Part shown: one piece after another, positions 1 to 64,000 of the stretch
Position numbering within the stretch: position 1 is the first letter of the stretch
How the letters are laid out: each line of letters begins with the position of its first letter
Assembly: GCA_038062955.1 (NCBI GenBank)
Contig: JBBTWE010000001.1
Location: forward strand, 320,038-384,037
Length of the DNA stretch: 64,000 bases
From: Patescibacteria group bacterium
Lineage (GTDB): Bacteria > Patescibacteriota > Minisyncoccia > Phycocordibacterales > BOKC01
Reading direction: 5' to 3'
The notes under the pieces: generated by a model
Seen by the model: the letters and a program-made list of their open reading frames with translations, nothing else
The model's database searches: none
What the model was told of the DNA's origin: nothing
Program-made: the position numbers and the translations under genes

Positions 1-399
1 ATGTCAATGAGTTGAAAGTTCTAAAGCGTAATAATCCTTATCTTTTAATCCTCACTTTCTCCTTAATTTTTATTCCTTTCAAAACAAAAACTTCGAAAGA
101 AAATTCTTGATTCCCCCATCTCCCTTTCCAATTTTTCTTAATGATTTTCATGATGAATTTTTAACCAAAATTATATGAAAATATTAACTTCCCACTTCAT
201 CCCACTTGAATGAATTATATACCAAAAGCCTCCAGACTTCACCTAGAAAGTTATCCACACGTGGAAGATTTAAGAAAAGGTTACAAATACACTTTGCAAA
301 ATATGTTTATATGAAAACGCCACGATTATCCAGTTGGATTTTCGTGGCGTTCTTTCCCCTTGATAGAAATTCTGTCCAATCAAAGGGTGTTGAGAGAAG

Positions 400-696
400 C
401 TACTTCTTGGCCTTGCTCACGAGTTCGCGAGAGACCTTGAAGGCTCCTCCAATTTCCTCGAGTGTGTAGACGTAACCGTCTCCGAGGCCGTAGCGAAGCC
501 TGATGCTTCGCTTCTCCGCTAGACGATCGAGAACTGCCTCGATCCTCTTCGCGAGTTGTGCTTGGGTAGTAGCGACTCGTTCGGAAGTTGTGAGTGACTC
601 TGGGGTCACTCCCAGGACTTCAGCGAGCCTCAAAAGAGCAGGTGAGAACTTGTTCGTGTCTGACATGATGCCTCGTTGGGTTGTATTGGAATCCAA
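400..696 (-). CDS. Small sigma-70 region-4-like protein. Only the C-terminal domain of a sigma factor is present (RLRYGLGDGYVYTLEEIGGAFKVSRE), and the protein ends inside the recognition helix. The real start is probably the second ATG at 666 (GAGG SD). This is a GC-rich islet.
   Basis: The ORF track protein matches the sigma70 r4.1/4.2 consensus (LRLRFGL..TLEEVG..VTRER). The locus is GC-rich relative to its flanks. It has its own promoter (702..729) and terminator (318..357). Confidence 0.5.
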   Translation of the reverse strand: MDSNTTQRGIMSDTNKFSPALLRLAEVLGVTPESLTTSERVATTQAQLAKRIEAVLDRLAEKRSIRLRYGLGDGYVYTLEEIGGAFKVSRELVSKAKK

Positions 697-701
697 TTTC
701 T

Positions 702-729
702 AATATAACATATATACATAGTTTGTCAA
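702..729 (-). promoter_or_regulatory. Near-consensus sigma70 promoter (TTGACA-16-TATATT) driving the sigma-r4-like islet gene.
   Basis: The minus-strand sequence reads ttgacaaactatgtatatatgttatatt. Confidence 0.5.
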
Positions 730-869
730 GAGAATTTTGTGTTTTTGTCAAAATATGCCTTAAAGTATGGGTTTTTAAAATTTGGCACCAAAAAATCACC
801 TGCGATAGTGATTTTTTGTTTGGTCCTCCGAATATATTTAATTTTATCCTAAATCCTAAATCGTATATC

Positions 870-1451
870 TTAAATCTTATATCTTCCCTCCACTTCCTTC
901 CAATCAATCGCGCTCCAAAATGCAGTTATGTAATCAGCGCGCTTTATTCCATAGTCGAGCATGAAAGCATGTTCGAAAACATCCATAACCAAAAGTGGTT
1001 TACAGCCTGCTAGATGGCCAACATCATGTTCGTTAACCCAGACATTAAACAATTCTTTATTAGTTGGATCTTCGTAAAGAATTACCCAGCCAATCCCCCG
1101 CATTGCTCCAACAGCTCGAAAATCTTTTTCCCAATTTTCGTAGGAGCCGTAGATTTTGGTTAATTTTTTAAAAAGTTCTGAAGTTTTAGGCAAAGCTTTC
1201 CCTTCCTTCGTCATATTGCCAAAATAAAGTTCGTGGAGACGCATGCCATTAAATTCCCAACCAAAACGACGCACTATTTCTGAATATTCTGGCGTTCCTC
1301 CCTTTCCATCTTTCGCTAGAGCTTCTAATGTAGTAATAATTTTATTCGTATTGGTTACATACCCGCCATAAAGTGTAAAATGGTTTTTTAATAATGCATC
1401 ACTAAAACCCGCTGTGCCCAAAAGATGATCGTAGTTTTGTGCTTCGTACAT
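870..1451 (-). CDS. sodA: Fe/Mn superoxide dismutase
   Basis: The DVFEHAFMLDY...FWSAIDW motif is the canonical Fe/Mn-SOD C-terminal metal-binding signature. Length is 193 aa. Confidence 0.9.
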   Translation of the reverse strand: MYEAQNYDHLLGTAGFSDALLKNHFTLYGGYVTNTNKIITTLEALAKDGKGGTPEYSEIVRRFGWEFNGMRLHELYFGNMTKEGKALPKTSELFKKLTKIYGSYENWEKDFRAVGAMRGIGWVILYEDPTNKELFNVWVNEHDVGHLAGCKPLLVMDVFEHAFMLDYGIKRADYITAFWSAIDWKEVEGRYKI

Positions 1452-1539
1452 ATTTTTTTAATAAGTTAATAAGTAGTAGATTCAAGAATCACCACGAAAC
1501 GCTCAATTTATAAATTCTTTTACTTTTTGAATGCAGTAC

Positions 1540-1625
1540 TAGGCGCGAGCGAGAACCATACCGAGCCGTATGTACTTATACGGTGAGGGAGGCTCGGAGC
1601 GAAGCAACGACGTAATGCGTCAAAA
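1540..1625. repeat. Intercistronic structured repeat, type A, copy 1 (ccgag-CCGTAT-gtactt-ATACGG-tgagggaggCTCGGagcgaagcaacg). It lies between the ahpC stop and the sod start.
   Basis: It shares about 80% identity with the copies at 11718..11800 and 20593..20682. Nested inverted repeats are visible. Confidence 0.7.
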
Positions 1626-1635
1626 ATAAAAGAAT

Positions 1636-2199
1636 TTAAATCTTTCCGACAAGATCTAGCCCCGGCTTCAATGTCTCTTCTCCCGGTTCCCAACCTGCTG
1701 GACAAACCAATCCATCATTTTCTCTGACAAACTTAGCAGCTTGGAGTTTTCTTAAAATTTCCTTGGCGCTTCTGCCGATTGAATTATCATGAAGCTCATA
1801 CGCTTTCAAAATTCCATCCGGGTCAATTATAAAACTTCCTCTTTGGGATTTTCCTTCTTCTTCAATAAATGTGCCAAAAAGCCTGCAAAGTTTCGCAGAT
1901 GGATCAGCAAGCATCGGATATTTTATTTTCTTTATAGCGGGTGACGCATCATGCCAAGCTTTGTGAACTTCAATTCTATCAGTGCTTACGCTCATAATTT
2001 CAGCTCCGATTTTTTTGAATTCAGCATATAAATCTGCGAGCTCTTCTAATTCTGTAGGACAAACAAATGTGAAATCAGCAGGATAAAAAGCTAAAACAAG
2101 CCATTTTCCTGGGTGCTTACTTATATTAAATTTCTTTTCTTTTCCATCATGAAATCCTTGAATCTCAAACGAGGGCACTTTTTCTCCAATTTTAATCAT
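1636..2199 (-). CDS. ahpC: 2-Cys peroxiredoxin (AhpC/TSA family)
   Basis: The FTFVCPTE peroxidatic-Cys motif is present. Length is 187 aa. Confidence 0.9.
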   Translation of the reverse strand: MIKIGEKVPSFEIQGFHDGKEKKFNISKHPGKWLVLAFYPADFTFVCPTELEELADLYAEFKKIGAEIMSVSTDRIEVHKAWHDASPAIKKIKYPMLADPSAKLCRLFGTFIEEEGKSQRGSFIIDPDGILKAYELHDNSIGRSAKEILRKLQAAKFVRENDGLVCPAGWEPGEETLKPGLDLVGKI

Positions 2200-2287
2200 A
2201 TTGTATTTAAAGTATTACTGGATATATTCACATTATATAGATTGGTTTTGCCGATAGCAACAATATAAAAACCACACAAAAATCTGA

Positions 2288-2319
2288 TACCGATAATTAG
2301 CGGTCGCTAGTTATCGGTA
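2288..2319. promoter_or_regulatory. A 14-bp-arm inverted repeat (taccgataattagcg gt cgctagttatcggta) in the divergent ahpC/pyk control region. It is a candidate operator.
   Basis: Seen directly in the sequence. Position is between divergently transcribed ahpC and pyk. Confidence 0.4.
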
Positions 2320-2369
2320 CATGGGAAAATATTAAAAAAGTTGGTTTAAAAGTAAATGAATGCAATGAA

Positions 2370-3854
2370 TTGACTCAAATGGCTAAAGACCATATGATTT
2401 TGGACAACATGGATTTTTCGTTTAAAAAGACCAAAATCGTTGCGACTATTGGCCCTGCGACCGAAAGCGAGGAAACTTTGACATTACTTGCTCGCGCCGG
2501 CATGAATGTCGCCCGTTTGAATTTTTCTCATGGCGACCATAAAGAACATCAAAAAAGAATTACTCTCATCAAAAAAGTTGCGAAAAATTTAGATAGTCCC
2601 GTCGCAATTCTTCAGGATTTAAGCGGACCAAAAATAAGGATTGGTGATTTTGGTGGGACAGGTCAGATCACCTTGGTAAAAGACGCGATATTTAAATTAA
2701 CAACTAAAAAAATAGTCGGTGACGAAACAATCGTGCACGTTAATTACCCAAACCTGCCCAAAGAAGTAAAGGTTGGAAATTTTATTCTTGTAGATGACGG
2801 TAAAAAGAAACTGCAGATTGTTAAAACTTCAAAGGATGAGGTCGTAACCAAAGTGATTATTGGCGGCGACATAAAAAGCCGTCGAGGAGTGAATCTTCCC
2901 GGAAGCTATCTCAAAATTAGCGCCATAACTCCAAAAGATAAAATCGATCTAGCCTTTGGAATAAAAAACAAAGTAGATTTTGTGGCGCTTTCATTTGTCA
3001 GAGAGGCCGCTGATATTTTACAACTTAGAAAGTTGCTTAAGGCTGGAAAATCCGATGCTCAAATAATCGCCAAAATTGAAACTATGGAGGCGATAGAAAA
3101 TATAAATGAAATAGTAGACGTATCAGATGGAATAATGATAGCTCGTGGCGACTTAGCCATTGAGATTCCTGCTCAATATGTGCCACTCATTCAAAAAGAA
3201 ATAATTGAAAAATGTAATAGTGTTGGAAAGCCTGTCATCACCGCAACCCAGATGCTCGAATCAATGATCCGTGTTCCCGTTCCAACCCGAGCGGAAGTGT
3301 CGGACGTAGCTAATTCAATTTTAGACGGGTCAGACGCCGTCATGCTTTCCGAGGAAACTGCCTTGGGACAATTCCCCATTTTAGCTGTTGAAATGATGAC
3401 TCAAATTGCCAAACATGTTGAAGAAAAAATAAAATCGAAAGATTTCGAAAAAGTTTTGGGTCAAAACGCGAAAGATGCGTTACTGATAACAAAAGATGCC
3501 CCGGACGCAATCAGTTATTCGGCTACGCGAGTTGCCACCAGAGTTGGAGCGCGTGCGATCATTGCCCTCACCGAGTCTGGATTTACTGCTCGAATGCTTT
3601 CAAGATTCAAACCCCATGAACCAATAATTGTTATGACCCCACACGAACGCACCAAAACCAGAATGGCTTTAAGCTTCGGTTGTCTTCCTGTAAAAATAAA
3701 GGGATTTAAACATATTTATGAGGTTAGAGATATGGTAAGTCAGTTTGTAAAAGAAAAAGAAATTGCGAAGACGGGAGATAAGATTGTGATTGTAGCGGGC
3801 GTGCCGTTTGGAAAAGCTGGTGGAACGAATACTATACTAGTACACACCGTGTAA
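2370..3854 (+). CDS. pyk: Pyruvate kinase
   Basis: The motifs KIVATIGPA, NFSHG, MIARGDLAIEIP and TQMLESM are present. Length is 494 aa. Confidence 0.93.
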   Translation: MTQMAKDHMILDNMDFSFKKTKIVATIGPATESEETLTLLARAGMNVARLNFSHGDHKEHQKRITLIKKVAKNLDSPVAILQDLSGPKIRIGDFGGTGQITLVKDAIFKLTTKKIVGDETIVHVNYPNLPKEVKVGNFILVDDGKKKLQIVKTSKDEVVTKVIIGGDIKSRRGVNLPGSYLKISAITPKDKIDLAFGIKNKVDFVALSFVREAADILQLRKLLKAGKSDAQIIAKIETMEAIENINEIVDVSDGIMIARGDLAIEIPAQYVPLIQKEIIEKCNSVGKPVITATQMLESMIRVPVPTRAEVSDVANSILDGSDAVMLSEETALGQFPILAVEMMTQIAKHVEEKIKSKDFEKVLGQNAKDALLITKDAPDAISYSATRVATRVGARAIIALTESGFTARMLSRFKPHEPIIVMTPHERTKTRMALSFGCLPVKIKGFKHIYEVRDMVSQFVKEKEIAKTGDKIVIVAGVPFGKAGGTNTILVHTV

Positions 3855-3861
3855 ATTCTTT

Positions 3862-5517
3862 TTAAATAAATAATTTAGCAAGACGAATTTCTTCGTAACC
3901 GAACCTTTCTCCTTTTCTGTTTAATTTATTGTAGATCGGCACAAGCTTCAATTCTTTTTCTTTGCTTTTAAGTTCTATACAAACATCTTGTATCTTTTTA
4001 AACCTCGCAGGCTCGGGTTTTAGATAAGAAATATCCAAAGTTTTATCAAATTTCCAAAGTTCTTCTATATGATTTAAAATCGTACCATTAGTTAAGCCTC
4101 GTTCTTTCGCAATAAAATGAACCGGCATTTGGAGTTTGATAAAATCCTTAGTCACTTCGAAAGTCGAAATCTTTTTAGTTTTTTTCTTACCCCGAAGCGC
4201 TTTTGGTGAAATCTTTTCTAAATATTTTTCTATATTTTTCTGCAAATCCTGCTGGTGGACAGACTCAATATCCTCGCTTAATTTTTCTGACTTTTCGAGT
4301 AATGTTTGATCGAAATTTAAAACATCTTCGTTTACAGCAAGCGCCATTTCATTTAAACCGAGAAGGCTCAAACCGTCTATACTGCGAACTCGAGAAAGAG
4401 CAACGTAACCCATTCCCCTCTCAAAAGATTTGGAGAGATCAATCTCGGCGGCATCAAGCGTCATCCCCTGACTCTTATGAACTGTAATCGCCCAAGCAAG
4501 ACGAAGTGGCACTTGAGTAATTTCCGCCTTTCGTTTTCCTTCTTCTTCGATCACCCACTCCATGGGGCTCGCTGTGATTATTTTACCAGAGAGTGTACGG
4601 ACCACTGGCCCCGCATCATCAAAACGTATAACTTTACCCAACGTACCATTCACGAAACCTTGTTCATAATTATTTTTCACAAACATCACCTGCGCGCCAA
4701 TTTTTAGATTCAATTTTTCAGGCGCCAAACAACTTTTTTTCAAAACCTCCACCAAATGTTCCGATCCACGTGCTTCCATCTCAAAAAGTCTTCCTTCTCC
4801 ATCTACCCTCTCAAGCTCTACCTGGTTTATTTGGTCTACGTCTGCGTTGTGAGTGTAAAGTCTTGTTGGTTTAAGATCACCTTTTAATTTCTTGTTCAGG
4901 CGTGAGTGGAGATGCGCGATGGTCTCTTCGGATACATTATTTTGTCTAATATCATTTAAAATTTTAATAGAAACATCATCAAACTGACGATGCTGTTCAT
5001 CGAGGTAGCAAACTTTAACATTCATCTCTCGCCAAGAATCAGATTTGTAAACGAAATGCGCGTCTTGTTCACCCATTCGACTTACTGGCGGCAACTGGAA
5101 AAAATCGCCGCATAAAACTACTTGAATTCCACCAAATGGCAGACTATTTCTTTTGAAGCTTTTTAAAATTTGATTGATGAGATCCAAGCGGAAATGATGG
5201 AGCATGGAGACTTCATCAATAATAAGAACCTTAACCCGTTCCATTCTTTTCCAAAGATACGGTTTTTGCTCCATCAAATCCAAATCACGCGCCGTGAGCC
5301 TATCGCGAATTCCAAGCCCTGACCAAGAATGAATAGTAACTCCGTTCATATGAGTCGCGGCAATTCCAGTTGAAGCAGTGATACCAGTTTCAACTTCGTT
5401 TTCTTTGAGATACTCAATAAACTGATTCAAAAGATATGTCTTTCCACTCCCAGCCCTGCCGGTTAAAAAAACATTATGCCCGAGTTTGAGAATTTGTAAG
5501 GCTTGTTTCTGTTTCAT
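3862..5517 (-). CDS. Pif1/RecD-family ATP-dependent DNA helicase with a C-terminal extra domain of about 150 aa.
   Basis: Walker A (GRAGSGKTYLL), Walker B (LIIDEVSM), LCGDFFQLPPV and a UvrD_C-like VHKSQGMTLD segment are present. Confidence 0.8.
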   Translation of the reverse strand: MKQKQALQILKLGHNVFLTGRAGSGKTYLLNQFIEYLKENEVETGITASTGIAATHMNGVTIHSWSGLGIRDRLTARDLDLMEQKPYLWKRMERVKVLIIDEVSMLHHFRLDLINQILKSFKRNSLPFGGIQVVLCGDFFQLPPVSRMGEQDAHFVYKSDSWREMNVKVCYLDEQHRQFDDVSIKILNDIRQNNVSEETIAHLHSRLNKKLKGDLKPTRLYTHNADVDQINQVELERVDGEGRLFEMEARGSEHLVEVLKKSCLAPEKLNLKIGAQVMFVKNNYEQGFVNGTLGKVIRFDDAGPVVRTLSGKIITASPMEWVIEEEGKRKAEITQVPLRLAWAITVHKSQGMTLDAAEIDLSKSFERGMGYVALSRVRSIDGLSLLGLNEMALAVNEDVLNFDQTLLEKSEKLSEDIESVHQQDLQKNIEKYLEKISPKALRGKKKTKKISTFEVTKDFIKLQMPVHFIAKERGLTNGTILNHIEELWKFDKTLDISYLKPEPARFKKIQDVCIELKSKEKELKLVPIYNKLNRKGERFGYEEIRLAKLFI

Positions 5518-5529
5518 AAATCAATATGG

Positions 5530-5700
5530 GACAGTTAGTATTTAGTATATTAACACTAACAGAATTTTCAATTTACAATTACCAATTTTCAATGAATTAT
5601 CAATGTTTCAATTTTCAATTGATAATTGTCTCTCTTTATCTCGCGGAGCGAGAGAGTTTGGGGCTTGATTGATAATTGGTTATTGATAATTGATAATTTT
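5530..5700. repeat. Iteron-like short direct repeats (caattttcaat and attgataattg units, several copies each) plus a small hairpin (ctcgc-gga-gcgag) in the helicase intergenic/promoter region.
   Basis: Seen directly in the sequence. Confidence 0.4.
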
Positions 5701-5708
5701 CTTTAACT

Positions 5709-7787
5709 CTATTCTATCTTATACTCAAACGTACCTTCCTGGGCTTCTGATAAAAATCGGCTAGGGAAACTGAAATACTGATCGAAGCTCATCGAGAAAG
5801 ATGGCATCGTAATAAATAAATTATATTTTGCTCTAGTGCAAGCAACATAAAAAAGACGTCTCTCTTCTTCAAGTTCCAACACTTTACGCACAGCTCTATG
5901 TGAAGGCAAAAGTCCATCAAGAGAGTGGACTACAAAAACCGTTCCCCATTCAAGACCTTTGGCGGAATGGATTGTTGAAAGAGTGACATAACCATTTTCC
6001 CTTTCATCAAATTGCACTTCTCCATCATGAGCTTCGTTAGGGGGGTCAAGAGAGAAATCATTTAGGAAAGTGCTAACATTTCCGTAAGTGGCAGCCATTT
6101 TCTTTAATGAATGCAAGTCGTTCTTCCTGATTTCTGAATCTTCTTCAGTTTGATCAAGAAAAGGAAAATAATAATCAAATATTAAATCAAACTTGTTCTC
6201 TATGTCGTCACCCCCTCTTATACTTTCTATAAGCAGGAAGAGTTTTGAGATATCATTCCAATATTTTTTGTTGCCAAACTGTTTTTTCAAATCAACGCCT
6301 TCGGTAATCGTTTCGATTATTCGAAAAAGCGTTTTCTCACCAACACCTTCAACCATGTTTAAAAGCCGAGTCCAAGCTGGAGAATCTTTGTAATTTTCAG
6401 AAGCTCGTAAGAAACTAAGCAAATCTTTAACATGTTTTCGTTCTATAAACTTAATACCGCCCACAGTTATAAAAGGTATTCTTCTGGTTAATAGTTCTTT
6501 TTGGACGAAGTTGCTTTGCCATGATGACCTATAAAGCACGGCAATCTCACTTAATTTTTTATCCTGTTCGTAGAGTTCTTGAATTTTGTTTGCAATAAAC
6601 TTGGCTTCCATTTCTTCATCGTAAAACTTCAAAGCTTGAGGTTTGAGACCGCCTGTCTTTTCAGTATAAAGATTCTTGGAATATCCCATGAGTGCATTGT
6701 TTATGACACTGTTCGTAAATTTTAATATTTCTTCTGTACTACGATAATTTCTTTCCACTTTCACCACTTTTCCATCAGGAAAATCTTTCGAGAAAGACAA
6801 AATATTTTCAAAATTAGCGCCTCTGAAAGCATAAATGCTTTGCGCATCGTCCCCCACAACAGTTATGTTTTTACTTTGAGCACTCAAGAGTTTTAATATT
6901 TCTCTCTGAACCTTGTTTGTATCTTGATATTCATCAACTAAAAAATATTTGTATTGATCATGGATTCTCTGTCTGAATTTTTCATTATTTTTGAGTTTTT
7001 CTTTAAAAATCTCCAAGATATCATCATAATCAAAAAGATTGGCTCGTCTTTTATAACTTTGGAATTTTTCGTTAATCTGTTTGATGTCAGACACATAATC
7101 CAAAAGTTTTGGATGCTCTTCGGCAATAATTGTCGGGATATCAAAACCTTTATTCCTCGAGGAAGATATTATTTCTTGAAGCTGATTTTTATTCGGGAAC
7201 AGAGACTTTATTGGATTTTTTTTAAGATTTAAAGAATTTTTTACCAAACCTATAATATCGGCTGAATCTGCGGTATCTATTATGGAAAAAGTTGGATCAA
7301 TTTCAGCATATGCGTGAAATTGACGAAGCAACCTTGAAGCAAAAGAATGGAAAGTGCCTCCAGATATTTTTTTTACTTCATCGCTCAAATTTAACTTTTT
7401 TACACGATCCAACATCTCCTTGGCCGCTTTCTTGGTAAAAGTTAAAAGAGCGATAGAAGACGGTGGGACTTTTTTTTCAATTAAATAACACACTTTGTGG
7501 ACTATCACTCTGGTTTTGCCGCTACCAGCTCCAGCAATCACAAGCATCGGCCCTTCCGTCGAAACAACCGCGCTTAGTTGTTCTTGATTTAATAATTTTG
7601 CATATGGTATTGATAAACCATCATCTTTAAAATCAGTAATTTTTTCTTTGCTTTCCTTGGCCCTTTTTTCCACAGACTTAATGTTTGTTTTTATAAGTTC
7701 AAGAAGGCTCTCGGGAATTCCCCCTTTTGGATAATCAAAATTATATTTAGATGGAAGATTTGGAGTTTCGCGATCGAGTAATCCCAT
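5709..7787 (-). CDS. uvrD: UvrD/PcrA/Rep-family DNA helicase
   Basis: Helicase motif I (AGAGSGKT) lies in an N-terminal region typical of the UvrD family. Length is 692 aa. Confidence 0.88.
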   Translation of the reverse strand: MGLLDRETPNLPSKYNFDYPKGGIPESLLELIKTNIKSVEKRAKESKEKITDFKDDGLSIPYAKLLNQEQLSAVVSTEGPMLVIAGAGSGKTRVIVHKVCYLIEKKVPPSSIALLTFTKKAAKEMLDRVKKLNLSDEVKKISGGTFHSFASRLLRQFHAYAEIDPTFSIIDTADSADIIGLVKNSLNLKKNPIKSLFPNKNQLQEIISSSRNKGFDIPTIIAEEHPKLLDYVSDIKQINEKFQSYKRRANLFDYDDILEIFKEKLKNNEKFRQRIHDQYKYFLVDEYQDTNKVQREILKLLSAQSKNITVVGDDAQSIYAFRGANFENILSFSKDFPDGKVVKVERNYRSTEEILKFTNSVINNALMGYSKNLYTEKTGGLKPQALKFYDEEMEAKFIANKIQELYEQDKKLSEIAVLYRSSWQSNFVQKELLTRRIPFITVGGIKFIERKHVKDLLSFLRASENYKDSPAWTRLLNMVEGVGEKTLFRIIETITEGVDLKKQFGNKKYWNDISKLFLLIESIRGGDDIENKFDLIFDYYFPFLDQTEEDSEIRKNDLHSLKKMAATYGNVSTFLNDFSLDPPNEAHDGEVQFDERENGYVTLSTIHSAKGLEWGTVFVVHSLDGLLPSHRAVRKVLELEEERRLFYVACTRAKYNLFITMPSFSMSFDQYFSFPSRFLSEAQEGTFEYKIE

Positions 7788-7801
7788 ATTGTTAAAATTT
7801 A

Positions 7802-7830
7802 AGATATCAGATTTAAGATTTAAGATTTTT
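7802..7830. repeat. Tandem 9-10-bp ATTTAAGAT repeats in the greA/uvrD intergenic region
   Basis: The same unit recurs at 845..888, 16292..16390, 23164..23194, 24535..24572, 61061..61100 and 63436..63466. Confidence 0.6.
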
Positions 7831-7964
7831 TTGATTTATCTAATTTCTTATTAGTGATTCATTGTATCAAAATATGTAAATAAACGGCACATAATTTAAA
7901 ACCAGCAAAGATTTACCTTGCTGGTTTTAAATTTTTTTCTAATCTCTCCAATATTTTTAATTTT

Positions 7965-8480
7965 CTACTTGATTTCTATTATCTTATATTTAACCGAACC
8001 TTGTGGAGTGTTGAAAGAAAAAATATCACCTTTCTTTTTTCTCAAAATGGCTTGCCCAAATGGAGATTTGTTTGAAACTTTATTTTTACTTATATCAGCT
8101 TCTTCGGAACCAACGATTGTGAAAGTTTGCGGACCATTCCCTTTTTCTTTTTCTACTGTAACCACAGAGCTTACCGCAACTTCTTCGCTGTTATGAGCTC
8201 CTGTTATTTTTGCTGATTTGAGAAGGATCTCAAGTCTTGCAATTCTATCTTCAACGTTAGCCTGATCTCCACGAGCTTCCTGATATTCAGCGTTTTCTGA
8301 TAAATCACCAAGGGAACGAGCGTATTCCAGATGCTCGGCAATTTCTTTCCTTTTAGTTTTTTTGAGATGCTCTAACTCTTTTGTTAATTCACTAAATTTT
8401 TCTTTGGTTAAGTATTCTGTCTCATTCATAAATATATAACTTCCATATTTGGCCAATTTTGTAGTAAAAACTTGTCTCAA
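7965..8480 (-). CDS. greA: Transcription elongation factor GreA
   Basis: The coiled-coil N-domain plus FKBP-like C-domain and the LSENAEY motif are present. Confidence 0.9.
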   Translation of the reverse strand: MRQVFTTKLAKYGSYIFMNETEYLTKEKFSELTKELEHLKKTKRKEIAEHLEYARSLGDLSENAEYQEARGDQANVEDRIARLEILLKSAKITGAHNSEEVAVSSVVTVEKEKGNGPQTFTIVGSEEADISKNKVSNKSPFGQAILRKKKGDIFSFNTPQGSVKYKIIEIK

Positions 8481-8586
8481 ATCTGAAAGTTCTAAATTTC
8501 TATAGTAAATATTATTATAGTAATAAATAAATTGATTTTGAAATATTATACACCAAAACGTTAAAAGTCAATTCTAAATTTTAGAT

Positions 8587-8626
8587 AAAAAAAGCCCGCA
8601 GCGTTGGATCGTGGACAACGCTGCGG
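8587..8626 (-). terminator. Intrinsic terminator ending the minus-strand transcript of GC-rich island 1 (stem ccgcagcgttg/caacgctgcgg followed by a U-run).
   Basis: Hairpin followed by aaaaaaa on the plus strand, which reads as a U-tract on the minus-strand RNA. Confidence 0.6.
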
Positions 8627-9306
8627 ACCGAGGAACCTCTCGAGGTGCTAGACTTGTACGATTGGGGTCAAGGGTTACCAATCGGCACTCATTCGAGGAC
8701 TCCTCTCACACAGAACAGGGAATAAAGGGTGTTCAACCCTTTGATCCGTCTTCGCTCGCGGATCATGAGAATGCCGTCCACAGGTGTCGACAATGATCCT
8801 GTCGACTCATTCTCGCGATGCCGCTCGCTAGCCGGAATAAAAGCCGAGTCCTCAATCCATTCTCATGTGCGCCAGAACTTCTTCCTGTGAAGTCGTTGCC
8901 TACCATTCCACAGGTTGAGGAGAGCAAACAGACGAGGACTCGGATGTTCTTATTGAATGAAAGTGGTCCTTCCGAAGGGAAGCGACTCCAAAATGGCGGT
9001 ACTGGGGATTTCCCCCGGAAGGACAGTGTTCGGTGCTGTGCTGTATGTGAGAGAAAAAGAGCGAATCTGGGGAGTATTATAGATATCAGAGACCAAAAGT
9101 CAATGATTATAGCTGCCTGCCGGCAGGTATAAAAAAGGGGCCCCCATCTGCCGGTCAGAACAGAAGGGGGCCCACGAAACTTGATCCCGAGACCATATTA
9201 TGGAAAGGGCGGTTAGGGAGGGGGGTACTGGTCTCCATCACACAGCCACGGGATCTTCACCAAGAGCAGTCTGTTGAGTATTGTATACCTTAAAAAATAA
9301 AAGTCA
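8595..9306 (-). ncRNA. GC-rich island 1. This is a roughly 700-nt highly structured region with no ORF of 60 aa or longer and no SD on the transcribed (minus) strand. It is a candidate large structured ncRNA or a decayed cassette.
   Basis: The GC content is far above the flanks. Many long-range perfect stems are present (GGTCCTTCCG/CGGAAGGAC, GGGCCCCC/GGGGGCCC, GATCCCGAGACCA/TGGTCT..CGGGATC). It is bounded by the mrdA terminator and by its own terminator. It does not match RNase P, tmRNA or SRP signatures. Confidence 0.35.
8721..8844 (+). repeat. Modular GC-rich repeat, copy A. It consists of module 1 (aaagggtgttcaaccctttgatccgtcttcgctcgcggatcatgagaat), module 2 (ccgtccacaggtgtcgacaatgatcctgtcgac) and module 3 (cattctcgcgatgccgctcgctagccggaataaa).
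   Basis: It matches the copies at 13643..13768 (outer modules inverted, inner module in the same orientation) and 15036..15122 (lacking module 2). Confidence 0.7.
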
Positions 9307-9383
9307 ACCCCGTAGTGAATTTTGGCATAGTTTTCAACGTGTTTAGACCGAAGTCTAAACAATGCCAAAATCTACTACGGGGT
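9307..9383 (+). repeat. Conserved hairpin element with a 22-bp stem, copy 1. The left arm is ACCCCGTAGTGAATTTTGGCAT, the loop is 33 nt and the right arm is ATGCCAAAATCTACTACGGGGT.
   Basis: The arm sequences are identical to the copies at 17739..17803 and 30420..30486. As plus-strand RNA, 21 of 22 positions pair (including one G-U). Confidence 0.8.
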
Positions 9384-9389
9384 CAAGTA

Positions 9390-9426
9390 CAAAAATGGCC
9401 TGCAACGTCACACGACGTCGCAGGCC
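9390..9426 (-). terminator. Intrinsic terminator of the mre-mrdA operon (ggcctgcaacg..cgtcgcaggcc plus a U-run).
   Basis: The hairpin plus T-tract on the minus strand lies immediately 3' of mrdA. Confidence 0.55.
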
Positions 9427-9615
9427 AGGTCTCGAACAGCCCGAGACCACAAAATGTCCTTCTACCATGGTGATCACGAATCAGGAGGAGGAAGACCACC
9501 ACAGGAGGACAGAGCTGGGTACAGAAGAACGAACCTCTGATTATTATTCTAAACAATTGTTGAGAAAAGTCAAACCCCAAATCAGGTATTAGGGAAAAAT
9601 ACACAGGTACAGAGC

Positions 9616-11316
9616 TTATTTTAGATATTCAGGTGTATTTGCATTCATCCAATCAAAAAGCTGTCTCATCACATAAACCCCTCCGGTTGAATTGGCCCGC
9701 GGGCCTCTTTCCATGGTTATCACGAAAGCATATTTTGGATTTTCATATGGGAAAAAACCTGTTACCCAAGAATTTAGCGATTGCTTGCCAATTTCTGCGG
9801 TTCCAGTTTTGGCGCCAACTTGCACATAGGAAACATTCAAACCGGACGCCGTACCTCGTAAAACTGCTTGCTTCATACCCTCCTTTACTGCCGCGAAAGC
9901 CTCTTTTTTTATTTCAATTGGAACAGAAGATTGTTTTACACCACCCTTTAAAACAGAAGGCGTTAACAGAGTGCCATCATTTGCGATAGCCGCGATTCCG
10001 CGAAGAATTTGAATGGGTGTAAATTGAACACCGTATTGTCCAATTGAAGTATTATAGGTATCTCCAAGTCTCCAATCATCTTCTCCAAACGTTTTTTTCT
10101 TCCATTCCGGATTTGGTATCACACCGATTTTTTCTCCAGGTAAATCAATCCCAGATTTTTGTCCAAACCCAAATTCTCTTAAATATTTTTCTATTTTTTC
10201 TATACCTAAACCTTTTTGATCACCGTATCCCCCGCCCAAAGAATAAAAATAAACGTTCGATGAGACAGCCAAAGCGTCGATTAAATCAACCCAACCATGA
10301 GCTTTCCAATCCGTAAAAACACTTGGTTTATCTGGGAAATATGGATTGGGAATTGAGATTGAGCCAGTGCTTAAAATCTTTTTATTTGGACTCACTAAGT
10401 TTTCATTTAAAGAAGCAATAGCAATAAATGGTTTAATGACCGAACCTGGCACATAAAGTCCTGAAATCGCCCTATTTAAGAAAGGATTGAGTGGATCCTG
10501 TATAAACCCATTGATAGATGGCTTATCATTCCCCTCGCTAAGAATTGTGGAATTATATTCAGGGAAATTTGTAAGCGCTAGTATCTCTCCAGTTTCAACA
10601 TCGATAATAATTCCTGAACCACCTTGAAATTTATAATTTTCTACTGCGCTTTTTATAATCTCAAAAAGCTTATTTTGCACTCCAAAATCAACAGAAAGAC
10701 GGAAACTTTTTCCATCGGTCGGAGGTGAGGTCATATTTTGAGTCTGTATATTTCCCAAAGCGTCAGTTTCAACAATTTTTAGACCATTTTCTCCAATAAG
10801 TGAATTATTGTAAAAACTCTCCACCCCATCTTGACCGACAAAATTTGTCTCCCAATAGAAGCCTGCCTTATCTTTGGTTGGATATTTTATATAACCAAGA
10901 AGATGAGAAAAGCCAGGAAGTTCCGGATAATTACGCTTTGAGAAATCTTCTCCTTCTGGTGAAACGATATTTGTTACTAATTCTTTACCATTTCTATCAG
11001 AGATTATGCCTCTATTTGAAAATATCAAACTTGTTCTCAAACGATTATTTTCACTTCTTTCCAAGTAAGCATTTCCTTGTTTTATCTGTAAAGCCCAGAT
11101 TTTTGAGGAATAAGCCAAAGCCAAAAAAAGAAAGCAAATTAATAAAAATTTAATAGCTATTTGAGAAATAGGTTTTTCTAGGCGTCCTTCAAATTGATCT
11201 GTATCAAAACCTGAAAGATTGCTTGAATCTAAAAATATTTCATCAGGTGTAATAAATTGGTTTTTATAAGAACTTTTAAACCAATTTTTTATTTTTCTTT
11301 TAAAATTTCCTAACAT
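9616..11316 (-). CDS. mrdA: Penicillin-binding protein 2 (peptidoglycan transpeptidase)
   Basis: The N-terminal TM segment, the SVIKP (SxxK) motif, the KTGTAE (KTG) motif and the position after mreBCD all agree. Length is 566 aa. Confidence 0.9.
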   Translation of the reverse strand: MLGNFKRKIKNWFKSSYKNQFITPDEIFLDSSNLSGFDTDQFEGRLEKPISQIAIKFLLICFLFLALAYSSKIWALQIKQGNAYLERSENNRLRTSLIFSNRGIISDRNGKELVTNIVSPEGEDFSKRNYPELPGFSHLLGYIKYPTKDKAGFYWETNFVGQDGVESFYNNSLIGENGLKIVETDALGNIQTQNMTSPPTDGKSFRLSVDFGVQNKLFEIIKSAVENYKFQGGSGIIIDVETGEILALTNFPEYNSTILSEGNDKPSINGFIQDPLNPFLNRAISGLYVPGSVIKPFIAIASLNENLVSPNKKILSTGSISIPNPYFPDKPSVFTDWKAHGWVDLIDALAVSSNVYFYSLGGGYGDQKGLGIEKIEKYLREFGFGQKSGIDLPGEKIGVIPNPEWKKKTFGEDDWRLGDTYNTSIGQYGVQFTPIQILRGIAAIANDGTLLTPSVLKGGVKQSSVPIEIKKEAFAAVKEGMKQAVLRGTASGLNVSYVQVGAKTGTAEIGKQSLNSWVTGFFPYENPKYAFVITMERGPRANSTGGVYVMRQLFDWMNANTPEYLK

Positions 11317-11387
11317 ATAGATTTGTCGAAAATTTCTTATAACTTCGTTACTCGAAATCTTTCGACATGATTTTTAAAGTGTAAAAA

Positions 11388-11657
11388 TCAACGTTTTAGT
11401 AAAAATATTTTCTTTTTCAATATCTCTAGAACTACAAACAATACTATCGCGAAAACAGTTAAAATATAAGCACCAAATAAAACACTCTTTGGCGAATATA
11501 ACAGGTCAAGGAAAAAAGCGAGAAAAATAGATTCAAAATATAAATTAAAATAAAAAATTAATAGAAAAGCTACTGGTAATGTAATCCACCACGGAAGCAC
11601 AAATAGACAAATTAAGAGAAAAACATCAGCAATGATTCTTTTTAAAGTGAGGTTCAT
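11388..11657 (-). CDS. mreD: Rod shape-determining protein MreD
   Basis: An 89-aa polytopic membrane protein located between mreC and mrdA. Confidence 0.65.
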   Translation of the reverse strand: MNLTLKRIIADVFLLICLFVLPWWITLPVAFLLIFYFNLYFESIFLAFFLDLLYSPKSVLFGAYILTVFAIVLFVVLEILKKKIFLLKR

Positions 11658-11717
11658 GATTCAAGAAAAAATTTTAAAATACAGATTTCTAGAACTTTTA
11701 GATTTGGATACAGACCT

Positions 11718-11800
11718 AGGCGCAAGCGAGGAGCGAACCGAGACGTATTTGACAATACGTTGAGGGAGCACCGGAGCGAAGCAACGACGGTATGTGCCAA
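11718..11800. repeat. Intercistronic structured repeat, type A, copy 2 (ccgagACGTATttgacaATACGTtgagggag...cggagcgaagcaacg), located between mreC and mreD.
   Basis: Homologous to 1540..1625 and 20593..20682. Confidence 0.7.
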
Positions 11801-11814
11801 ATATATAAGTTCTT

Positions 11815-12639
11815 TTATTTTTCGATTGAGACCCAGCGTAACTCTGCTAGATTAACGGGTAACCTAACATAGATTTTCTTGAAAGAGGAAGCGGGACCAT
11901 GCTCAACTTCTTCGACTTTTCCCAATATTTTACTTCTCTCACCTGAAATCGTTATTTCATCTCCAATTTCCACTTTTACTTCTTGAGAAACTGAACCTAC
12001 TAAGTTCCCTCCTCCTCGCCCAATCATTTTAATCGGTAATTTTTGAGAACCTAAAAAAGCTTGGGTTTCAATTCCGCCCGAAGAGAATAATCTTATCTTG
12101 GAAGTTTGAGCTAACACCTGAACCACTTCGCCAAGCAAAATATTTTCGAAAAAAACTTTATTCTCTATTTCTATGTTGGCATTTCTACCGACATCTACTA
12201 TAAAAACGTCGTATGATGTGAGTGGTGGTCGAGCTAAAATAAAAGCCGGTATTGTTGATGTAGCTTCAGTTCTTTCTAAAATTGCCCGAAAAGTTTTATT
12301 TTCTTCCTCCAAAAGATCGAGATCAAATGATTTTGCTCTGCGATGAAGCAGTTCTTCTCTTAACTCAATATTCGTTTTTACTAAACTTTCTCTTGAGTTG
12401 ATCAGAGCTGTAAGGATAGAAAATTTATTCTCAATATAAATTTTTGATTTCCAAAAAGGATAAGCTACTCCACCCGCAATATCCGCAAAAACATTTCGCA
12501 GTGGCTTGGACAAAATTGAGAGAATAAAAATAAATAGGATAATACAAAGAGAGAGCAAAACGATTTTTTTGTAATTTCTTTTATTTTTGCGGCGGTAATT
12601 CATCGTCATTTGCAATGAGAACTTCTTTGTAATACTCAA
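11815..12639 (-). CDS. mreC: Rod shape-determining protein MreC. The real start is probably an internal Met, which would reduce the overlap with mreB.
   Basis: N-terminal TM segment, coiled coil and beta-rich C-domain are present, in the expected position in the operon. Length is 274 aa. Confidence 0.8.
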   Translation of the reverse strand: MSITKKFSLQMTMNYRRKNKRNYKKIVLLSLCIILFIFILSILSKPLRNVFADIAGGVAYPFWKSKIYIENKFSILTALINSRESLVKTNIELREELLHRRAKSFDLDLLEEENKTFRAILERTEATSTIPAFILARPPLTSYDVFIVDVGRNANIEIENKVFFENILLGEVVQVLAQTSKIRLFSSGGIETQAFLGSQKLPIKMIGRGGGNLVGSVSQEVKVEIGDEITISGERSKILGKVEEVEHGPASSFKKIYVRLPVNLAELRWVSIEK

Positions 12640-13642
12640 GATTTTCCAAGATTATTCCAGCGCCTCTCGCCATCGCAGTGAGTGGATCGGGAGCCACAAA
12701 AATAGGAATTTTTAGTGTTTCTTTGAGAACTTCTGGCCATCCGCGAAGCAGTGAACCACCACCAACAAGGTGTATTCCACGTTGCATCACATCAGATAGA
12801 ATCTCTGGAGGTGTCGTTTCTAAGACTTCTTTTACCGCTTCAATCAAAGTGTGGATCGACTGCGAAATCGCTTCCCTTATATCTCCGTCGGTCACCACCA
12901 CTTCTTTGGGCAAACCTGTAACCAAGTCTCGCCCTTTTATTATGGATTCCATTGGCGACTCTGCTATTACCGAGCCGATGGCAATTTTTACGTTTTCCGC
13001 TGTTTTCTCGCCAATTAAAATTTTGAACTCACTCCTGATGTAAGAAATTATATCGGAATTCAGTTTATCGCCGGCAATTTTTAAATTTTTTGATCTGACA
13101 ACTCCACCCAAAGAGATCACTGCGATATCGGTCGTACCGCCACCAATATCAACAATAACACTTCCAACAGGATCCATCACTGGGAGTTTTATTCCGATAG
13201 CCGCCGCCACAGGCTCTTCAACAACATGAACTTCACGAGCGCCGGCGCTCTTTGTTGCATCCCTTACCGCTCGAATTTCAACACTTGTAATACCTGACGG
13301 CACACCCACAACTACTCGGGGACCTAAAAATTTCTTCTTATCTTTTTGAGCTTTATTGATTAAATAGGTAATCATTTCTTCCGTCACTTCGTAATCAGAA
13401 ATCACGCCGTCAACTAGCGGTCTCACAGCTGTAATGTGTGGTGGTGTCCTTCCGAGCATTTTTTTTGCGGCAGTACCAACAGCGACAACCCGACCGGTCT
13501 TTTGATTGATAGCGACAACCGACGGCTCGTTTATTACAATCCCCTTACCTCTTACATACACCAAAGTATTAGCGGTACCGAGGTCGATTCCGATGTCGTT
13601 TGAAAAAAACTGTTTTAATTTTTTGTATAGGTTAGTTGCCAT
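12581..13642 (-). CDS. mreB: Rod shape-determining actin homolog MreB
   Basis: The GIDLGTANTLVY phosphate-1 motif and DIGGGTTD are present. Length is 353 aa. Confidence 0.93.
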   Translation of the reverse strand: MATNLYKKLKQFFSNDIGIDLGTANTLVYVRGKGIVINEPSVVAINQKTGRVVAVGTAAKKMLGRTPPHITAVRPLVDGVISDYEVTEEMITYLINKAQKDKKKFLGPRVVVGVPSGITSVEIRAVRDATKSAGAREVHVVEEPVAAAIGIKLPVMDPVGSVIVDIGGGTTDIAVISLGGVVRSKNLKIAGDKLNSDIISYIRSEFKILIGEKTAENVKIAIGSVIAESPMESIIKGRDLVTGLPKEVVVTDGDIREAISQSIHTLIEAVKEVLETTPPEILSDVMQRGIHLVGGGSLLRGWPEVLKETLKIPIFVAPDPLTAMARGAGIILENLEYYKEVLIANDDELPPQK

Positions 13643-13768
13643 TTTTTATTCCGGCTAGCGAGCGACATCGCGAGAATGTACCGTCTACAGGTGTCGACAA
13701 TGACCCTGTCGACCTCATTCTCATGATGCGCGAACGAAGACGGATCAAAGGGGTTTAATACCCTTTAT
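13643..13768 (-). repeat. Modular GC-rich repeat, copy B. It forms the proS-mreB intercistronic leader and abuts the mreB ATG.
   Basis: It is the reverse complement of copy A in its outer modules (tttattccggctagcgagcg..., ...gacggatcaaaggggtttaataccctttatt), with the GTCGAC module retained in the plus orientation. Confidence 0.7.
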
Positions 13769-15010
13769 TATTTTGAGTGTCTCATTCAAATCCGTAATCT
13801 TAATTTCTCCGGACTTTCGGTTTTTTAATTCCAGTTTATTTTCTAGAAGCATCTTCTCGCTTATCACAACTCTCCATGGAATTCCGAGAAGGTCTGAATC
13901 AGATAATTTTTCCCCAGCGCTTACCTTTCTATCATCATGAAGCACTTCAAATCCATTACTTTCAAATTCTTTCAAAATCTTTAACGCTTCGGCAGTAACT
14001 TTCTCTCCTTTTCCAGCAATTTCAATCAGATGAATTCGGAACGGAGCAATTGATTCCGGCCAGACAATTCCCTTCCCGTCTGACAGAACTTCAACAACCG
14101 TACCCATAAGACGACTTGGGCCCATACCATAACAACCCATAATAACTGGCTTTTCTTTGCCTTTTTCATCAATATATTTAAGCCCCAGAGCATCTGAAAA
14201 ACGTGTGCCCAATGAGAAAATATTTCCTACTTCAATTGCTTTTTCTTCTTTAAGATCTTTTTTATTTAGCTTCAGATTTTCCAGCACTTCATCTGTATAA
14301 ACTTCTTTATTAACTGCTAGTTTCTTTTTTTCGTCTACATAAATAACATCTTCTCCGGCCGGAGTTACGGTTTGAAACTCATGGGAATATTTTGAAAATA
14401 TTCCACCAGAAGCAAAAGTCATAAATGTTGTAGCACCTAATCCCAATCTTTCAAATACATTCATGTAGGCAATTTTTGCACGTTCATAGAATTCTTCATG
14501 TTCTTTTTCATCTCGAGCAAAAGAATACATATCTTTCATTTGAAATTCACGGCCACGCATAATACCGCTCTTTGCGCGCACTTCATTTCTAAATTTTGTC
14601 TGAATTTGATAAATAGCTTTCGGTAAATCTTTGTAAGACCGAATATGATCTTTTAGAAGTCGAGTCAAAGGTTCTTCATGACTAAAACCAAGCCCCAACT
14701 TTCCTCCGTTTTTGAGCTCGGTCTTAAACCAGACGTCCACTTTCGCATCCTCCCATCTGTCAGTGGCACTCCACACTTCTTTATCCTGCAAAACTGTTAA
14801 AAGCATTTCTTGACCCCCGATCTTATTCATTTCTTCCCGAACAATGTCTTCAATTTTACGAAGAACAATAAGTCCCAAAGGTAAGAAATCATAAACGCCC
14901 GCGAGCTCTTTATTGATAAAACCACCACGGATTAAAAGCTCGGCATTTTTTGAGACCTCATCTTTTGGGGCCTCCTTTCTAGTTTTAGTGAAAAGATGGG
15001 ATTGTCTCAT
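13745..15010 (-). CDS. proS: Prolyl-tRNA synthetase (short form without an editing insertion)
   Basis: The class II motifs REFQMKDMYSF and GCYGMGPSR are present. The N-terminus aligns with ProRS (RGGFI..GVYDFLPLG..VLRKIEDIVREEM). A C-terminal anticodon-binding domain is present. Confidence 0.85.
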   Translation of the reverse strand: MRQSHLFTKTRKEAPKDEVSKNAELLIRGGFINKELAGVYDFLPLGLIVLRKIEDIVREEMNKIGGQEMLLTVLQDKEVWSATDRWEDAKVDVWFKTELKNGGKLGLGFSHEEPLTRLLKDHIRSYKDLPKAIYQIQTKFRNEVRAKSGIMRGREFQMKDMYSFARDEKEHEEFYERAKIAYMNVFERLGLGATTFMTFASGGIFSKYSHEFQTVTPAGEDVIYVDEKKKLAVNKEVYTDEVLENLKLNKKDLKEEKAIEVGNIFSLGTRFSDALGLKYIDEKGKEKPVIMGCYGMGPSRLMGTVVEVLSDGKGIVWPESIAPFRIHLIEIAGKGEKVTAEALKILKEFESNGFEVLHDDRKVSAGEKLSDSDLLGIPWRVVISEKMLLENKLELKNRKSGEIKITDLNETLKIIKGIKPL

Positions 15011-15035
15011 GATTATTTGAAAAACTTAGAATAAA

Positions 15036-15122
15036 TGGTATTAACCCTTTGATCCGTCTTCGTTCGCGGATCATGAAAAAGAGTACTTTTTCGCGATTCC
15101 GCTCACTAGCCGGAATAAATAA
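15036..15122 (+). repeat. Modular GC-rich repeat, copy C (modules 1 and 3 only), in the rseP-proS intercistronic region.
   Basis: ggtattaaccctttgatccgtcttcgttcgcggatcatga ... cgattccgctcactagccggaataaa. Confidence 0.65.
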
Positions 15123-15196
15123 AGATTGTTTTCTACATGTTACACGAAAAAGACCGAAAAAAGAAATAGATTTTATTTCTTTTTGATCTCTTAGTT

Positions 15197-16291
15197 TTAG
15201 AGTTTAATGATGTCGTGAACAGTAACAACCACCATAAGCAATAAAAGTAGAATGAAACCAAGAGCATTCAAAGTATTTACCACTTTTGGATTAATTCTTT
15301 TTCTTTTTATAGCTTCAATAAGTAAGAATAATAATCTCCCCCCATCAAGCGCTGGGAAAGGAAGTAAATTTATAACGGCCAAATTAAGAGAAATGAAAGC
15401 GGTAAATTGAAGTAGATATATGAATCCCAAATTTGAAGCGTCACCCACCAAACCGACAATTCCGACTGGACCAGTAACCGAAGAAAAATCTGCAGCTCCA
15501 GTAAATATCTGACCCAAAAATTGAAGTAGCCCGATAGTAACTGCCCAAAATACCGAAACGGTGGTTTTTGCTCCTTCCCAGACTGCTAAATGTAGAGGTA
15601 ATTTCAAAATTCCTATCATCGACATGGAAATGCCGATAGCTTTTTTATCTTCAACAATTCCAATCTTTGGTTCAATTTCGTTTTCAATGATTGCATCTCC
15701 GCGTTTTACACTTAAAGAAATTGATCCGTCACTCTCATCTATAAATTTTGAGAAAGTATCAGGATTTATTTCTCCCAAAATTTTATCACCATCTTTCACC
15801 GCAAATATCACATCCCCTGCCTTGATGCCCGAAGCAAGAGCTGGAGAATCAGCCAAAATGGAAGTGATAACCAAGTTGGGATTTTGTAGGGGGCGAACGG
15901 TTGGATTTAGAGGATCAACCGGCGTTGGCAATCCATATACATATCCAAAAGAAATTAAAATCCACGCGAAAACAATGTTAAAAAGAATTCCGGCAACGAT
16001 TACAAGTGCCTGCACAGCTCTCGATTTGTGTGCAAGGCTTCTGCTTGTATCTGTAGATTCTGTTTCGTTTTCATCAGGATTTTCTCCGTAGATTTTAACA
16101 AAACCACCGAAAGGAATAGCGTTTACAGTAAAATCAGTTTCTCCCCATTTAAAAAGTTTAAATAATCTTGGTGGAAAACCGATTCCGAATTCATCCACTC
16201 GGACACCAGACTTTTTTGCAGTTATAAAATGCCCAAATTCATGAACCAATATTAAAACAGCGAGGACAATAATGAATATGAGTATGGACAT
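15197..16291 (-). CDS. rseP: Site-2 zinc metalloprotease RseP (M50 family with a PDZ domain)
   Basis: HEFGHF (HExxH) lies in TM1. A PDZ segment and a C-terminal LDGG motif are present. Confidence 0.88.
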   Translation of the reverse strand: MSILIFIIVLAVLILVHEFGHFITAKKSGVRVDEFGIGFPPRLFKLFKWGETDFTVNAIPFGGFVKIYGENPDENETESTDTSRSLAHKSRAVQALVIVAGILFNIVFAWILISFGYVYGLPTPVDPLNPTVRPLQNPNLVITSILADSPALASGIKAGDVIFAVKDGDKILGEINPDTFSKFIDESDGSISLSVKRGDAIIENEIEPKIGIVEDKKAIGISMSMIGILKLPLHLAVWEGAKTTVSVFWAVTIGLLQFLGQIFTGAADFSSVTGPVGIVGLVGDASNLGFIYLLQFTAFISLNLAVINLLPFPALDGGRLLFLLIEAIKRKRINPKVVNTLNALGFILLLLLMVVVTVHDIIKL

Positions 16292-16390
16292 AAAAGATAT
16301 ACGATTTCAGATTTAAGATATTAGATTTACAAAATTGAGATTTTTAATTTTTTTGAAATCATAAATCATATATCGTAAATCTTAAATTAT
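16292..16390. repeat. Tandem ATTTAAGAT-type repeats upstream of rseP and downstream of frr
   Basis: gatttcagatttaagatattagatttac...aaatcatatatcgtaaatcttaaatta. Confidence 0.55.
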
Positions 16391-16971
16391 TAGGCCATTA
16401 TCTCTTTTTCTTTTTTCTCTGCTAAATCTTCAAGTTTTTTACTTACTTCATCCACGATTTTCTGCATTTCATTCTTGAGTCTAAATTTATCATCCTCGCT
16501 CAAAACGCCGTCTTTTGTTTTTGTCTGAATATCTTCCCAAACTTTTTCACGCTCTCCACGAAGACTCACTTTAGCTTCTTCTAATTTTTGTTTGCTTTGC
16601 TTTATAAGAAGCGTACGCCTCTCGGAAGAAAGATCGGGGAAATTAACCCTTACTCCTTTGTCATCAGACATAACACCTAGACCCAAATTAGCGTCCTGAA
16701 TTGCTTTTTCAATTCCTTTTGCTTGACTCATATCCCAAGGAGCAACCCGAAGGCTCTTTGGTCCTTCAGAAGTAATTGTCGCTAATTGATTGATTGGCAT
16801 TTTCGAACCATAAACTTCAATCTTAACTCCATCGAGCAAAGTAGGTGTTGCTCGGCCAGTTCGAAGAGTCAGGTATTCTTTTTTTAACCACTCTAAAACT
16901 GCATCGGTATTTTGTTTTAAACTCAAAAAATTATATGCCATAGATAGAATGATTTTATACCAGAATGCCAA
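16390..16971 (-). CDS. frr: Ribosome recycling factor. The likely start is the internal Met (MAYNF...).
   Basis: LRTGRATPTLLDGVKIEVYGSKMPINQLA is the characteristic RRF core. Confidence 0.9.
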   Translation of the reverse strand: MAFWYKIILSMAYNFLSLKQNTDAVLEWLKKEYLTLRTGRATPTLLDGVKIEVYGSKMPINQLATITSEGPKSLRVAPWDMSQAKGIEKAIQDANLGLGVMSDDKGVRVNFPDLSSERRTLLIKQSKQKLEEAKVSLRGEREKVWEDIQTKTKDGVLSEDDKFRLKNEMQKIVDEVSKKLEDLAEKKEKEIMA

Positions 16972-17002
16972 AAAATGAAAATTTGGGAAAGATTTAAGGA
17001 TA

Positions 17003-17038
17003 AAACAAAGCCCGCAACTGCGAATGAGTTGTGGGCTG
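17003..17038 (-). terminator. Intrinsic terminator of the island-2 minus-strand ORF.
   Basis: agcccgcaactgcgaatgagttgtgggct, followed on the minus strand by a tttgtttt tract. Confidence 0.55.
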
Positions 17039-17042
17039 AGAC

Positions 17043-17477
17043 CTACTGTCTGGGTGAACCGGGGAAACGGAAGCCGGTCATCTTCTCGTACTTTTCCAGA
17101 GCAGGATTATCTGCCTCGGGATGCCTCCAGAACGCAACACCAATTCTCATATTGGGATTCTCGGCCCTAAGTCTCGTGAGATGAGAGAAAAGTGTTTGGA
17201 GCTTGGCACACATCGGGGGATTTTCCACTACGGTCTCATCCCCAAAATCGTGCCAAAGTCCGTCACCAGCCAAATCCCATGCAAATTGTTTGGGGTCGTC
17301 ACTCTCTTCCCAACTAACGATCACGAATCCAGAAAGGCCGTTCCCTTGCTTCTGGATGTCCTCGTAGCCTTTCCGACCTTTCGCGGTCTGGAACATGCAT
17401 TCGAGTCGACAGAACAGACGTTCGTGAGCCGCAATACATAGCTCATGTTCCGACCACTGCAGTTGAAGAACTGGCAT
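17043..17477 (-). CDS. Hypothetical protein, the cargo of GC-rich island 2 (144 aa).
   Basis: The coding segment is GC-rich. It has a strong SD (gggagg-N6-ATG) and its own consensus promoter and terminator. No recognisable domain was found. Confidence 0.5.
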   Translation of the reverse strand: MPVLQLQWSEHELCIAAHERLFCRLECMFQTAKGRKGYEDIQKQGNGLSGFVIVSWEESDDPKQFAWDLAGDGLWHDFGDETVVENPPMCAKLQTLFSHLTRLRAENPNMRIGVAFWRHPEADNPALEKYEKMTGFRFPGSPRQ

Positions 17478-17531
17478 TTAGCCTCCCGTTTGTTGAATGT
17501 TGTGGTTTAGAGTCCAAAAAAGAACAAATTT

Positions 17532-17560
17532 CCTACCTAACATATAACACAAAACACACC
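17532..17560 (-). promoter_or_regulatory. Consensus sigma70 promoter TTGACT-17-TTATAT for the island-2 ORF.
   Basis: The minus strand reads ttgactccgtggtgtgttttgtgttatat. Confidence 0.55.
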
Positions 17561-17564
17561 ACGG

Positions 17565-17593
17565 AGTCAATTGGTTGACTTTTTTTATTAAAG
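17565..17593 (+). promoter_or_regulatory. Consensus sigma70 promoter TTGACT-17-TATATT. It lies back-to-back with the minus-strand promoter and drives a plus-strand transcript of about 130 nt.
   Basis: ttgactttttttattaaagatattatatt. Confidence 0.55.
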
Positions 17594-17599
17594 ATATTA

Positions 17600-17732
17600 T
17601 ATTCTCTCTAAGGAAAGGTGGCGGTATTCGGCAACGTTCTTCAGTCGGAATCATCACCTACCCCAGGGCTCATGTGCACACACTCCTCCTTTGACTGCTG
17701 GTCTGCTTGGTGTGTGCGTGAGCCCTTTTTTT
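17600..17732 (+). ncRNA. Small GC-rich plus-strand transcript of island 2. It may encode a short peptide (GTG start at 17618) and ends at an intrinsic terminator.
   Basis: A promoter lies upstream. The terminator is gggctcatgtgcacacac...gtgtgtgcgtgagccc plus TTTTTTT. The segment shares caacgttc with the island-3 transcript. Confidence 0.4.
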
Positions 17733-17738
17733 ACCCCG

Positions 17739-17803
17739 TAGTGAATTTTGGCATTGTTACTTTTGCAATGGAGTTGTTATGCCAAAATCTACTACGGGGT
17801 TAT
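17739..17803 (+). repeat. Conserved 22-bp-stem hairpin element, copy 2. It sits directly after the island-2 terminator and overlaps the atpC stop codon.
   Basis: The arms are identical to copies 1 and 3. The loop, tgttacttttgcaatggagttgtt, is related to the copy-3 loop (TTGCAA core). Confidence 0.8.
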
Positions 17804-18033
17804 TTAATCAAAATAGTCACCTTATCCCCCGAAACTTCGGCGAAACCAGACTCAATAGGAAAATTGAGATTTTCCGCTTCATCTTTGATTTTAATATCTC
17901 CCTTTTTTAAAATTGTAATAAGAGGAATGTGATGATCGAGAATAGAAATCTCCCCTTCCCCTGCGGGGAGACTGACAACTTTTCCTGTGCCCTCATAGAG
18001 AGTTTTTTCAAGAGAATGAATTGATATTTTCAT
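17800..18033 (-). CDS. atpC: ATP synthase F1 epsilon subunit (short, N-terminal beta-sandwich only)
   Basis: A 77-aa protein in the last position of the atp operon. The GxxxxLPxG..ISIL..H pattern is present. Confidence 0.8.
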   Translation of the reverse strand: MKISIHSLEKTLYEGTGKVVSLPAGEGEISILDHHIPLITILKKGDIKIKDEAENLNFPIESGFAEVSGDKVTILIK

Positions 18034-18052
18034 TTAAGTAAAGCTGAGATTT

Positions 18053-18175
18053 TAGAACTTCCAGATTTGAGACAAGTTGTTTGATAAAACTGAGTACCGA
18101 AGCGAGACGTATGTACTTATACGGCGAAGCAAGGAACGGAAGTTTTAGCAAAGAAATTGGCCAAATGTGGAAGTT
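18053..18175. repeat. MITE-like 125-bp element, type B, copy 1, with terminal inverted repeats (TIRs, tagaacttcca / tggaagtt) and an internal CGTATgtacttATACG hairpin. It lies between atpD and atpC.
   Basis: About 90% identical to 26716..26843. Confidence 0.75.
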
Positions 18176-18179
18176 ATAA

Positions 18180-19592
<1,413 letters not shown>

Positions 19593-20540
19593 TTATTTTG
19601 AAAGCGCTTCAGTACCTGCCGTAATCTCTATGAGTTCTTTAGTAATTTGAGCTTGGCGGGTTTTATTGTATGTAATTCGAAGCCGATTGGCTATGTCGAT
19701 CGCGTTTTGCGAGGCATTCTTCATCGCAATCATTCTCGAAGAGTGCTCGGAAGCGTTGGCTTCAAGAATTGCTGTGTGAACCTCGATATCAATCAAAAAT
19801 GGCAACAAATCATGCAAAACTTCATTCACATTAGGTTCGAGGAGATATTTAGATCCAGATTTTTTATCTTCTTCAAATGAGTTTCTGATATGAGAATATT
19901 TTCCTTCGCGTGGGATTATGTTTGAGATTACGTCCCGAATGGCTTCAAGCGTGAAAGGAATTAATTTTCGAATTATTACGTCCTGCTTCAAAGCTGAAAT
20001 AAAATTGGTATAAATAATTAAGACTTCCTGATAGACACCTTTGTTGTAAAGTTCATAAATTAAATTTGAAATCGGAAGAGTTTCTTCCGCCTCTGTAAAA
20101 TCTCCAGCTTTCAAAAATTCGGCGATTAAAGTCGCCTTCGCTCTACCGAGCTTCGTCGGACCGAAGTAATCTTTACCTTTTTTTCCAACCGCAATAACAT
20201 CCACTGGGGCTTTCGCTTCATCAATAAATTTCTGTGCTTTTCGAAGAACATTAGTGTTAAAAGCTCCGGCAAGTCCTTTGTCAGAAGTTACCACAATGAG
20301 ACAGATTTTCTTTATTTCTCTTTGATTTAAAAATGGATTCTCGTGGAGCTCTCCAAGATCAATTTTTGAAAGAGTATTTTGCAGAATATCCAAAGCGGCG
20401 AAAGAGAACGGCCGAGATCGCAAAGCTACAAGCTCGCTTTTTCTCATTTTGACAGCCGAAACCGCTTCCATCGCCTTGGTAATCTGGCCGATGTTTTTAG
20501 TCGAACGAATGCGGTTTTTTAGTTGTCGTGAGCTGGCCAT
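19593..20540 (-). CDS. atpG: ATP synthase F1 gamma subunit
   Basis: The N-terminus RIRSTKNIGQITKAMEAVSAVKMRK matches the gamma-subunit signature. Confidence 0.9.
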   Translation of the reverse strand: MASSRQLKNRIRSTKNIGQITKAMEAVSAVKMRKSELVALRSRPFSFAALDILQNTLSKIDLGELHENPFLNQREIKKICLIVVTSDKGLAGAFNTNVLRKAQKFIDEAKAPVDVIAVGKKGKDYFGPTKLGRAKATLIAEFLKAGDFTEAEETLPISNLIYELYNKGVYQEVLIIYTNFISALKQDVIIRKLIPFTLEAIRDVISNIIPREGKYSHIRNSFEEDKKSGSKYLLEPNVNEVLHDLLPFLIDIEVHTAILEANASEHSSRMIAMKNASQNAIDIANRLRITYNKTRQAQITKELIEITAGTEALSK

Positions 20541-20592
20541 AATATTTGTAAACTTTGGGACTTAATAGAATTTAATTAATTTGGATGCAATT

Positions 20593-20682
20593 CGAGGCGC
20601 GAGTGAGAACCGTACCGAGACGTATTTAATAATACGTTGAGGGAGGCTCGGAGCGAAGCAACAAAGAAGTGCGCCGAATTAA
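20593..20682. repeat. Intercistronic structured repeat, type A, copy 3, between atpA and atpG.
   Basis: ggcgcgagtgagaaccgtaCCGAGacgtatttaataatacgttgagggaggCTCGGagcgaagcaac. Confidence 0.7.
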
Positions 20683-20688
20683 CAAATT

Positions 20689-22212
20689 CTATTTAAAATA
20701 TTTCTTGAAATCTGAAATAATCGTTTTAATCTTTTCATCAATCTTCGCTGTAATCTCGGCAGTCTCTCGAAGTTCTTTCAAGACCTCTGCATGTCTTTCA
20801 TTCATAAATTCTAAGAGTTTCTTTTCAAACAAAGAGACTGACGCAAGAGGCACGTCATCAATATAACCATTTACTCCGGCATATAGAGAAATAACCTGCT
20901 TTTCAAATGGCATACTCTCATATTGTGGCTGTTTCAATAATTCAACCAATCGTTGTCCACGATTAATCTTTTTTTGAGTTGCTTGATCGAGTTCCTGACC
21001 AAACTGCGCAAAAGCCGCAAGTTCTCTAAATTGGGCGAGTTCAAGCCTCAAAGTACCCGCAACTTTTTTCATAGCTTTTGTCTGGGCCGATGAACCGACA
21101 CGCGACACTGAAAGTCCGACGTTGATAGCTGGTCTTATTCCCTGATAGAAAAGTTCGGGTTCAAGATAAATTTGCCCGTCAGTAATGGAAATAACGTTTG
21201 TTGGCACATAAGCTGAAATATCTCCGAGTTGAGTTTCAATAATTGGGAGCGCAGTAAGAGATCCTCCTCCAAATTCTTTACTTAATCTCGCCGCTCTTTC
21301 AAGAAGTCTTGAGTGAAGATAGAAAATATCTCCAGGATAAGCTTCGCGGCCAGGAGGGCGTCGCAGAAGAAGAGAAACTTGTCTGTATGCCCAAGCGTGC
21401 TTCGAAAGATCATCGTAAATTACGAGAGCGTCCTTTCCTTTATCCATAAAATATTCACCGATAGCACATCCAGCATAAGGAGCTAAATATTGGAGGGACG
21501 CAGGAGAAGCGGCGCCAGCAACAACCACGACCGTGTAATCCATTGCTCCAGACTTTTTTAATTGTTCGACAATGTGAGCAACTTTTGATTCTTTTTGACC
21601 AATCGCAACATAAATACAGATCGGAGTGCCATTTCGAACATCATTTTTCTGATTGATGATTGTATCGATAACGATTGCGGTTTTTCCGGTCTGACGATCA
21701 CCAATAATAAGCTCACGCTGACCTCGGCCGATTGGAATCACCGCGTCAATTGCCTTAATACCAGTTTGAAGTGGCACTTTTACCGATTCTCTGGTTATAA
21801 CTCCTGGAGCAACTTTTTCGAGTGGATAGTGCTCAACTTTATTTTTATCAAATGCTTTTCCTCCATCAATTGGTTCGCCAAGTGGATTGATTACTCTACC
21901 CAAAAGTTCCGAGCCAACGGGAATCGAAAGAATGCGGCCGGTTCCCTTTACTCTCTGTCCTTCAATAACTTTGGTTGAATCTCCGAGAATAATCGCGCCG
22001 ATCGTGTCTTCTTCAAGGTTCAATGCAAGCCCGGTTACTTTTTCGCTTTCTTTTTCGTTTTCAAATTCCAAAATTTCAGAAGACTTTACTCCAGATAATC
22101 CTCGGATGATTGCGACCCCATCCCCCACGCGTAAAACTTCGCCGACATTGCTAACAGACGGACTGCCTTTAATGCCAGAAATTTCTTTTTTTAATTGTTG
22201 TAAAATATCCAT
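20689..22212 (-). CDS. atpA: ATP synthase F1 alpha subunit
   Basis: Walker A (GDRQTGKT) is present. Length is 507 aa. Confidence 0.95.
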
Positions 22213-22224
22213 ATTTTTAAAATC

Positions 22225-22599
22225 TTAAGATATAGCTTCTTTCATTATTTTCAAACGATTTTTCACTGAATTATCGATAAGCAAATCCCCTATTTTTATT
22301 TGCACTCCCCCTAAAAGGGTTGGGTCGACTTTTGAAATAACTTTGACTGTTTTACCTCCAATTTTAGCCGGTAAAGACGTGGGCTTATCTGCCGCAGTGG
22401 TTACTTCCACTTTTACCACGCCCGTCGCTTCATCTAAATATTTTTCAAAATAAAACAAAATATCATTCAAATATTTCGTATCGCCATTTTTGGAAAGCAT
22501 TTCTCTAAATTTTCCAAAAATAGTGCTTAAGTTTTTTGGAGTTTCATCTTTTACAAGTTCCACTAAAACTTTGGCATATTGTTTTGAAGTGTATTTCAT
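22225..22599 (-). CDS. atpH: ATP synthase delta (OSCP) subunit, short form
   Basis: Position between atpF and atpA, with a C-terminal OSCP-like domain. Confidence 0.75.
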   Translation of the reverse strand: MKYTSKQYAKVLVELVKDETPKNLSTIFGKFREMLSKNGDTKYLNDILFYFEKYLDEATGVVKVEVTTAADKPTSLPAKIGGKTVKVISKVDPTLLGGVQIKIGDLLIDNSVKNRLKIMKEAIS

Positions 22600-22616
22600 T
22601 TTTTTAACTTTTTTCT

Positions 22617-23141
22617 CTAGACTTCGCCAGATCTCGCAGAGCGAGACAAAATCAATTCTGTCGCTTTTTTCGAAAGTTTAGCTTGGGCACCCGCATCAAT
22701 AAAATCCCCCATTGATTTCTCAAGTGCAGACACAACAATCGCCCCAATTTCCTTTTTAACTTCTTCTTTTATTTGTATTTTCTGATTTTCTAGATCTTTT
22801 TGAGTTCGGGAGAGAATTTTTTCAGACTCAATTCGTGCCTCATTCATCATTTTCTCTTTTAAAGCGAGACTCAATTTCTCTGTGTCTTTAATGAGCTTTT
22901 GAGAACTCTCTCTAGCTTGATCCAAGGTCTTTTCTTTCAATTTTTCTATTTCTTCTATCCTTTCTTTGAGTGAATCGCTAAGTTTTTTGTCTTGTTCTAA
23001 TTTCTCCTTGCGAGAATCAAGCATTTTCATAACTGGACCATATAGAAAATACTTCAAGATAAAAAGTAGAATGCCGAAATTTATTATTTGGGCAATTAAG
23101 ACTTTCCAGTTTATTCCGAGATTTGTAAATAATTCAGCCAT
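22617..23141 (-). CDS. atpF: ATP synthase Fo b subunit
   Basis: An N-terminal TM segment followed by a long charged coiled coil. Confidence 0.85.
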   Translation of the reverse strand: MAELFTNLGINWKVLIAQIINFGILLFILKYFLYGPVMKMLDSRKEKLEQDKKLSDSLKERIEEIEKLKEKTLDQARESSQKLIKDTEKLSLALKEKMMNEARIESEKILSRTQKDLENQKIQIKEEVKKEIGAIVVSALEKSMGDFIDAGAQAKLSKKATELILSRSARSGEV

Positions 23142-23221
23142 TGAGATTAGAAATTAAAAACGTTGATTCATGATTCAAGATTCACGATTCAAGACAAGAA
23201 TGGCAAAAAAGATTTTCATTC

Positions 23222-23300
23222 AATTTTAGATGAAGTGCTAGGCACCGCCGAGGCTTGCCAACCAAAATGTATGTACTTATACATTGCGGGAGGCCTCGAT
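23222..23300. repeat. Variant of the type-A structured element (CCGAGGC-...-ATGTATgtacttATACAT-...-GCCTCGA), between atpE and atpF.
   Basis: It has the same nested-stem architecture and the same GTACTT loop as 1540..1625 and 18053..18175. Confidence 0.55.
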
Positions 23301-23402
23301 GAATCTAAGGCACTGCGATTTGTAACCAATCGCCTTGCTCTTGGACAAATCGGGAGCAAACGTAGGCGGTAACGACGCAATTCGCTAAAATTGGATGAAA
23401 AG

Positions 23403-23624
<222 letters not shown>

Positions 23625-23708
23625 TTAGATTAGTTTAGATAATAAATAAAGGGGCACTAGGCCCGATAACAAATATATTAACCTCTTTTATCTAATTTGC
23701 CAAACATT

Positions 23709-24524
23709 TTAATGGCTTTCCTCGTGTGCCGTCGTAGCAGCTCCAAGAAACATTATTGTAAGAACTGTGAAGATTAAAGCTTGAATGAAACCAACGAAAA
23801 TTTCAAGGCCCAAAAATGGAATCGGAGCGATATAAGGCACAAGGAATGCAATGATGACGAGAAGCACTTCCCCAGCAAAGACGTTACCGAAAAGTCGGAA
23901 AGAGAAAGAGATAATTTTTGCAATTTCGCTCACAAACTCCAAAAGCCCTACAAAAAATTTTATTGGGCTTTTAAAACTAAAAAACTTGCCGATATGATCT
24001 CGAACGCCAATTGTTACGAGCCCAACAATATGACTCATGGTTACAATGATAAGCGCGAGCGCGAGAGTCATGTTGAGATCAGAGTTAACCGAACGAAGAA
24101 GAGGCACGAATGATTCCTGCGGTTCTTCAGTTTCTCCTTTCGTGACCTCTGTCACAATCTCACCTTTATTTTCTGCATGGATTGGTGCTTCTTCAACATG
24201 AGTAAATCCTATACTTCCTACTCCTGGCAAAATTCCAATCCAGTTAGCACAAAGAATAAAGATAAAAATTGTAGCCGCAACCGGGAAAAACTTTCGTACA
24301 ACCTCTTTGCTTCCGGCAATTGTTTCTAAAAAATCAGCAAGTTTGGTAATAATAACTTCAGTAATGCTCTGCAACTTACCAGGAATTTCTTTTATGTTTC
24401 GAGAAATAATTATTGAAATAATTATCAAAAAAACCATCACCACCCACGAGGTAAGAAGTGTGTTTGTAACTGGTATTCCGAGAAAGGTAAATAATATTTC
24501 TGGAGCAATTGAGACGTGAACCAT
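23709..24524 (-). CDS. atpB: ATP synthase Fo a subunit
   Basis: FRLFGNVFAGE carries the conserved Arg of the a subunit. The protein is polytopic. Confidence 0.9.
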   Translation of the reverse strand: MVHVSIAPEILFTFLGIPVTNTLLTSWVVMVFLIIISIIISRNIKEIPGKLQSITEVIITKLADFLETIAGSKEVVRKFFPVAATIFIFILCANWIGILPGVGSIGFTHVEEAPIHAENKGEIVTEVTKGETEEPQESFVPLLRSVNSDLNMTLALALIIVTMSHIVGLVTIGVRDHIGKFFSFKSPIKFFVGLLEFVSEIAKIISFSFRLFGNVFAGEVLLVIIAFLVPYIAPIPFLGLEIFVGFIQALIFTVLTIMFLGAATTAHEESH

Positions 24525-24602
24525 AGAGTTAAAGGATTTATGATTTAAGATTTATGATTTAAGATTTCTAATTCATGAACCTTGAATTTACTTCTTAAAC
24601 TT

Positions 24603-24854
24603 TTACAACTTATTGAACTTATCTAACTGTTGACGGACTTTTCTATTTATCAAAACTGTCGTGATTATTATCGAAAAAAGTAGACCCAAAATCAAACCCC
24701 AAGGAGAAATCTGCCAGTACCTATCTGCCAATCTTCCTAGAAATGCAAACACAACAAGTGGAATAGCGATCGTAAAACCTAGATCAAAAGCAAAAGATAC
24801 TAGATTAATATTTTCAATTGGCTTTTTTTCCTGTTTCTTTGCTTCTTCCATCAT
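24603..24854 (-). CDS. Small membrane protein AtpZ/AtpI-like, located upstream of atpB
   Basis: An 83-aa protein with two TM segments, in the position typical of atpI/atpZ. Confidence 0.5.
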   Translation of the reverse strand: MMEEAKKQEKKPIENINLVSFAFDLGFTIAIPLVVFAFLGRLADRYWQISPWGLILGLLFSIIITTVLINRKVRQQLDKFNKL

Positions 24855-24904
24855 ACAAAAGAATAGATAAAAATCGTATTTAAGTCAAAATTAATCTATA
24901 AAAA

Positions 24905-24943
24905 AACCGCCAAGTGTCCGAAGACTATTGGCGGGCGATGCGA
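24905..24943 (-). terminator. Intrinsic terminator of the GC-rich islet gene (ccgccaatagtcttcggacacttggcgg plus T7).
   Basis: Seen on the minus strand immediately 3' of the ORF ending at 24960. Confidence 0.55.
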
Positions 24944-24959
24944 GATGTTTGACGCCTCG

Positions 24960-25487
24960 CTACTTCTCGAACTTTTCCATACCTGGCCAGTTCGCAGGAG
25001 GATTGGGAACTATGTGTCCGGAATTGTGGACCTTGTCCACGGCTATTTCCAAATGTTCGCTGGCAAACCAAAGTTGCGAACCAGATATCTGATGCATACC
25101 CGGATCCGCTTCACCGATATTGCTATACCACTCGAAGGCTAGTCCATGGGAATTGGGCCGATACTCCCGAATGCAGATGTGATCCTTCACCCGACCGTTG
25201 CGATTGTCGCGAGTGATAATTGACGAAGCCTCGTTCTCCGAAGAGAACTTGGCCTTGAGGCAAACCCACTGACTACAGAATTGCCGATCGGTCGGCTTCT
25301 TCTCCTCGATGATGGTAACCCAGTAGTTCTTCGTCTCCCCTTCGTAGAAGGTGAGATTGTCCAGAACATGCGTCTCTCTCTTGAAGAGCCCGACAAGAAA
25401 CAAGCCGACTACGGAAACCAAGAGTAGCAACAGTCCACCTTCACCCTTCGTCATTTTCGATCCTCCAAAAGAACTTTGTTGCCACAT
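24960..25487 (-). CDS. Hypothetical membrane-anchored protein (GC-rich islet). The likely start is MTKGEGG at 25454, which has a GGAGGA SD.
   Basis: The ORF is GC-rich. It has an N-terminal TM segment, an SD and its own terminator. Confidence 0.5.
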   Translation of the reverse strand: MWQQSSFGGSKMTKGEGGLLLLLVSVVGLFLVGLFKRETHVLDNLTFYEGETKNYWVTIIEEKKPTDRQFCSQWVCLKAKFSSENEASSIITRDNRNGRVKDHICIREYRPNSHGLAFEWYSNIGEADPGMHQISGSQLWFASEHLEIAVDKVHNSGHIVPNPPANWPGMEKFEK

Positions 25488-25600
25488 TTTATGGCTTTAG
25501 CCACCAGAAGAAGATATCTGGCTCTGATTCTTTTATAGCACAGTGAATACCAACAAGTCAAGATCAAATGTTCAGGAAATTGACTAGAATATCAGAGTAC

Positions 25601-25629
25601 TGTATAAATTGTATTAGAAATGTTCTCTA
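25601..25629 (+). promoter_or_regulatory. Consensus sigma70 promoter TTGACT-17-TATAAA
   Basis: ttgactagaatatcagagtactgtataaa. Confidence 0.5.
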
Positions 25630-25653
25630 TAAACACTCAATCAAAGGAGAAAT

Positions 25654-25908
25654 GTGATGAAAGGGCATCTTTTTTACTTTGTTGATGCTAAGCGAAAAAC
25701 ATGGTGTGTCAAATCTCGTGGCAAAAAATACCACATAGATCTTGTGCCCGGTGGTTTTGTCGGAGATATATACAGCGTTTATGTATACCAGTGTGATCAA
25801 TCATGTACGCCCATAGAACAGGTGCCACAACATGTCCTTAAAAAAGCACTAGGACGTATCAAGGCAATGGAGCAACGAAGAGTGCATAGTAAAGTTCGCC
25901 CTTACTAG
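25654..25908 (+). CDS. Hypothetical 84-aa protein (islet)
   Basis: Strong SD (aaaggag-N7-ATG). A promoter lies upstream and a weak terminator plus T-run lies downstream. Confidence 0.5.
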   Translation: MMKGHLFYFVDAKRKTWCVKSRGKKYHIDLVPGGFVGDIYSVYVYQCDQSCTPIEQVPQHVLKKALGRIKAMEQRRVHSKVRPY

Positions 25909-26008
25909 CCCCCACAAGGTCTCGCAGACAAGTTCTGATCGAGGCCTTTCTTTTTTACTTTCAACACTATAACTTCCTGTCTGTCGGCAGGCAGGTACAC
26001 TTTTAACT

Positions 26009-26701
26009 TTATACTCGTGGTATAACCATCGCTACATTTTCGAGAATTATTTTTACCGATGCGGAGCGATTGTTGAGATAATTTCTGCTTTTAGAAATAA
26101 TTTCAAAAGCGTTTACTTGTTCGTCACTGATTTCTTTCAATTTAACTTTTTTTCTTAAGGCTACTTCTAGGTGATTTAAAAATTTCTTTGCTTCTCCCTT
26201 GTCTTTATCTTCTATAATTTGCGCCAAAAGTCGAATCCTTGCCGGAATACTCAAACTCAAAAAATAGTCCATTTCAAATGGCGCCGCAACACTTTTTTCC
26301 CGCTTCGGACGATCGGCCATCCTTTTAATGGGCATGAACCGCGACATGAGAGTCGGCAATAAATTTTCTGAAGAAGGTAAAATAAAAAAGAAAAAAGAAT
26401 TTGGTTGCGGTTCTTCCAGAATTTTTAAAAGAGCGTTTTGGGCCTCGTTTGTAATAAATTTTGTTCGCACCACAAAAACTTTGCGGCCGCTTTCTCCCAA
26501 AGCTTTACTTAAATGTCGATTTTTTAATTCCCTACTCTCATCAATACCAAAAGTGTCCGTGTCTTTCTGCCAATAATCCAGATTACTGTTTATATCAAAA
26601 TCGAGATTAGTTTTTAAAAAATCAGTCAAAATCAAAAGAGCGTTTTCATCTTCTGAAATATACAAAAACGCATGATGCTTTTTGATTAAATCTTTCTCCA
26701 T
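26009..26701 (-). CDS. holB: DNA polymerase III delta-prime subunit-like (clamp-loader AAA+ fold without a Walker A motif)
   Basis: AQNALLKILEEP and LLPTLMSR (sensor) are typical of delta-prime/gamma. Confidence 0.7.
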   Translation of the reverse strand: MEKDLIKKHHAFLYISEDENALLILTDFLKTNLDFDINSNLDYWQKDTDTFGIDESRELKNRHLSKALGESGRKVFVVRTKFITNEAQNALLKILEEPQPNSFFFFILPSSENLLPTLMSRFMPIKRMADRPKREKSVAAPFEMDYFLSLSIPARIRLLAQIIEDKDKGEAKKFLNHLEVALRKKVKLKEISDEQVNAFEIISKSRNYLNNRSASVKIILENVAMVIPRV

Positions 26702-26715
26702 AAAAATTCAATACT

Positions 26716-26843
26716 GGTAGAACTTTCAGATTTGAGACAAGTTGTTTGATAAAACTGAGCACTGTAGCGAGACGTATTTAATAATACGGCGAGTGAAGAG
26801 CGGAAGTTTTAGCAAAGAAATTGGCCAAATATGGAAGTTCTAC
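26716..26843. repeat. MITE-like 125-bp element, type B, copy 2, between holB and mreB-2. Its right TIR overlaps the mreB-2 stop codon.
   Basis: ggtagaactttcagatttgagacaagttgtttgataaaactgag...gaagttttagcaaagaaattggccaaatatggaagttctac. Confidence 0.75.
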
Positions 26844-27892
26844 TTCTTGGCCATGATGGATTTCTTATAAACATCCAGATGTTCAAGCGCAATTCCCGTC
26901 CCCCTAGCCACACAATAAATTGGATTATCGGCCAAAACAGCTTTCACCCCCGTCCTTCTATAAATAAGTTCTGGTAAATTTCGGAGTTGTGAAGTTCCTC
27001 CCGTCATGATAATTCCACGGTCAATAATATCAGAAGCTAATTCTGGAGGCGTGTCTTGAAAAACATCTTTTATTGCTTTAACAATTTCCTTAAGTTCATG
27101 GTGAATCGCTTTGACTATCTCATTAGTTTTAACATCAAGCGATCTTGGAAGACCGGTTATAAAATCTCGTCCTTTAATTGTAAGAGTTAGTTCCTCATCA
27201 AGCGGAATTGCTGAACCAATCTTGATTTTTATATCTTCAGCTGTTTTATCCCCTATCGCCAAGTTAAAATTTTTCTTCACATAATCCGCAATCGAAACAT
27301 CAATTTTATTTCCAGCACATTTCACCGAAGTCGCCGCCACAATTCCTCCAAGAGAAATTACCGCGACGTCAGTCGTACCTCCGCCGATATCCACAATCAT
27401 GTGTCCAACCGATTCATAAATAGGAATTCCCGCGCCAATCGCAGCCAATATTGGTTCTTTAACAATATAAGCATTTTTAGCTCCTGCCTTGAGAGACGCT
27501 TCAATCACCGCCCTTCTTTCGGTCGAAGTTACTCCAGCTGGCACTGAAACTAAAACTTCGGGCTTCACAATATTCCATTTACCGAGTGCTTTTTTTATAT
27601 AATACCGAAGCATTGCTTCTGTCACTCGATAATCCGCAATCACACCGTCCCGCATCGGTCGATAAGCAATAACATTTTCCGGAGTTTTACCTATCATTTT
27701 TTTGGCTTCGAGACCAATTGCCAAAATTTTATTATCTTCTTCAGACACTGCTACAACCGAAGGTTCGTTTAAGACAACGCCTTTGCCAGGTACATATACG
27801 AGAACACTGGTCGTACCTAGATCGATTCCTAATTTTTTGGAGAAAATACCCATAGATAAAGGTATAATATGCTTTTTTTTGAATTTAAACAA
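26840..27892 (-). CDS. Second MreB-family actin homolog (Mbl/MreBH-like paralog)
   Basis: LGIDLGTTSVLVYV and DIGGGTTDVAV are present. It is about 45-50% identical to the mreB at 12581..13642 by eye. Confidence 0.85.
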   Translation of the reverse strand: MFKFKKKHIIPLSMGIFSKKLGIDLGTTSVLVYVPGKGVVLNEPSVVAVSEEDNKILAIGLEAKKMIGKTPENVIAYRPMRDGVIADYRVTEAMLRYYIKKALGKWNIVKPEVLVSVPAGVTSTERRAVIEASLKAGAKNAYIVKEPILAAIGAGIPIYESVGHMIVDIGGGTTDVAVISLGGIVAATSVKCAGNKIDVSIADYVKKNFNLAIGDKTAEDIKIKIGSAIPLDEELTLTIKGRDFITGLPRSLDVKTNEIVKAIHHELKEIVKAIKDVFQDTPPELASDIIDRGIIMTGGTSQLRNLPELIYRRTGVKAVLADNPIYCVARGTGIALEHLDVYKKSIMAKK

Positions 27893-28041
27893 TATGAATT
27901 TTTAATTCTTTTTGATGGATTTGGCGGTAAAAGAATTTTCAATTTCTCAATGTTCAAACAATTAACTGATTTTTTCATTGATAATTGAGAATTAAATACT
28001 ATTTTGGTATTCGAATTTCAGATTTTACAGGATTGAAGATA

Positions 28042-28059
28042 TATAGCATATATGCTATA
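28042..28059. promoter_or_regulatory. Perfect 18-bp palindrome TATAGCATATATGCTATA, 30 bp upstream of the HTH-murA start. It is a candidate operator for the fused XRE HTH domain.
   Basis: Seen directly in the sequence. Confidence 0.45.
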
Positions 28060-28088
28060 CTACTTACTTAACATATAAACTCAAATCC

Positions 28089-29600
28089 ATGGCAACAGAT
28101 TCTTCATCAATCGGTAAACTAATCCAAGAACTTCGTGAAGCGCAAAATATTACTCAAGAACAATTTGCCAAGAAACTTGGCACAACTCAAAGCGCTGTCG
28201 CCCGCATTGAAAGCGGCGAACAAAATCTTTCAACGGAAATGATTTCTAAAATTAGCCGTGCACTCAATAAAGAAATCGTAAGCCTTGGCACTGGCGCTTT
28301 GAATATTCAAATTGAAGGTGGTACAAAACTCTCCGGTGAAGTTACAACCAAAACTTCCAAAAACGGAGCCATGGGACTTCTTTCCGCTTCTCTACTAAAC
28401 AAAAACAAAACCACTTTAAAAAACATTCCAAAAATAGAAGAAGTTTTTAGGATGATTGAAGTTTTCCAAAGCATCGGTGTTTCTGTTAAGTGGGATGGTA
28501 ATGACTTGGAAATAAAACCGCCAAAAGAAATTTCTCTCGAGAATATCAATAAAACATCGGCCGAAAGAACCAGAAGCATCATCATGTTGATTGGTCCACT
28601 TGTGCATTACCTTAAAAAATTCAAACTTCCCCAAGCAGGAGGTTGCAAACTCGGCTCCCGCACAGTCAAACCTCATTTTTTTGCCTTGGAAAAACTTGGC
28701 GTAAATATTGTTACTAAATCAACATACTACGAGGTAAGCGCACCGGAACTTCATCCAAATGAAATTGTTCTTTATGAATCTGGGGACACCGTAACAGAAA
28801 ATACGATCATCGCGGCCGCACGCATTCCCGGCAAAACGACAATTAAATTCGCTTCAGCCAATTACATGGGTCAGGAAGTTTGTTTTTTCCTGCAAAAACT
28901 TGGAGTAGAAATCGAAGGTATCGGCACGACCACCCTCGTAATTCACGGTAAAGAAAATATTGATACGCCAGTCACTTACTACTTGAGCGAAGACCCAATC
29001 GAATCAATGTTCTTTCTAGCTGTCGCCGCCACTACCAATTCGAGTATCACAATCAAACGCTGTCCGATTGACTTTCTCGAGCTCGAGCTTTTGAAACTCG
29101 AAAAAATGGGTTTCAAATATAAAATTCTGAAAAATTACAAAGCTCTAAATGAAAAAACAAATTTAGTTGATATAAAAACCAGCGCCTCAAAGCTTGTAGC
29201 GCTTGAAGAAAAAATAGAATCCCGTCCATATCCGGGACTTAACATCGACAACCTTCCTTTCTTTGCAGTGATCGCAACTCAAGCCAAAGGCACCACTTTC
29301 ATCCACGACTGGGTTTATGAAAAAAGAGCGATTCATTATAAAGAGCTCGATAAGTTGGGCGCAGAAACTTTACTTGCTGATCCTCATCGAATTTATATTA
29401 CCGGCCCCACACGCCTTAAAGCGGCTGAAGTAATATGCCCTCCAGCTCTTCGTCCTGCAGTAATTATTCTTATAGGTATGCTCGCGGCCGAAGGAACATC
29501 GGTCCTCCGAAATATTTACAGCATAAATCGTGGTTACGAAGATTTAATAAAACGTCTAAACGACCTCGGCGCTAAGATCAAAATCTTAAGAGACTTTTAG
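28089..29600 (+). CDS. murA: UDP-N-acetylglucosamine 1-carboxyvinyltransferase (MurA) with an N-terminal XRE-family HTH domain of about 65 aa
   Basis: The HTH segment is QEQFAKKLGTTQSAVARIESGEQN. The MurA core contains GEVTTKTSKNGAMGLLSASLL, the active-site loop AGGCKLGSRTV and the C-terminal NRGYEDLIKRLNDLGAKI. Confidence 0.85.
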   Translation: MATDSSSIGKLIQELREAQNITQEQFAKKLGTTQSAVARIESGEQNLSTEMISKISRALNKEIVSLGTGALNIQIEGGTKLSGEVTTKTSKNGAMGLLSASLLNKNKTTLKNIPKIEEVFRMIEVFQSIGVSVKWDGNDLEIKPPKEISLENINKTSAERTRSIIMLIGPLVHYLKKFKLPQAGGCKLGSRTVKPHFFALEKLGVNIVTKSTYYEVSAPELHPNEIVLYESGDTVTENTIIAAARIPGKTTIKFASANYMGQEVCFFLQKLGVEIEGIGTTTLVIHGKENIDTPVTYYLSEDPIESMFFLAVAATTNSSITIKRCPIDFLELELLKLEKMGFKYKILKNYKALNEKTNLVDIKTSASKLVALEEKIESRPYPGLNIDNLPFFAVIATQAKGTTFIHDWVYEKRAIHYKELDKLGAETLLADPHRIYITGPTRLKAAEVICPPALRPAVIILIGMLAAEGTSVLRNIYSINRGYEDLIKRLNDLGAKIKILRDF

Positions 29601-29650
29601 TATAAAAAAAGAGCCCCTGCAGAAACGTTCCTGCAAGGGACTCCGAGACG
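29601..29650. terminator. Bidirectional intrinsic terminator between the convergent murA and island-3 ORFs.
   Basis: gagcccctgcag..ctgcaagggactc is flanked by an A-run on one side and a T-run on the other. Confidence 0.5.
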
Positions 29651-29651
29651 A

Positions 29652-30077
29652 TCAGCTTCTGGCGCGTTCTCTTTCGAATGCCCAGTTCACCTTCGGCACT
29701 GCCGCACGAAAGAAGTCGTCGATCTTGACCTCAAAGTCAACGCCAACATCGTCGTAACCAGCTGGTGCAAGCTTGCGGATCAGTGGTCTTGCAACCTCCA
29801 GTTGAGATGTGCCAGCTGGTGCCACCCACACTTCACCCTCGCGAGTGACGATCGCGTCCACACAGACCCGAGCATCATCATCTTGATGATCTTGAAGAGT
29901 GAGAACCGCCTCGCATGAATGGCCGAGAAGATCCCCGAGCTGACTACCAACCCAGAAAGCATCCCCGACAGGACGATGGGGATAGAGTCCTGTGATGTTC
30001 ACGAAACCGACATCGCGCAGCTTACGCTGCATTCTACCCGAAAGTGTCATAGAAGAACTACCTTTAGTCCGAAACAC
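29652..30077 (-). CDS. Hypothetical protein, the cargo of GC-rich island 3. The likely start is the internal ATG at 30050 (aaagg SD).
   Basis: The ORF is GC-rich. It has its own promoter (TTGACA-16-TATACT) and terminator. Confidence 0.5.
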   Translation of the reverse strand: MFRTKGSSSMTLSGRMQRKLRDVGFVNITGLYPHRPVGDAFWVGSQLGDLLGHSCEAVLTLQDHQDDDARVCVDAIVTREGEVWVAPAGTSQLEVARPLIRKLAPAGYDDVGVDFEVKIDDFFRAAVPKVNWAFERERARS

Positions 30078-30117
30078 ATGCTCGGGATGAGCAAGCTCTT
30101 ACGGACTGTCTGCAATA

Positions 30118-30145
30118 AGTATACATATTTTATCTATTTTGTCAA
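30118..30145 (-). promoter_or_regulatory. Consensus sigma70 promoter TTGACA-16-TATACT for the island-3 ORF.
   Basis: The minus strand reads ttgacaaaatagataaaatatgtatact. Confidence 0.55.
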
Positions 30146-30170
30146 ACGAAAATTCGACTTGATTTTGAGT

Positions 30171-30199
30171 TTGGTGCACAAACTGACTTGTGGTATATT
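30171..30199 (+). promoter_or_regulatory. Divergent plus-strand promoter (TTGGTG-17-TGg-TATATT, extended -10) driving the island-3 small transcript.
   Basis: ttggtgcacaaactgacttgtggtatatt. Confidence 0.45.
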
Positions 30200-30205
30200 T
30201 TTGCA

Positions 30206-30420
30206 AGAAGCAGGTCGTCTAACGTAGCACAACGCCACAGGACGATCTGTGCCGAACAACGTTCGCAGGAGGACACATGCGCAAGATGAAGCTCTCCAGC
30301 TGATACGACAAGAAGTCGGCCCGTTGTGGAGAACCTTTGAGCCGAAAGAGAACTGTAGGCTCGATGGAACTTCTAACACTCACCCGTTGTGTCCCCCAAA
30401 GGACATGACGGGTGTTTTTT
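30206..30420 (+). ncRNA. Small GC-rich plus-strand transcript of island 3. It contains an SD plus an 8-codon ORF (AGGAGG-N5-ATG MRKMKLSS) and ends at an intrinsic terminator.
   Basis: The terminator is cacccgttgtgtcc..ggacatgacgggtg plus TTTTTT and lies immediately before hairpin copy 3. Confidence 0.4.
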
Positions 30421-30486
30421 ACCCCGTAGTGAATTTTGGCATCGTTGCCTTGCAACAGAGTTGCTATGCCAAAATCTACTACGGGG
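30420..30486 (+). repeat. Conserved 22-bp-stem hairpin element, copy 3, followed by T8.
   Basis: accccgtagtgaattttggcat-cgttgccttgcaacagagttgct-atgccaaaatctactacggggt. Confidence 0.8.
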
Positions 30487-30534
30487 TTTTTTTTGAATCT
30501 ATCACTCTACCTTTTCTAGTGGTACTATAGTGTC

Positions 30535-32418
30535 ATGTTTATTATTGATGTAATACCTATCGCCAAAGGCATCCTCCATGAAAAATTGACCTATTTTAGT
30601 GCCAAAAATATTCCCCTCGGGTCTCTGGTAGAAATTCCTGTACGGAAAAAAATGGTTAAGGCGCTCGTAATAGACAAACGACCTATCGCTGATGCCAAGT
30701 CTCAAATCAAGGGCGCTGATTTTCGAGTTAAAAAAATAAATTCTATAAAAATGGAGCGATTCTTACCGAGTCCCTTTATAGAAACAATTAAAGAGGTTGC
30801 GAATTTCTTTGCGAGCACCTCGGGTGCCGTCTTAGGAAGCTCCTTTCCAAAAACAATTCTTGAAAACTTGGATGATGGATTTAAAATCCCGGAGGAAAGC
30901 GAATTCTTGAAAAACAGTCACGAAAAATTACTGATTCAAGCAAGTGACGAAGAGAGATTTTCAACCTATAAAAGTCTTATAAGAGAAGAATTCGCCAAAG
31001 ATTCTTCTGTTCTTTTTATTGTCCCAACCATCGAAGACATAAAAACAGCCCGAGAATTTTTAGAGAAAGGAATAGAAAATTACACCTTTTGCCTAAATAA
31101 CGGTTTGAAGAAAAAAGAGTTGATTGATTTATGGAAAACAGCCCTTTTGGAGACTCACCCGGTACTTGTTATCGCTACTCCCCAATTTATGTACCTCCCT
31201 CGCGCCGACTTTAATATCATAATCATTGAAAAAGAAAACAGTTCAGCATACAGACAACTACTCCGTCCGTATTTAGATATGAGAGTTTTTGCCGAGATTC
31301 TCTCAAAAAAAAGAGGGGTAAGACTTCTCTTTGGGGACACTCTGCTCCGAACAGAAACTCTTTTTCGAGAAAAGAATTTGGAATTCGCCGATCTTACCCC
31401 TTTAAAATTTCGAGCTATTTATGGAGCCAGCCAATCTCTCGCTATTTTCAAAAAAAATACTGGCAAAGAAAAATTCTCGCCCTTAACTCCGGAACTCATA
31501 GAACTTTTGAATGAGGCTCAAAAAAACAAAACACTCACTTTTATCTATGGATCAAGAAAAGGCTTAAACCCTCTGATTCAATGCCAAGATTGCGGAGAAA
31601 GTTTTAAATGTCCAAATTGCTCTGCGCCAATCACCCTGCATGAAGTGGGCAAAGAACGATTCCTGCTCTGCCACAAATGTAACCACAGAGAAAACGCTAA
31701 AATTAAATGCGGGAACTGCGATAGTTGGAGACTGCAAGGCACAGGAATCGGGCTTGAATTGTTTGAAATTGAAATTAAAAAATCATTTCCCAATGCTCCC
31801 ATTTTTTTACTGGACAAAGAAACGGAAAAAACAGGAAAACAAGCGCGGGCAAAAATTGCAGAATTTCTCAAGACTCCGGGCGCAATTTTAATCGGTGGAG
31901 AAATGGCCCTCTTATATTTGGATAAGAAAATAGACAATGTTGTCTGTGGAGCGATTGATTCCCTATTTTCAATCCCCGATTTTAGAATTAATGAGAAAAT
32001 ATTATCTCTGCTTTTACGATTACGTTCAAAGGTTATAAAGAACTTTTTGATTCAAACCAGACACGCTGATCTTAAAATTTGGCAATATTTATTGGAAGGA
32101 AATTTAATTGATTTTTATCGTGAAGAAATTGGACTTCGAGAAACTCTTGGTTACCCACCTTTTAAGATTCTTATAAAAATAACTATTCAAGGGAAACAAG
32201 AAGCCGTAGAAAGAGAAACGGAAAAAGTTGTGGAATTGTTTAAGGAGAACGCCCCTTTGGCTTATCCATCTTTTATTTCAAAAGTTAGAGGACAATATAT
32301 TATGAATGTGCTCCTAAAAATGCCACCGACGGATTGGCCTGATAAAAATATAATTCAAAAATTAAATGCTTTATCGTTAAAATTCATAATCAAGGTAGAC
32401 CCTGAAAATATTCTGTAG
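30535..32418 (+). CDS. priA: Primosomal protein N' (PriA)-like with degenerate helicase motifs. It has no GxGKT Walker A, and the DEEH motif is replaced by EKEN. The Cys4-Cys4 zinc-binding region is retained.
   Basis: The zinc-binding region is CQDCGESFKCPNCSAPITLH...CHKCNHREN..CGNCDS. The C-terminal domain architecture is that of PriA. Length is 627 aa. Confidence 0.65.
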   Translation: MFIIDVIPIAKGILHEKLTYFSAKNIPLGSLVEIPVRKKMVKALVIDKRPIADAKSQIKGADFRVKKINSIKMERFLPSPFIETIKEVANFFASTSGAVLGSSFPKTILENLDDGFKIPEESEFLKNSHEKLLIQASDEERFSTYKSLIREEFAKDSSVLFIVPTIEDIKTAREFLEKGIENYTFCLNNGLKKKELIDLWKTALLETHPVLVIATPQFMYLPRADFNIIIIEKENSSAYRQLLRPYLDMRVFAEILSKKRGVRLLFGDTLLRTETLFREKNLEFADLTPLKFRAIYGASQSLAIFKKNTGKEKFSPLTPELIELLNEAQKNKTLTFIYGSRKGLNPLIQCQDCGESFKCPNCSAPITLHEVGKERFLLCHKCNHRENAKIKCGNCDSWRLQGTGIGLELFEIEIKKSFPNAPIFLLDKETEKTGKQARAKIAEFLKTPGAILIGGEMALLYLDKKIDNVVCGAIDSLFSIPDFRINEKILSLLLRLRSKVIKNFLIQTRHADLKIWQYLLEGNLIDFYREEIGLRETLGYPPFKILIKITIQGKQEAVERETEKVVELFKENAPLAYPSFISKVRGQYIMNVLLKMPPTDWPDKNIIQKLNALSLKFIIKVDPENIL

Positions 32419-32499
32419 TTTTTCAAATTTTGACTTTTAAATAGAAGTGTGCAACAATTCTTAAGGATTTTTACATCTTAACCTGGGAGGTGAACAGAT

Positions 32500-32697
32500 G
32501 TGCAAAAGAAAGAGCAGACGACACAAAAAACCCGCGAGAAACATCGTTTGAGATTGATACGTGGCCAAACTAACAACACAGCTGGGCCACAGAGTTGCGG
32601 GGAGATTATGGACAACGAACTTGTCACCCGCGCCATAGAGGCTTGCTGGTGGCCACACAACGAGGGTTCTCAAGCACCAATTCTGATCAAGGTGTAG
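32500..32697 (+). CDS. Hypothetical small GC-rich protein (65 aa from a GTG start, or a 17-aa basic peptide from the ATG at 32498). It is an islet with its own terminator.
   Basis: The SD is GGGAGG. The terminator is gagauccuuc-uagc-ggagggucuc plus U7 at 32707..32740. Confidence 0.4.
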   Translation: MQKKEQTTQKTREKHRLRLIRGQTNNTAGPQSCGEIMDNELVTRAIEACWWPHNEGSQAPILIKV

Positions 32698-32781
32698 CGG
32701 GCAATAAGGGAGATCCTTCTAGCGGAGGGTCTCTTTTTTTAACAAACATCGAGTGATATAGTGAACTTACGAGTAAAATAG

Positions 32782-33336
32782 ATGAAAATGACTATAATTC
32801 AAAAAGATAATCCAACACTACACCTAATTGCGAGAGAGGTTTCTGCGGAAGAATTGGGAACGCCGAAAATTCAGAAAATCATCGAAAATATGAAAGAAGC
32901 TCTCCACGCCGAAGAAGATGGGGTGGCTATTGCCGCACCACAGATTGATATTTCGTTTCGCATTTTTGTTGTATCCGGCAAAGTTCCAAAACTCATAGAA
33001 ATGCAAGAAAAAAAAGAAACCGATATTGATTTGAAAGATATCAAAGAAAACATCCCTGATGAAATTTTTATAAATCCAAAAATCGTTAAAGCTTCGAAGA
33101 CAAGAGCTGTAATGGAAGAAGGATGCCTTTCGGTGCGCTGGCTTTATGGAAAAGTTAAAAGATCAAAACAAGTGACTATTGAAGCCATGAATGAAAAAGG
33201 AGAACCAATAAAAAGAGGCGCTTCGGGTTTAATGGCACAGATTTTCCAGCACGAAATTGATCATTTAGACGGCATTCTCTTTATCGACAAGGCAACCGAT
33301 ATTGAAGAATACGAGCCAAACAAAAAATCCAATTAA
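32782..33336 (+). CDS. def: Peptide deformylase
   Basis: The motifs GVAIAAPQI (GxGxAAxQ), EGCLSV and HEIDHLDG are present. Confidence 0.93.
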   Translation: MKMTIIQKDNPTLHLIAREVSAEELGTPKIQKIIENMKEALHAEEDGVAIAAPQIDISFRIFVVSGKVPKLIEMQEKKETDIDLKDIKENIPDEIFINPKIVKASKTRAVMEEGCLSVRWLYGKVKRSKQVTIEAMNEKGEPIKRGASGLMAQIFQHEIDHLDGILFIDKATDIEEYEPNKKSN

Positions 33337-33342
33337 ACAATC

Positions 33343-34188
33343 ATGATTAAATTTGCATTTTTCGGCACCGATACTTTCGCATTAAATTTTCTTACCTCCT
33401 TGAAAGAAAAGGGGCTTGTTCCAAAGTTAATAATTTGTGGAGAAGACAAAGTGCAAGGAAGAGGTCTCAAACTTACACCTCCTCCGGTTAAAGTTTGGGC
33501 GGAAGAAAACGATATAAATTTTATTCAGCCAAAAAAACTTGACTCTTCTTTGATAACAAAACTCAAAGAATCACAGTATGATTTCTTTCTAGTAGCTTCT
33601 TACGGGAAGATTATTCCCGAAGAGATACTTAATTTGCCGTCCCACAAGACCTTAAGCATTCACCCATCATTACTTCCCAAACTTCGCGGCCCTTCCCCTA
33701 TCCAAGCGACAATTTTAGAGGAGATTGAGCCGGGTGTAACAATAATTAGATTAGACAAAGAGATTGATCATGGTCCGATCATTGCCGAGAGAAAACTTAA
33801 AACAGATATTTGGCCACTTAAAACTTCCGCACTTTCTCCCCTTCTTGCAGAGCTCGGGGCAGAATTATTCGCAGAAATTTTACCTGATTTTCTAGCAGAA
33901 AAAATAAAAGAAAAACCGCAAGATCACGGAAAAGCGACTTTCACTAAGAAAATCGAAAAGAATGATGCTTTAATTGATTTAACAACCTCCGCTTGGGAAA
34001 ACTACAAAAAAATTCTAGCCTATGATATTTGGCCACGAGCTTTCTTTTTTACAGAATCAAAAGGAGAGCAATTGAGAGTTGTTATCACTTCCGCTAAGTT
34101 TGAAGACGAAAAATTAATTATCGAAAAAGTTATCCCGCAAAACAAAAAAGAAATATCTTACGAAACTTTCCTCAAAAGTATTCGATGA
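33343..34188 (+). CDS. fmt: Methionyl-tRNA formyltransferase
   Basis: An N-terminal formyltransferase domain is present (SIHPSLLPKLRGPSPIQ). The gene follows def. Confidence 0.9.
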   Translation: MIKFAFFGTDTFALNFLTSLKEKGLVPKLIICGEDKVQGRGLKLTPPPVKVWAEENDINFIQPKKLDSSLITKLKESQYDFFLVASYGKIIPEEILNLPSHKTLSIHPSLLPKLRGPSPIQATILEEIEPGVTIIRLDKEIDHGPIIAERKLKTDIWPLKTSALSPLLAELGAELFAEILPDFLAEKIKEKPQDHGKATFTKKIEKNDALIDLTTSAWENYKKILAYDIWPRAFFFTESKGEQLRVVITSAKFEDEKLIIEKVIPQNKKEISYETFLKSIR

Positions 34189-34191
34189 TTA

Positions 34192-34554
34192 CTATTTAAT
34201 GTTCTTAAGAGTATTTTTTACCTTTGCCCCACTTTTTTTATCAAGAGTCGTTTTTTTGGTTTTAAACTTTAAAAGTTCTTCTTTAATTTCATCTTTAGCC
34301 TCGTCAATTGCCGCATAAATATCATCTTTTTCGGCAGAAGCATACAGCACCTGGCCCAGTGTCTGAATTTTAATTTCAGCTCTGAAAATGTCCCCGTTTT
34401 TATGATGTTTTGTTGTTCGCCCCACCTCAATTTCACAAAGCGCCCCAGTATCTTTTTTGCTTACAAGTTTTGTAATTGACTCGATTTTTTTATTTACGTA
34501 ATTGGAGACATTCTCCACGAGCTCCATATTTGTCGCTTTGATATTTATTTTCAT
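34192..34554 (-). CDS. hpf: Ribosome hibernation promoting factor / RaiA family
   Basis: A 120-aa protein. The N-terminus MKINIKATNMELVENVSNYV and the beta-alpha-beta-beta-beta-alpha fold pattern fit this family. Confidence 0.85.
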   Translation of the reverse strand: MKINIKATNMELVENVSNYVNKKIESITKLVSKKDTGALCEIEVGRTTKHHKNGDIFRAEIKIQTLGQVLYASAEKDDIYAAIDEAKDEIKEELLKFKTKKTTLDKKSGAKVKNTLKNIK

Positions 34555-34555
34555 C

Positions 34556-34672
34556 CCGTACGAAGTAGGACACGGACAAAATAAATTATCCTGAACCTAC
34601 TTTAAATTAAGTAATAAAATATTAACTCTTAGATAAATAATCCCGCTGGGTGTCCGTGACTTCGTACGGGAT
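34556..34672 (-). promoter_or_regulatory. hpf 5' leader. A 20-bp inverted repeat (cccgtacgaagt..cacggaca / tgtccgtg..acttcgtacggg) brackets an AT-rich loop of about 75 nt. The 3' arm ends exactly at the AUG and there is no SD.
   Basis: Seen directly in the sequence. The CCCGTACGAAGT arm resembles the CCCGTAGTGAA arm of the hairpin family. Confidence 0.4.
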
Positions 34673-34721
34673 TCATCCCTATATTATAACAAAAGGAGAA
34701 TATTTACGAAATATATCAAAA

Positions 34722-34755
34722 AAACACTGCCCGGGATAGGCAGTGGTTTTTCAAC
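34722..34755 (-). terminator. Intrinsic terminator (cactgcctatcccgggcagtg plus T7) after the membrane protein gene.
   Basis: Seen on the minus strand. Confidence 0.5.
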
Positions 34756-34781
34756 GTCAATTTACCAATTGTGAGTAGTGA

Positions 34782-35303
34782 CTAAACAAAGTTTCCTTGT
34801 TTGCTTAGAGTACGAAACACTATCCCCGTCCAGATTGAAATTAATCCAAACAATAAGATTAACCCCGAGAAAACGTAAGTTAAAATTCCTAAATTAAGAG
34901 CGGTATTTAATGTTGTAGCGGTTATCCAAATATCACGAGCGGTGTTTGAAACCATAACAGGCTTACCTTCTGCGTCCAAAACCGGCAAACCATTTTCAAG
35001 TTTTGGAATTTGTCTTGGCATTTCAGAAAATGTTTTTCCGCCCGTTGATTCGAGAGTATGTTTTCTAATTATATCTACCTGTGCTTTGAGTGTGAACGGT
35101 CCCCTGACCTCTACTTTTGAAATAGTAGCGTCTTCTGGTGTCACAATTTTTTCCTGCGCTATATTTTGATAAGTAAAACAAATACCCCATATTCCACCTG
35201 CTACCAAAATAACTCCTGCAATGATTGCTAATAAAGATGAGACTTTTAGTAATTTTTTCATCCCGTAGTGAAATTTCAGGTCGTCCCGTAGTGAAAACTT
35301 CAC
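34782..35303 (-). CDS. Hypothetical membrane protein with two TM segments. The likely start is MKKLLKV at 35261.
   Basis: N- and C-terminal TM helices flank an extracytoplasmic domain. Confidence 0.55.
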   Translation of the reverse strand: MKFSLRDDLKFHYGMKKLLKVSSLLAIIAGVILVAGGIWGICFTYQNIAQEKIVTPEDATISKVEVRGPFTLKAQVDIIRKHTLESTGGKTFSEMPRQIPKLENGLPVLDAEGKPVMVSNTARDIWITATTLNTALNLGILTYVFSGLILLFGLISIWTGIVFRTLSKQGNFV

Positions 35304-35317
35304 TTCTACTACAGGAC
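35268..35317 (+). repeat. Degenerate copy of the hairpin family (cccgtagtgaaatttcagg..cccgtagtgaaaacttcacttctactacagga). It lacks the TTTTGGCAT/ATGCCAAAA core and abuts the start of the membrane protein gene.
   Basis: It shares CCCGTAGTGAA and TCTACTAC with the full copies. Confidence 0.45.
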
Positions 35318-35484
35318 TACCCTTAAAGTGTTATTTGTCTTAATAATTAACTCAATTTTATTACCGCATTCCAGTACGAAGAATTCATAACCTGAAATTC
35401 CCTGTCTGCCGACAGGCAGGTACTACAGGATTCATGCCCACATTATATACCGTCTATGAATTTTACTACCCACAATTATCCACA

Positions 35485-35712
35485 TTAAACAGTTTGCTCG
35501 ACAGAAAGGATTTTGCTCGGACTATGATGGCCTTTAACGATTTTAATTTTATTCTCTGGTAATCCCAGATATTCAGCAATAATAGATAGCAATTTTTTAT
35601 TGGCCGCATTATTTTGAGGCTTTTCTTTCAGGTGACACTCAAATTTATCCGCTGAAATTCTCTCAATCGCTTCTTTATTTGATTCAGTAAAAACTTTAAC
35701 TTTTATATGCAT
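35485..35712 (-). CDS. DUF167/YggU-family protein
   Basis: A 75-aa protein with an ..IKIVKGHHSPSK.. C-terminus typical of UPF0235. Confidence 0.55.
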   Translation of the reverse strand: MHIKVKVFTESNKEAIERISADKFECHLKEKPQNNAANKKLLSIIAEYLGLPENKIKIVKGHHSPSKILSVEQTV

Positions 35713-35797
35713 ACAAAGATTATATACTGGAACAAAATAATGGTCTAAGAGAATCTAGCCCTTCTTGAACAGATATATTATTTAATGCAATATTAAA

Positions 35798-36859
35798 GTG
35801 AATATGATCTACAAATATTTGATAAGACCAATATTATTTAAAATACCGCCTGAAACAGTTCATGATTTTTTTGTAAATGTTGGGGAATATATTGGAGCAA
35901 GGTCTTTTTACAGAAAATTAATCGGCATCTTTTATAATTATAAATCTCAAGATATATCTAAACAGATAGATGGAATTCACTTCAGAACTCCTGTAATAAT
36001 GGCTGCGGGTTTTGACAATAATGCTAGGTTAACTCAAGTGCTCTCGTCAATATCGTTTGGTGGAGTAGAAGTAGGATCTATTACAATAAGAAAATGCGAA
36101 GGTAACAAAACCCCGCGCTTAAAACGCTTACCTCTCACTAAAGGCCTGCTTGTAAACAAAGGTCTAAGGAATGATGGAGTAGAAAAAATTATTTCAAGAA
36201 TTAAAAACAAACCAATTGAAAAAGATTTTGTTTTAGGTGTTAGCATTGCTCGCACCAACGATCTTGAATCATCCACAGTTGAGAAAGGTATAAAAGATTA
36301 TGTTGAATGTTTAAGAATTCTCAATAAAAATAATATCGGTGATTATTACACAATAAACATCTCCTGCCCGAATTCCTTTGGTGGAGAAACTTTTACAACA
36401 CCGGAGTTGCTCTCAAATTTAATGACAGCCCTAGAAGATATAAAAGTTACCAAGCCTGTTTACGTAAAAATGCCGATAAATCTTGGATGGACCGAGTTTG
36501 ATGCGCTTCTCACCGTGCTTGATAAATCGTTTATAAAAGGAGTCATTATAGGCAATCTAAATAAAGATTACTCGCTTATACATAGCGAAGAAAGACCGGA
36601 AACATACCGAGGAGGAATAAGTGGTGAACCTTGCAAATCGTTATCAACAAATTTAACAAAATTAACCAGAGATAAGTACGGAAGACGTTTTACTATAATT
36701 TCTTGCGGCGGAATTATGTCGCCTCATGATGCAATCGAAAAATTTTATGCAGGAGCTGATTTGGTTCAACTAATTACTGGCGTTATATATAAAGGACCAG
36801 GTCTAGTTAAATCGATATGCAAGAGTTATGCCGAGCACAAGAAAAATTTTGTAAACTAA
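35798..36859 (+). CDS. pyrD: Dihydroorotate dehydrogenase, class 2 (quinone-dependent), with an N-terminal membrane-association helix
   Basis: The motifs NISCPNSFG, GGISGEPC and IISCGGI are present. Length is 353 aa. Confidence 0.85.
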   Translation: MNMIYKYLIRPILFKIPPETVHDFFVNVGEYIGARSFYRKLIGIFYNYKSQDISKQIDGIHFRTPVIMAAGFDNNARLTQVLSSISFGGVEVGSITIRKCEGNKTPRLKRLPLTKGLLVNKGLRNDGVEKIISRIKNKPIEKDFVLGVSIARTNDLESSTVEKGIKDYVECLRILNKNNIGDYYTINISCPNSFGGETFTTPELLSNLMTALEDIKVTKPVYVKMPINLGWTEFDALLTVLDKSFIKGVIIGNLNKDYSLIHSEERPETYRGGISGEPCKSLSTNLTKLTRDKYGRRFTIISCGGIMSPHDAIEKFYAGADLVQLITGVIYKGPGLVKSICKSYAEHKKNFVN

Positions 36860-36874
36860 ACACAGCTTCATTTT

Positions 36875-38323
36875 TTATCCAAATAGCTTGTAAAAGGCCT
36901 CCAGAACTACACGATAAGAGAAATATGCAAAAAATACTGATATTAACACCATGACGAAGTTTGTGAAGAATGAGGGGCGGAGTGGTTTTGCGAGCCGCGT
37001 GTTATTTATGTAGATGAGAAAAGGTGTGTAGAGCGCCATAGAAAGCCCGGACAGCACTCCGGAAATAACAAGTAGCGTCAGCGGTTGCTCAAAGAGAACA
37101 AGCACCGCGCCAAGAAGCGCGACAATAATGATCGTGCCATAGTAGAGCTGGCCGATTGAGAAACGTTCAAATTTTGAAAAAGCTTTTTTGTACTTTCCGG
37201 CTCGGGCATTGGTGTAAATAATATCTGAAACAATGCGCGTCAGCGCGTCTATCACCGTCCACATGACAGAAAAGAGCATGAGAAATGCCATGACCAAAAA
37301 TAATTTAAATCCTATCGGACCGAGCACATCCCCGAAGATATGCGCCTGCACAACAGCTATATCGAGTCCTTCCGGAACCAGTCCTTTTGGTGTGAGCACG
37401 GCATAGGCATTTGTTGCCAAAAGCACAAGCGTGGTAAACCCGAGCGCGAAAAAAATAATACCTTGATCGATGTTGACGTAACGCATCCACGCGCGCCAGT
37501 TTTTCATATTTTCCGCATTGTCCATGTCAAAGGTGTATCCCGTTGCGGAAACTGCTTCGTTTCTTCCCGTAATAGGGTTGGTGACCCTTCCTATATATGA
37601 ACCCATTCCCACTTGTTTGTCTCGATACCAAAGGGATACCGCAAGATTAAGCATGCCTCCCGCTCCGGCAAATACGACCGCGCTGAGCAATACAAAAGTG
37701 TTGACGCCTTCAGGAATCGTGCCGAACGAAACAATCCCCTTAAGAGCCGCTCCAACGTCAGCCAAAGAAAGATTAAAAAAACTGATGGCAACAAGCAATA
37801 TAAAAAAAGTAGGGACCGTTATCTTCAGTGATTTCTCAAGCATTGTGTACGCCACACGCCCGCTAAATGTGAGAACAAGCACGAGAACAAGGGTAGCCCA
37901 TGACCATATAAGATGAGTCCCAAATCCGAAAAGTTCGGTGAGTGTGGTTCCGATTGCCGATGCCCATGCAGGCCAAATGTAAAGAATGATCGCGGCGAAC
38001 AGCCAGAAAAAAACAGACCATTGCACGACACGAGCCGAGGTTGTGAAAAATCCTTCGCCCGTTGCAACTTCATGACGAGCTACTTCTTTGTTGATGAAAT
38101 ACTGAAAACCAATGCCAAGCAAAGCAAGCCACAACAGAGTAAGTCCATGCTTAGTAACCAAATGAGGCCAGAGGATAAGCTCCCCGGTACCGATACCCAG
38201 ACCCATCACAACGATACCAACACCAATCGCCTTGCTCCAGTGCGGCGGTTTAGGGAGTGGTCGTTTTTCTAAAGCAGGATAGTTGTCCATTGCAATAGGT
38301 TTCATTATAACCTTTTTTGCCAT
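36875..38323 (-). CDS. Polytopic membrane transporter of about 11-12 TM segments, with an Nramp/MntH-like pattern. It is moderately GC-rich.
   Basis: The spacing of the G..G..G...LLW..L..G..Q...R....TG pattern in TM1-2 resembles Nramp. No definitive DPGN motif was found. Confidence 0.45.
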   Translation of the reverse strand: MAKKVIMKPIAMDNYPALEKRPLPKPPHWSKAIGVGIVVMGLGIGTGELILWPHLVTKHGLTLLWLALLGIGFQYFINKEVARHEVATGEGFFTTSARVVQWSVFFWLFAAIILYIWPAWASAIGTTLTELFGFGTHLIWSWATLVLVLVLTFSGRVAYTMLEKSLKITVPTFFILLVAISFFNLSLADVGAALKGIVSFGTIPEGVNTFVLLSAVVFAGAGGMLNLAVSLWYRDKQVGMGSYIGRVTNPITGRNEAVSATGYTFDMDNAENMKNWRAWMRYVNIDQGIIFFALGFTTLVLLATNAYAVLTPKGLVPEGLDIAVVQAHIFGDVLGPIGFKLFLVMAFLMLFSVMWTVIDALTRIVSDIIYTNARAGKYKKAFSKFERFSIGQLYYGTIIIVALLGAVLVLFEQPLTLLVISGVLSGLSMALYTPFLIYINNTRLAKPLRPSFFTNFVMVLISVFFAYFSYRVVLEAFYKLFG

Positions 38324-38356
38324 GAATTATCAGAGTGACGATTACATGTGTGAAAA

Positions 38357-38887
38357 TTAATTCAGCGACCAAATTGCGTAGTTTAAGTACATTGCAAAGC
38401 TGACCCAAAGAATATATGGCACGAGAAGCCACGCTGCCAGTTTGCCGTGTCCCGCCGTAGTCCAAATACTGGACGAAGGAGGAGATATTTTTGCGAAAGC
38501 AATAATCGTGGCGAAAATGGCAAGCCAGAGGAATACAATCTCAATAAGCGCGCCGCCCGGGCTGTGCAGGCCGAAAAAGATAATTGACCAGAGTGTGTTT
38601 AAGACGAGCTGAATCCCAAACAAAACTAACGCAACTTTAATCCCTTTCTTTTTATCCTCCGAAGCCTTGGTGTAGGAGGACCAAATAAGAAAAAGTGAAA
38701 TGCCCATGAGAGCAAAGAGTGTTGTCCAAACCGGACCGAATATCCATGCTGGAGGATTGAGCACTGGTTTGACGATCCCCGCATACCATCCGTCAATGGA
38801 TGGCGTGGTAAAAAACGCGCCAATAATTCCCGCCACTTCAGATACCGCTATAGCGATAATGAGTTTAAAAAAGTTATTTATACGCAT
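38357..38887 (-). CDS. tspO: TspO/MBR tryptophan-rich sensory protein
   Basis: The motifs WYAGIVKPVLNPPAWIFGPVWTTLFALMG and LVLNTLWSIIFF are present. Five TM segments. Confidence 0.85.
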   Translation of the reverse strand: MRINNFFKLIIAIAVSEVAGIIGAFFTTPSIDGWYAGIVKPVLNPPAWIFGPVWTTLFALMGISLFLIWSSYTKASEDKKKGIKVALVLFGIQLVLNTLWSIIFFGLHSPGGALIEIVFLWLAIFATIIAFAKISPPSSSIWTTAGHGKLAAWLLVPYILWVSFAMYLNYAIWSLN

Positions 38888-39048
38888 AAGTGAATTTTAT
38901 CACTTTCTATGTGTTATGGTTATGGGCTTTTTCAACTATTTATCCCTTACAAAAAATCTACTGGATATAAAATAAAGGAGACACCGCTAAAAGAGCCGAT
39001 TGCTCCGAGGGTAGGAATTTCTCCGTATTACAGAAACAAAAAATGAAC

Positions 39049-39774
39049 TTAGAATCTCCTGTTGTAGAGATCGTCTTGGTCTTTCTCAAACACACCTCTA
39101 GGTCGATCCACCCAACCGAACGACTCAAAAATCCACGACACCGTATCTATTGACAGTTTCTTGTGTTCAAAAAGAATTTCCTCATTTGTAAACTCTTTCT
39201 CGAAAGGTACAACATTATCATGTGCCTTATAGTCCATAAATAAATCAGCACGCATAAAATCAAAAACCTTTAAGACTCTTCCTTTGGTATTTACCAACCC
39301 TATAGATATTTTTATTCCATCATCATAAACGCCAAGCTTTGCCATTCTGTGAGCAAATTCAAAAATTTCTGTAACAGTGTAAATGGCAGAGATGGTTCCA
39401 AACGCATCCCCAGATTTAAGTGCTTTTAAATCTGGTCTAGTTACCCAGGCGTCTTCAGCCCACCAATCCTCATCCATTGCAAATAAGTGGATAAACTGAC
39501 CACTTTGGTAAAATCGCCAAAATTCAATCTGTGTGTTCCAATCACACCCACCCTCGATATAGTCTTTTCCGATAACAACCTCACGACTTTGTGGTTTTTC
39601 CCAATGACTCAAGTGCGGATAATCCCAGCCTCTCAGTTTCACTCTGTAATTGGTTACCATATCAATTAACTGCTTCCTGTCTGGAATAAGAAGTTGATTG
39701 AATTTAAGAGGTGTGAATTGAACCTTCCAATAGCCTCTTGATTTAATTTTGTCTAGTAGTTCTTTTTCGGTCAT
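39049..39774 (-). CDS. Hypothetical protein (241 aa, Trp/Asp-rich). It is translationally coupled (ATGA overlap) to the upstream AlbA_2 gene.
   Basis: There is a 4-nt overlap with 39771..40346. No known domain was recognised. Confidence 0.55.
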   Translation of the reverse strand: MTEKELLDKIKSRGYWKVQFTPLKFNQLLIPDRKQLIDMVTNYRVKLRGWDYPHLSHWEKPQSREVVIGKDYIEGGCDWNTQIEFWRFYQSGQFIHLFAMDEDWWAEDAWVTRPDLKALKSGDAFGTISAIYTVTEIFEFAHRMAKLGVYDDGIKISIGLVNTKGRVLKVFDFMRADLFMDYKAHDNVVPFEKEFTNEEILFEHKKLSIDTVSWIFESFGWVDRPRGVFEKDQDDLYNRRF

Positions 39775-40346
39775 ATGTTTAAATCCTCAATCTGACTAAG
39801 AAAGCTGTTCGCGGCACTCTCACTAATAGCTCGATTCCAACCACGCTTCTTGAGGTTCTCATTCATTTTGTCAGTTGCCAATTCAACCAACTCTCTCATA
39901 TGGGCGGAATCTGGAACCTCAACAGTTTCAGGTCTTCGGTTTCTTGTTCGGATATAAATTGCACCTTTCCTGAAACCATCACCTTCTTTTTTGCAGATGA
40001 CGGGCATCTCTGAAAATTCTCTAACAGTGAAAACAACGTAGTTCTTACTCTCATGTTCAACTATATCTACGCTAAAATTTGCATACGGGTCAGCATACCT
40101 TGAGACGTAATCCTTTATTACATCCTCTTTGTAAGAGGTTAGGTGTTCTGCTTTTACTCCAACCAGCTTCCCAGAATTATCTATACCAACGATAAGATTT
40201 CCACCTTCTCGTGTATTGGTAGCCGCTAGAATAAATTTGGTCAATTTGTTTTTTAGGCTACTATCCCAAGACTCCGATTCCTTGAATTCTAGAGATATAC
40301 TTTCTTTTCCTGACTCAATTATTCTTTTAAAATTATCGATGGTCAT
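39771..40346 (-). CDS. AlbA_2 (Schlafen-like / divergent AAA-4 N-terminal) domain protein
   Basis: ESISLEFKESE...ILAATNTREGGNLIVGIDNSGKLVGV matches the AlbA_2 core (LEFK ... AfANtxGGxlliGV.D.G.ivGv). Confidence 0.7.
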   Translation of the reverse strand: MTIDNFKRIIESGKESISLEFKESESWDSSLKNKLTKFILAATNTREGGNLIVGIDNSGKLVGVKAEHLTSYKEDVIKDYVSRYADPYANFSVDIVEHESKNYVVFTVREFSEMPVICKKEGDGFRKGAIYIRTRNRRPETVEVPDSAHMRELVELATDKMNENLKKRGWNRAISESAANSFLSQIEDLNI

Positions 40347-40499
40347 GAGTGTAGTACAAAGAGAAATTATGGATTATTCAAAATCAAATAACAACACTCC
40401 AGATAGAGAACCTTTTTCTTTTAGTATAAATGAATTGTGTATGATTTTATTTGTCAATTGGGTATTGGTATGTAAAGCATTGTAAAGTATAATGTATTT

Positions 40500-40676
40500 A
40501 TGCCTGAAAAGGAATTTTACAGAGCGGAGGATCTGGCGAGATTATTGGAGGTAAATATTATGACGATTTACCGATACATTAAGGCTCGGCGCTTGAAAGC
40601 GTACAAGATTGGACGCGAATTTCGTATTGAAAAAAAAGAATTCGAATCATTTTTAAATAAAGTGAGCACAAAATAG
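40500..40676 (+). CDS. Small excisionase/MerR-type HTH DNA-binding protein (58 aa). It is a candidate controller of the R-M operon.
   Basis: LARLLEVNIMTIYRYIKARRLKAYKIGREFRIEKKEF fits the HTH_17 / excisionase pattern. The gene ends 2 nt before the R-M start. A TATAAT lies at 40486. Confidence 0.6.
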   Translation: MPEKEFYRAEDLARLLEVNIMTIYRYIKARRLKAYKIGREFRIEKKEFESFLNKVSTK

Positions 40677-40678
40677 TT

Positions 40679-43666
40679 ATGAGCAAAATATTATTAGAAA
40701 AACTTGTTGCGAAATATGACTCGGATAGAGAGCATTATTTGTCTTCTCATTACAATGAGACGCAATTAAGAGCCGATTTTCTTGACCCTCTGTTTGACCT
40801 ACTGGGATGGGATATAAGAAACACCGAAGGAAAACCAACAAACGAAAGAGAAGTTTTGTTGGAAGAAGGTTTAAAAGAAGATGTTGCATCTAATACAAAG
40901 AAACCTGATTACACCTTCAGGTTGTTCTCCGAAAGAAAATTTTATCTTGAAGCAAAGAAACCGAACGTCAAAATTGAAACAGACACAGAACCAGCAAAGC
41001 AAATTAGACGCTACGGGTTTACTGGAAAATTAAAGATTTCAGTCTTATCTAATTTTGAATATTTAGCTATTTACGATTGTTCTGAAAAGGTAGAAGAATC
41101 AGACAGTGTCTCAAAATCAAGAATAAAGATTTACCACTACAAGGAGTACGCAGAAGCTTTTGAGGAAATTCAAAAGGAACTTGGGCGTGAAAGTGTATAC
41201 AGTGGGGCTTTTGATAAAACTTGGGAGCATATTGAGGAAAGACTAAAACTGTTTAGCGTTGACAGTCTGTTTCTTAATCAAATTAACCAATGGAGACTGG
41301 TCTTGGGAAAAGAAATCTTTAGTCTTAGAAATGACTTAAATGAGGCACAGCTAAACGATATCGTCCAAAGATATATCAACAGCATCATCTTTTTAAGGGT
41401 TCTAGAGGACAGAAACCTTGAAGATTATAAAACCCTATTGGGTATTGCCAGTGCTGATAATTTCAAAGATTTGGTCGAAAAATTCAATCAAGCCGACAAG
41501 AAATACAACTCTGGTCTTTTCAATCATGGTTTAACGGAAGAAATTATAACCAATAATAGCTCGGCTTTTTGGTTGATTATCAAACAACTTTATTATCCTG
41601 AAAGCACTTATTCGTTCGCTGTCTTTGCCTCCGATATTTTAGGAAATATATATGAAATATTTTTGGCTCAATACCTCGCTATTAAAGACGGTGAGGTTAC
41701 TTTAGAGAAAAAGCCTGACCATATTGGTAGAGATGTTGTAACAACGCCAACTTACATTATTCAAGACATTCTTCGGCAGACTGTTCGCGAGTACTGTAAT
41801 CAGAAAACAGACAAAGAAATTCTAGCTTCTAAATTTGCGGATATTGCTTGTGGTTCAGGAGCCTTTCTGCTTGAAACTTATCAATTGGTAAGTGACATTT
41901 TGATTGACTACTATATCGCGAATTCCCCAGAGGTTCTTATTCAAACAGGAGTAAGTACCTACAAACTTCCATTTGAGCTAAAAAGAAAAGTTCTCGAATC
42001 TTGTTTATTTGGAATCGATAAAGATTTTAATGCTGTTGAAGCATGTAAATTCGGACTCCTACTAAAACTTCTTGAAGATGAAAACAATTCAAGTATCCCT
42101 ACCCCAGCATTACCAGAAATATCAAACGTAATACATTTTGGTAACAGCTTGGTTGAAAGTTCTGAAACAACAGAAGCAAGTCGTTCAACAATTAATCCAT
42201 TTGATTTTAAAGACATTAAGTTCGATGTGGTAGTTGGAAACCCGCCATACATGACTACCGAAGACATGAAGGAACTCACTCCTTTAGAACTTCCTTTATA
42301 CAAAGAGAAATTCTCAACTGCATACAAACAGTTTGATAAGTATTTCTTATTCGTTGAAATGGCTTATCGTCTTCTCGATGAGAATGGATATTTAGGATAT
42401 ATCGTACCGAGTAAGTTTACAAAGGTGGGTTCAGCGAAGATGCTTCGTGAATTACTAAAGAGCAATAAAGCTGTAAGTAAACTTATTTCCTTTGGCGCGA
42501 ACCAGATTTTTGAAGATAAAACTACGTATACTTGTTTGCTAATTGTTCAGAAGAAAGAACACCCTTCTTTTGAGTTTTTGGAAGTTAGAGATTTATTAGA
42601 TTGGAAAACTCGAAATATTAAGCAAGAAGAGTTTGAATCAGTTGCATTTGATGAATTGGAGGAAGATTGGGTTCTTGTTGCAGGAAAACTCAAAGAGGTT
42701 TATGAGAGAATAAACTCACAGAGCATTACTCTTTCTGAACTAATTGGTGATGAAAATATTTACAATGGCATTCAAACCAGTGCCAATGACATATATATCA
42801 ATACGCCCAAGAAAGAAGATAAGCGATACTTCTATTTTCAGAAGGATGGCAAAGACTGGACAATAGAGAAAAAGCTTACAAAGCCATACTTTAAGACATC
42901 GGGTGGTGTAGATAATTTAAATACTTATCGCTCATTGAAAGCAAATTCCTTTGTTATTTACCCATACGAAAAAACTCCAACGGGTGAAATTCAATTTATC
43001 GAAATTAGCCGATTGATGACCGAGTTTCCAAAAGCCTATGAATATCTATCTGCATATAAAGATAAGTTAAGCGCATCTACAAGAGATATTAAGCCCGAAC
43101 CTACTACCCCAGATGAGTGGTACAGATACGGTAGACATCAATCTTTAGACAAGTGTGACGTACCAGCAAAAATAATTGTAGGCGTTCTCTCTCAAGGTAA
43201 TAAATATGCAATTGATTACTCTGGCGCTTTGATTTCTTCTGGTGGTACCGCAGGTTACTGCATGATAACTCTCCCGTCTGATTGTGAATATTCGATTTAT
43301 TACATTCAAGCACTTCTAAATTCAAAATATCTTGAATGGTACTCCGCCCTATATGGTGAAGTATTCAGAGGTGGATACGTAGCTAGAGGAACAAAGGTTC
43401 TTAAAAAACTCCCGATACGAGTGATTGATTTTACAAACCCTAGTGAGAAAGAACTTCACGACGAGATATCTCATATAGAAGAGGGTTTAATTAAGACTCA
43501 AGAAAAAATTGACCAAAATTTAAGCAATGAGCGAGAGTTAGTACCATTGCAAAGAGAGTTCGATTCTATGAAAAAGGAATTAGAAATTTCCTTAAAGAAA
43601 CTATATGGACTCGGAGAAAGCGACCAAAAGATTCCATTGATATCTCAAATATATGAAACTGATTAA
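40679..43666 (+). CDS. Type IIG restriction-modification enzyme of the Eco57I/MmeI type. It has an N-terminal PD-ExK nuclease (D..EAK), a central gamma-class N6-adenine MTase and a C-terminal TRD.
   Basis: The nuclease motif is PDYTFRLFSERKFYLEAKK. The MTase motifs are DIACGSGAFL (motif I) and VVGNPPYM (motif IV). Length is 995 aa (Eco57I is 997 aa). Confidence 0.85.
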   Translation: MSKILLEKLVAKYDSDREHYLSSHYNETQLRADFLDPLFDLLGWDIRNTEGKPTNEREVLLEEGLKEDVASNTKKPDYTFRLFSERKFYLEAKKPNVKIETDTEPAKQIRRYGFTGKLKISVLSNFEYLAIYDCSEKVEESDSVSKSRIKIYHYKEYAEAFEEIQKELGRESVYSGAFDKTWEHIEERLKLFSVDSLFLNQINQWRLVLGKEIFSLRNDLNEAQLNDIVQRYINSIIFLRVLEDRNLEDYKTLLGIASADNFKDLVEKFNQADKKYNSGLFNHGLTEEIITNNSSAFWLIIKQLYYPESTYSFAVFASDILGNIYEIFLAQYLAIKDGEVTLEKKPDHIGRDVVTTPTYIIQDILRQTVREYCNQKTDKEILASKFADIACGSGAFLLETYQLVSDILIDYYIANSPEVLIQTGVSTYKLPFELKRKVLESCLFGIDKDFNAVEACKFGLLLKLLEDENNSSIPTPALPEISNVIHFGNSLVESSETTEASRSTINPFDFKDIKFDVVVGNPPYMTTEDMKELTPLELPLYKEKFSTAYKQFDKYFLFVEMAYRLLDENGYLGYIVPSKFTKVGSAKMLRELLKSNKAVSKLISFGANQIFEDKTTYTCLLIVQKKEHPSFEFLEVRDLLDWKTRNIKQEEFESVAFDELEEDWVLVAGKLKEVYERINSQSITLSELIGDENIYNGIQTSANDIYINTPKKEDKRYFYFQKDGKDWTIEKKLTKPYFKTSGGVDNLNTYRSLKANSFVIYPYEKTPTGEIQFIEISRLMTEFPKAYEYLSAYKDKLSASTRDIKPEPTTPDEWYRYGRHQSLDKCDVPAKIIVGVLSQGNKYAIDYSGALISSGGTAGYCMITLPSDCEYSIYYIQALLNSKYLEWYSALYGEVFRGGYVARGTKVLKKLPIRVIDFTNPSEKELHDEISHIEEGLIKTQEKIDQNLSNERELVPLQREFDSMKKELEISLKKLYGLGESDQKIPLISQIYETD

Positions 43667-45257
43667 AAGTGCCACAAAAGAAAAATTGCGGGGCGGTTTC
43701 TATACCCCAAACAGTATTGTCTCATTTATTTTGAAATGGGGTTTTAATGGTAATCCTAAAATGGATATATTGGAGCCAAGTTGTGGAGATGGCGTATTTC
43801 TTGAGGAAATCAGAAATGGTGCATACAAATACAACTCAATAACAGGTGTAGAACTTGATAAAAAGGAAGCTGAAAAATCTCGGAACCTTAATGTAAAAAA
43901 AACCACAATAGTTAATTCTGACTTCCATAAGTATTGCTTACAAACAGATGATAAGTTTGATTTTATTGTCGGAAACCCACCTTACATTCGGTTCCAATAC
44001 TTCGATAAAAAACAGCAACAATTTGCATCTAAAATTTTTGATAAGGCTGGCTTAAAATATTCAAAGCTTACAAACGCTTGGGTTTCTTTCGTCGTTGGCT
44101 CAAGTCTGCTTCTAAAAGAGAATGGGAAACTGGGCTTTGTTTTACCTGCTGAAATATTACAGGTTTCGTACGCACAACCATTGAGAGAATTTCTATCCCA
44201 CTTCTACAACAAAATAACAATCGTTTCTTTTAAGAAGCTAGTCTTTCCTGATATACAACAAGAAGTGGTTTTGCTTTTATGCGAAAAGAATAAAACAGAC
44301 TCTCATTTGATTGAACATATTGAGCTGACAGATGCAGACGAACTATCTAAAACTGATATTTATAAATTTAAAACACCGCAAAAGAAAATAGATTTTAAAA
44401 CCAACAAATGGACATTCTATTTCTTAAACCAAAAAGAGATAGATTTTCTACTAAAATTAAAAGAGAAGAAGACCATCCCAACACTGGGTGAGCATACCAA
44501 AGTAGAGGTTGGTATTACTACTGGAGCGAATCCATTTTTCACTGTGCCTCTTTCCACCGTGAAGTCTTATGAAATGGAAGACTTTGCTTATCCAATGGTT
44601 GGGAGAAGCGTGCAGGTTCCCAGCGTGATTTTCACTAAAAAGGACTGGAGTGAGAATAATAAAAAAGATTCTAGGTCTCATCTGTTGGTATTTCCAAAAA
44701 TGGCTGATTTAAAAAATAGAACTGGTGCAAAGAAATATATTAAAAGTGGTGAATCCGAAAAACTACATGAAGGATATAAGAATAAAATACGAGACGAGTG
44801 GCAGATTGTCCCTTCATTAAGAATCTCCGATGCTCTCTTCATCCGTAGAAATAATCTTTACCCAAAGCTAATCATCAATAGCGCAAAGGCATATACCACT
44901 GACACTATGCATAGAGTAACCCTCAACAAGGGTGTGGACACCGAAGCTTTAGTAGCAAGTTATTACAACTCGCTTTCTTTAGCATTTGCAGAGATATCTG
45001 GTCGTAGTCATGGTGGCGGTGTTTTGGAACTCATGCCAAATGAAGCGGAAGAAATTCTTGTTCCATATCATAAAAATAACACTAAATTACTACCCATTAT
45101 TGATGAAATGATGCGTGCTAAAAAAAACATCTCGGAGATACTAAAAGTAACAAATCAAAAGATTTTAAAAGATAATTACGGTTTTTCTACGGCAGATATC
45201 GAATTGGTTGATGGTATTCGAAAGAAGTTATCTGAAAGAAGGTTAAATAGAAGTTAA
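43653..45257 (+). CDS. Companion N6-adenine DNA methyltransferase (M.Eco57I-like) with a C-terminal TRD
   Basis: The motifs EPSCGDGVFL and IVGNPPYI are present. It overlaps the R-M gene by 14 nt. Length is 534 aa. Confidence 0.85.
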   Translation: MKLIKSATKEKLRGGFYTPNSIVSFILKWGFNGNPKMDILEPSCGDGVFLEEIRNGAYKYNSITGVELDKKEAEKSRNLNVKKTTIVNSDFHKYCLQTDDKFDFIVGNPPYIRFQYFDKKQQQFASKIFDKAGLKYSKLTNAWVSFVVGSSLLLKENGKLGFVLPAEILQVSYAQPLREFLSHFYNKITIVSFKKLVFPDIQQEVVLLLCEKNKTDSHLIEHIELTDADELSKTDIYKFKTPQKKIDFKTNKWTFYFLNQKEIDFLLKLKEKKTIPTLGEHTKVEVGITTGANPFFTVPLSTVKSYEMEDFAYPMVGRSVQVPSVIFTKKDWSENNKKDSRSHLLVFPKMADLKNRTGAKKYIKSGESEKLHEGYKNKIRDEWQIVPSLRISDALFIRRNNLYPKLIINSAKAYTTDTMHRVTLNKGVDTEALVASYYNSLSLAFAEISGRSHGGGVLELMPNEAEEILVPYHKNNTKLLPIIDEMMRAKKNISEILKVTNQKILKDNYGFSTADIELVDGIRKKLSERRLNRS

Positions 45258-45259
45258 TT

Positions 45260-45376
45260 ATGAAAGCAATAAACGTCTCACGTGTATCAACAGAAGAACA
45301 AAAGGAAGCAGGAAATTCTCTACCTGCTCAAGTTGAGCGTATAAGAAAGTCTGTGAACGAAAAAGTTTTGATCTGA
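45260..45376 (+). pseudogene. Serine recombinase (resolvase/invertase) N-terminal fragment. It is 38 codons long and includes the catalytic Ser.
   Basis: MKAINVSRVSTEEQKEAGNSLPAQVERI matches the resolvase N-terminus (MxxxxYxRVSTxEQ..SLxxQ). A stop codon follows codon 38. Confidence 0.6.
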
Positions 45377-45610
45377 CATAAATTTATTTCTTCTTTTTCT
45401 TTACCCCCCCTACCAAAAACGCCTTTGGTGTGGGAGTTTATATTACTCGTCTCCTCCAAAAAAGCGTTTAAGTCTGATTCTTTGATCCGCCAAACACCGA
45501 CATAAAATTGCTTTAAGGGTTGATACCATTTTACCCCTTCTTAAATTCATTGTCGAAATCGCCGTCTTTTGTCATAAAAGAAAAATGTCGGCTTTCATTG
45601 ATATTTGCCT

Positions 45611-45655
45611 CCGCGGGTAGCCTGCCTGCCGGCAGGGAGTTTCTCTCTCTACGAG
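45611..45655. repeat. A 45-bp element (ctccgcgggtagcctgcctgccggcagggagtttctctct), the left member of an inverted pair with 49219..49262.
   Basis: The reverse complement matches 49219..49262 except for a 4-nt indel. The core is the CTGCCGGCAG palindrome. Confidence 0.65.
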
Positions 45656-45980
45656 AGCAGTATAGGTTTCCCATTTTTTCGGATTTAACATCCTCAAAAA
45701 TATGGGAGAACCTTTTCGAATCCTACCTCGCAAGCAAAATTATTTGCTTGCTCGCGAGTAGGAATTTCTTTCATTACATGAACAGTATACCTTTTGGCTA
45801 AAATTTTCATCCTCGACAAACTTGGATTCAATTTTAGGCTCAAAAGCTTTTCGAATCCTAACGAAGGTGCTATTCAAAGCACCTTCTCCCGCAGAAGCCA
45901 CAAATGACAAAATCCACCGAAAAGGTGGATTTGTGTCAGTGGCTCCGCGGGTAGGATTCGAACCTACGACCAATCGCTTA

Positions 45981-46535
45981 CATTTGTTCCAAAGTTGCCT
46001 TTGGCATGGACTATATCATCATCCTTCATCGGCTGTTTGCAGATGGATGGGATGTGAGGCGCTTCGACTGAATTTTTCAGGCTACTCTCTTTCGAGATAG
46101 TCTCTGAACCTTCCTGCTGATTAGCAGGCTTGGCTGCTGATTGCCCACGTGGGGTTTCCAGCAATTCACCTCATTTTTCATCCTAAATTCCTTTAGGAAG
46201 CTGCGTGATGCCGTCATGTATTTCCATGTGACAATTTGCACAAACGAGTACGCACTTCTTAATTTCCTCTTCGATTTTGGCCCAGGAACGTGTTATGCCT
46301 CCAGAAGCAAGATCGAATTTCTTTGTAGATGGATCGATATGGTGGAAACTAAGAGATCGTTGGCATTTTTTGTAACCACATATAAAACATTTACTGCCTT
46401 TCGTTGCTCTAGCCATTTCACGAAGTTTTCTTCTTCTTCGTTTTACAGCTTCTCGCATGTACTCGGCACGGTCGGCATAGGTTCTTTTTTCTTTCCTGGT
46501 ATACATTAATAAAGTATACCACAGAACCTTCTGAC
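45981..46535 (-). mobile_element. Group I intron (within the anticodon loop of the tRNA) carrying an HNH homing-endonuclease ORF.
   Basis: P7 strands GACUA / UAGUC (cagAGACTAtc ... atATAGTCc), GNRA-capped hairpins (tctcGAAAgaga, ccaaagGCAActttgg), a terminal omega-G and the HNH ORF are all present. Confidence 0.7.
46183..46506 (-). CDS. HNH homing endonuclease (intron-encoded)
   Basis: CFICGYKKC...SFHHIDP...N...CANCHMEIH is the C-x2-C/HH/N/C-x2-C-H HNH signature. Confidence 0.8.
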   Translation of the reverse strand: MYTRKEKRTYADRAEYMREAVKRRRRKLREMARATKGSKCFICGYKKCQRSLSFHHIDPSTKKFDLASGGITRSWAKIEEEIKKCVLVCANCHMEIHDGITQLPKGI

Positions 46536-46645
46536 ACAGGCGACTGCGCTACCACTGCGCCACCGCGGAATATTTGTGGAGAACGAGTTTATAATATCAA
46601 AAAAGTCTTTAAAAGCAATGTGACCATGAAATAAAATTTATCGAA

Positions 46646-47707
46646 CTATCTGCAAGAGGTTCTTCCTCCATCCAAATCATATTCCATCTTCAACCAATCA
46701 AAGTTTAACTCATTTGCTTTGTTGCAAAATTCCTTTGATTGCAATTCATATTCTACTCCAAAAACTGCTTTGTTTTGTGCAATGAATGGTAAAAGAGTTT
46801 CGCATTCATCATATTCAAAACATTGTTCATTCAAAGCAAAATCAAAATAACCAACCAATTCAGGAATTTGCTCTAGATCATTTTTCAAACCAACAGTTAA
46901 TCCTCTTTTATGAGCTTCTTCTGCAAGCCATTTATTATAAGCCAATTGGTGTTGATAGGTTAAAGCAAATCCATTATTGTTCAAATAACCATCCACATTA
47001 TCTGGCTCAACACCATCGCACCCCTTTTTTACCGCTAAATCCAATCTGTTTTTCATAATCGGTGCAATCAAGTCAATTTTGGAAATATCAAGCCATTTCT
47101 CATCCTCCCATCCTTCAAGAGTTCTTCCCTTAACCTCATTTGGAAAATCATCCTCGTCGATTCTCCAATCTTCATAACTTCCAGCACTAAAATAGCAAAT
47201 AACCTTGATACCTTTATTTTGCAATGCATTTATTGCCTCTTTTGAATTATCAAATAAGTCCACATCGTACATGTCAACAACATAGTTTGGATTTAGTGTT
47301 CCCATCAATTGCCATTGCCACGATGTATTTGGATTTGGTTTCCACCAATTAGTATTTTCTAGACTTTCATTGCTTTTAGTAGTTTGTACTTCTTTGAGCT
47401 CTGGTTTGTTTACTTTTGTAGCCTCTATGTTTGAAATATTTTGTTCTGTTGCTTCGTTTATAGTTGTTTTAGATAGTTCTGTTTTTGGGGCCAAAGCAAT
47501 GGTTTCAGATTCTTCTGAATTTGTTGCAATATCTTCTGTTAGCTCAAAGTCTGTAGCTATGTTTGATAGTTGTACTGTGGTAGTTTCCGGAGTCCCCTCT
47601 ATTAATTTTTTCTTATCGTCTGTTTGTTTTATGTTAGCGAAAACGATTGTGCTAACCGCAGCGACGGCCAACACCAATAAAATAATTTTCAGAACTTTTC
47701 TTTTCAT
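46646..47707 (-). CDS. Secreted glycoside hydrolase family 114 (endo-alpha-1,4-polygalactosaminidase / PelA-like) protein
   Basis: A signal peptide is present. The motifs WQWQL, CYFSAGSYEDWR, GWEDEKWLDI and GCDGVEPDNVDGY are GH114 signatures. Confidence 0.75.
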   Translation of the reverse strand: MKRKVLKIILLVLAVAAVSTIVFANIKQTDDKKKLIEGTPETTTVQLSNIATDFELTEDIATNSEESETIALAPKTELSKTTINEATEQNISNIEATKVNKPELKEVQTTKSNESLENTNWWKPNPNTSWQWQLMGTLNPNYVVDMYDVDLFDNSKEAINALQNKGIKVICYFSAGSYEDWRIDEDDFPNEVKGRTLEGWEDEKWLDISKIDLIAPIMKNRLDLAVKKGCDGVEPDNVDGYLNNNGFALTYQHQLAYNKWLAEEAHKRGLTVGLKNDLEQIPELVGYFDFALNEQCFEYDECETLLPFIAQNKAVFGVEYELQSKEFCNKANELNFDWLKMEYDLDGGRTSCR

Positions 47708-47771
47708 TCTTTAATTATAGTACATCATTAGGATTTTTTAAATTAAACACATTAGTGGTAAAATATAGCTA

Positions 47772-49127
47772 ATGCGTCAAAACATCTTGTCGAAAAATAG
47801 GAAGGGGTTCTCACAAATTATTTTATTAGGCATCGTGGCTATACTTGTTTTAGTTGGGGCCGGCGGATTTTTGTTATTGCCTGAAAAAGAAAAGTCTATC
47901 CCCAATATTCCAATACAACCCTCCAATCCCCAAACACAGTCAGAATTAAAACTAACAGAAAACATCCAGCCAGCATCGCAAAATGTAGAAATCGTAAAAA
48001 ATGTTGATCGGGTGCCTAATACTGACAGTAGTGCGGTACAGATAGGCAAGAGATTTTCCAATGGAGCATGTGATGGGAGCGGGAAAAAGCTTATGACCAC
48101 TGCCCCAATGAATCCCGAGGATGTACAGATGATTTTGCCATACGGCACGATGGTGGGCGCTCATGTGATACCAACATCGCACCAGTATCTAGAACCATGG
48201 GATAGAGCTCTAGGTCGGGATAAATATGAAGTGCGAGCGGCAATGGACGCAACCCTCTATTCGATTAGCAGAAGAGCCCAAAACGTCGAATCGGGTGAAG
48301 CGCGGCCAGAAGAATTTCAACTTTGGTTTGCCATCACATGTACGCACTTTTATTATTATGATTTGATGACGAGTCTCTCTCCAGAGCTCCAGAAGATTTT
48401 TGATGAAGAAAAGCGTCAAGATGATTATGCTTATGTACATATTCCAGTGAAAGCTGGACAAGTGGTGGGAAAGATAGGAGCGCAGACATTGGATTATGGT
48501 GTTTGGGATACGGAGCTACCGCCCACTACAGGCATCCTGGTGCCCGAGCACTATCAGTGGGACAGCTTTCGTGTTTATCTTGCTGACCCGCTTAACTACT
48601 ATACCGATGAGTTGAAAAAGATCATGCTGTCAAAATATGTCCGAACGGCCGAACCAATTTCGGGCAAAGTCGATTATGATATCGACGGAAAACTGATCGG
48701 TGGATGGTTTCTGGAAGGCACAGGGAATCTGACAGGAGGAAATTTCCAAAAGTATTGGGCTGGGCATCTGGCCATAGCGCCCGAATATCTCGATCCCAGT
48801 GTTTATTTGATTTCGGTTGGAGACTTCGCGGGTGAAGAGAAACAATTCTCGATACCCAGAAACGCTCCCGATCCAAAAAGTGTCGGGGTAGAGACGGGAC
48901 TAGTCAAATATGATCTGTTACCATGGCAATATTTGAAATCGGACGGAACGATTTGGGATTGGAAGAAATATGCAAAAGGATTGAAAATTGTGAATGGGCA
49001 TCAGAACTTTGGGTGCGTCGCTATCCAGATGATAGAGTCTCGCAAACTAAAATTTGAGGGCTTTAAAGGTAAAAGCTGTGCCAGTGTTAGCGGATTTACT
49101 AGCGCGGCTAAGATTTATGAACGCTAA
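47772..49127 (+). CDS. Hypothetical secreted/membrane-anchored protein (451 aa)
   Basis: An N-terminal TM/signal segment is present. No recognised domain. Confidence 0.5.
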   Translation: MRQNILSKNRKGFSQIILLGIVAILVLVGAGGFLLLPEKEKSIPNIPIQPSNPQTQSELKLTENIQPASQNVEIVKNVDRVPNTDSSAVQIGKRFSNGACDGSGKKLMTTAPMNPEDVQMILPYGTMVGAHVIPTSHQYLEPWDRALGRDKYEVRAAMDATLYSISRRAQNVESGEARPEEFQLWFAITCTHFYYYDLMTSLSPELQKIFDEEKRQDDYAYVHIPVKAGQVVGKIGAQTLDYGVWDTELPPTTGILVPEHYQWDSFRVYLADPLNYYTDELKKIMLSKYVRTAEPISGKVDYDIDGKLIGGWFLEGTGNLTGGNFQKYWAGHLAIAPEYLDPSVYLISVGDFAGEEKQFSIPRNAPDPKSVGVETGLVKYDLLPWQYLKSDGTIWDWKKYAKGLKIVNGHQNFGCVAIQMIESRKLKFEGFKGKSCASVSGFTSAAKIYER

Positions 49128-49218
49128 GGTCACTTTCTTTTTTCTCAAGATGTCAATACTACTTTGAGAAACTTCTTTTGAAAAAATGGGAAATCTATAC
49201 TGTTCTCGTAGAGAGAAA

Positions 49219-49262
49219 CTCCCTGCCTGCCGGCAGGCAGGCTACCCGCGGAGTCTACAAAC
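49219..49262. repeat. A 45-bp element, the right member of the inverted pair with 45611..45655.
   Basis: agagaaactccctgcctgccggcaggcaggctacccgcggag. Confidence 0.65.
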
Positions 49263-50037
49263 CGCGCCTCAACTTATTCCGATAGATGATAGAGACGAGC
49301 GCGAAGCTCAAGATAAGCAGAAGAAACCACGAACCGATTTTGCTCCACGAGACAAAATGCCAATTCTCGACTTGGCTCGGATAGAGCCAGACTCGGGTGA
49401 AAGTGTCAATATTTTCTGCTACCCATACAAAAAAGGAGGTCAAAAATACCGTCACTAAAAATGGCATACTTCGTTCTTTCCTATACACCTCAAAATGCAC
49501 CTTTGTTTTAAAAAATATAATAAATACGTATAGGAACAAAAAATATCTAATATCGTAAAAGAAATGATGTGTAAAGAAATTTACATATATAAGACCTGCG
49601 AGAATCCAGATGTGATAATAGGCCGGAAATCGCTCGTATGAAAGCTTAAGAAAAATAAAGGCTCGAGAGATGTAACTCCCAATCGCCGAATATAAAAAGC
49701 CTGTAAAAAGCGGTATTGTACCGATTGCAAATATTGCGCTTCCTACGCTTGGATAAGACCATGAACCAATAGCAGGGTTAGTCTTGAACAACTCCATGCC
49801 AGTTGCGAGTAGATGAAAAATAATAATAACGAGAAATTCTCTAGGACGTTCAAATCGGAATATGAGCGCACATAATTGAAAACCCACTGCGGCGAGAAAA
49901 ATAAAATCGTACCTGCTTATAATTGGAATGGTAAAAAACTCGGTGAGTAGAAATATTAAAAGCAGAAACAGGCCAAAGAAACTTGCCCGCAGACTAGCTA
50001 TAAAGAAATACCAAAGCTCAACAAATACAATATTCAT
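49255..50037 (-). CDS. Hypothetical polytopic membrane protein (260 aa)
   Basis: It has 6-8 predicted TM helices and is Phe/Tyr-rich. Confidence 0.5.
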   Translation of the reverse strand: MNIVFVELWYFFIASLRASFFGLFLLLIFLLTEFFTIPIISRYDFIFLAAVGFQLCALIFRFERPREFLVIIIFHLLATGMELFKTNPAIGSWSYPSVGSAIFAIGTIPLFTGFLYSAIGSYISRAFIFLKLSYERFPAYYHIWILAGLIYVNFFTHHFFYDIRYFLFLYVFIIFFKTKVHFEVYRKERSMPFLVTVFLTSFFVWVAENIDTFTRVWLYPSQVENWHFVSWSKIGSWFLLLILSFALVSIIYRNKLRRGL

Positions 50038-50105
50038 TATGTGAAAACTGTAACATTTTTTTCGTTTTTAGTTTATTGTATAGAGCAAAGATTTGGTAAA
50101 ATAAT

Positions 50106-50360
50106 TTGATGATAAAAAAAGAAATCACAACCGGTGTATTGCATAACATGCCCACAGATTTACAAAAATCTCTTGCTTCCGACAGAGCGGCATTATCTAC
50201 ATGGGAGGATATTACCCCGCTTGCACGCAATGAGTGGATCTGCTGGGTTACATCCGGTAAAAAAGCAGAGACGAGGGATATTCGTATCGAGAAGGCACTC
50301 TCCAAACTTAAGAGCGGAATGCGCCGACCTTGTTGTTGGGCCGGTTGCCCTCATCGTTAA
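50106..50360 (+). CDS. YdeI/OmpD-associated family protein (moderately GC-rich)
   Basis: The ..W..A...ETRD.RI.K....L pattern is present. Length is 84 aa. Confidence 0.5.
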   Translation: MMIKKEITTGVLHNMPTDLQKSLASDRAALSTWEDITPLARNEWICWVTSGKKAETRDIRIEKALSKLKSGMRRPCCWAGCPHR

Positions 50361-50416
50361 AGTCTAAAAATCCAAACTGAAATTTTCTTTGACATAACCA
50401 TTACAATACCGTATCG

Positions 50417-50767
50417 TTGAAACTAGTTAGGTCTTTCGCAACACACAAACAAAGGAGAATGGAGATGCCTACTCCCCTGAAGCTTTTGGCGGGCAATAAG
50501 TTTTCCGGTCGCCATACTACTGTGATTCGATCCGCTGTCTCTCTGATTTCACTCATCAAAAAGTATGATGAAGTAACAAAAATCACACTGGGTACCATCC
50601 TCCCCTACCATGCGCCACAACCACAATTACGCTTCAAACCAACCCAAAGTGGTTGGGAGTTGAAAGTAATCGGATGTAATGCCAGTCAAATCTTCTTCAT
50701 TCACACCAAGAATCCAGAACTGGTGAAAAAAAGAATCGAAGAAGATTGGGAGAAACTCAATAGGTAG
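50417..50767 (+). CDS. Hypothetical protein (islet). The likely start is MEMPTPLK at 50462, which follows aaaggag.
   Basis: A strong SD, aaaggagaatggagATG, is present. Confidence 0.45.
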   Translation: MKLVRSFATHKQRRMEMPTPLKLLAGNKFSGRHTTVIRSAVSLISLIKKYDEVTKITLGTILPYHAPQPQLRFKPTQSGWELKVIGCNASQIFFIHTKNPELVKKRIEEDWEKLNR

Positions 50768-50873
50768 GAGTGTATCGAATGTGTGAGAACAAGCGCGTGC
50801 CCGACATCCGGTGCCGCGTTTTTTTATTATTTAAGAGACACTTCCACAGCGTGATATAATTTCTTTATATTTT

Positions 50874-51761
50874 ATGCAAATTGGATACATCGGTTTGGGA
50901 AAAATGGGATACAACATGGTTCTTCGACTTCATGAAAAAGGCCACGAGGTTTTGGCGTACAATCGCAGTGAGGAAGCAAGAAAAGAGATCGAAAAAGAAA
51001 TTGGAATACAAACTGTCGCTTCCCTATCAGAATTTAAAACTCTACCTGCTCCGAGAACAGTCTGGCTTATGGTTTCAAACAATGCCGTCGACCAAGTCCT
51101 AAAAGATCTTCTGCTGAATTTGGACAAAGGAGACACTGTAATTGATGGAGGAAATTCTTTTTATAAAGATTCCATTCGACGCGCAAAAGAACTTCAAAGT
51201 AAAGGTGTTCATTTTTTGGATGTTGGTGTAAGTGGAGGTCCCCACGGCGCAAGAAATGGGGCATGTATGATGATCGGCGGAGACAAAAAAGAGTTTGCGA
51301 GATTAAAAAAATTATTTGTCGATCTTACACTTCCCGACAGTTTTAAATTTTTTGGAAAAGCTGGGGCCGGGCACTTTGTAAAAATGGTTCATAACGGAAT
51401 CGAATATGGAATGATGCAAGCGATCGCCGAAGGATTTGAAGTAATGAAAAAATCGGAGTTTAGTTTGAATCTCAAGGAAGTGGCAGACTTGTACAATAAC
51501 GGAAGCGTTATTGAATCCCGCCTTGTGGGGTGGCTTGAATCTGGCTTTAAAAAATATGGAGAAAATTTGGAAGATGTTTCGGGGACAGTTGCACACACCG
51601 GCGAAGGAAAATGGACTGTAGAAGCGGCCAAAGAACTTGGAATAGAAACTCCAATCATTGAAGGCTCATATAATTTCCGCGTCAATTCAAGCAAAAAACC
51701 GTCTTTCGCTGGAAAAATCCTCTCAACACTCCGCAACCAATTCGGCGGCCATTCTGTGTAA
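50874..51761 (+). CDS. gnd: 6-phosphogluconate dehydrogenase (decarboxylating), short Gnd/YqeC-like form
   Basis: The motifs IGYIGLGKMGYNM (Rossmann) and GGNSFYKDS...VGVSGG are present. Confidence 0.85.
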   Translation: MQIGYIGLGKMGYNMVLRLHEKGHEVLAYNRSEEARKEIEKEIGIQTVASLSEFKTLPAPRTVWLMVSNNAVDQVLKDLLLNLDKGDTVIDGGNSFYKDSIRRAKELQSKGVHFLDVGVSGGPHGARNGACMMIGGDKKEFARLKKLFVDLTLPDSFKFFGKAGAGHFVKMVHNGIEYGMMQAIAEGFEVMKKSEFSLNLKEVADLYNNGSVIESRLVGWLESGFKKYGENLEDVSGTVAHTGEGKWTVEAAKELGIETPIIEGSYNFRVNSSKKPSFAGKILSTLRNQFGGHSV

Positions 51762-51764
51762 AAT
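51603..51764 (+). repeat. Direct repeat DR1, the native 3' end of gnd.
   Basis: A 162-bp segment about 93% identical to 53452..53613. Confidence 0.8.
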
Positions 51765-51859
51765 GTTTAATTATTCTAAAGCGTAATTTTTTATATAATC
51801 AGGATTGTGTTGAAATAAAAAAACCCGCGCCAACTAGAGTCGGAGCGAGTTTCATGGAT

Positions 51860-52189
51860 TCAATCACCACGACATTCTGTACAGATAAAATCTCCATCCT
51901 CGTCGGCCTGAATTCTGTGATTATAGCCTACGGTCGTGACTTCATCGTAACTGTTGTGCGTACCGTATAAGTTAAAGAACGGAGAGAGAGTACCATGAAC
52001 GCCACACAAACGACATGCGGCATGAACTTCGTCTCTCACAAAGAAGTCGCCGATAAAATCGAGAAGACACTCTCTCTTTTTATCTCGGATTATCTTGCAT
52101 TTTTCTATTGCGTCAGCTTTGCAAGAAACAATGTAAATCTCTCTTGAGATGTCAGGCTCTCCATCGGTGTCAGTCATATTTTTCACCAT
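51860..52189 (-). CDS. Hypothetical Cys-rich protein (109 aa)
   Basis: ORF track only. It lies inside the gnd-associated insertion. Confidence 0.4.
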   Translation of the reverse strand: MVKNMTDTDGEPDISREIYIVSCKADAIEKCKIIRDKKRECLLDFIGDFFVRDEVHAACRLCGVHGTLSPFFNLYGTHNSYDEVTTVGYNHRIQADEDGDFICTECRGD

Positions 52190-52274
52190 TCTCTTCTGAT
52201 TGTTGAAAAAAGAGAGCGCGCTACATTTATTGATTAAACGTAACGCGCTCGAGCACGCTAAGCTTGCTGCTTAG

Positions 52275-52619
52275 CTAGAGGGGCTTCACGAACCCGGAAT
52301 CCCTGAAGACATCCGGGAAGCGTTCGCTGAGCCGCTTGACTTCGCCGAGCCGGTGCCCGCCCTGCTCGAACATCGGGATAGTGGTCTGCCCGATGACAGG
52401 AACGTGCACCTTCTCTCCGTCACGACTGCCAGTGATGTGCGGGCGCGGATCGCGGGAGGTGTGAACGCTGTCCCCAAACAGATGTTCGAGGCCTGGCGGG
52501 ATGTAGAAATCGATTTTCATCGAATGTCCTTTAGTTGTCTCAGTTGTTGAAGAACAATGCATTAGACCATCTAATGCCCTTTTTAAGGTTACTTCAAAAA
52601 CAAAATTTCTGTCAAACAA
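52275..52619 (-). CDS. Hypothetical GC-rich protein. The likely start is MKIDFY at 52517 (aagga SD).
   Basis: The ORF is GC-rich and is followed by inverted-repeat hairpins at 52215..52275. Confidence 0.4.
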   Translation of the reverse strand: MFDRNFVFEVTLKRALDGLMHCSSTTETTKGHSMKIDFYIPPGLEHLFGDSVHTSRDPRPHITGSRDGEKVHVPVIGQTTIPMFEQGGHRLGEVKRLSERFPDVFRDSGFVKPL

Positions 52620-52722
52620 GATTACATCTTTTTGTAATAACTTTGTGTTAATAATGGAAAATGCCTTGTTTTAAAAGATATAATATGGTAAATTATGTGT
52701 AATTTAAAATTACATTTTTTAT

Positions 52723-53451
52723 ATGAAAACAGAAAAAATATTACAAACTCTTGGTCTTACAGAAAAAGAAAGTGGGGTCTATCTTTCACTTTTGGAATCA
52801 GGACCAGCTTTAATTTCTCAAATATGTCGTGACACCGGTTTTCATCGACCAACTGTGTATCAGATATCATCATCGCTTCAATCTAAAGGCCTCATTTCAA
52901 TGACAACTCTTGGCAAACAAAAACGTTTTGTTGCCGAAACGCCAGAAAAATTACAAACATTGTTTGAGATGATAAAAACAGATTTTCAGAACTTTCTGCC
53001 TGGGATCCAAGATATTTACAATAGCCAAGATAAGCGACCATCGGTTAAATTTTTTGAGGGTAAAAAAGGGGTAACATCGGTTATAGAAGATTTGCTTGTC
53101 AGTTTGAAACGCGGAGAATCTTACTGTAGAGTCGGTTCAAAAAAAGCTCAACTAGAAGTGCAAAAATATCTTCCTAAAGATTACGTGGACAAACGTGAAT
53201 CAAAACAAATCGGTAGATATGTTATTACAGATCAATTATCTGAACATCAGAAAAAACGTCCTTCACTTAATCGCTCTCATAAATTCATATCGAACAATCT
53301 TGGTTTTTCAGATTGCAATATAATAGAACTAATATACAAAAATAAAGTGGTCTTTGCTGATCTGGGTAGTGTGAACGCTGTGATAATAGAAAATGCCGAT
53401 GTGGCAGACTTTCAAAAGAAGATTTTCATGACTCTATTTAATTTGTTATAA
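52723..53451 (+). CDS. TrmB-family transcriptional regulator
   Basis: The N-terminal winged HTH is LGLTEKESGVYLSLLESGPALISQICRDTGFHRPTVYQ. Confidence 0.7.
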   Translation: MKTEKILQTLGLTEKESGVYLSLLESGPALISQICRDTGFHRPTVYQISSSLQSKGLISMTTLGKQKRFVAETPEKLQTLFEMIKTDFQNFLPGIQDIYNSQDKRPSVKFFEGKKGVTSVIEDLLVSLKRGESYCRVGSKKAQLEVQKYLPKDYVDKRESKQIGRYVITDQLSEHQKKRPSLNRSHKFISNNLGFSDCNIIELIYKNKVVFADLGSVNAVIIENADVADFQKKIFMTLFNLL

Positions 53452-53613
53452 GAAGGAAAATGGACTGTAGAAGCGGCCAAAGAACTTGGAATCGAAACGC
53501 TTATCATCGAAGGCTCATATAATTTTCGAGTCAATTCAAGCAAAAAACCGTCATTCGCTGGAAAAATCCTCTCAACACTCCGCAATCAATTCGGCGGCCA
53601 TTCTGTGTAAAAT
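53452..53613 (+). repeat. Direct repeat DR2, a duplicated gnd 3' end. It still encodes WTVEAAKELGIETLIIEGSYNFRVNSSKKPSFAGKILSTLRNQFGGHSV.
   Basis: Compare with 51603..51764. Confidence 0.8.
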
Positions 53614-54029
53614 TGACTTGTACCACAGAATATTCTAGTCTGTTAGCGAATTGCTCTTTAGAAAAAACCGAGACAAAAGGAGAATGTATGCCTCAAGTCA
53701 TCTGCCGTCACAGCATTCCACTACGAGACAGCTTGGGAATTGCCGTAACAATGATTGTCGCAGACTTCGTCAGCACAGAAAAACATCCTGTGCCCCGAGA
53801 AGAAGTCGACTGGTTGCCCCAATCAAATGAATCGGGATCAATTTGTCCTGATTTTGCTCTCGAGCTTCGTCTGGTTGGTCACTCCGATCGCAGAATGAGA
53901 CTGGATCATGCTGGGGCGTTAGAGCTCAAGCGACTTATCGCCGGCATCCCAGATTTTCCAAGCAATGTGGACAAGGACAAACCTTTCCTTTGGATCCAAT
54001 TCATCGATCCAGATGGCCCATACGTCTAG
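53613..54029 (+). CDS. Hypothetical GC-rich islet protein. The likely start is MPQVICRH at 53688 (aaaaggag SD).
   Basis: An SD is present. The terminator is ccccac..gtgggg plus a T-run at 54038..54090. Confidence 0.45.
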   Translation: MTCTTEYSSLLANCSLEKTETKGECMPQVICRHSIPLRDSLGIAVTMIVADFVSTEKHPVPREEVDWLPQSNESGSICPDFALELRLVGHSDRRMRLDHAGALELKRLIAGIPDFPSNVDKDKPFLWIQFIDPDGPYV

Positions 54030-54153
54030 CTTCATCACCCCACGATTGCACAACCCATATGGTTGGAATTCTGTGGGGTTTGTTTTTTATATAGATCCAA
54101 AATAACTCAAATTTTAATCATCAATATTAGACGCAAATTTTACTTGACTTTTT

Positions 54154-54645
54154 GTGTATAAAATTCCAAACTGGCTGGCAGAGTCAGTTCTTCGGACAGT
54201 GATGTCCAAAACCCTAGTAAGAGGAGATAGGATGGATGCTCAAGAAATGACACGTCAGATAGTAAAAGGTCAGGAAAACCTAGAACGGATGAAGCGTGAG
54301 ATCTTTATGGTAGTTGAGGTGTTGCTCCTCATCATCAAAGGTCAAAAAGGGGCAAAGAGAACGCGAAACACCCAGAAAGTTATCCGCTCTAGATCAGATC
54401 AGTGCCGTTGGGAGATCTTTTCACTTCGAGATGGATCAGTATCTTTAAGATGCTGGGTAAAAAAAGGCAACATCTCGATTAACTCGTTTAGTATGGACAC
54501 CAATGGCAATTGCGAGATCGGACTTGGCCTAATCGAAACGATACACGACAATCTGCCAATGCTCGTTGCCCTAATGATTAGGCAATTTCCGACTTTTGAG
54601 AGAGAGCTTGAGCCAATCATCAAGGCCTCTACGAAAGAGTTCTAG
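54154..54645 (+). CDS. Hypothetical GC-rich islet protein. The likely start is MDAQEM at 54233 (agaggag SD).
   Basis: An SD is present. The terminator is ccgccccgaagtc..gacttcttgggcgg plus T6 at 54650..54695. Confidence 0.45.
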   Translation: MYKIPNWLAESVLRTVMSKTLVRGDRMDAQEMTRQIVKGQENLERMKREIFMVVEVLLLIIKGQKGAKRTRNTQKVIRSRSDQCRWEIFSLRDGSVSLRCWVKKGNISINSFSMDTNGNCEIGLGLIETIHDNLPMLVALMIRQFPTFERELEPIIKASTKEF

Positions 54646-54767
54646 AGGCATCACCCGCCCCGAAGTCTCGTGACTTCTTGGGCGGTTTTTTATACAAACT
54701 TCATTCAATCAAATCTTTTTTAGTTTTTCCTATGTTAAAATTCTGAACTCGATCACAACAAAAGTTT

Positions 54768-55097
54768 ATGACCACCAAACAATCAACAATAGATTACATA
54801 TTGGATCAATTAGCTGGAGCGGGCGATGTATCAGCCCGAAAAATGTTCGGCGAATATGCCCTTTATTGTGATTCTAAAGTAGTGGCTTTGGTATGTGACG
54901 AAACATTGTATGTAAAAATCACAGAGCAAGGAAAAAATTTTGTTGGTTCATCTTTCAAAGAGGGTTACGCTTACAAAGGAGCAAAAGTATCAATGATGAT
55001 TGACGATGACAAAATAGAAGACCACGAGTGGCTCTCGGAACTTATAAATATCACAGCGGATAATCTCCCACTTCCAAAGCCCAAAAAGAAAAAGTGA
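54768..55097 (+). CDS. TfoX/Sxy N-terminal domain protein
   Basis: RKMFGEYALYCDSKVVALVCDETLYVK matches the TfoX_N pattern (MFGG.glY..G..Falv.dd.LYLK). Confidence 0.6.
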   Translation: MTTKQSTIDYILDQLAGAGDVSARKMFGEYALYCDSKVVALVCDETLYVKITEQGKNFVGSSFKEGYAYKGAKVSMMIDDDKIEDHEWLSELINITADNLPLPKPKKKK

Positions 55098-55154
55098 GAT
55101 ACAAAAAAACGCCTGGTTAGCGTTTTTTTGTTTTATCAACCTAAATTATATAAC

Positions 55155-56363
55155 TTATCTGCTTCCCCTTCCTGAATTTGAATCATCGTCGTCAGAATCA
55201 TCATCAGAGTCGCTGTCTTTATCATCGTCACTATCTTCATCTTTATCGTCATCTTCGTCCTTGTTTTCATCACCGTCTTCCGACTCTATTTTGAGAACTG
55301 TTCCAACTTGCTCCTTTGAAAGATTTGGAAACTTGGCAACAATTGCGGCAATAATTCCATCTCGAGTATTGGCAGAAGTGGAAAAGGTTGTTTTTTGATC
55401 ACCAATCTCCAATTCAACAATCGTCTTGTCTGGAAAAATTTTAGCTTCTGCTTCTGCTAGTACTTTTGAAACATCACCTATCTGTAGTTGATTACTATCA
55501 GCATCCAATTTTGTTTTGATTTCCAAAACTCCATTTTTCACTTCAACTTTGATGCGACCTTCTTCACTTCGAATTTCAATTTTTGATTTATCATCTTCAC
55601 TTTCTCCTTTTATTTCAACTTTATCGGAATCATCACTGTCACCATCTGATTTATCATCTTCAAATTTTATTTTGAACTTTTCATCACTTATCTCTATGCG
55701 GGCATTTGCAGGAAAATCTGCCACAAGAGCATTGAGCTTGGCGGTAATGTCATCAACCTGTGAGTTCTCTCCTTGTTGTTCTTTGAGTTTTGAAAGTAAA
55801 TCCAACACAGCTTCGATACCAGCGTTAATTTTTGCTTGTTCTTCTACTGAAAGATCGCGTTTTTTGCCGGAAACTGATTTGTCATCATCTCGGCCGGGTC
55901 GGTTTTCAAATTCAACATTTATAGTTTTTTCAATGAAGGGTCTTGTAAGAGATGGGTATTTAGCCATGAGAGATGTCACAACGTCATCTCTCTTTTTAGC
56001 TTCCATCGTTATTACGGTTTTCTGATCACTGTGCTCGATTTTTACAATTGTTTCATTAGTAAAGATGTCCGCTTCGATTTCACTTACGGTCGCATCTGAT
56101 ATTTCTGTTGAAGCAGGAGTGAGAGAGCTATCATCATCTGAATCACTGTCCTCCACTAAGTCTTCAATTTCTTTGACTCTTTCTTCGGCAAATTTAATGC
56201 GAAGTTCGTCCTTTTTATTATCATCGCCCGCGAATGCAATACGCGCATTTTCAACAGCTTGGTCTATTCCAAAAAGAGCGTCGCCGGGACGAGCGTTATC
56301 TGCTGTAGAAATAGTCCCTCCAACTCCTAATGCAAGAATAATTGCTATTATAATTCCAGTCAT
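55155..56363 (-). CDS. Membrane-anchored acidic repeat protein with a poly-Asp/Ser C-terminal tail and two internal repeats of about 45 aa
   Basis: An N-terminal TM segment is present. The repeats are IVKIEHSDQKTVITMEAKKRDDVVTSLMAKYPSLT and IVELEIGDQKTTFSTSANTRDGIIAAIVAKFPNLS. The tail is DDDKDEDSDDDKDSDSDDD. Confidence 0.55.
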   Translation of the reverse strand: MTGIIIAIILALGVGGTISTADNARPGDALFGIDQAVENARIAFAGDDNKKDELRIKFAEERVKEIEDLVEDSDSDDDSSLTPASTEISDATVSEIEADIFTNETIVKIEHSDQKTVITMEAKKRDDVVTSLMAKYPSLTRPFIEKTINVEFENRPGRDDDKSVSGKKRDLSVEEQAKINAGIEAVLDLLSKLKEQQGENSQVDDITAKLNALVADFPANARIEISDEKFKIKFEDDKSDGDSDDSDKVEIKGESEDDKSKIEIRSEEGRIKVEVKNGVLEIKTKLDADSNQLQIGDVSKVLAEAEAKIFPDKTIVELEIGDQKTTFSTSANTRDGIIAAIVAKFPNLSKEQVGTVLKIESEDGDENKDEDDDKDEDSDDDKDSDSDDDSDDDDSNSGRGSR

Positions 56364-56460
56364 AATTTTATTTTTTTAAATTTATAATGAATGCATTCTA
56401 AATGCACTCTAGCTTTTCATTATACTACTTTTTTTATATAAAAAACAGCCCGAGCAACAC

Positions 56461-57381
56461 TTAAGTGCTAGGGCTGGATGAAGCGAAGGAGTCTCGCCTA
56501 CTTGCTTGCATGCGTCTTTCCTTTCGAACGATTGAGGTTGGTTTCCATGGCGTACGAAGATGAATCGCACCGAAACTTACCGCCTGGGCACCCAAATCTC
56601 GAACCCGTTTCATGTCATCGAACTTCATGATGCTCGGGGCAATGACAGGGAGTAATCCTTGTTTGGCAAGAGCTTCGACGGCAGGCCAGTTGTGTTTCTG
56701 GGCAGGTTTGCCCGAGACACCACCACTTCCGTTACCAACCCGCTTTTCGAGTTTGTGGAGAGGAGTTACTTCGTGAGGAAATACTGTTTCCCACCTAACG
56801 CTGTTAAGCGCGATCGCTTCTGCGTATCTCTCGATCGCCTTTGTAATTTCAAGATAGGGTTGATCCACTGAGAGTTTGGCAAGCACAGGCAAGTGAGATT
56901 CTTCCCAGACCGCACGTACATCTTCGGCGGCAGACTGAATATCCTTCAGATGATCGCCACTGTTGGGACAAGAAAGGTTAACTTCAATCCCCACGATGTC
57001 AAATTCGGATCGTCGCAGAACCTTGGTCATCTCTTTTAGCTCTGCTCTCGTGCCAGAAATCGAGACGATGATCGGAATCTTCTTCCGATTAACTTTTGGA
57101 CCGATCTTGCGACACCACCAGTCAAATCCTGGATTGGTCAGACCAACTTTGTTCACAGCGCCACCAGGGATAAGACGAACGCAGTCCCAAGGTTTCCACA
57201 TTCGCAGGTTACCCGGCCTATGATTGAGGGTTAGGGTCTTGGTAACGACCGTGAAGAGTTCAGGTCGCAAGAGACCGAGCCACACAAGTGGCTTTTCCCA
57301 CCACCATCCCCGCCCATCGAAGCCGAGCGCGCCACTTGCCACCATGTATTCGAAAGAGTGGCCATTTGAGAGAGTGATCAT
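56461..57381 (-). CDS. Dihydroorotate dehydrogenase-like TIM-barrel protein (class-1-like, catalytic Cys retained). It is GC-rich.
   Basis: MVASGALGF, FTVVTKTLTLNHRPGN, VNKVGLTNPG, IEVNLSCPNS and GNGSGGVSGKP parallel the class-1 DHOD motifs. Confidence 0.6.
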   Translation of the reverse strand: MITLSNGHSFEYMVASGALGFDGRGWWWEKPLVWLGLLRPELFTVVTKTLTLNHRPGNLRMWKPWDCVRLIPGGAVNKVGLTNPGFDWWCRKIGPKVNRKKIPIIVSISGTRAELKEMTKVLRRSEFDIVGIEVNLSCPNSGDHLKDIQSAAEDVRAVWEESHLPVLAKLSVDQPYLEITKAIERYAEAIALNSVRWETVFPHEVTPLHKLEKRVGNGSGGVSGKPAQKHNWPAVEALAKQGLLPVIAPSIMKFDDMKRVRDLGAQAVSFGAIHLRTPWKPTSIVRKERRMQASRRDSFASSSPST

Positions 57382-57533
57382 AAGAGACTCCTTTTTGTTG
57401 GTTAGTTTAAATGAACAGTTCTGGCGAAAGATTAGCCGAAAAACACTCTGAAATCAAACCTATTTTTATCCTTGCTTAAATTACCACCAAGGAGTATAAA
57501 AAGACTGGCAACAATGCTCTTTAAAAAGGAAAC

Positions 57534-57797
57534 TTGAATATGACGGAACAAAGTCCGAGTTGGGACGACCGTACGAACATTGAGTTGGTTGAGGGTGAAA
57601 TCTTTCCCGGCTTCCCGTTTAATGAGGGTGGCCCACGCAATCTGGGAACTTCATGTGAATTGATTCTCCTCGACGGTGGCAGAGTAATTGCTCGTCATCG
57701 AGCAGGACAATGGACCACTCAAAGCGGAAGAATCGTCTCCGTAGACGTAGTTGCCGCTTGGAAGACCGTCGACACCGAACATTTCAGAGGGGCCTAA
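57534..57797 (+). CDS. Hypothetical GC-rich islet protein (87 aa)
   Basis: The promoter is TTGCTT-17-TATAAA at 57468..57496. The SD is aaaaggaaa. The terminator is gaccc..gggtc plus T8 at 57822..57880. Confidence 0.45.
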   Translation: MNMTEQSPSWDDRTNIELVEGEIFPGFPFNEGGPRNLGTSCELILLDGGRVIARHRAGQWTTQSGRIVSVDVVAAWKTVDTEHFRGA

Positions 57798-57963
57798 TCA
57801 TGTTTGTTCTTCACCCCATATCACGACCCTTAGCTTGCTCGTCGCAACTTTGGGTCTTTTTTTTGTTTACAGGTCTAATTTTTTTAGAAAAACTTCATTC
57901 TCACATACTTGAGAATGTGAGAATGATATTTAGGCAAAGATTAAATTTAATACGGAGAAAAAA

Positions 57964-58509
57964 TTAGACTTCTTTATACATCGAAACTTCGTCAATATAT
58001 TCTCCTTTGTAGAAAATAGCTTTTGGTAAAATTCCCCATTCTTTAAATCCAACTTTTTTGTACAAATTTATTGCGTTTGGATTATTAGCGAAGACTTCGA
58101 GCTTGATAATTTTAAGATTAGGAATAGATTTTTTAGCTTCGCTTATCACATTTTCTATAAATATTTTACCCACACCTTCTCCCCTCGATTCTTTTGCAAC
58201 CGAAATCCCCAGTCCACCCACATGTGAAAGGACTCTATTTTTCATATCTACAGAAGACATACCAGTGAACTTACCATTGCAGAGAGCAACCAAAGTAACT
58301 CCCATCTTTTTTGACATCACTTCTAGGCAGGATTTTACAAACTTTTCTTCATCTTCCAGTTTTAATTGTTCGCCCTGAAAAGTTATAAATGTCTGCTCTT
58401 GAGATAAAGTATTTATGTAATCCAATGCCGCTTGTGCATCATTCGCTTCAATATATCTGATTACCAAGTCATTTCCCTTTTTTGTTTTGCCTTCAAATAC
58501 GATTTTCAT
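57964..58509 (-). CDS. GNAT-family N-acetyltransferase
   Basis: The acetyl-CoA binding motif RGEGVGKIFIENVISEAKK and FANNPNAINLYKKVGF are present. Confidence 0.8.
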   Translation of the reverse strand: MKIVFEGKTKKGNDLVIRYIEANDAQAALDYINTLSQEQTFITFQGEQLKLEDEEKFVKSCLEVMSKKMGVTLVALCNGKFTGMSSVDMKNRVLSHVGGLGISVAKESRGEGVGKIFIENVISEAKKSIPNLKIIKLEVFANNPNAINLYKKVGFKEWGILPKAIFYKGEYIDEVSMYKEV

Positions 58510-58573
58510 AATTATAATCTTACCTTATCTATATATAGTATGTTAACATTGCTGTCAGATTTCCTAAACCAAA

Positions 58574-58759
58574 CGAGGAAAAAGTGAAACAAGAAAAGCC
58601 AGTGGAAAGAACTCCCGAGCAACAAGAAGCGGAAAAAGCTTTTCGCAAAGCTGGGTACTCACAGGAAGACCCGGTTTGCGATCACTCGGGGTACGAGTTC
58701 AAAAAGCACGGCCGTTGTTGTCCCACATGCTCTACGTTCATGATGAGTTTTGGCGACTA
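58574..58759 (+). CDS. Small Cys-rich (zinc-ribbon-like) GC-rich islet protein, 61 aa from a GTG start
   Basis: The SD is aggaaaaa-GTG. The Cys pattern is C..(17)..CC..C. The terminator is ccgccacgcaataagatgctggcgg plus T6 at 58773..58815. Confidence 0.4.
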
Positions 58760-58836
58760 AAACCGAACCCATCTCGCTCACCCGCCACGCAATAAGATGC
58801 TGGCGGTTTTTTATACCCAAGTAAGTTGACAGAATA

Positions 58837-59346
58837 ATGGATAAGTATTATTGTCATCTCCAGATAGTTCCCAAAAAACCCTACGTAAGGCAAGTTATGG
58901 TCGCGTCCAGAATCATCGTCACGTCAAAGTCTGGTCTGCAAGTTTTCAGTGCGATATTCCACACACCTGTTGCTCCAGAAGAATTTCATATGGATCCGAC
59001 GGAGTTCTACTTAGAGTGGGGGAAATCAATCCCAGCGATTCCTCATCACGAGATCGAGATAACAAGTCCAGAAGACAACTTCCTCCGACAACACGGACTT
59101 CATATCCATGCGTCGAGAAAGACGGGCAAACCTTTTATCTGCTATCCAAAGAGGATGGAGACAACGAGTGAGGCTCTGCGTGTTTTCCGTACGTGGTGTC
59201 TCGGGTCGGTAGCCACGATTGTGGAAGAGATCGATCTCAACACAATCCATTCGCAAGAATGTGGTGGGGATGCAGAAAAGATGGAAAGAGTGTTGCACGA
59301 ACGATACGGAATCTTCGTGGCGACTCAAGTTGTGTCAGTGCAGTAA
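58837..59346 (+). CDS. Hypothetical GC-rich islet protein. The likely start is the ATG at about 58887, since the promoter -10 overlaps the first ATG.
   Basis: The promoter is TTGACA-17-TATTGT. The terminator is gcccgg..ccgggc plus T5 at 59360..59400. Confidence 0.45.
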   Translation: MDKYYCHLQIVPKKPYVRQVMVASRIIVTSKSGLQVFSAIFHTPVAPEEFHMDPTEFYLEWGKSIPAIPHHEIEITSPEDNFLRQHGLHIHASRKTGKPFICYPKRMETTSEALRVFRTWCLGSVATIVEEIDLNTIHSQECGGDAEKMERVLHERYGIFVATQVVSVQ

Positions 59347-59463
59347 TCTAGCAGAACTTTCGCCACGAGCCCGGTTTCACTACCCGGGCTTTTTATATAA
59401 AAACTTTCCAACTCCACTATCGAAAGATATAATAGGACTTGATCAATTAATTTAATACGAACA

Positions 59464-59874
59464 ATGAGAAAAATTACTAGAGAACAAGCGGTGAATTTTA
59501 CACTTTTATTACTTCGGATTGCGGCGGCAGTTATTTTTATTCAAGCGGGAGGCCTAAAACTATTTGGTTGGTTTGGCGGAATGCCAGCTGAAGTTCCAAT
59601 GAACACCCTAATATATATCGCTGGAATTCTAGAAGTTTTCGGGGGCTTGATGATTCTTTTTGGAATCTTTACTCGATCAGTTGCCTTTATACTTTCTGGT
59701 GAAATGGCAGTCGCATATTTTATGGGTCACTTCCCTAGCGGTTTCTGGCCAATTCAGAATCACGGTGAAGCCGCATTTCTTCTCTGTTTTATCTTCCTAT
59801 TTATAGCATCTTATGGCGCTGGCAGATGGAGTTTGGATTCTTGGAAGACAAACAGAAAACTAAAAACTTTATAG
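59464..59874 (+). CDS. DoxX-family membrane protein
   Basis: Four TM helices are present. The LLLRIAAAVIFIQAGGLKLFGWFGG N-terminus matches the DoxX pattern. Confidence 0.75.
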   Translation: MRKITREQAVNFTLLLLRIAAAVIFIQAGGLKLFGWFGGMPAEVPMNTLIYIAGILEVFGGLMILFGIFTRSVAFILSGEMAVAYFMGHFPSGFWPIQNHGEAAFLLCFIFLFIASYGAGRWSLDSWKTNRKLKTL

Positions 59875-59995
59875 CCTGCAGAAATAGGAAAAACTCCGGC
59901 ATACGCTGGAGTTTTTTCTTGTTGACTTCATTAGTGCGGAGTAGTATCTTCGTATTAGAAACAGTTCCACTTCCTCAAACAAGCAGAGAAAAAAG

Positions 59996-60358
59996 ATGGC
60001 ACGAGATGTCGAGGTGTTGAGCCCCAAGGCTCTTGCGATTTTCGAGAAGCTTCAGCCGTACTTCCCTCCCGATCCTTGGAAAAACCCCCAATGGACACCA
60101 GAAGGTATCGTCACAAACAACGGCCAGTACGATTTGCGGAAAAACGCTGACCGCAAACGTCTGGAAGCATGGGAGAAGTCCATGATCGGTTATTTGGTGG
60201 AAATTCAGGCGAGCATGTACAGAGACAAACACTCTGGATCACTTGACGGTTTCACCAACGTAACGTTCCCAAGAACAATCCAACGCCATGCCGAGATACT
60301 CCTCATTGTGACAGACCTCGATTTCCAGATCGAGACCGGAGATATCGTTGGAGACTGA
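59996..60358 (+). CDS. Hypothetical GC-rich islet protein (120 aa)
   Basis: The promoter is TTGACT-17-TATCTT at 59923..59951. The terminator is acacaacacg..cgtgttgt plus T7 at 60380..60412. Confidence 0.45.
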   Translation: MARDVEVLSPKALAIFEKLQPYFPPDPWKNPQWTPEGIVTNNGQYDLRKNADRKRLEAWEKSMIGYLVEIQASMYRDKHSGSLDGFTNVTFPRTIQRHAEILLIVTDLDFQIETGDIVGD

Positions 60359-60406
60359 ACAGAGCATGATCCAACGCACACAACACGATACCCTCGTGTT
60401 GTTTTT

Positions 60407-60976
60407 TTATTTAGAATTAAATTCTTTTATCTCTTTTAAAGCCTCTGGGAGTTCGGTAAATCCATCATCTTTTGTGAAGTGTCCGGCATTATGCAAAACA
60501 ACAATTTTTGAACCTAATTCAGAAAATTTCTTTTTATTTTCTTCAAAAGCGCCATACGGATCGTTGTCTGAAATTATCAGTGTAGATTTTGGAAGCACTT
60601 TTTTGACTTTGATTAAATCTATCGAAGATTCGATCCAGGGCTTTGCTATATTTTTTGTGTCCGTGTCTTCGAGATTTTCTAGGTTAAACCAACCAGCAAC
60701 AAATATTGCCCCAGCCACAGGAATCTTGATTGTTTCCAGATAACGAAGAATTGTTTGACATCCGATACTGTGACCAATAAAAAATGTGTCAGAATCGGGC
60801 ATACCGACAACCTCCTGAAGCTTCCCTACCCACTTTTGAATTTCGGGGGCATCACTATCTGGCATTTCAGGAACCAAAACTTCGAATCCTATTTTTTCCA
60901 ACTCTAGTTTAAGCCACGGACGCCAATCGTCTTTTGATCCTCCCGCCCAACGATGAACTATAATTATTCTTTTCAT
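60407..60976 (-). CDS. Alpha/beta-hydrolase, YdeN/RBBP9-like serine hydrolase
   Basis: IVHRWAGGS, the GHSIGC nucleophile elbow (GxSxG) and the C-terminal NAGHF are present. Confidence 0.7.
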   Translation of the reverse strand: MKRIIIVHRWAGGSKDDWRPWLKLELEKIGFEVLVPEMPDSDAPEIQKWVGKLQEVVGMPDSDTFFIGHSIGCQTILRYLETIKIPVAGAIFVAGWFNLENLEDTDTKNIAKPWIESSIDLIKVKKVLPKSTLIISDNDPYGAFEENKKKFSELGSKIVVLHNAGHFTKDDGFTELPEALKEIKEFNSK

Positions 60977-61261
60977 GTTTGTTTAGCTGTATTTTACAAC
61001 TTTTGGCGTAAAAAGTCATAATTCAAGCCAACAAAGTTAGAAATTTGATCTAAATTAAAAAATCTTAAATCTTAAATCCTATATCTTAAATCTCATTTGG
61101 GGGTTGACTTTTATGTGGATATAGATTAAGCTTGTAGCACAAAAGTTAATCGTCTCAAGTAAAGTCGATTTAGAGCATTATATTTTTGTACTTATTAGGT
61201 TAAGCACAGGTTTTCCAAAAATCGCATTATATGCGACCAAGGAAGGCCTAAAAGCAATTTC

Positions 61262-61462
61262 ATGACAGGAACAATAAAGAAACTCATGACCGAAAAAGGT
61301 TTTGGTTTCATTACTCCAGAAAATGCTGGAAAAGATGTATTCTTTCACAGCAATTCTTTGGTTGGCGTTCAGTTTGACGAACTACGTGAGGGTGACTCCG
61401 TAAGCTTCGATACAGAAGAGTCTCCAAAAGGACTCAATGCTGTAAACGTTCAAAAAGCATAA
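61262..61462 (+). CDS. cspA: Cold-shock protein (CspA family)
   Basis: KGFGFI (RNP1) and VFFH (RNP2) are present. Length is 66 aa. The terminator is ccgcctttaccggcgg plus T6 at 61486..61515. Confidence 0.93.
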   Translation: MTGTIKKLMTEKGFGFITPENAGKDVFFHSNSLVGVQFDELREGDSVSFDTEESPKGLNAVNVQKA

Positions 61463-61576
61463 TTCCCTTTCTGGAATTAAAACAAAAAACCGCCTTTACC
61501 GGCGGTTTTTTGTTTGGTATTTCATAATCAAGAAATTTCATATATACTTCATTCACAACATTAAACAATCCAAATT

Positions 61577-62473
61577 ATGCCTCAAATCAATTTCAAAGAT
61601 AGTCGCTTCGTGTCATGGACACTAGGAATAGCTCTTGTGCTTTTTATTTTTGGATTTATTTTTACACTGGTGAGTTTCACGAAATTTAAAAACAGCACCA
61701 AAATTGCAATTGAAGGATACGAAAGTAAAATAAAAGGACTCGAAGCAACACTTACAGAAACTACTATCGAGAAAACAGCTTTGGCCGAGCAATTAGATGC
61801 CGAACAAAGAAAGAACGCGGATTTCGAAGAACAAATAAGCGAAATCGAAGGAACTATTGGAGACCTTGAAAAGTTAAGCAAAACAGACCCAGAACTTTTG
61901 AATAAATATTCCAAAGTATATTTTTTAAATGAAAATTATATTCCGAGTGGCATAGTTCAAATACCTTCCGCTTACACCCAGAATGACAGCAAAGATTATT
62001 GGCTTCATAAGCAAATCTGGCCGTTTCTAGAGAAAATGATAAAGGCGGCAAAGGCAGACAGAATTGATCTCGAGATTATTTCCGGATACCGCTCTTTCGA
62101 TGAACAAGTGGAAGTAAAATCTGGCCATGTTGTCGTCTATGGCGCCGGCACTGCAAATCAATTCTCCGCAGAACAGGGATATTCAGAACACCAACTCGGC
62201 ACAACGGTTGATTTGACTACCAAAGAACTCGGGATAAACTACGAACAAATTGAAACTACAAAGGCCTACGAGTGGTTACAGAAGAACGCTTACAAGTACG
62301 GATTCATTCTCTCCTATCCAGAGGGCAACACTTACTACCAATTCGAGCCATGGCACTGGCGCTTCGTTGGAATTAAATTGGCTAAAGATTTAAACGATGA
62401 TGGAAAGTATTTCTACGATTTGAGTCAGAGAGAGATTGATGCATACCTCATAAACTTCTTCGACAAACGATAG
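61577..62473 (+). CDS. Membrane-anchored D-Ala-D-Ala carboxypeptidase (VanY / peptidase M15B family)
   Basis: SGYRSFDEQ, HQLGTTVDL and EPWHWRF are the zinc-ligand motifs of M15B. Confidence 0.8.
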   Translation: MPQINFKDSRFVSWTLGIALVLFIFGFIFTLVSFTKFKNSTKIAIEGYESKIKGLEATLTETTIEKTALAEQLDAEQRKNADFEEQISEIEGTIGDLEKLSKTDPELLNKYSKVYFLNENYIPSGIVQIPSAYTQNDSKDYWLHKQIWPFLEKMIKAAKADRIDLEIISGYRSFDEQVEVKSGHVVVYGAGTANQFSAEQGYSEHQLGTTVDLTTKELGINYEQIETTKAYEWLQKNAYKYGFILSYPEGNTYYQFEPWHWRFVGIKLAKDLNDDGKYFYDLSQREIDAYLINFFDKR

Positions 62474-62658
62474 TCGCCGAGAAATTTTGGAGAATTTCTT
62501 TGTTGTAACAATTTTTTTCTCCTGCACAGTATTAGTTATACAGCTTAGTACGAAAAAAATCGTTACGCCTCGAACTTCTCTCAAAATATCTCAGCTTGTA
62601 AATTCTCGAGAAAATTTTGTGTAAAAAGAAAGGGCGACCATGGCTGTTGCCTTGGTCG

Positions 62659-63255
62659 CCCGTCTACAGGTGTCGACGCCTAACCCGTCGACCCCTCGTT
62701 GTTTGTTCTCACTGATTCGTGAATCACTCTCGTGAGTCTGATGGAGATCTCCAATCCCAATCACCCGGACCGAAATGAAAATCCCACTTCTGTTCCTTCT
62801 GATTCCACCGCAGTTTTGGTAGCCGCTTACCATTCACCATCGTTGATACTTGTCCTGGGAACGCGATTGTTCCTGGTATGGACAGATCAGGCTGTTCCTC
62901 CATCAGTTTGAGCATTTCTGCAGACCCAGCCGAACGACAACGCCACAACTTCATCAGCAACCTGTACCGCCTCATCGTCATGGGGACAGGAAGGCAGAAA
63001 CAGAGGAGCGCGCCGAGCTTCGTGGGACGATAGGCCTTCTGCCGCAACACCTTGCCGAGGAGATACGCCTTGAGCACCCAAAGCACATCGAGGACGAATC
63101 CGCGCACGGCACTGACACGATCACCGAACGAAAGGTTCTTGTTCTTCACGGTCTGTTCTCCTATCGAGGTTGAATTTCTGTTTTTGTGACTTAGCGAAAT
63201 TGCTTTGCCACAGCAGGAGACGGGTCGACGGGTTGGGCGTCGACACCTGTAGACG
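62659..63255. mobile_element. MITE/IS-like GC-rich element of about 600 bp, bounded by 35-bp near-perfect terminal inverted repeats (ccgtctacaggtgtcgacgcc[t/c]aacccgtcgaccc). It contains one GTG-start ORF.
   Basis: The TIRs are at 62659..62693 and 63221..63255 (34 of 35 positions match). The same GTCGAC-N9-GTCGAC motif occurs in the modular repeat copies A and B. Hairpins flank each TIR. Confidence 0.6.
62724..63149 (-). CDS. Hypothetical protein inside the TIR-bounded element (GTG start with a taggaga SD)
   Basis: ORF track plus the SD. The protein is Arg/Trp-rich. Coding status is uncertain. Confidence 0.3.
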   Translation of the reverse strand: MKNKNLSFGDRVSAVRGFVLDVLWVLKAYLLGKVLRQKAYRPTKLGALLCFCLPVPMTMRRYRLLMKLWRCRSAGSAEMLKLMEEQPDLSIPGTIAFPGQVSTMVNGKRLPKLRWNQKEQKWDFHFGPGDWDWRSPSDSRE

Positions 63256-63466
63256 GCCCTCCTCCTGCTGTGGCAAAAACGTTGTAAATCAGTGAGTTTT
63301 TAATGAACAATTTTCTGTGTCCAGTATACACCCATTCGTGTATTTTGTCAAGCACAAATTGTATATAACAAATAGACGGCTAGGAACAAGGGTGTTTTAA
63401 TACATAGGCCGAGCCTATGTATGATGATTTTATTCTTGAATCGTGAATCATAAATCTTGAATCTGA

Positions 63467-63961
63467 CTATTGCGTTTTTCTGCAATAGTCATGCATCACA
63501 ATCCCCGCGGCGACGGCGACGTTTAGAGAGCGGACGGAGCCGAGTTGGGTGATTTCCACAGTGTGATGACATCTTTTTAGAACTTCTTCGGGTATTCCAC
63601 TAGCTTCCTGACCAAACACTAGAAGAGTTTTTTTATTTTTGTCCCATTTGAAATCCTGAAGTGGAATTGCCTCTTTATTATTTTCAAGCGCAACCGCCAC
63701 ATCATATTCAGAAAAAATCACGTCCAAATCATCAACGTATTTAATATGGCGAAAATGAGAATAGAATTCGGTACCCACAGACGCTCGCCTATCAAACTTC
63801 TTATGACCGTAGAGAATAATTTCTTTAGCGCCGAAAGCATTGGCCGATCTCACAATATTGCCCGCATTGTTGTCGTATAAAATATTAACAAGCAAGATTC
63901 CGTAATTGAGTTTCTTTTCGTTCAAATATTTAATTGTTTCTTCATCGGTTAACCATTTCAA
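63467..63961 (-). CDS. SpoU/TrmH-family (SPOUT) RNA 2'-O-methyltransferase, TrmL-sized
   Basis: LLVFGQEASGIPEEVL and SLNVAVAAGIV are the SPOUT motifs. Length is 164 aa. Confidence 0.8.
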   Translation of the reverse strand: MKWLTDEETIKYLNEKKLNYGILLVNILYDNNAGNIVRSANAFGAKEIILYGHKKFDRRASVGTEFYSHFRHIKYVDDLDVIFSEYDVAVALENNKEAIPLQDFKWDKNKKTLLVFGQEASGIPEEVLKRCHHTVEITQLGSVRSLNVAVAAGIVMHDYCRKTQ

Positions 63962-64000
63962 ATAGTCCGGCCGGTTTTTTGGCTGGTTGGGGTCGTAGGA

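Follow-up and report, generated by a model that had tools for sequence, protein, structure and literature searches.

MurA, the enzyme that fosfomycin targets, catalyzes the first committed step of peptidoglycan synthesis, and its known control is mainly by proteolysis and phosphorylation-linked pathways in Firmicutes and by feedback inhibition with UDP-MurNAc. The murA gene at positions 28089-29600 (plus strand) of the window, by which we mean the whole 64-kb stretch of DNA that was analyzed, raises the question of why such an enzyme would carry a DNA-binding domain at its N-terminus, with a perfect palindrome just in front of its gene. A sequence-only reading of this locus had suggested that the enzyme regulates its own gene or moonlights as a transcription factor, which it took to be an unusual coupling of cell-wall precursor synthesis to transcription.

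The gene is a single uninterrupted open reading frame (ORF) of 503 amino acids, and its product matches both Pfam HTH_3 (64 bits against a cut-off of 23, E = 1.3e-17) and Pfam EPSP_synthase (159 bits, aa 76-490), as expected of a MurA with an N-terminal XRE-type HTH, which is what had been claimed. The XRE-type HTH (aa 12-63) is followed by a linker of about 10 amino acids and then by the full MurA fold. A frameshift or missed stop codon between the HTH and MurA, the first outcome that the sequence-only reading had named as speaking against it, is ruled out; the ORF is continuous and the architecture is universal among the listed homologues. The linker (aa 59-70; 28263-28298, plus strand) is short and flexible, as indicated by a drop in the pLDDT of the AF2 model to about 54 over residues 61-70 and to less than 50 at residues 65-68. 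Exactly where it ends, the HTH-less orthologues begin, with MNFQIEGG. A conserved internal start codon that would yield an HTH-less MurA was considered and rejected, as the aligned relatives have L, I or F at residue 71. A protein identical to the window HTH-MurA (P0001) is recorded under the title 'UDP-N-acetylglucosamine 1-carboxyvinyltransferase [Patescibacteria group bacterium]'.

The neighbors of the gene in the window are a divergent mreB and a 141-aa ORF. A GC-rich hairpin with an 11-bp stem (29614-29639) lies 14 nt past the murA stop codon; it has a T-run on the minus strand only and scores as the terminator of a convergent minus-strand ORF. The same hairpin probably also terminates murA transcription.

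The MurA (enolpyruvyl transferase) domain covers aa 72-500 (28302-29588, plus strand) according to NF006873, phmmer and Foldseek. The window protein passes the NCBIfam MurA subfamily model NF006873 (326.4 bits against a cut-off of 297) and fails the equivalog model TIGR01072 (325.6 bits against 392.7); by these scores it is a divergent MurA subfamily. A phmmer comparison of the domain with the MurA chains in the PDB gives E = 1e-57. The AF2 model of the protein (pLDDT 89.5) aligns in Foldseek to E. coli MurA (1UAE) with a target-normalized TM of 0.92 and an rmsd of 2.5 Å, and MurA chains rank above NikO and AroA. The protein therefore shares the two-domain fold of the canonical enzymes (E. coli 1UAE and E. 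cloacae 1NAW), and it also shares their Cys115 loop. Cys186, whose codon is at 28644-28646 (plus strand), was mapped by aligning AGGCKLGSR to the PGGCxIGxR of solved MurA chains; it corresponds to Cys115 of E. coli MurA, the catalytic residue that fosfomycin targets, and is invariant in the family. The residues K91, N92, R162, C186, R191, D387, R413, R455 and R481 are all family-invariant and match E. coli K22, N23, R91, C115, R120, D305, R331, R371 and R397, respectively. The key positions of the E. coli numbering were checked and are self-consistent.

Nine of the 10 catalytic or ligand residues that were checked are thus kept. The tenth, Asp369 of the ATDLRA motif, is lost; CPPALRP, which is itself an invariant motif, stands in its place, and the exact counterpart of Asp369 depends on the aligner (Ala453 with HMMER, Pro452 with MAFFT). 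HTH-MurA also differs from canonical MurA, to which it is about 30% identical, in its extra 70-aa N-terminal HTH, in an altered segment around S162-G164 and in the low TIGR01072 score. Judged from its residues and its fold, the window MurA is likely to be an intact enzyme.

Some relatives have lost the enzyme. Nine divergent fused proteins (P0141, P0286, P0129, P0287, P0130, P0146, P0149, P0175 and P0179) lack Cys115 and other catalytic residues, and all nine retain the recognition helix of the HTH. At locus L085 a fused copy without Cys115 adjoins an unfused murA-murB pair; pseudoenzymes of this type are rare, with only three close relatives found. As to annotation, HTH-MurA proteins carry the label of a plain MurA or of a 'helix-turn-helix domain-containing protein', and on the dead offshoots the label MurA is wrong. 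With an HTH joined to a catalytically dead MurA fold, these rare offshoots (L083-L085, P0129, P0286 and others), and only these, resemble MocR/GabR (HTH plus aminotransferase fold) and the ROK repressors NagC and Mlc (HTH plus sugar-kinase fold), whereas the window HTH-MurA keeps its catalytic residues. To our knowledge, and in the papers searched, no MurA-fold sensor domain has been described.

One explanation of the window protein would make it just such a dedicated regulator, in which the MurA fold serves as a sensor only and the real MurA is encoded elsewhere. The state is known in relatives (L085 and several 50%-cluster representatives without catalytic residues), the missed TIGR01072 cut-off and the replacement of Asp369 within CPPALRP agree with it, and the genome search for a second murA covered the 64 kb of the window. 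However, the nine kept residues are invariant across the main family, the NF006873 cut-off is passed and there is no second MurA-like gene in the window. Moreover, HTH-less orthologues have MurA domains that are 66-77% identical, and four of them adjoin a divergent mreB as in the window; these relatives indicate that the domain functions as MurA on its own. We consider this explanation quite unlikely.

The HTH domain itself (28122-28277, plus strand) is of the XRE/Cro-C1 type according to HTH_3, and the peptide by which the sequence-only reading had identified it, QEQFAKKLGTTQSAVARIESGEQN, is present in the window protein. Its four helices in the AF2 model span residues 5-18, 23-30, 34-41 and 49-58, and the third is the recognition helix QSAVARIE (aa 34-41; 28188-28211, plus strand). 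Q34, S35, A38, R39, E41, G43, Q45 and N46 are invariant across 81 homologues. The solved sequences closest to the domain are XRE repressors and antitoxins, including PezA, C.AhdI and C.BclI. The antitoxin model TIGR03070 gives it 39.9 bits, which is under the cut-off of 71.65, and the HigA, HipB and PezA antitoxin models all score under their cut-offs on the window protein.

What would this domain bind? The putative operator is the perfect 18-bp palindrome TATAGCATATATGCTATA at 28042-28059, which had been placed in the murA promoter and which indeed overlaps the predicted one. A consensus scan (9/12 matches, TG before the -10) predicts a sigma-70-type promoter at 28033-28061 on the plus strand, consisting of a -35 TTGAAG (28033-38), a 17-nt spacer that includes a TG (28053-54), and a -10 TATACT (28056-61). 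The palindrome covers promoter spacer and the first four bases of the -10, and it ends 29 nt upstream of the ATG. Besides the left half-site of the palindrome, the murA promoter DNA includes TGCTATACT.

Within the window alone, the palindrome is statistically unremarkable. Perfect 18-bp palindromes are expected by chance at a mean of 0.47 per window, with at least one in 37% of the simulations (first-order Markov), and a second, unrelated perfect palindrome is present at 49222-49241. Therefore, the significance of the palindrome rests on its conservation in relatives. No other copy of it was found in the 64-kb window with up to three mismatches allowed, and the relaxed pattern TATANC-N6-GNTATA gave no window sites beyond chance expectation. 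An RNA hairpin in the 5' leader was also considered and rejected; the palindrome folds at only -6.7 kcal/mol (z = -1.9), Rfam has no match there and, because the predicted -10 is inside the palindrome, it would not be transcribed from the murA promoter.

Relatives of HTH-MurA are encoded in Nonomuraea and, within Patescibacteria, in at least 573 GTDB species genomes. The expectation that orthologues would carry the HTH holds, as all of the homologues among the matches listed (at least 120) have the fused architecture, as do 73 of the 80 loci that were kept. In the literature we found no description of an HTH-fused MurA, Patescibacteria/CPR included, or of the palindrome sequence. By its distribution among the sequenced genomes the HTH-MurA fusion is a phylum-wide trait and not peculiar to the window genome.

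The operator was sought at 72 fused loci, a match being at least 15 of the 18 positions no more than 200 nt upstream of the fused gene. Such a match is present upstream in 60 of the 72 fused orthologues versus 0.1 expected, and absence of the palindrome from orthologous promoters, which would have weakened the proposal, is not what is seen. Matches of the same quality elsewhere number only five in 708 kb, from which the 0.1 for the upstream zones follows. In the search for a regulon over 723 kb of related loci, four of these off-promoter matches were examined, and two are inside ORFs and two are weak (15/18). The part of the proposed transcription-factor role that concerns self-regulation is thus supported, but not a broader regulon, as no site was found before other genes in the window or the related loci.

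The consensus of the sites upstream of the fused orthologues is TATA[G/T]CAYATRTG[C/A]TATA, and the layout of -35, palindrome and TATAnT recurs at the orthologous loci. In Saccharimonadia-type proteins the helix reads QSAVNRIE, and their site, TATAYC-N6-GRTATM, is looser and varies in its center. The palindrome is kept with divergent upstream genes (mreB, SHMT or murB) and with co-directional ones (a tRNA synthetase, amylase, ThiI or SET-domain gene); overall, the upstream gene is divergent in 62 of the 81 sources (the window and the 80 loci). At L060 and L085 the site is in a short intergenic region common to a divergent murB or murA-murB. The upstream site is also retained at the three inspected loci of the catalytically decayed fused proteins (3/3).

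The HTH-less orthologues display a different pattern. The palindrome is absent from all seven of them (Fisher p = 1.7e-5 versus the fused ones), and they represent at least six independent losses of the HTH. In the five that were examined closely, a TGnTATAnT extended -10-like element is kept and the left arm is gone; a divergent mreB is still upstream in four of these five. Read as promoter sequence, the right arm of the palindrome is the extended -10 itself, and its conservation is partly promoter conservation. Specific evidence comes only from the left arm and from the symmetry.

This leads to the suggestion that the palindrome is promoter architecture only, namely an extended -10 and its mirror for a divergent mreB promoter, and that the HTH makes protein-protein contacts or is vestigial. 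The TGnTATAnT right arm is found at almost every locus, divergent upstream genes are common, as noted above, and at L003, L018 and L085 the left arm and its flank form a good opposite-strand extended -10. However, the left arm has disappeared from the four HTH-less orthologues despite their divergent mreB, and no minus-strand promoter is predicted at the palindrome in the window. In addition, perfect 18/18 sites are present at the co-directional loci L022, L038, L044, L068, L069, L070 and L078, and the recognition helix is invariant even among the pseudoenzyme offshoots.

Two other findings argue against promoter architecture alone, the co-variation of HTH residues with the site and the site in Nonomuraea. 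A T33 in the helix pairs with G5/C14 half-sites in 22 of 22 loci and an S33 with T5/A14 half-sites in 31 of 31, and the loci with TATCGC sites have V36 (QSV) in the helix (5/5). The co-variation represents few independent events, with the T33 clade and the V36 clade each essentially monophyletic. The Nonomuraea HTH-MurA gene is in DNA of 70% GC and keeps the AT-rich AATCTCATATGTGAGATA, which ends 11 nt before the start codon and overlaps the end of the upstream gene; this gene is co-directional. We judge it very unlikely that promoter architecture explains the palindrome.

The search can also be started from the operator. The exact 18-mer was found at 122 sites in metagenome contigs, and at 73 of them a related XRE HTH gene is just downstream. 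These 73 comprise seven HTH-MurA genes, 15 operons of a Gp49 toxin and an HTH antitoxin, and 51 other XRE genes, mostly of 93-101 aa, for which no toxin was detected. The helix motif T[TK]QS[AV][IV][AS]R[ILM]E is present in about 54 of the 75 metagenomic HTH matches. No HTH or toxin gene was detectable near 45 of the 122 sites. In vivo, the murA site could also be occupied by other XRE proteins that share this helix. That HTH-MurA activates transcription, as do the MerR-type activators that bind inside the promoter spacer, or that another XRE protein (e.g., a same-helix antitoxin) mainly occupies the site would fit the many free-standing XRE proteins with this helix and operator in metagenomes, but is highly improbable. 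The 17-nt spacer is already optimal, and a site over the -10 is the usual repression geometry. The window has no related HTH gene or Gp49 toxin gene (the best tblastn match for a Gp49-like ORF has E = 0.14). Moreover, every loss of the fused HTH is accompanied by loss of the site, which regulation in trans would leave unexplained.

We therefore come back to autoregulation. HTH-MurA is, in our opinion, probably a bifunctional enzyme-repressor ("trigger enzyme") that negatively autoregulates murA via TATAGCATATATGCTATA. This reading is based on the loss of the left half-site wherever the HTH is lost, on the co-variation of helix and operator together with the retention of the site in GC-rich Nonomuraea, on the same HTH/palindrome pair in toxin-antitoxin operons, and on the retention of HTH and site when the MurA catalytic residues decay. 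The N-terminal XRE-type HTH of the active MurA would bind the palindrome, probably as a dimer. When MurA is abundant, the site would be occupied, RNA polymerase would be excluded and murA transcription would fall, so that the outcome would be negative autoregulation of the pathway at its first committed step. From these sequence patterns we infer that the HTH physically contacts the site, that it does so as a dimer, and that the effect is repression and not activation. A point against this reading is that canonical MurA is generally regarded as a monomer.

The nearest parallel to the HTH/operator pair is found in the XRE antitoxins of Gp49/HigB-like (RelE/ParE superfamily) type II operons. These belong to the same HTH subfamily (42-54% identity over about 50 aa), share the helix motif given above and have the identical 18-bp palindrome over the -10 of the operon that encodes them. 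Type II antitoxins in general are known to repress their own operons at palindromes of this kind. Unlike these antitoxins, HTH-MurA is without a toxin partner in the window, and where they have a toxin-neutralizing segment C-terminal to the HTH, it has an essential enzyme of 430 aa. Probably, the HTH-plus-operator cassette was captured from an autoregulated XRE antitoxin of Gp49/HigB-type toxin-antitoxin modules, or the two have a common origin.

As enzymes, the best parallels are BirA (the biotin ligase and bio repressor), PutA (a proline dehydrogenase with an RHH domain) and NadR, which are trigger enzymes with a DNA-binding domain of their own. We know of no cell-wall precursor enzyme among the classical trigger enzymes. 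The trigger enzyme concept is that of Commichau & Stülke (2008), as cited in PMC6524683. HTH-MurA resembles BirA, PutA and NadR in that a metabolic enzyme and a DNA-binding domain are in one polypeptide and that the operator is in the promoter of the protein's own or pathway genes. It differs from them in being a cell-wall enzyme with an XRE/Cro-C1 HTH, whereas theirs are winged HTH or RHH domains. Also, the ligand or redox switch of BirA and PutA is demonstrated, whereas ligand control of HTH-MurA is speculative.

That DNA binding changes when UDP-GlcNAc, PEP or UDP-MurNAc occupies the MurA domain is likewise speculative. We put forward only tentatively, as a possibility we rather doubt, that HTH-MurA is a one-component metabolite sensor and, in the regulator-poor Patescibacteria, the main homeostat of the cell wall. 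If so, the large open/closed movement of MurA on UDP-GlcNAc, PEP or the feedback ligand UDP-MurNAc would determine how two HTHs are arranged on the operator. The murA gene, and in some lineages also the divergent mreB, murB or murA-murB, would then be transcribed in step with the peptidoglycan-precursor pool. In the catalytically dead offshoots, this switch would have been reduced to sensing and regulation alone.

In conclusion, this very large radiation of bacteria, whose genomes are tiny and encode few regulators, appears to have placed a regulator inside the enzyme itself. If the autoregulation of murA is true, a cell-wall enzyme would join the short list of enzyme-repressor fusions, and mostly unculturable organisms would provide a protein-DNA pair (18 bp and 70 aa) that is defined and easy to test. 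The family would also display an evolutionary series from an antitoxin-type HTH/operator cassette to an enzyme fusion and on to a pseudoenzyme regulator, with repeated reversions. The Patescibacteria-like gene and cis-element that would be documented in the actinomycete Nonomuraea are suggestive, given that the hosts on which Saccharibacteria live are actinobacteria.

The protein encoded at 28089..29600 (+), which the sequence-only reading described as MurA with an N-terminal DNA-binding domain, is indeed the product of a single unbroken ORF of 503 aa. Its aa 12-63 match Pfam HTH_3, an XRE-type domain (E = 1.3e-17), and its aa 76-490 match the EPSP_synthase/MurA fold (Pfam, E = 1.9e-46). This protein, HTH-MurA, passes the NCBIfam MurA subfamily model NF006873 (326.4 bits vs. 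a cut-off of 297) and is below the cut-off of the stricter equivalog model TIGR01072 (325.6 vs. 392.7). An AlphaFold2 model (pLDDT 89.5) has a four-helix HTH at aa 5-58, a low-confidence linker at aa 59-70 and then the MurA fold. The target-normalised Foldseek TM-score against E. coli MurA (1UAE) is 0.92, and every MurA structure ranks above NikO and AroA; none of the solved chains has an HTH. Aligning the protein with solved MurA chains and with the E. coli enzyme indicates that the equivalents of E. coli K22, N23, R91, C115, R120, D305, R331, R371 and R397 are all present (K91, N92, R162, C186, R191, D387, R413, R455 and R481, respectively) and these nine residues are invariant across 81 homologues, so the enzyme part looks active. 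The MurA part is a member of a divergent subfamily, and its Asp369 equivalent is substituted within an invariant CPPALRP motif that is specific to the HTH-MurA family. Between murA and priA, at 29600-30500, the GC content is 45-56%, with a peak of about 56%, against about 38% in the surroundings; a 141-aa ORF in this island, 29652-30077 (-), had no Pfam, NCBIfam or PHROG match.

The fusion is not peculiar to this genome. Both domains are present in all 120 of the best database matches (72-100% identity), and the named sources among them are Patescibacteria (Paceibacterota, Parcubacteria, Taylorbacteria and Nomurabacteria). In a scan with one genome per species, at least 573 GTDB species encode a relative, and the best 80 of these loci span Paceibacteria, Saccharimonadia, Doudna-, Gracili-, Peri-, Uhr-, Lipton- and Zambryskibacteria. 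The protein is fused in 73 of the 80; in the other seven it begins right at the MurA domain (MNFQIEGG...). In a MurA-domain tree, these seven are interspersed with fused proteins, implying that the HTH was lost independently at least six times.

The perfect 18-bp palindrome noted upstream of murA, TATAGCATATATGCTATA, is at 28042-28059, 29 nt 5' of the ATG, and is the sole match in the window even when up to three mismatches are allowed. It had been placed in the promoter, and a consensus scan agrees, giving TTGAAG (28033-38), 17 nt, TG and TATACT (28056-61). Therefore, the site occupies the spacer and the first part of the extended -10. The start of mreB is 196 bp from it. Taken alone, the palindrome is weak evidence for an operator, and a perfect 18-bp palindrome is present in 37% of simulated 64-kb windows of the same composition.

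The stronger evidence comes from orthologous promoters, where the palindrome proved to be kept. In the 200 nt 5' of the start, 60 of the 72 fused loci with upstream sequence have a site that agrees with the consensus TATA[G/T]CAYATRTG[C/A]TATA at no fewer than 15 of its 18 positions. The other 708 kb contain five matches, which predicts 0.1 for the upstream zones; of the four inspected, two are inside ORFs and two are weak (15/18). The remaining 12 loci are all of the Saccharimonadia type with the helix QSAVNRIE, and most of them have a looser TATAYC-N6-GRTATM in the same position. Extended by two bases, the right arm is TGnTATA(A/C/T)T in nearly all loci, with a TTG-type -35 just 5'. Because the ATG is so near this predicted -10 in many loci, the mRNA there must be leaderless or nearly so. 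Four loci (L033, L037, L040 and L043) have a pair of operator-like sites separated by about 56-62 bp, and a terminator hairpin is directly 5' of the distal site; such pairs, in Doudnabacteria-type lineages, may reflect cooperative binding or looping.

Part of this conservation is promoter conservation, and the orthologues that lack the HTH serve as natural controls. The palindrome is present in none of the seven (best scores of 11-14 of 18). In five of them (L023, L039, L045, L059 and L062), an extended -10-like TGnTATAnT remains; in L023, for example, TATGCTATAGT is kept and adjoins a decayed left arm. The left arm is kept only with the HTH (Fisher p = 1.7e-5, fused vs. HTH-less loci). The site might instead serve the neighboring gene. 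However, divergent mreB is still upstream in L023, L039, L045 and L059 and the left arm is gone, so the neighbor's promoter does not need it. In addition, the upstream gene varies by clade: some clades have a divergent mreB, SHMT or murB there, and others a co-directional gene for a tRNA synthetase, an amylase, ThiI or a SET-domain protein. The palindrome is kept in every setting.

One setting is outside the Patescibacteria. A fused protein of 53% identity, in a cluster of 246 members, is encoded by the cultured actinomycete genus Nonomuraea (Actinomycetota), presumably as a second MurA paralogue. In N. phyllanthi (CP045572, 5665057-5682586; L081, 7972-9530), the gene is 3' of a formyltransferase/ECH gene and 5' of an integrase in 70% GC DNA, and the AT-rich AATCTCATATGTGAGATA is kept, ending 11 nt 5' of the GTG start. 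Since the recognition helix is of the Saccharimonadia type, this suggests that a Patescibacteria-like gene and its site were acquired together by horizontal transfer.

The helix and the site also vary together. In a count covering 54 loci, residue 33, just N-terminal to the recognition helix, is Thr in 22/22 loci with at least one TATAGC/GCTATA half-site and Ser in 31/31 loci with TATATC/GATATA in both half-sites, and V36 (QSV) is present at 5/5 loci with TATCGC; the changes at both positions fall in few clades, so they represent few independent events, not dozens. As a lead, positions 33 and 36 would correspond to Thr27 and Ser30 of the 434 repressor, at the DNA interface.

Some rare offshoots, labeled MurA in databases, have lost the enzyme. 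Cys115 and most of R91, R120 and R371 are missing from these fused proteins (34-48% identity; P0141/L085, P0286, P0129, P0287, P0130, P0146/L083, P0149, P0175 and P0179/L084), and their recognition helix is intact. All three loci inspected keep the upstream site. It matches at 16/18 in L084 (4965-6467); in L083 (3685-6554), a 17/18 site heads an operon of NUDIX, NTP_transferase (sugar nucleotidyltransferase) and, as the last gene, HTH-MurA. In L085 (3558-6530), TATAACATATATGCTATA is immediately 5' of the start, and the pseudoenzyme gene is back to back with an unfused murA (catalytic Cys kept), then murB, with a Mur ligase gene downstream. It would be difficult to account for a DNA-reading part that outlasts the decayed enzyme if DNA binding had no real function.

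Searching metagenome contigs for the exact 18-mer gave at least 122 sites on at least 120 contigs. Among the matches listed, a gene for a related HTH (phmmer E <= 1e-3 vs. the query HTH, within 900 nt) is downstream of 73 of 122 sites: HTH-MurA at seven, a two-gene operon of a Gp49-like (RelE/ParE superfamily) toxin and an XRE antitoxin at 15, and other XRE genes, mostly of 93-101 aa with no toxin detected, at 51. A toxin gene alone follows four further sites, and about 54 of the 75 HTH matches have the helix motif T[TK]QS[AV][IV][AS]R[ILM]E, as in HTH-MurA, again among the matches listed. In the toxin-antitoxin operons, the palindrome is again 3' of a TTGACA-type -35; these operons and small XRE genes (L099, L124, L132, L139, L149, L176, L185 and others) have the identical palindrome over their own -10. 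Judged by gene arrangement, this shows that the HTH subfamily and the palindrome belong together independently of MurA. It is established that type II antitoxins generally repress their own operons, and the pairing suggests that an autoregulated antitoxin-type cassette was joined in frame to murA. HTH-MurA itself is ruled out as an antitoxin; the window has no toxin gene and antitoxin models are below their cut-offs. The family is in public databases as plain MurA or 'HTH domain-containing', and the literature searched, with most subscription journals outside its scope, yielded no description of the fusion, its operator or the palindrome sequence, nor of the operator of this Gp49-like/XRE family.

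Elsewhere in the window is another perfect palindrome, CCTGCCTGCCGGCAGGCAGG (49222-49241; GC-rich, 20 bp). It separates two convergent ORFs, 47772-49127 (+) and 49255-50037 (-), and is probably a bidirectional terminator stem. A group I intron (45988-46271, flanks to about 45900-46360, minus strand; Rfam, 78 bits) has, on that strand, an apparent tRNA 3' half (GGTTCGAATCC...GCGGAGCCA) on its 3' side and an HNH-like ORF fragment (CANCHMEIHDG) on its 5' side. The arrangement resembles a tRNA gene interrupted by an intron of this type with a homing endonuclease; ARAGORN predicted no tRNA anywhere in the window, and none emerged from trial splicing. Near it, at 40679-45257 (+), an ORF of 995 aa and, 3' of it, the gene for a 534-aa Eco57I/MmeI-type N6-adenine methyltransferase probably form a restriction-modification module.

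From these comparisons, we infer that HTH-MurA would bind the palindrome, in the simplest case as a dimer in which each HTH contacts one half-site, and block RNA polymerase at the -10, which would result in negative autoregulation of murA. In L060 and L085, the site is in a short intergenic region shared with divergent genes (murB and murA-murB, respectively), and so it could control both directions there. Most of the dead offshoots keep the equivalents of D305 and R331, a hint, still speculative, that ligands of the MurA domain modulate DNA binding. The HTH and operator belong with those of XRE antitoxins; in function, HTH-MurA would resemble BirA, PutA, NadR and other trigger enzymes with a built-in DNA-binding domain (for the concept as cited there, see PMC6524683).

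Follow-up and report, generated by a model that had tools for sequence, protein, structure and literature searches.

Does the 3.6-kb block of genes lying between two inverted repeats in this Patescibacteria genome invert, did it arrive as a unit, or do the repeats have another origin? The initial annotation of the 64,000-nt stretch of DNA analysed here (the window) had proposed an invertible or transposed segment, or else a REP-like motif family exploited as a recombination site. Our analyses indicate that the pair is probably neither a switch nor a transposon but arose incidentally, through rearrangement and gene conversion at a hotspot of island integration beside tRNA-Asn. What looked like a candidate switch or transposon would then be a trace of rearrangement at an integration hotspot linked to a tRNA gene, an ordinary outcome. 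The element from which both repeats derive could explain how the tiny genomes of Patescibacteria acquire defence islands, or could be a new tRNA-mimicking RNA.

The two arms are reverse complements with asymmetric flanks, a true inverted pair as had been annotated, and they extend further inward than was noted. The left arm occupies 45609..45680 on the minus strand (72 nt) and the right arm 49180..49253 on the plus strand (74 nt), the latter abutting the stop codon of a DUF817 gene. BLAST aligns them at 89.5% identity over 76 columns; counted by hand, they differ by two substitutions in 70 aligned positions (about 97% identity over 70 nt), a 2-nt (GA) indel and a 4-nt (TGCC) indel, both indels being the result of slippage. 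The similarity stops abruptly at both ends, and no target-site duplication was found there, the flanks ATATTTGC (left) and TCTACAAA (right) having nothing in common. A chance origin of the repeat is excluded, because the 10-mer palindrome core CTGCCGGCAG occurs three times in the window against 0.02 expected. The window contains exactly three occurrences of the outer 12-mer CTACCCGCGGAG, one in each arm and the third at the 3' terminus of the intron-containing tRNA. Both arms are intergenic, between convergent genes, and their predicted folds are dominated by the palindrome hairpin, with unremarkable z-scores (-1.6 to -1.9).

The pair is composite, consisting of the 3' part of a structured element, which we refer to as the tRNA-tail element, and a separately inserted 20-nt palindrome (PAL). 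The left arm comprises the 3' strand of hairpin P2, hairpin H3, the motif GAGAAAC, the inserted palindrome and the tail of tRNA-Asn. Together these make up the 3' part of a full-length element (copy 2; 45609..45771, minus strand), matched by our covariance model R1 at 45619-45771 (113 bits, E=2.5e-24) with the tail reaching on to 45609. Two copies stand in tandem behind tRNA-Asn, of which this is the second; copy 1, directly behind the tRNA gene, is degenerate (45750..45906, minus strand; R1 16.8 bits, E=0.047) and consists of a 5' part (45808-45906) and a 3' fragment (45750-45794), the latter aligning with other copies. The right arm, the 3' part of an old copy, matches R1 weakly (49064-49238, 13.5 bits) and is a 5'-decayed relic of the element beside DUF817. 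The pair represents two copies of the element's 3' end in opposite orientation, and not a functional unit.

Within the block, the annotated intron-containing tRNA proved to be a tRNA-Asn(GUU) gene (45940..46569, minus strand) split by a group I intron (Rfam RF00028, 78 bits) with an HNH ORF (46183-46506). Boundaries read by eye from the sequence place exon 1 at 46536-46569, the intron at 45981-46535 and exon 2, CCA included, at 45940-45980, all on the minus strand; the 3' 22-mer of the split gene is identical to tRNA-Asn genes called by ARAGORN. A terminator-like hairpin (45910..45932, minus strand) lies between this gene and the element copies; comparable hairpins occupy the same place at other loci, where they often separate tRNA and element. 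Pfam confirmed the GH114 hydrolase (46646-47707, minus strand) and otherwise returned for the block a weak, sub-threshold match to HNH (E=0.0086), with nothing for the remaining 451-aa protein and no transposase. That protein (47772-49127, plus strand; function unassigned), previously taken for an ORFan, is conserved in Patescibacteria; a homologue search retrieved 836 homologues with up to 86% identity, and homologues sit in unrelated contexts without the arms.

Outside the left arm lies a 6.5-kb cargo island (39049..45608) encoding a 241-aa protein of unassigned function, a Schlafen/AlbA_2 protein, HTH_17, an Eco57I-like restriction-methylase and M.Eco57I, and carrying predicted recombinase and excisionase-like remnants. 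The truncated serine recombinase annotated here is indeed Resolvase-like, at a Pfam score below threshold (E=0.017), but amounts to a mere N-terminal stub of 38 aa (45260-45376, plus strand); a frameshifted HTH_17-like remnant overlaps it (~45330-45530, minus strand). No intact recombinase was found, nor any other recombinase within 6 kb, and these remnants, next to copy 2, are all that was seen of integrase sequence beside an att site. The far end of the island is marked by U0 (39003..39033, minus strand; CTGTAATACGGAGAAATTCCTACCCTCGGAG), a fragment from the 3' side of the element that lacks the palindrome and lies in direct orientation with copy 2. Direct repeats of the tRNA tail are found at 45943-45954 (tRNA), 45609-45620 (copy 2) and 39003-39014 (U0, one mismatch), all on the minus strand, on which the order is tRNA-Asn, degenerate copy, full copy, restriction-modification (R-M) island and U0, all in direct orientation. 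Tandem copies behind a tRNA gene, followed by an island with recombinase-like remnants and bounded by tRNA-tail repeats, bear out the suggestion that the locus is a recombination hotspot.

The tRNA-tail element constitutes a conserved, covarying family of about 150 nt in Patescibacteria. Its 5' strand pairs with its own tail to form an acceptor-like helix and is followed by hairpin H1; a T-stem-like helix then closes the core, which comprises ATTCGAAAAGGTTCTCC, the long hairpin P2, TGTACTGC, hairpin H3 and GAGAAAY. In the tail, the terminal 12-17 nt of the adjacent tRNA recur, with matches of, for instance, 15/15, 16/16 and 17/17 nt, and the outer helices copy the acceptor and T stems of that tRNA. 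The core pattern is present in 23 metagenome contigs, and R1 finds 33 matches outside the window, tandem arrays among them. Among 26 copies from other metagenomes, 19 have a same-strand tRNA just upstream, at 3-48 nt or, in tandem arrangements, about 180 nt, representing at least 12 isoacceptors. Each tRNA carries from zero to three copies, tandem and truncated forms included, and some copies lie far from any tRNA, with cargo genes between.

Support for the structure comes from an alignment of 19 sequences, in which 28 of the 43 predicted pairs show compensatory changes. Paired cells reach 92.6% against 71.8% in shuffles, and double-change cells number 167 against 50; none of 500 shuffles attains the observed values, and slid controls are only 35-50% paired. 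Covariation is strong in five helices, while the junction strands are invariant. G-U pairs outnumber A-C pairs by 15 to 0 in P2 and the T-like stem, against 17 to 22 elsewhere; such an excess would favour the tRNA-sense strand, and is clear in P2 and the T-like stem only. Rfam 15 gave no match over the element region in the window and, at ten loci whose copies are well preserved, touched the element only with matches below threshold and at chance level (mir-299, sX4), the strong matches there being neighbouring tRNAs and group I introns. The element was also considered as a tRNA gene and rejected as such: ARAGORN and RF00005 call the upstream tRNAs, never the element, in whose consensus structure a single hairpin replaces both the D and the anticodon arms. 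Absent from Rfam 15 and from the literature searched, the tRNA-tail element is apparently undescribed.

PAL is a secondary insertion into the tRNA-tail element and forms a family of its own. It occupies the same position in both arms, as a 16-nt version, CCTGCCTGCCGGCAGG, between GAGAAACTC and the CTAC of the element in the left arm (45621..45636) and as the full 20-mer CCTGCCTGCCGGCAGGCAGG in the right arm (49222..49241). The core-only palindromes reported elsewhere in the window do exist, but as variants: a 15-nt copy at 9113..9127 and two copies with two mismatches each, CCTGTCTGTCGGCAGGCAGG at 25976..25995 and CCTGTCTGCCGACAGGCAGG at 35401..35420, which brings the total to five copies or variants in 64 kb. 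The identical 20-mer was found at more than 150 loci (35 viral and more than 120 in genomes) of Patescibacteria, Bacteroidota, Omnitrophota, Planctomycetota, Proteobacteria, Chloroflexi and others, at G+C contents of 30-72%, mostly as one copy per 8-kb stretch and sometimes inside tRNA loops.

REPs are species- or genus-specific, imperfect palindromes. PAL resembles REP/BIME sequences in being short, GC-rich and intergenic, with about five copies in 64 kb, decayed variants included; the REP-like reading of the motif holds for the palindromic core, as a family of dispersed short GC-rich palindromes, but not for the asymmetric flanks, which belong to the larger tRNA-linked element, nor for species-specificity, the 20-mer being invariant across phyla and base compositions and present in tRNA loops. 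Pfam scans of the ORFs between 36.9 and 53.5 kb revealed no RAYT (Y1 transposase). Rickettsia palindromic elements, which measure about 100-150 bp, are lineage-restricted and land inside genes, offer a parallel for palindromic insertions tolerated in structured or coding genes, RNA genes included, although PAL is a sequence-invariant 20 bp distributed across phyla.

The surroundings of the right arm were compared in other contigs. DUF817, the right arm and the 451-aa gene follow in the same order in 9/9 independent contigs from six samples, a count that rests on assembled contigs, in which minority orientations are collapsed. In one relative (L011), which lacks the genes of the 3.6-kb block, a counterpart of the right arm without PAL occupies the same site beside DUF817 in the same orientation, with about 60% identity when the sequences are read by eye. 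Structural variation beside the motif, which had been suggested as a check, is indeed present: on the DUF817 side L011 has different cargo, the order in L011 and L193 being a full copy (B), a 105-aa ORF, a fragment (A) and then DUF817. The relatives recovered are too distant to show an empty site. The element is absent from tRNA-Asn loci in relatives, and in another lineage (L183 and L184) an island with R-M genes and an intact large serine recombinase lies behind tRNA-Asn.

These data bear on several explanations of the pair. Inversion of the 3.6-kb segment with tRNA-Asn, GH114 and the conserved secreted protein, whether driven by a site-specific invertase or by homologous recombination at high frequency, appears highly improbable. 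Repeats of 72 and 74 nt that are about 97% identical would suffice as a substrate, at least one past inversion is suggested by how tRNA-Asn is oriented with respect to the relic, and the serine-recombinase remnant directly outside the left arm recalls the Hin/Gin/Cin systems, in which inverted repeats surround a few kb beside a serine-recombinase reading frame. Here, however, the recombinase is a 38-aa stub with no other nearby, both repeats are pieces of a larger element that is not arranged in inverted pairs elsewhere, and every one of the nine contigs spanning DUF817 and the right arm runs into the same gene, so that a second orientation was not seen. Movement of the block 45609-49253 as a transposon-like unit with terminal inverted repeats is largely refuted, and we give it a minimal probability: the inverted termini and sharp outer boundaries would fit, but the flanks hold no direct repeat, the block has no transposase gene, its right end occupies the same DUF817 site in a relative without the block's genes, and homologues of the 451-aa protein occur elsewhere without arms.

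It is also improbable, though less starkly so, that the arms have been kept alike as transcription terminators or insulators against the R-M genes on the left and DUF817 on the right. Both score as terminator-like on the inward-reading strand, the left through the 16-nt palindrome and the following GAGTTTCTCT on the plus strand and the right through PAL on the minus strand, downstream of DUF817; their location between convergent genes and the dominance of the palindrome hairpin in their folds agree with such a role. Nevertheless, the T-run (GAGTTTCTCT) is weak, the fold z-scores are unremarkable, 50 nt of non-palindromic identity and the tRNA tail are left unexplained, and PAL occurs in many contexts without terminator logic, such as tRNA loops.

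The reading that we consider probable, rearrangement and gene conversion at an integration hotspot, would proceed as follows. The tail repeats would record a succession of site-specific insertions at the tRNA-Asn 3' end, by island accretion, and a past rearrangement would have left the right arm opposite to the tRNA; its ancestral orientation is taken from one relative only, whose tRNA-Asn lies outside the contigs recovered. Judging from identity levels only, the near-identical block of 72/74 nt, PAL included, may be a recent gene-conversion or duplication tract linking the two inverted copies. Today the pair would serve at most as a substrate for rare homologous inversion, and PAL with its T-rich run may terminate inward transcription from the R-M genes and DUF817.

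Displaced tRNA-gene fragments mark genomic islands integrated in tRNA genes, with tandem accretion, in the Islander concept (PMC4383910). Our locus agrees with it in the direct repetition of the tRNA 3' end at the far side of the inserted DNA, in a cargo of defence genes and recombinase remnants and in the stacking of several repeats behind one tRNA. It differs in that the repeat is part of a covarying structure of about 150 nt that includes the complementary 5' strands of both stems (acceptor and T), cargo and integrase are missing from most copies, one copy is inverted, and the recombinases seen are of the serine type, with no tyrosine integrase. Simple Campbell-type integration accounts for the tail repeat but not for tail-complementary 5' strands (acceptor-like and T-like) amid conserved blocks. 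We tentatively suggest, at somewhat less than even confidence, that the family is a folded attachment module, of RNA or single-stranded DNA, whose small and mostly non-autonomous insertions target tRNA 3' ends.

The element may alternatively be a host non-coding RNA, such as a processing signal, a decoy or a mimic of the tRNA elbow and acceptor, in which case tail identity would reflect function and the pair would be an accident of a displaced copy; we regard this as somewhat unlikely. Most copies have no linked integrase, and a terminator-like hairpin often intervenes between tRNA and element; both a host RNA and a mobile module are possible. A host RNA agrees with the covariation in five helices and the invariant junction strands, with the fixed position and strand behind tRNA genes, with the finding that P2 and the T-like stem contain G-U pairs and none of A-C, and with the absence of the element from the viral, phage and plasmid collections searched. 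It is harder to reconcile with zero to three copies per tRNA, tandem or truncated, with copies far from any tRNA and separated from it by cargo genes, with absence from the tRNA-Asn loci of relatives and with the hairpin ahead of the element. Plant mitochondrial t-elements, mascRNA and bacterial YrlA are tRNA-like structures acting as processing or recognition signals. The tRNA-tail element shares with them the stacking of an acceptor-like helix on a T-like one, a UUCGA motif in the T-like helix and the lack of an anticodon arm, and differs in that its helices copy the adjacent tRNA and that a conserved two-hairpin insert of about 90 nt occupies the T-loop position.

A more far-reaching proposal, which we think rather unlikely, joins two ideas: that the element is a programmable structure- or RNA-guided insertion module, and that CCTGCCTGCCGGCAGGCAGG is an ultra-small mobile insertion. 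On the former, modelled on IS110 bridge RNAs or folded attC sites, the variable helices would be paired guides that match the cognate tRNA gene's 3' end on both strands, and tRNA genes of Patescibacteria would be docking points for defence islands. On the latter, a sequence-invariant insertion would cross phylum boundaries and prefer the loops of hairpins and tRNA-like sequences, implying a widespread and so far unrecognised machinery that inserts one unchanging sequence into DNA.

Whatever its nature, the element produces tRNA-fragment repeats that may confuse the annotation of tRNAs and islands. At a further locus (L185), tail repeats lie at 1237 and 4197 around two ORFs which, from their N-terminal sequences, look like an ATPase pair.

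Direct comparison bore out the reverse complementarity of 45611-45655 and 49219-49262 claimed in the initial annotation; the inverted pair is real, but its claimed extent is too short, as similarity reaches further inward. The arms of the repeat span 45609-45680 (left) and 49180-49253 (right) and each of them, when read outward, has the form GAAAAAATGGGAAAYCTATACTGYTCTCGTAGAGAG(AG)AAACTCC-[CCTGCC(TGCC)GGCAGGCAGG]-CTACCCGCGGAG. Between the two there are 2 substitutions and two slippage indels; beyond either end the similarity is abruptly lost. Chance or low complexity as the origin of the repeat is ruled out by motif statistics: the palindromic 10-mer is present in 3 copies where chance predicts 0.02, and the outer 12-mer is found at exactly three sites in 64 kb, namely both arms and the 3' end of the intron-containing tRNA. 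A derivation of the arms wholly from a tRNA pseudogene was also ruled out, since their resemblance to tRNA-Asn is confined to the last ~30 nt; neither ARAGORN nor Rfam detected a tRNA in the arms.

The tRNA in question, tRNA-Asn(GUU), lies at 46569-45940 on the minus strand and is split by a 555-nt group I intron carrying an HNH ORF of 107 aa with 295 homologues. Intron-split tRNA-Asn genes of this phylum have already been published, and the intron matches the Patescibacteria class described there (PMC13011429). This gene is the sole tRNA of the 64-kb window, in which ARAGORN called zero tRNAs because the intron masks it; its 3' 22-mer is identical to that of ARAGORN-called tRNA-Asn genes elsewhere. 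The contigs of a related organism from three independent assemblies (L179, L180 and L181; contig ends at ~7633) all terminate within the T-arm of its intron-bearing tRNA-Asn. A variable junction would be expected to look like this, and it fits heterogeneity or repeats at the 3' end of the tRNA.

Using the conserved part of the arm as a search pattern, 23 metagenome contigs and no viral contigs were matched, from which it became clear that the arm forms the 3' part of a larger element. When 19 full copies were aligned, five helices emerged (an acceptor-like helix, H1, a T-like helix, the long hairpin P2 and H3), with compensatory changes in 28 of 43 pairs and 92.6% paired cells, compared with 71.8% in shuffles and 35-50% with slid partners. 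A covariance model built from this alignment scored 113 bits on the left copy (45619-45771), located a degenerate copy at 45808-45906, directly behind tRNA-Asn, and matched the right arm weakly; in other loci it recovered 33 copies, some of them in tandem. A tRNA gene precedes the element on the same strand in 19 of 26 copies, 3-48 nt upstream (~180 nt if tandem), and the tRNAs involved represent at least 12 isoacceptors. The last 12-17 nt of the element repeat the end of the neighbouring tRNA, with up to 17/17 nt identical, so that the strands pairing with this tail copy the tRNA 5' acceptor and T-stem strands.

Rfam 15 gave no match on the element region of the window, and in ten loci with well-preserved copies the element was touched by sub-threshold, chance-level matches only (mir-299, sX4). 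Literature searches for an element trailing tRNA genes returned nothing relevant, and the Patescibacteria tRNA-intron paper (PMC13011429) makes no mention of one. A phage attP origin was rejected, as both the unit pattern and the palindrome-less tail pattern are absent from IMG/VR and BLAST of the element against phage and plasmid records produced no match. The family may constitute a mobile attachment module, or it may be a host RNA. Its covariation is strong, and an excess of G-U over A-C is clear in P2 and the T-like stem only (15 vs 0; elsewhere 17 vs 22). Two loci (L204 ~760-595, minus strand; L185 ~4040-4210) contain tRNA-tail elements of a second family, which differ in their body and consist of a T-like stem, TTCGAAA, a ~150-nt body, ACTCGTGACCGAA and a tRNA tail.

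Both arms of the pair are interrupted at the same position, between GAGAAACTC and CTAC, by the GC palindrome CCTGCCTGCCGGCAGGCAGG (hereafter PAL), of which 16 nt are present on the left and 20 nt on the right, and which is missing from all other element copies. A sequencing or assembly artefact is ruled out: assemblies made independently from six samples have PAL in identical places, decayed variants are present in the window, record names indicate different assemblers, and cultured isolates carry it too. The exact 20-mer was found in 35 stretches of IMG/VR and in at least 120 stretches of species-representative genomes, its carriers including Patescibacteria, Bacteroidota (cultured isolates too), Omnitrophota, Planctomycetota, Proteobacteria, Chloroflexi and others, with a G+C content ranging from 30 to 72%. 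Winogradskyella echinorum, Flagellimonas yonaguniensis, Longitalea luteola and a Flavivirga sp. are among the carriers in culture. It occupies the variable loop of a tRNA-Met, where the ARAGORN call persists, D-, T- and anticodon-loop positions of tRNA-like fragments, tips of existing hairpins and arrays of ~7-nt tandem repeats. Repeats of at least 7 nt flank it more often than random positions, both inverted (3.7% of sites vs 0.29%) and direct (4.3% vs 0.09%). The idea that removing PAL would recover a tRNA was not sustained, since ARAGORN confirmed it at 2 sites only, the tRNA-Met variable loop and a tRNA-Val-like fragment; the remaining tRNA-like contexts are fragments. A full-text literature search for the sequence found nothing. 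We regard PAL as a real insertion.

Several further observations concern the palindrome. Small nuclease genes of GIY-YIG type, judged by eye from translated motifs, directly follow tRNA 5' fragments bearing PAL in the D-loop or at the anticodon stem (L050 ~515-700, L164 ~3709-3900). In a Hainich genome (H43-bin006, L073 ~4020-4290), a tRNA-like gene is apparently split, PAL lying in the D-loop of its 5' part, followed by an intact tRNA-Met and then by the matching 3' part (T-arm, acceptor, CCA). On the 231-kb contig with P0271, the HNH ORF is followed ~1.6 kb downstream by a gene with a weak Pfam match to Y1 transposases, which may encode a RAYT-type enzyme relevant to palindrome spread; in L182, the sister of this contig, the HNH ORF neighbours an intron-less tRNA-Asn, lying outside it and on the other strand. 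In unrelated genomes PAL is flanked by short tandem arrays resembling the intergenic, A/T-rich, heptamer-like arrays of the window (GATTTAA / AAGATTT; 7792-7831, 16357-16405, 23165-23201, 24525-24573, 61048-61094, 63427-63463).

Along the minus strand, tRNA-Asn is followed by a terminator-like hairpin, the degenerate first copy, the full copy that includes the left arm, a restriction-modification (R-M) island with recombinase remnants, a palindrome-less fragment at the far end of the island (39003-39033) and TspO; another palindrome-less minus-strand fragment lies at ~45750-45794. The island, left of the left arm, comprises a 38-aa serine-recombinase stub, frameshifted HTH_17-like remnants, an Eco57I-type R-M pair, and a further HTH_17 gene with a Schlafen/AlbA_2 gene. 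All of the tails share one direct orientation. Under the Islander concept (PMC4383910) this is the pattern left by one insertion after another at the 3' end of a tRNA gene, and such insertions behind tRNA-Asn would have produced the stacked tails. Similar layouts occur in other loci. L011 and L193 combine a full copy with cargo and a 3' fragment; in L185 the cargo lies between tail repeats, a type-1 element opening its 2.8 kb and a second-family element closing them. RadC-, AbiE- and methylase-like ORFs, recognized by eye from N-terminal sequences, stand behind three tandem copies in L186, and tRNA-Asn is followed by RadC, MutH, a methylase and a large serine recombinase in L183 and L184, with no tail repeat within 7 kb in the L183 island.

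The relative L011, whose DUF817 is 93% identical to that of the window in protein and 86% in DNA, stays collinear with it past the DUF817 end, as far as the outer part of the right arm. Its counterpart of the right arm lacks the GC palindrome and is only ~60% identical when the sequences are read by eye; 600 bp beyond it there is a second motif copy, and the stretch between them contains an unrelated 105-aa ORF. The right copy lies beside DUF817 in the same orientation in both organisms, so it should have been in place before they diverged. Over its last 74 nt it matches the left copy at ~97% identity, and this, together with the common position of PAL, argues for a recent tract of gene conversion or duplication; such an exchange between two inverted copies would account for the near-identical arms, and an earlier rearrangement would, we infer, have turned tRNA-Asn away from DUF817. 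The inverted pair is best taken as a by-product, and the interesting results behind it are the tRNA-tail element and the cross-phylum palindrome.

Active inversion of the bracketed segment is not supported, given that no intact recombinase is present and that a single orientation is seen in 9 contigs from 6 samples. Nor is its transposition, there being neither a target duplication nor a transposase, and the right end being ancestral at its site. The suggestion of a REP-like motif exploited at a recombination-prone site was partly right. It is possible, on weak support, that the arms act as terminators, as PAL plus GAGTTTCTCT scores terminator-like on the inward-reading strand of both.

The bracketed segment also contains a GH114 gene and the gene of a 451-aa protein (47772-49127, plus strand), which had been taken for a secreted ORFan and is instead a conserved Patescibacteria protein with 836 homologues and no Pfam match. 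Homologues at 76-86% identity occupy completely different gene neighbourhoods, suggesting lateral movement or very fluid synteny; an attempt to reconstruct the ancestral arrangement from homologues of this protein and of the intron HNH ORF failed because gene order is too fluid.

Other repeats were noted in the window. A long-hairpin family of ~70-85 nt, ACCCCGTAGTGAATTTTGGCAT...ATGCCAAAATCTACTACGGGGT with a variable centre (9303-9389, 17730-17801, 30418-30488; L011 6594-6666), adjoins T-runs and is 88-92% conserved between window and relative. Intergenic repeats of ~40-100 nt (CCCTTTGATCCGTCTTCG..., CATTCTCGCGATGCCGCTCGCTAGCCGGAATAAAA) occur in both orientations at 85-97% identity (8737-8842, 13642-13752, 15045-15122, also 62660-62697 / 63219-63256). 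Finally, two adjacent motifs of ~30-40 nt (TATAACTTCCATATTTGGCCAATTTTGTAGTAAAAACTT; AAAAACTTGTCTCAAATCTGAAAGTTCTA) are present in three copies (8435-8496, 18051-18178, 26718-26842), possibly representing shared regulatory regions.

Follow-up and report, generated by a model that had tools for sequence, protein, structure and literature searches.

Our analysis supports the reading of a locus on the minus strand of the window (the whole 64-kb stretch of DNA that was analysed) as a gene for tRNA-Asn(GUU) interrupted by a group I intron with an HNH endonuclease ORF inside it. We consider it very probable that the full explanation is an IA-type self-splicing intron that carries an HNH homing cassette in the loop of its P1 helix (L1) and interrupts the tRNA-Asn(GUU) gene of a groundwater member of the Patescibacteria. 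The element is a further member of a family already described by Nakagawa et al. (mSystems 2026, PMC13011429; preprint 10.1101/2025.07.03.662931), who reported Patescibacteria tRNA-Asn introns at position 35/36, and not a discovery. The gene is made up of the following parts.

46569 to 46536, minus strand: 5′ exon of tRNA-Asn(GUU), 34 nt, positions 1–35, ending ...CCUGU (U35); from ARAGORN and the sequence
46535 to 45981, minus strand: group I intron, 555 nt, ending ...AAAUG; from Rfam RF00028, ARAGORN and covariation in 48 homologues
46506 to 46183, minus strand: HNH endonuclease ORF, 107 aa, placed in L1; from the ORF list and the family alignment
45980 to 45940, minus strand: 3′ exon of tRNA-Asn(GUU), 41 nt, positions 36–76, with encoded CCA and discriminator G; from ARAGORN and the sequence
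45932 to 45910, minus strand: terminator-like hairpin with a T-rich tail, 8 nt past the tRNA CCA end; from a consensus scan

The preliminary description of this DNA had proposed that two minus-strand halves 555 nt apart reassemble into a 75-nt tRNA-Asn(GUU), and the joined exons are indeed called by ARAGORN as such a tRNA, with a regular cloverleaf and with both the anticodon loop CUGUUAA and the discriminator G that had been read by eye. The halves can be assigned to one RNA, as was claimed, since a single ribozyme lies between them and dozens of related genomes show the same layout. ARAGORN in intron mode returns the unspliced locus as tRNA-Asn i(35,555), the sole tRNA gene of the 64-kb window, and in default mode it reports zero tRNAs across the same 64 kb. 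The seeming absence of tRNA genes from this stretch with standard tools is thus an annotation artefact in which the tRNA-Asn is hidden by its intron; intron-hidden tRNAs matter likewise for completeness estimates of Patescibacteria genomes (PMC13011429). When aligned with the uninterrupted tRNA-Asn gene of a related genome (L015), which scores 64 bits with the Rfam tRNA model, the spliced tRNA is ~91% identical: across the 74 aligned columns there are 6 differences and one gap of a single base.

U35 is the last base of the 5′ exon, and an omega-G at 45981 closes the intron, in keeping with the two splice-site hallmarks noted earlier. The insertion had been put after position 36; we place it at 35/36, because no other boundary gives both a U at position −1 and a terminal G. 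The 3′ junction in the window reads AAAUG/UAAGCG and the ligated form would read ...CCUGU/UAAGCG..., with a predicted exon junction after splicing of ...GUCGCCUGU/UAAGCGAU...

The expectation of a group I core is confirmed by the Rfam model RF00028, which matches at 46271 to 45988 on the minus strand over its full length (1–253) with 78.2 bits and E 3.5e-18 (the gathering score is 50), the sole Rfam match in the 64-kb window. Its helices, which we located in the Rfam alignment and by counting covariation, are these.

46197 to 46182, minus strand: P2 hairpin CCUAA-AGGAAU-UUAGG, compensatory changes in 5 of 5 pairs
46173 to 46167 with 46061 to 46055, minus strand: P3; covariation counts, Rfam alignment
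46163 to 46158 with 46140 to 46135, minus strand: P4; covariation counts, Rfam alignment
46154 to 46152 with 46146 to 46144, minus strand: P5; covariation counts, Rfam alignment
46134 to 46108, minus strand: P6/P6a; covariation counts, Rfam alignment
46102 to 46098 and 46013 to 46009, minus strand: P7 strands GACUA/UAGUC; covariation, Rfam alignment
46097 to 46086, minus strand: P7.1 with a GAAA loop, between P7 and P3′; covaries
46082 to 46066, minus strand: P7.2, between P7 and P3′; covaries
46054 to 46051 with 46023 to 46020, minus strand: P8; covariation, Rfam alignment
46004 to 45989, minus strand: P9 with a GCAA loop; covariation, Rfam alignment

P3 encloses P4, P5, P6/P6a, the 5′ strand of P7, P7.1 and P7.2. 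The GACUA/UAGUC strands of P7 and the GCAA hairpin in the P9 position therefore stand as they were first read, whereas the GAAA hairpin that had been taken for P8 is P7.1. To count covariation we aligned 48 distinct homologous introns over the region bounded by the guide sequence and the 3′ splice site and scored a structure comprising P2, P3 (as a pseudoknot), P4–P9 and the two hairpins between P7 and P3′. Standard pairs occupy 94.4% of cells in the 48 introns, compared with 74.6% in shuffles, and compensatory changes on both sides are seen in 36 of the 54 pairs; the observed values were attained by none of 500 shuffles, and sliding the 3′ partners by 1–3 columns drops pairing to 35–47%. RNAalifold cannot represent the P3/P7 pseudoknot, and P3 was entered manually before the pairs were counted. 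A pairing that RNAalifold proposed between the guide GCA and a UGU at the 3′ splice site was dropped at the same stage. No convincing pairing emerged for P10.

P7.1 and P7.2 appear in the Rfam alignment as a 34-nt insertion relative to the model. The compact core of subgroup IC3, to which the classical tRNA introns belong, has neither of these helices. In the classification of Michel and Westhof 1990, subgroup IA is recognised by this additional pair of helices, located between P7 and P3′. Because both are present and covarying in the window intron, which thus departs from the IC3 core, we class it as IA-type and not as a classical IC3 intron.

The P1 pairing, which the preliminary description left unresolved, could be placed by comparison with ORF-less relatives together with the TQLP pattern at the tail of the ORF. 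These point to the following guide sequence.

46206 to 46201, minus strand: internal guide sequence ACGCAG, ~330 nt into the intron and also codons Thr-Gln of the ORF

[quoted passage not shown] P1 is then formed by the exon bases CUGU and the intron bases GU pairing with ACGCAG, which places a U35–G wobble at the 5′ splice site. The exon CUGU is matched by GCAG, and in the window the AC lengthens the helix via the first two bases of the intron. Covariation is uninformative for P1 because both of its strands are nearly invariant. Other guide candidates, close to where the intron begins, as well as the motifs GCAGG and GUGGG (in P6 and P5), were rejected by eye in favour of ACGCAG.

Since the guide sequence sits at the 3′ end of the ORF, the nuclease gene occupies the loop of P1. 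The end of the ORF, ACG CAG CUU CC, encodes Thr-Gln-Leu-Pro while also supplying both the guide sequence and the P2 5′ strand; the reading frame closes with a UAG in the P2 3′ strand. Every complete intron-embedded ORF ends in TQL[P/S], with the exception of one TQPP (one further tail is N-masked), and free-standing HNH copies differ at this tail, where we read IINIP, ITEIP, ITKIP, ITLLP and others. The limitation of the TQL[P/S] tail to embedded copies is consistent with a double constraint on the end of the ORF.

The 107-aa HNH ORF first noted from the letters does lie within the intron and carries the conserved HNH residues. Nine positions are invariant in 30 aligned members of the family (C40, C43, H55, H56, C89, N91, C92, H93 and H97), forming a CxxC...HH...N...CxxC..H pattern of zinc-binding Cys pairs and catalytic His/Asn. 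The Pfam HNH model PF01844 matches the window protein weakly, at 16.6 bits with a cut-off of 21.4, and several family members that are 64–79% identical to it have a precomputed PF01844 match. A profile search of the PDB likewise gave weak matches, all of them to HNH domains (group II intron maturase, McrA and a nicking endonuclease), the best being the HNH domain of the group II intron maturase at E 0.0045. The protein family comprises 295 homologue clusters at 60–85% identity, named after Patescibacteria, Paceibacterota, Nomurabacteria or Kaiserbacteria. Because the gene sits inside the intron and the family is associated exclusively with tRNA-Asn loci, it is most likely a homing-endonuclease cassette whose predicted target is an intron-less tRNA-Asn gene near the insertion site.

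A protein identical to the window HNH is encoded on Hainich groundwater metagenome contigs that carry the NCBI name 'Patescibacteria group bacterium'. In a scan with one genome per species, relatives of the HNH protein are encoded by 203 genomes; the named lineages among them are mostly Paceibacterota, Nomurabacteria, Kaiserbacteria, Zambryskibacteria or Minisyncoccia, and many rows are labelled generically 'uncultured Candidatus Saccharibacteria'. We read 80 loci sampled from genomes with HNH relatives, combining ARAGORN with manual reading (a strict D-arm/T-arm pattern search missed ~30 loci). ARAGORN labelled ~40 as a tRNA-Asn intron at 35/36, 29 as Thr, 4 as His and one each as Glu, Phe and Ser. 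The junctions of the 'Thr' and 'His' loci show that they share the tRNA-Asn body and that the boundary shifts where the intron ends ...GUG; after correction of these labels, ~65 of the 80 loci have the HNH gene inside a tRNA-Asn intron.

At ~14 of the 80 loci, the HNH gene lies outside any intron, in one of the arrangements below; the ORF of L052 is cut by the contig end.

Free-standing HNH, divergent from a tRNA-Asn gene whose intron is ORF-less and 240–260 nt long: L014, L016, L052 and L071
Free-standing HNH, on the same strand as, and immediately upstream of, a tRNA-Asn gene whose ORF-less intron is shorter (216–317 nt): L020, L021, L041, L045 and L048
Free-standing HNH, convergent with a tRNA-Asn gene carrying an ORF-less intron: L033
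Free-standing HNH, divergent from an intron-less tRNA-Asn gene: L015
Free-standing HNH, with no tRNA gene detected in the retrieved sequence: L035, L054 and L062

On a neighbour-joining tree of the HNH protein (~94 residues, built without support values), the free-standing copies occupy six or more separate positions, interspersed with embedded copies.

An HNH-encoding intron in tRNA-Asn had at first been thought unusual for this type of genome; introns of this kind at tRNA-Asn 35/36 are in fact characteristic of Patescibacteria and have been published. Nakagawa et al. found 15 tRNA-Asn cases in 95 complete genomes, with HNH endonucleases encoded by four tRNA-Asn introns, and classed nearly all Patescibacteria tRNA introns as IA and none as IC; they demonstrated self-splicing in vitro by sequencing the joined exons, used as control an omega-G mutant (G to C) in which the intermediate of intron and 3′ exon accumulates, and concluded that most such introns are without nuclease genes and poorly mobile (PMC13011429). 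According to that paper, the type had been listed earlier as 'Asn.4Ug' in the tFind study (Williams 2020, 10.1101/2020.01.27.920355). Using the sequences in Table S3 of PMC13011429, we find that the ribozyme core of the window intron is 75.1% identical to that of the intron spliced in vitro (GCA_016700035.1) and 76.7% identical to that of an ORF-less intron from Paceibacteria (GCA_016699245.1). The window HNH is 51–62% identical to the published HNH proteins of WWE3, UBA1384 and Paceibacteria (50/98, 61/99 and 56/100 residues). The window element shares with the published introns the host gene, the 35/36 site, the phylum and the IA-type architecture, and its nuclease gene belongs to the same HNH family, occupies the same place and runs at its 3′ end into GCAGC(U/C)U as theirs do. 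It differs in coming from a Hainich groundwater assembly outside their 95 genomes, being the same in kind. With element kind, site, subgroup, HNH gene and splicing all published, the locus adds no new biology, and its added value is modest and comparative: the ORF is placed in L1 with C-terminal codons that double as guide sequence and P2, and the HNH family proves widespread, with free-standing copies and a conserved promoter-like motif.

The classical bacterial tRNA introns are found at tRNA-Leu(UAA) 34/35, tRNA-fMet 33/34 and tRNA-Arg 36/37 (PMC13011429) and, for tRNA-Ile, in the Azoarcus pre-tRNA-Ile (PMC3984707). Like the window intron, they are group I introns that self-splice, interrupt the anticodon loop, follow a U at −1 and end in G, and some contain homing endonuclease genes. 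Unlike it, they are mostly IC-type without P7.1 and P7.2 and occupy other loop positions, and their nucleases are of the PD-(D/E)XK or LAGLIDADG type, not HNH (PMC13011429).

Because a relative with a 75%-identical core spliced in vitro (PMC13011429), we infer that the window copy would self-splice with guanosine. The precursor would be transcribed as a single RNA, in which the exon CUGU and the first two intron bases would pair with ACGCAG ~330 nt downstream to give P1 with its U-G wobble, and the P3–P9 core would fold with the extra P7.1 and P7.2. External guanosine would then cleave after U35, and the terminal G (45981) would direct exon ligation to yield mature tRNA-Asn(GUU). The HNH protein is predicted to cut intron-less tRNA-Asn near the insertion site, with repair copying the intron in, and the last codons of its ORF would be constrained by also serving as guide sequence and P2 5′ strand.

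Other readings of the locus have to be set against this one. The labels that ARAGORN gives to 29 related loci (Thr) and to 4 others (His) could suggest that the two halves come from another tRNA, such as a Thr(UGU) with the intron at 33/34 or a His(GUG), but in the window such a shift of the boundary would leave U, not G, as the last intron base, and the tRNA body matches the intron-less tRNA-Asn described above at ~91% identity. Sequencing of spliced products has moreover exposed Thr(UGU) 33/34 calls as a two-base boundary error (PMC13011429), and we regard a different tRNA identity as having next to no probability. Only slightly more credible, and still highly improbable, is a dead locus whose intron no longer splices while a separate, uninterrupted tRNA-Asn elsewhere supplies the cell. 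Our tRNA survey spans 64 kb of the genome, which leaves room for such a gene; against this, the core helices, U-1, omega-G and the cloverleaf are all intact, the gene is followed by a terminator-like hairpin, and a second sample contains a 98%-identical copy that is preceded by a different gene.

The part played by the HNH protein leaves somewhat more latitude. The ribozyme might splice while the protein no longer acts as a homing nuclease, being inactive, decaying or in another role such as a folding aid, so that the intron would be immobile and inherited vertically. The Pfam score below cut-off would fit such a history, as would a host gene that is probably single-copy and essential, so that few empty sites may remain. 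We nevertheless judge this unlikely, given that the ORF is full-length and keeps all of the residues invariant across 30 diverse members, including the CxxC pairs and HH/N/H, that the family has been kept at 60–85% identity in more than 200 species, and that the interspersion of free-standing and embedded copies on the tree suggests continuing movement. A self-splicing IA-type intron with a homing HNH gene in tRNA-Asn(GUU) remains our preferred explanation.

The region around the ORF start contains a further set of conserved elements.

46529 to 46523 with 46485 to 46479, minus strand: outer stem AGGUUCU/AGAACCU, enclosing the start-codon region; read from the sequence
46521 to 46513, minus strand: conserved TGGTATACT, resembling an extended −10 promoter element (TGnTATAAT)
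46504 to 46497, minus strand: GTATACCA, an imperfect inverted repeat of TGGTATACT; the repeat contains the start codon (46506 to 46504)

Of 42 intron-embedded copies, 39 carry TGGTATA[C/A]T, 6–9 nt upstream of the start codon. The upstream region could be recovered for 11 free-standing copies, and 10 of these have TGGTATA[C/T]T. The downstream arm of the repeat varies without compensation, so it is the sequence and not the pairing that is conserved. The 3′ strand of the outer stem coincides with codons R-T of a conserved RTYADRA motif, and by eye its variants in homologues appear compensatory (for example UGUUCG/CGAACA). On the basis of its conservation, we hypothesize that TGGTATACT may be a promoter giving a leaderless or near-leaderless HNH mRNA; a scan for −35/−10 promoters flagged nothing on the minus strand. 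Neither the free-standing HNH copies nor the start-codon motif is mentioned in PMC13011429, and the free-standing copies beside tRNA-Asn and the TGGTATA[C/A]T motif are possibly new side observations.

It is conceivable, though we hold it only tentatively and lean somewhat against it, that the HNH gene is an autonomous cassette with its own promoter that has repeatedly moved between free-standing sites and L1. A parallel lies in the IA introns of T4-type phages, for which 'collaborative homing' and endonuclease-invasion models have been reviewed (PMC3984707). Like the window intron, they have P7.1 and P7.2 in the core and carry a nuclease gene that loops out of a peripheral helix; free-standing genes for related nucleases also lie next to introns that lack an ORF in the same target gene. 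They differ in that they sit in phage protein-coding genes, whereas the window intron is in a cellular tRNA gene and the ORF of its putative nuclease lies in L1 overlapping the guide sequence. If the HNH gene is indeed such a cassette, the family would preserve, in cellular bacteria, stages in the merging of a free-standing nuclease with an ORF-less intron that shares its target site, including one stage beside an intron-less tRNA-Asn gene. The free-standing relatives and the promoter-like motif could make the family a natural system for mobile-intron assembly. With 203 species in draft genomes, the HNH family is also far commoner than the complete genomes, which yielded four cases, would suggest.

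Among the homologous loci from other genomes and samples, HNH genes of the same family as the one embedded in the window intron also adjoin tRNA-Asn genes from outside the intron. These free-standing copies lie at the following positions, in coordinates local to each locus:

L014 1501-1845, plus strand, free-standing HNH gene
L015 1501-1824, plus strand, free-standing HNH gene
L016 1501-1833, plus strand, free-standing HNH gene
L020 1501-1842, plus strand, free-standing HNH gene
L033 1501-1821, plus strand, free-standing HNH gene
L041 1501-1833, plus strand, free-standing HNH gene
L045 1501-1815, plus strand, free-standing HNH gene
L048 1501-1827, plus strand, free-standing HNH gene
L052 1501-1786, plus strand, free-standing HNH gene
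L071 1034-1357, plus strand, free-standing HNH gene

The neighboring tRNA-Asn gene carries an ORF-less intron, and the HNH gene is divergent, directly upstream or convergent relative to that tRNA-Asn gene; in L015, the neighboring tRNA-Asn gene has no intron. The free-standing copies lack the C-terminal TQLP, whose codons encode the guide sequence in embedded copies, and they are dispersed across a neighbor-joining tree that carries no support values. They are not mentioned in the report on Patescibacteria tRNA-Asn introns by Nakagawa et al. (mSystems 2026, PMC13011429).

Some of the ORF-less introns adjoining free-standing HNH genes score below the Rfam gathering score and may be divergent or decaying ribozymes:

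L020 1891-2106, ORF-less tRNA-Asn intron, P7 region divergent
L021 722-937, ORF-less tRNA-Asn intron
L033 1240-1471, minus strand, ORF-less tRNA-Asn intron
L048 1922-2238, ORF-less tRNA-Asn intron, P6 with an insertion of ~90 nt

Embedded and free-standing copies alike display a near-invariant TGGTATA[C/A]T 6-9 nt 5' of the HNH start codon. The motif forms part of an imperfect inverted repeat that also contains the start codon, and two elements of this region are placed in the window as follows:

46521..46497, minus strand, TGGTATA[C/A]T motif and inverted repeat (equivalent place in L004-L083)
46479..46529, minus strand, outer stem AGGUUCU/AGAACCU

In sequence, the motif looks like an extended -10 promoter that would yield a putative leaderless mRNA; a consensus promoter scan did not flag the site. 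In the outer stem, the first bases of the intron pair with the codons of the conserved RTYADRA motif, with apparent compensatory variants in relatives, such as UGUUCG/CGAACA. This stem may serve to keep the long L1 loop together, or else to mask the start region within the precursor RNA.

L003, a locus from a different sample (SRR22388335), is 98% identical over positions 636-1175 to window 46622..46083, a stretch spanning the tRNA promoter region, the 5' exon and the intron. The same tRNA locus here sits in a different flank, because a Cupin_2 gene replaces the GH114 gene found upstream in the window. On the other side of the window locus, two genes that share a 14-nt overlap end ~680 nt from the 3' end of the tRNA-Asn gene and probably constitute a type IIG/IIS restriction-modification pair:

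40679..43666, plus strand, 995-aa Eco57I/N6-methylase-type fusion protein
43653..45257, plus strand, 534-aa M.Eco57I-like methyltransferase

A scan of the whole 64 kb (1..64000) detected no further tRNA, rRNA or Rfam family, leaving the intron-split tRNA-Asn as its only identified structured-RNA gene.

In two cases, L023 (Burkholderiales MAG) and L052 (Nitrospira sp. MAG), a locus carrying the tRNA-Asn intron or HNH gene of the Patescibacteria type belongs to a bin whose name points to a different phylum. These labels could reflect mis-binned short contigs or real transfer; three 35/36 introns are listed for Nitrospirota in PMC13011429.
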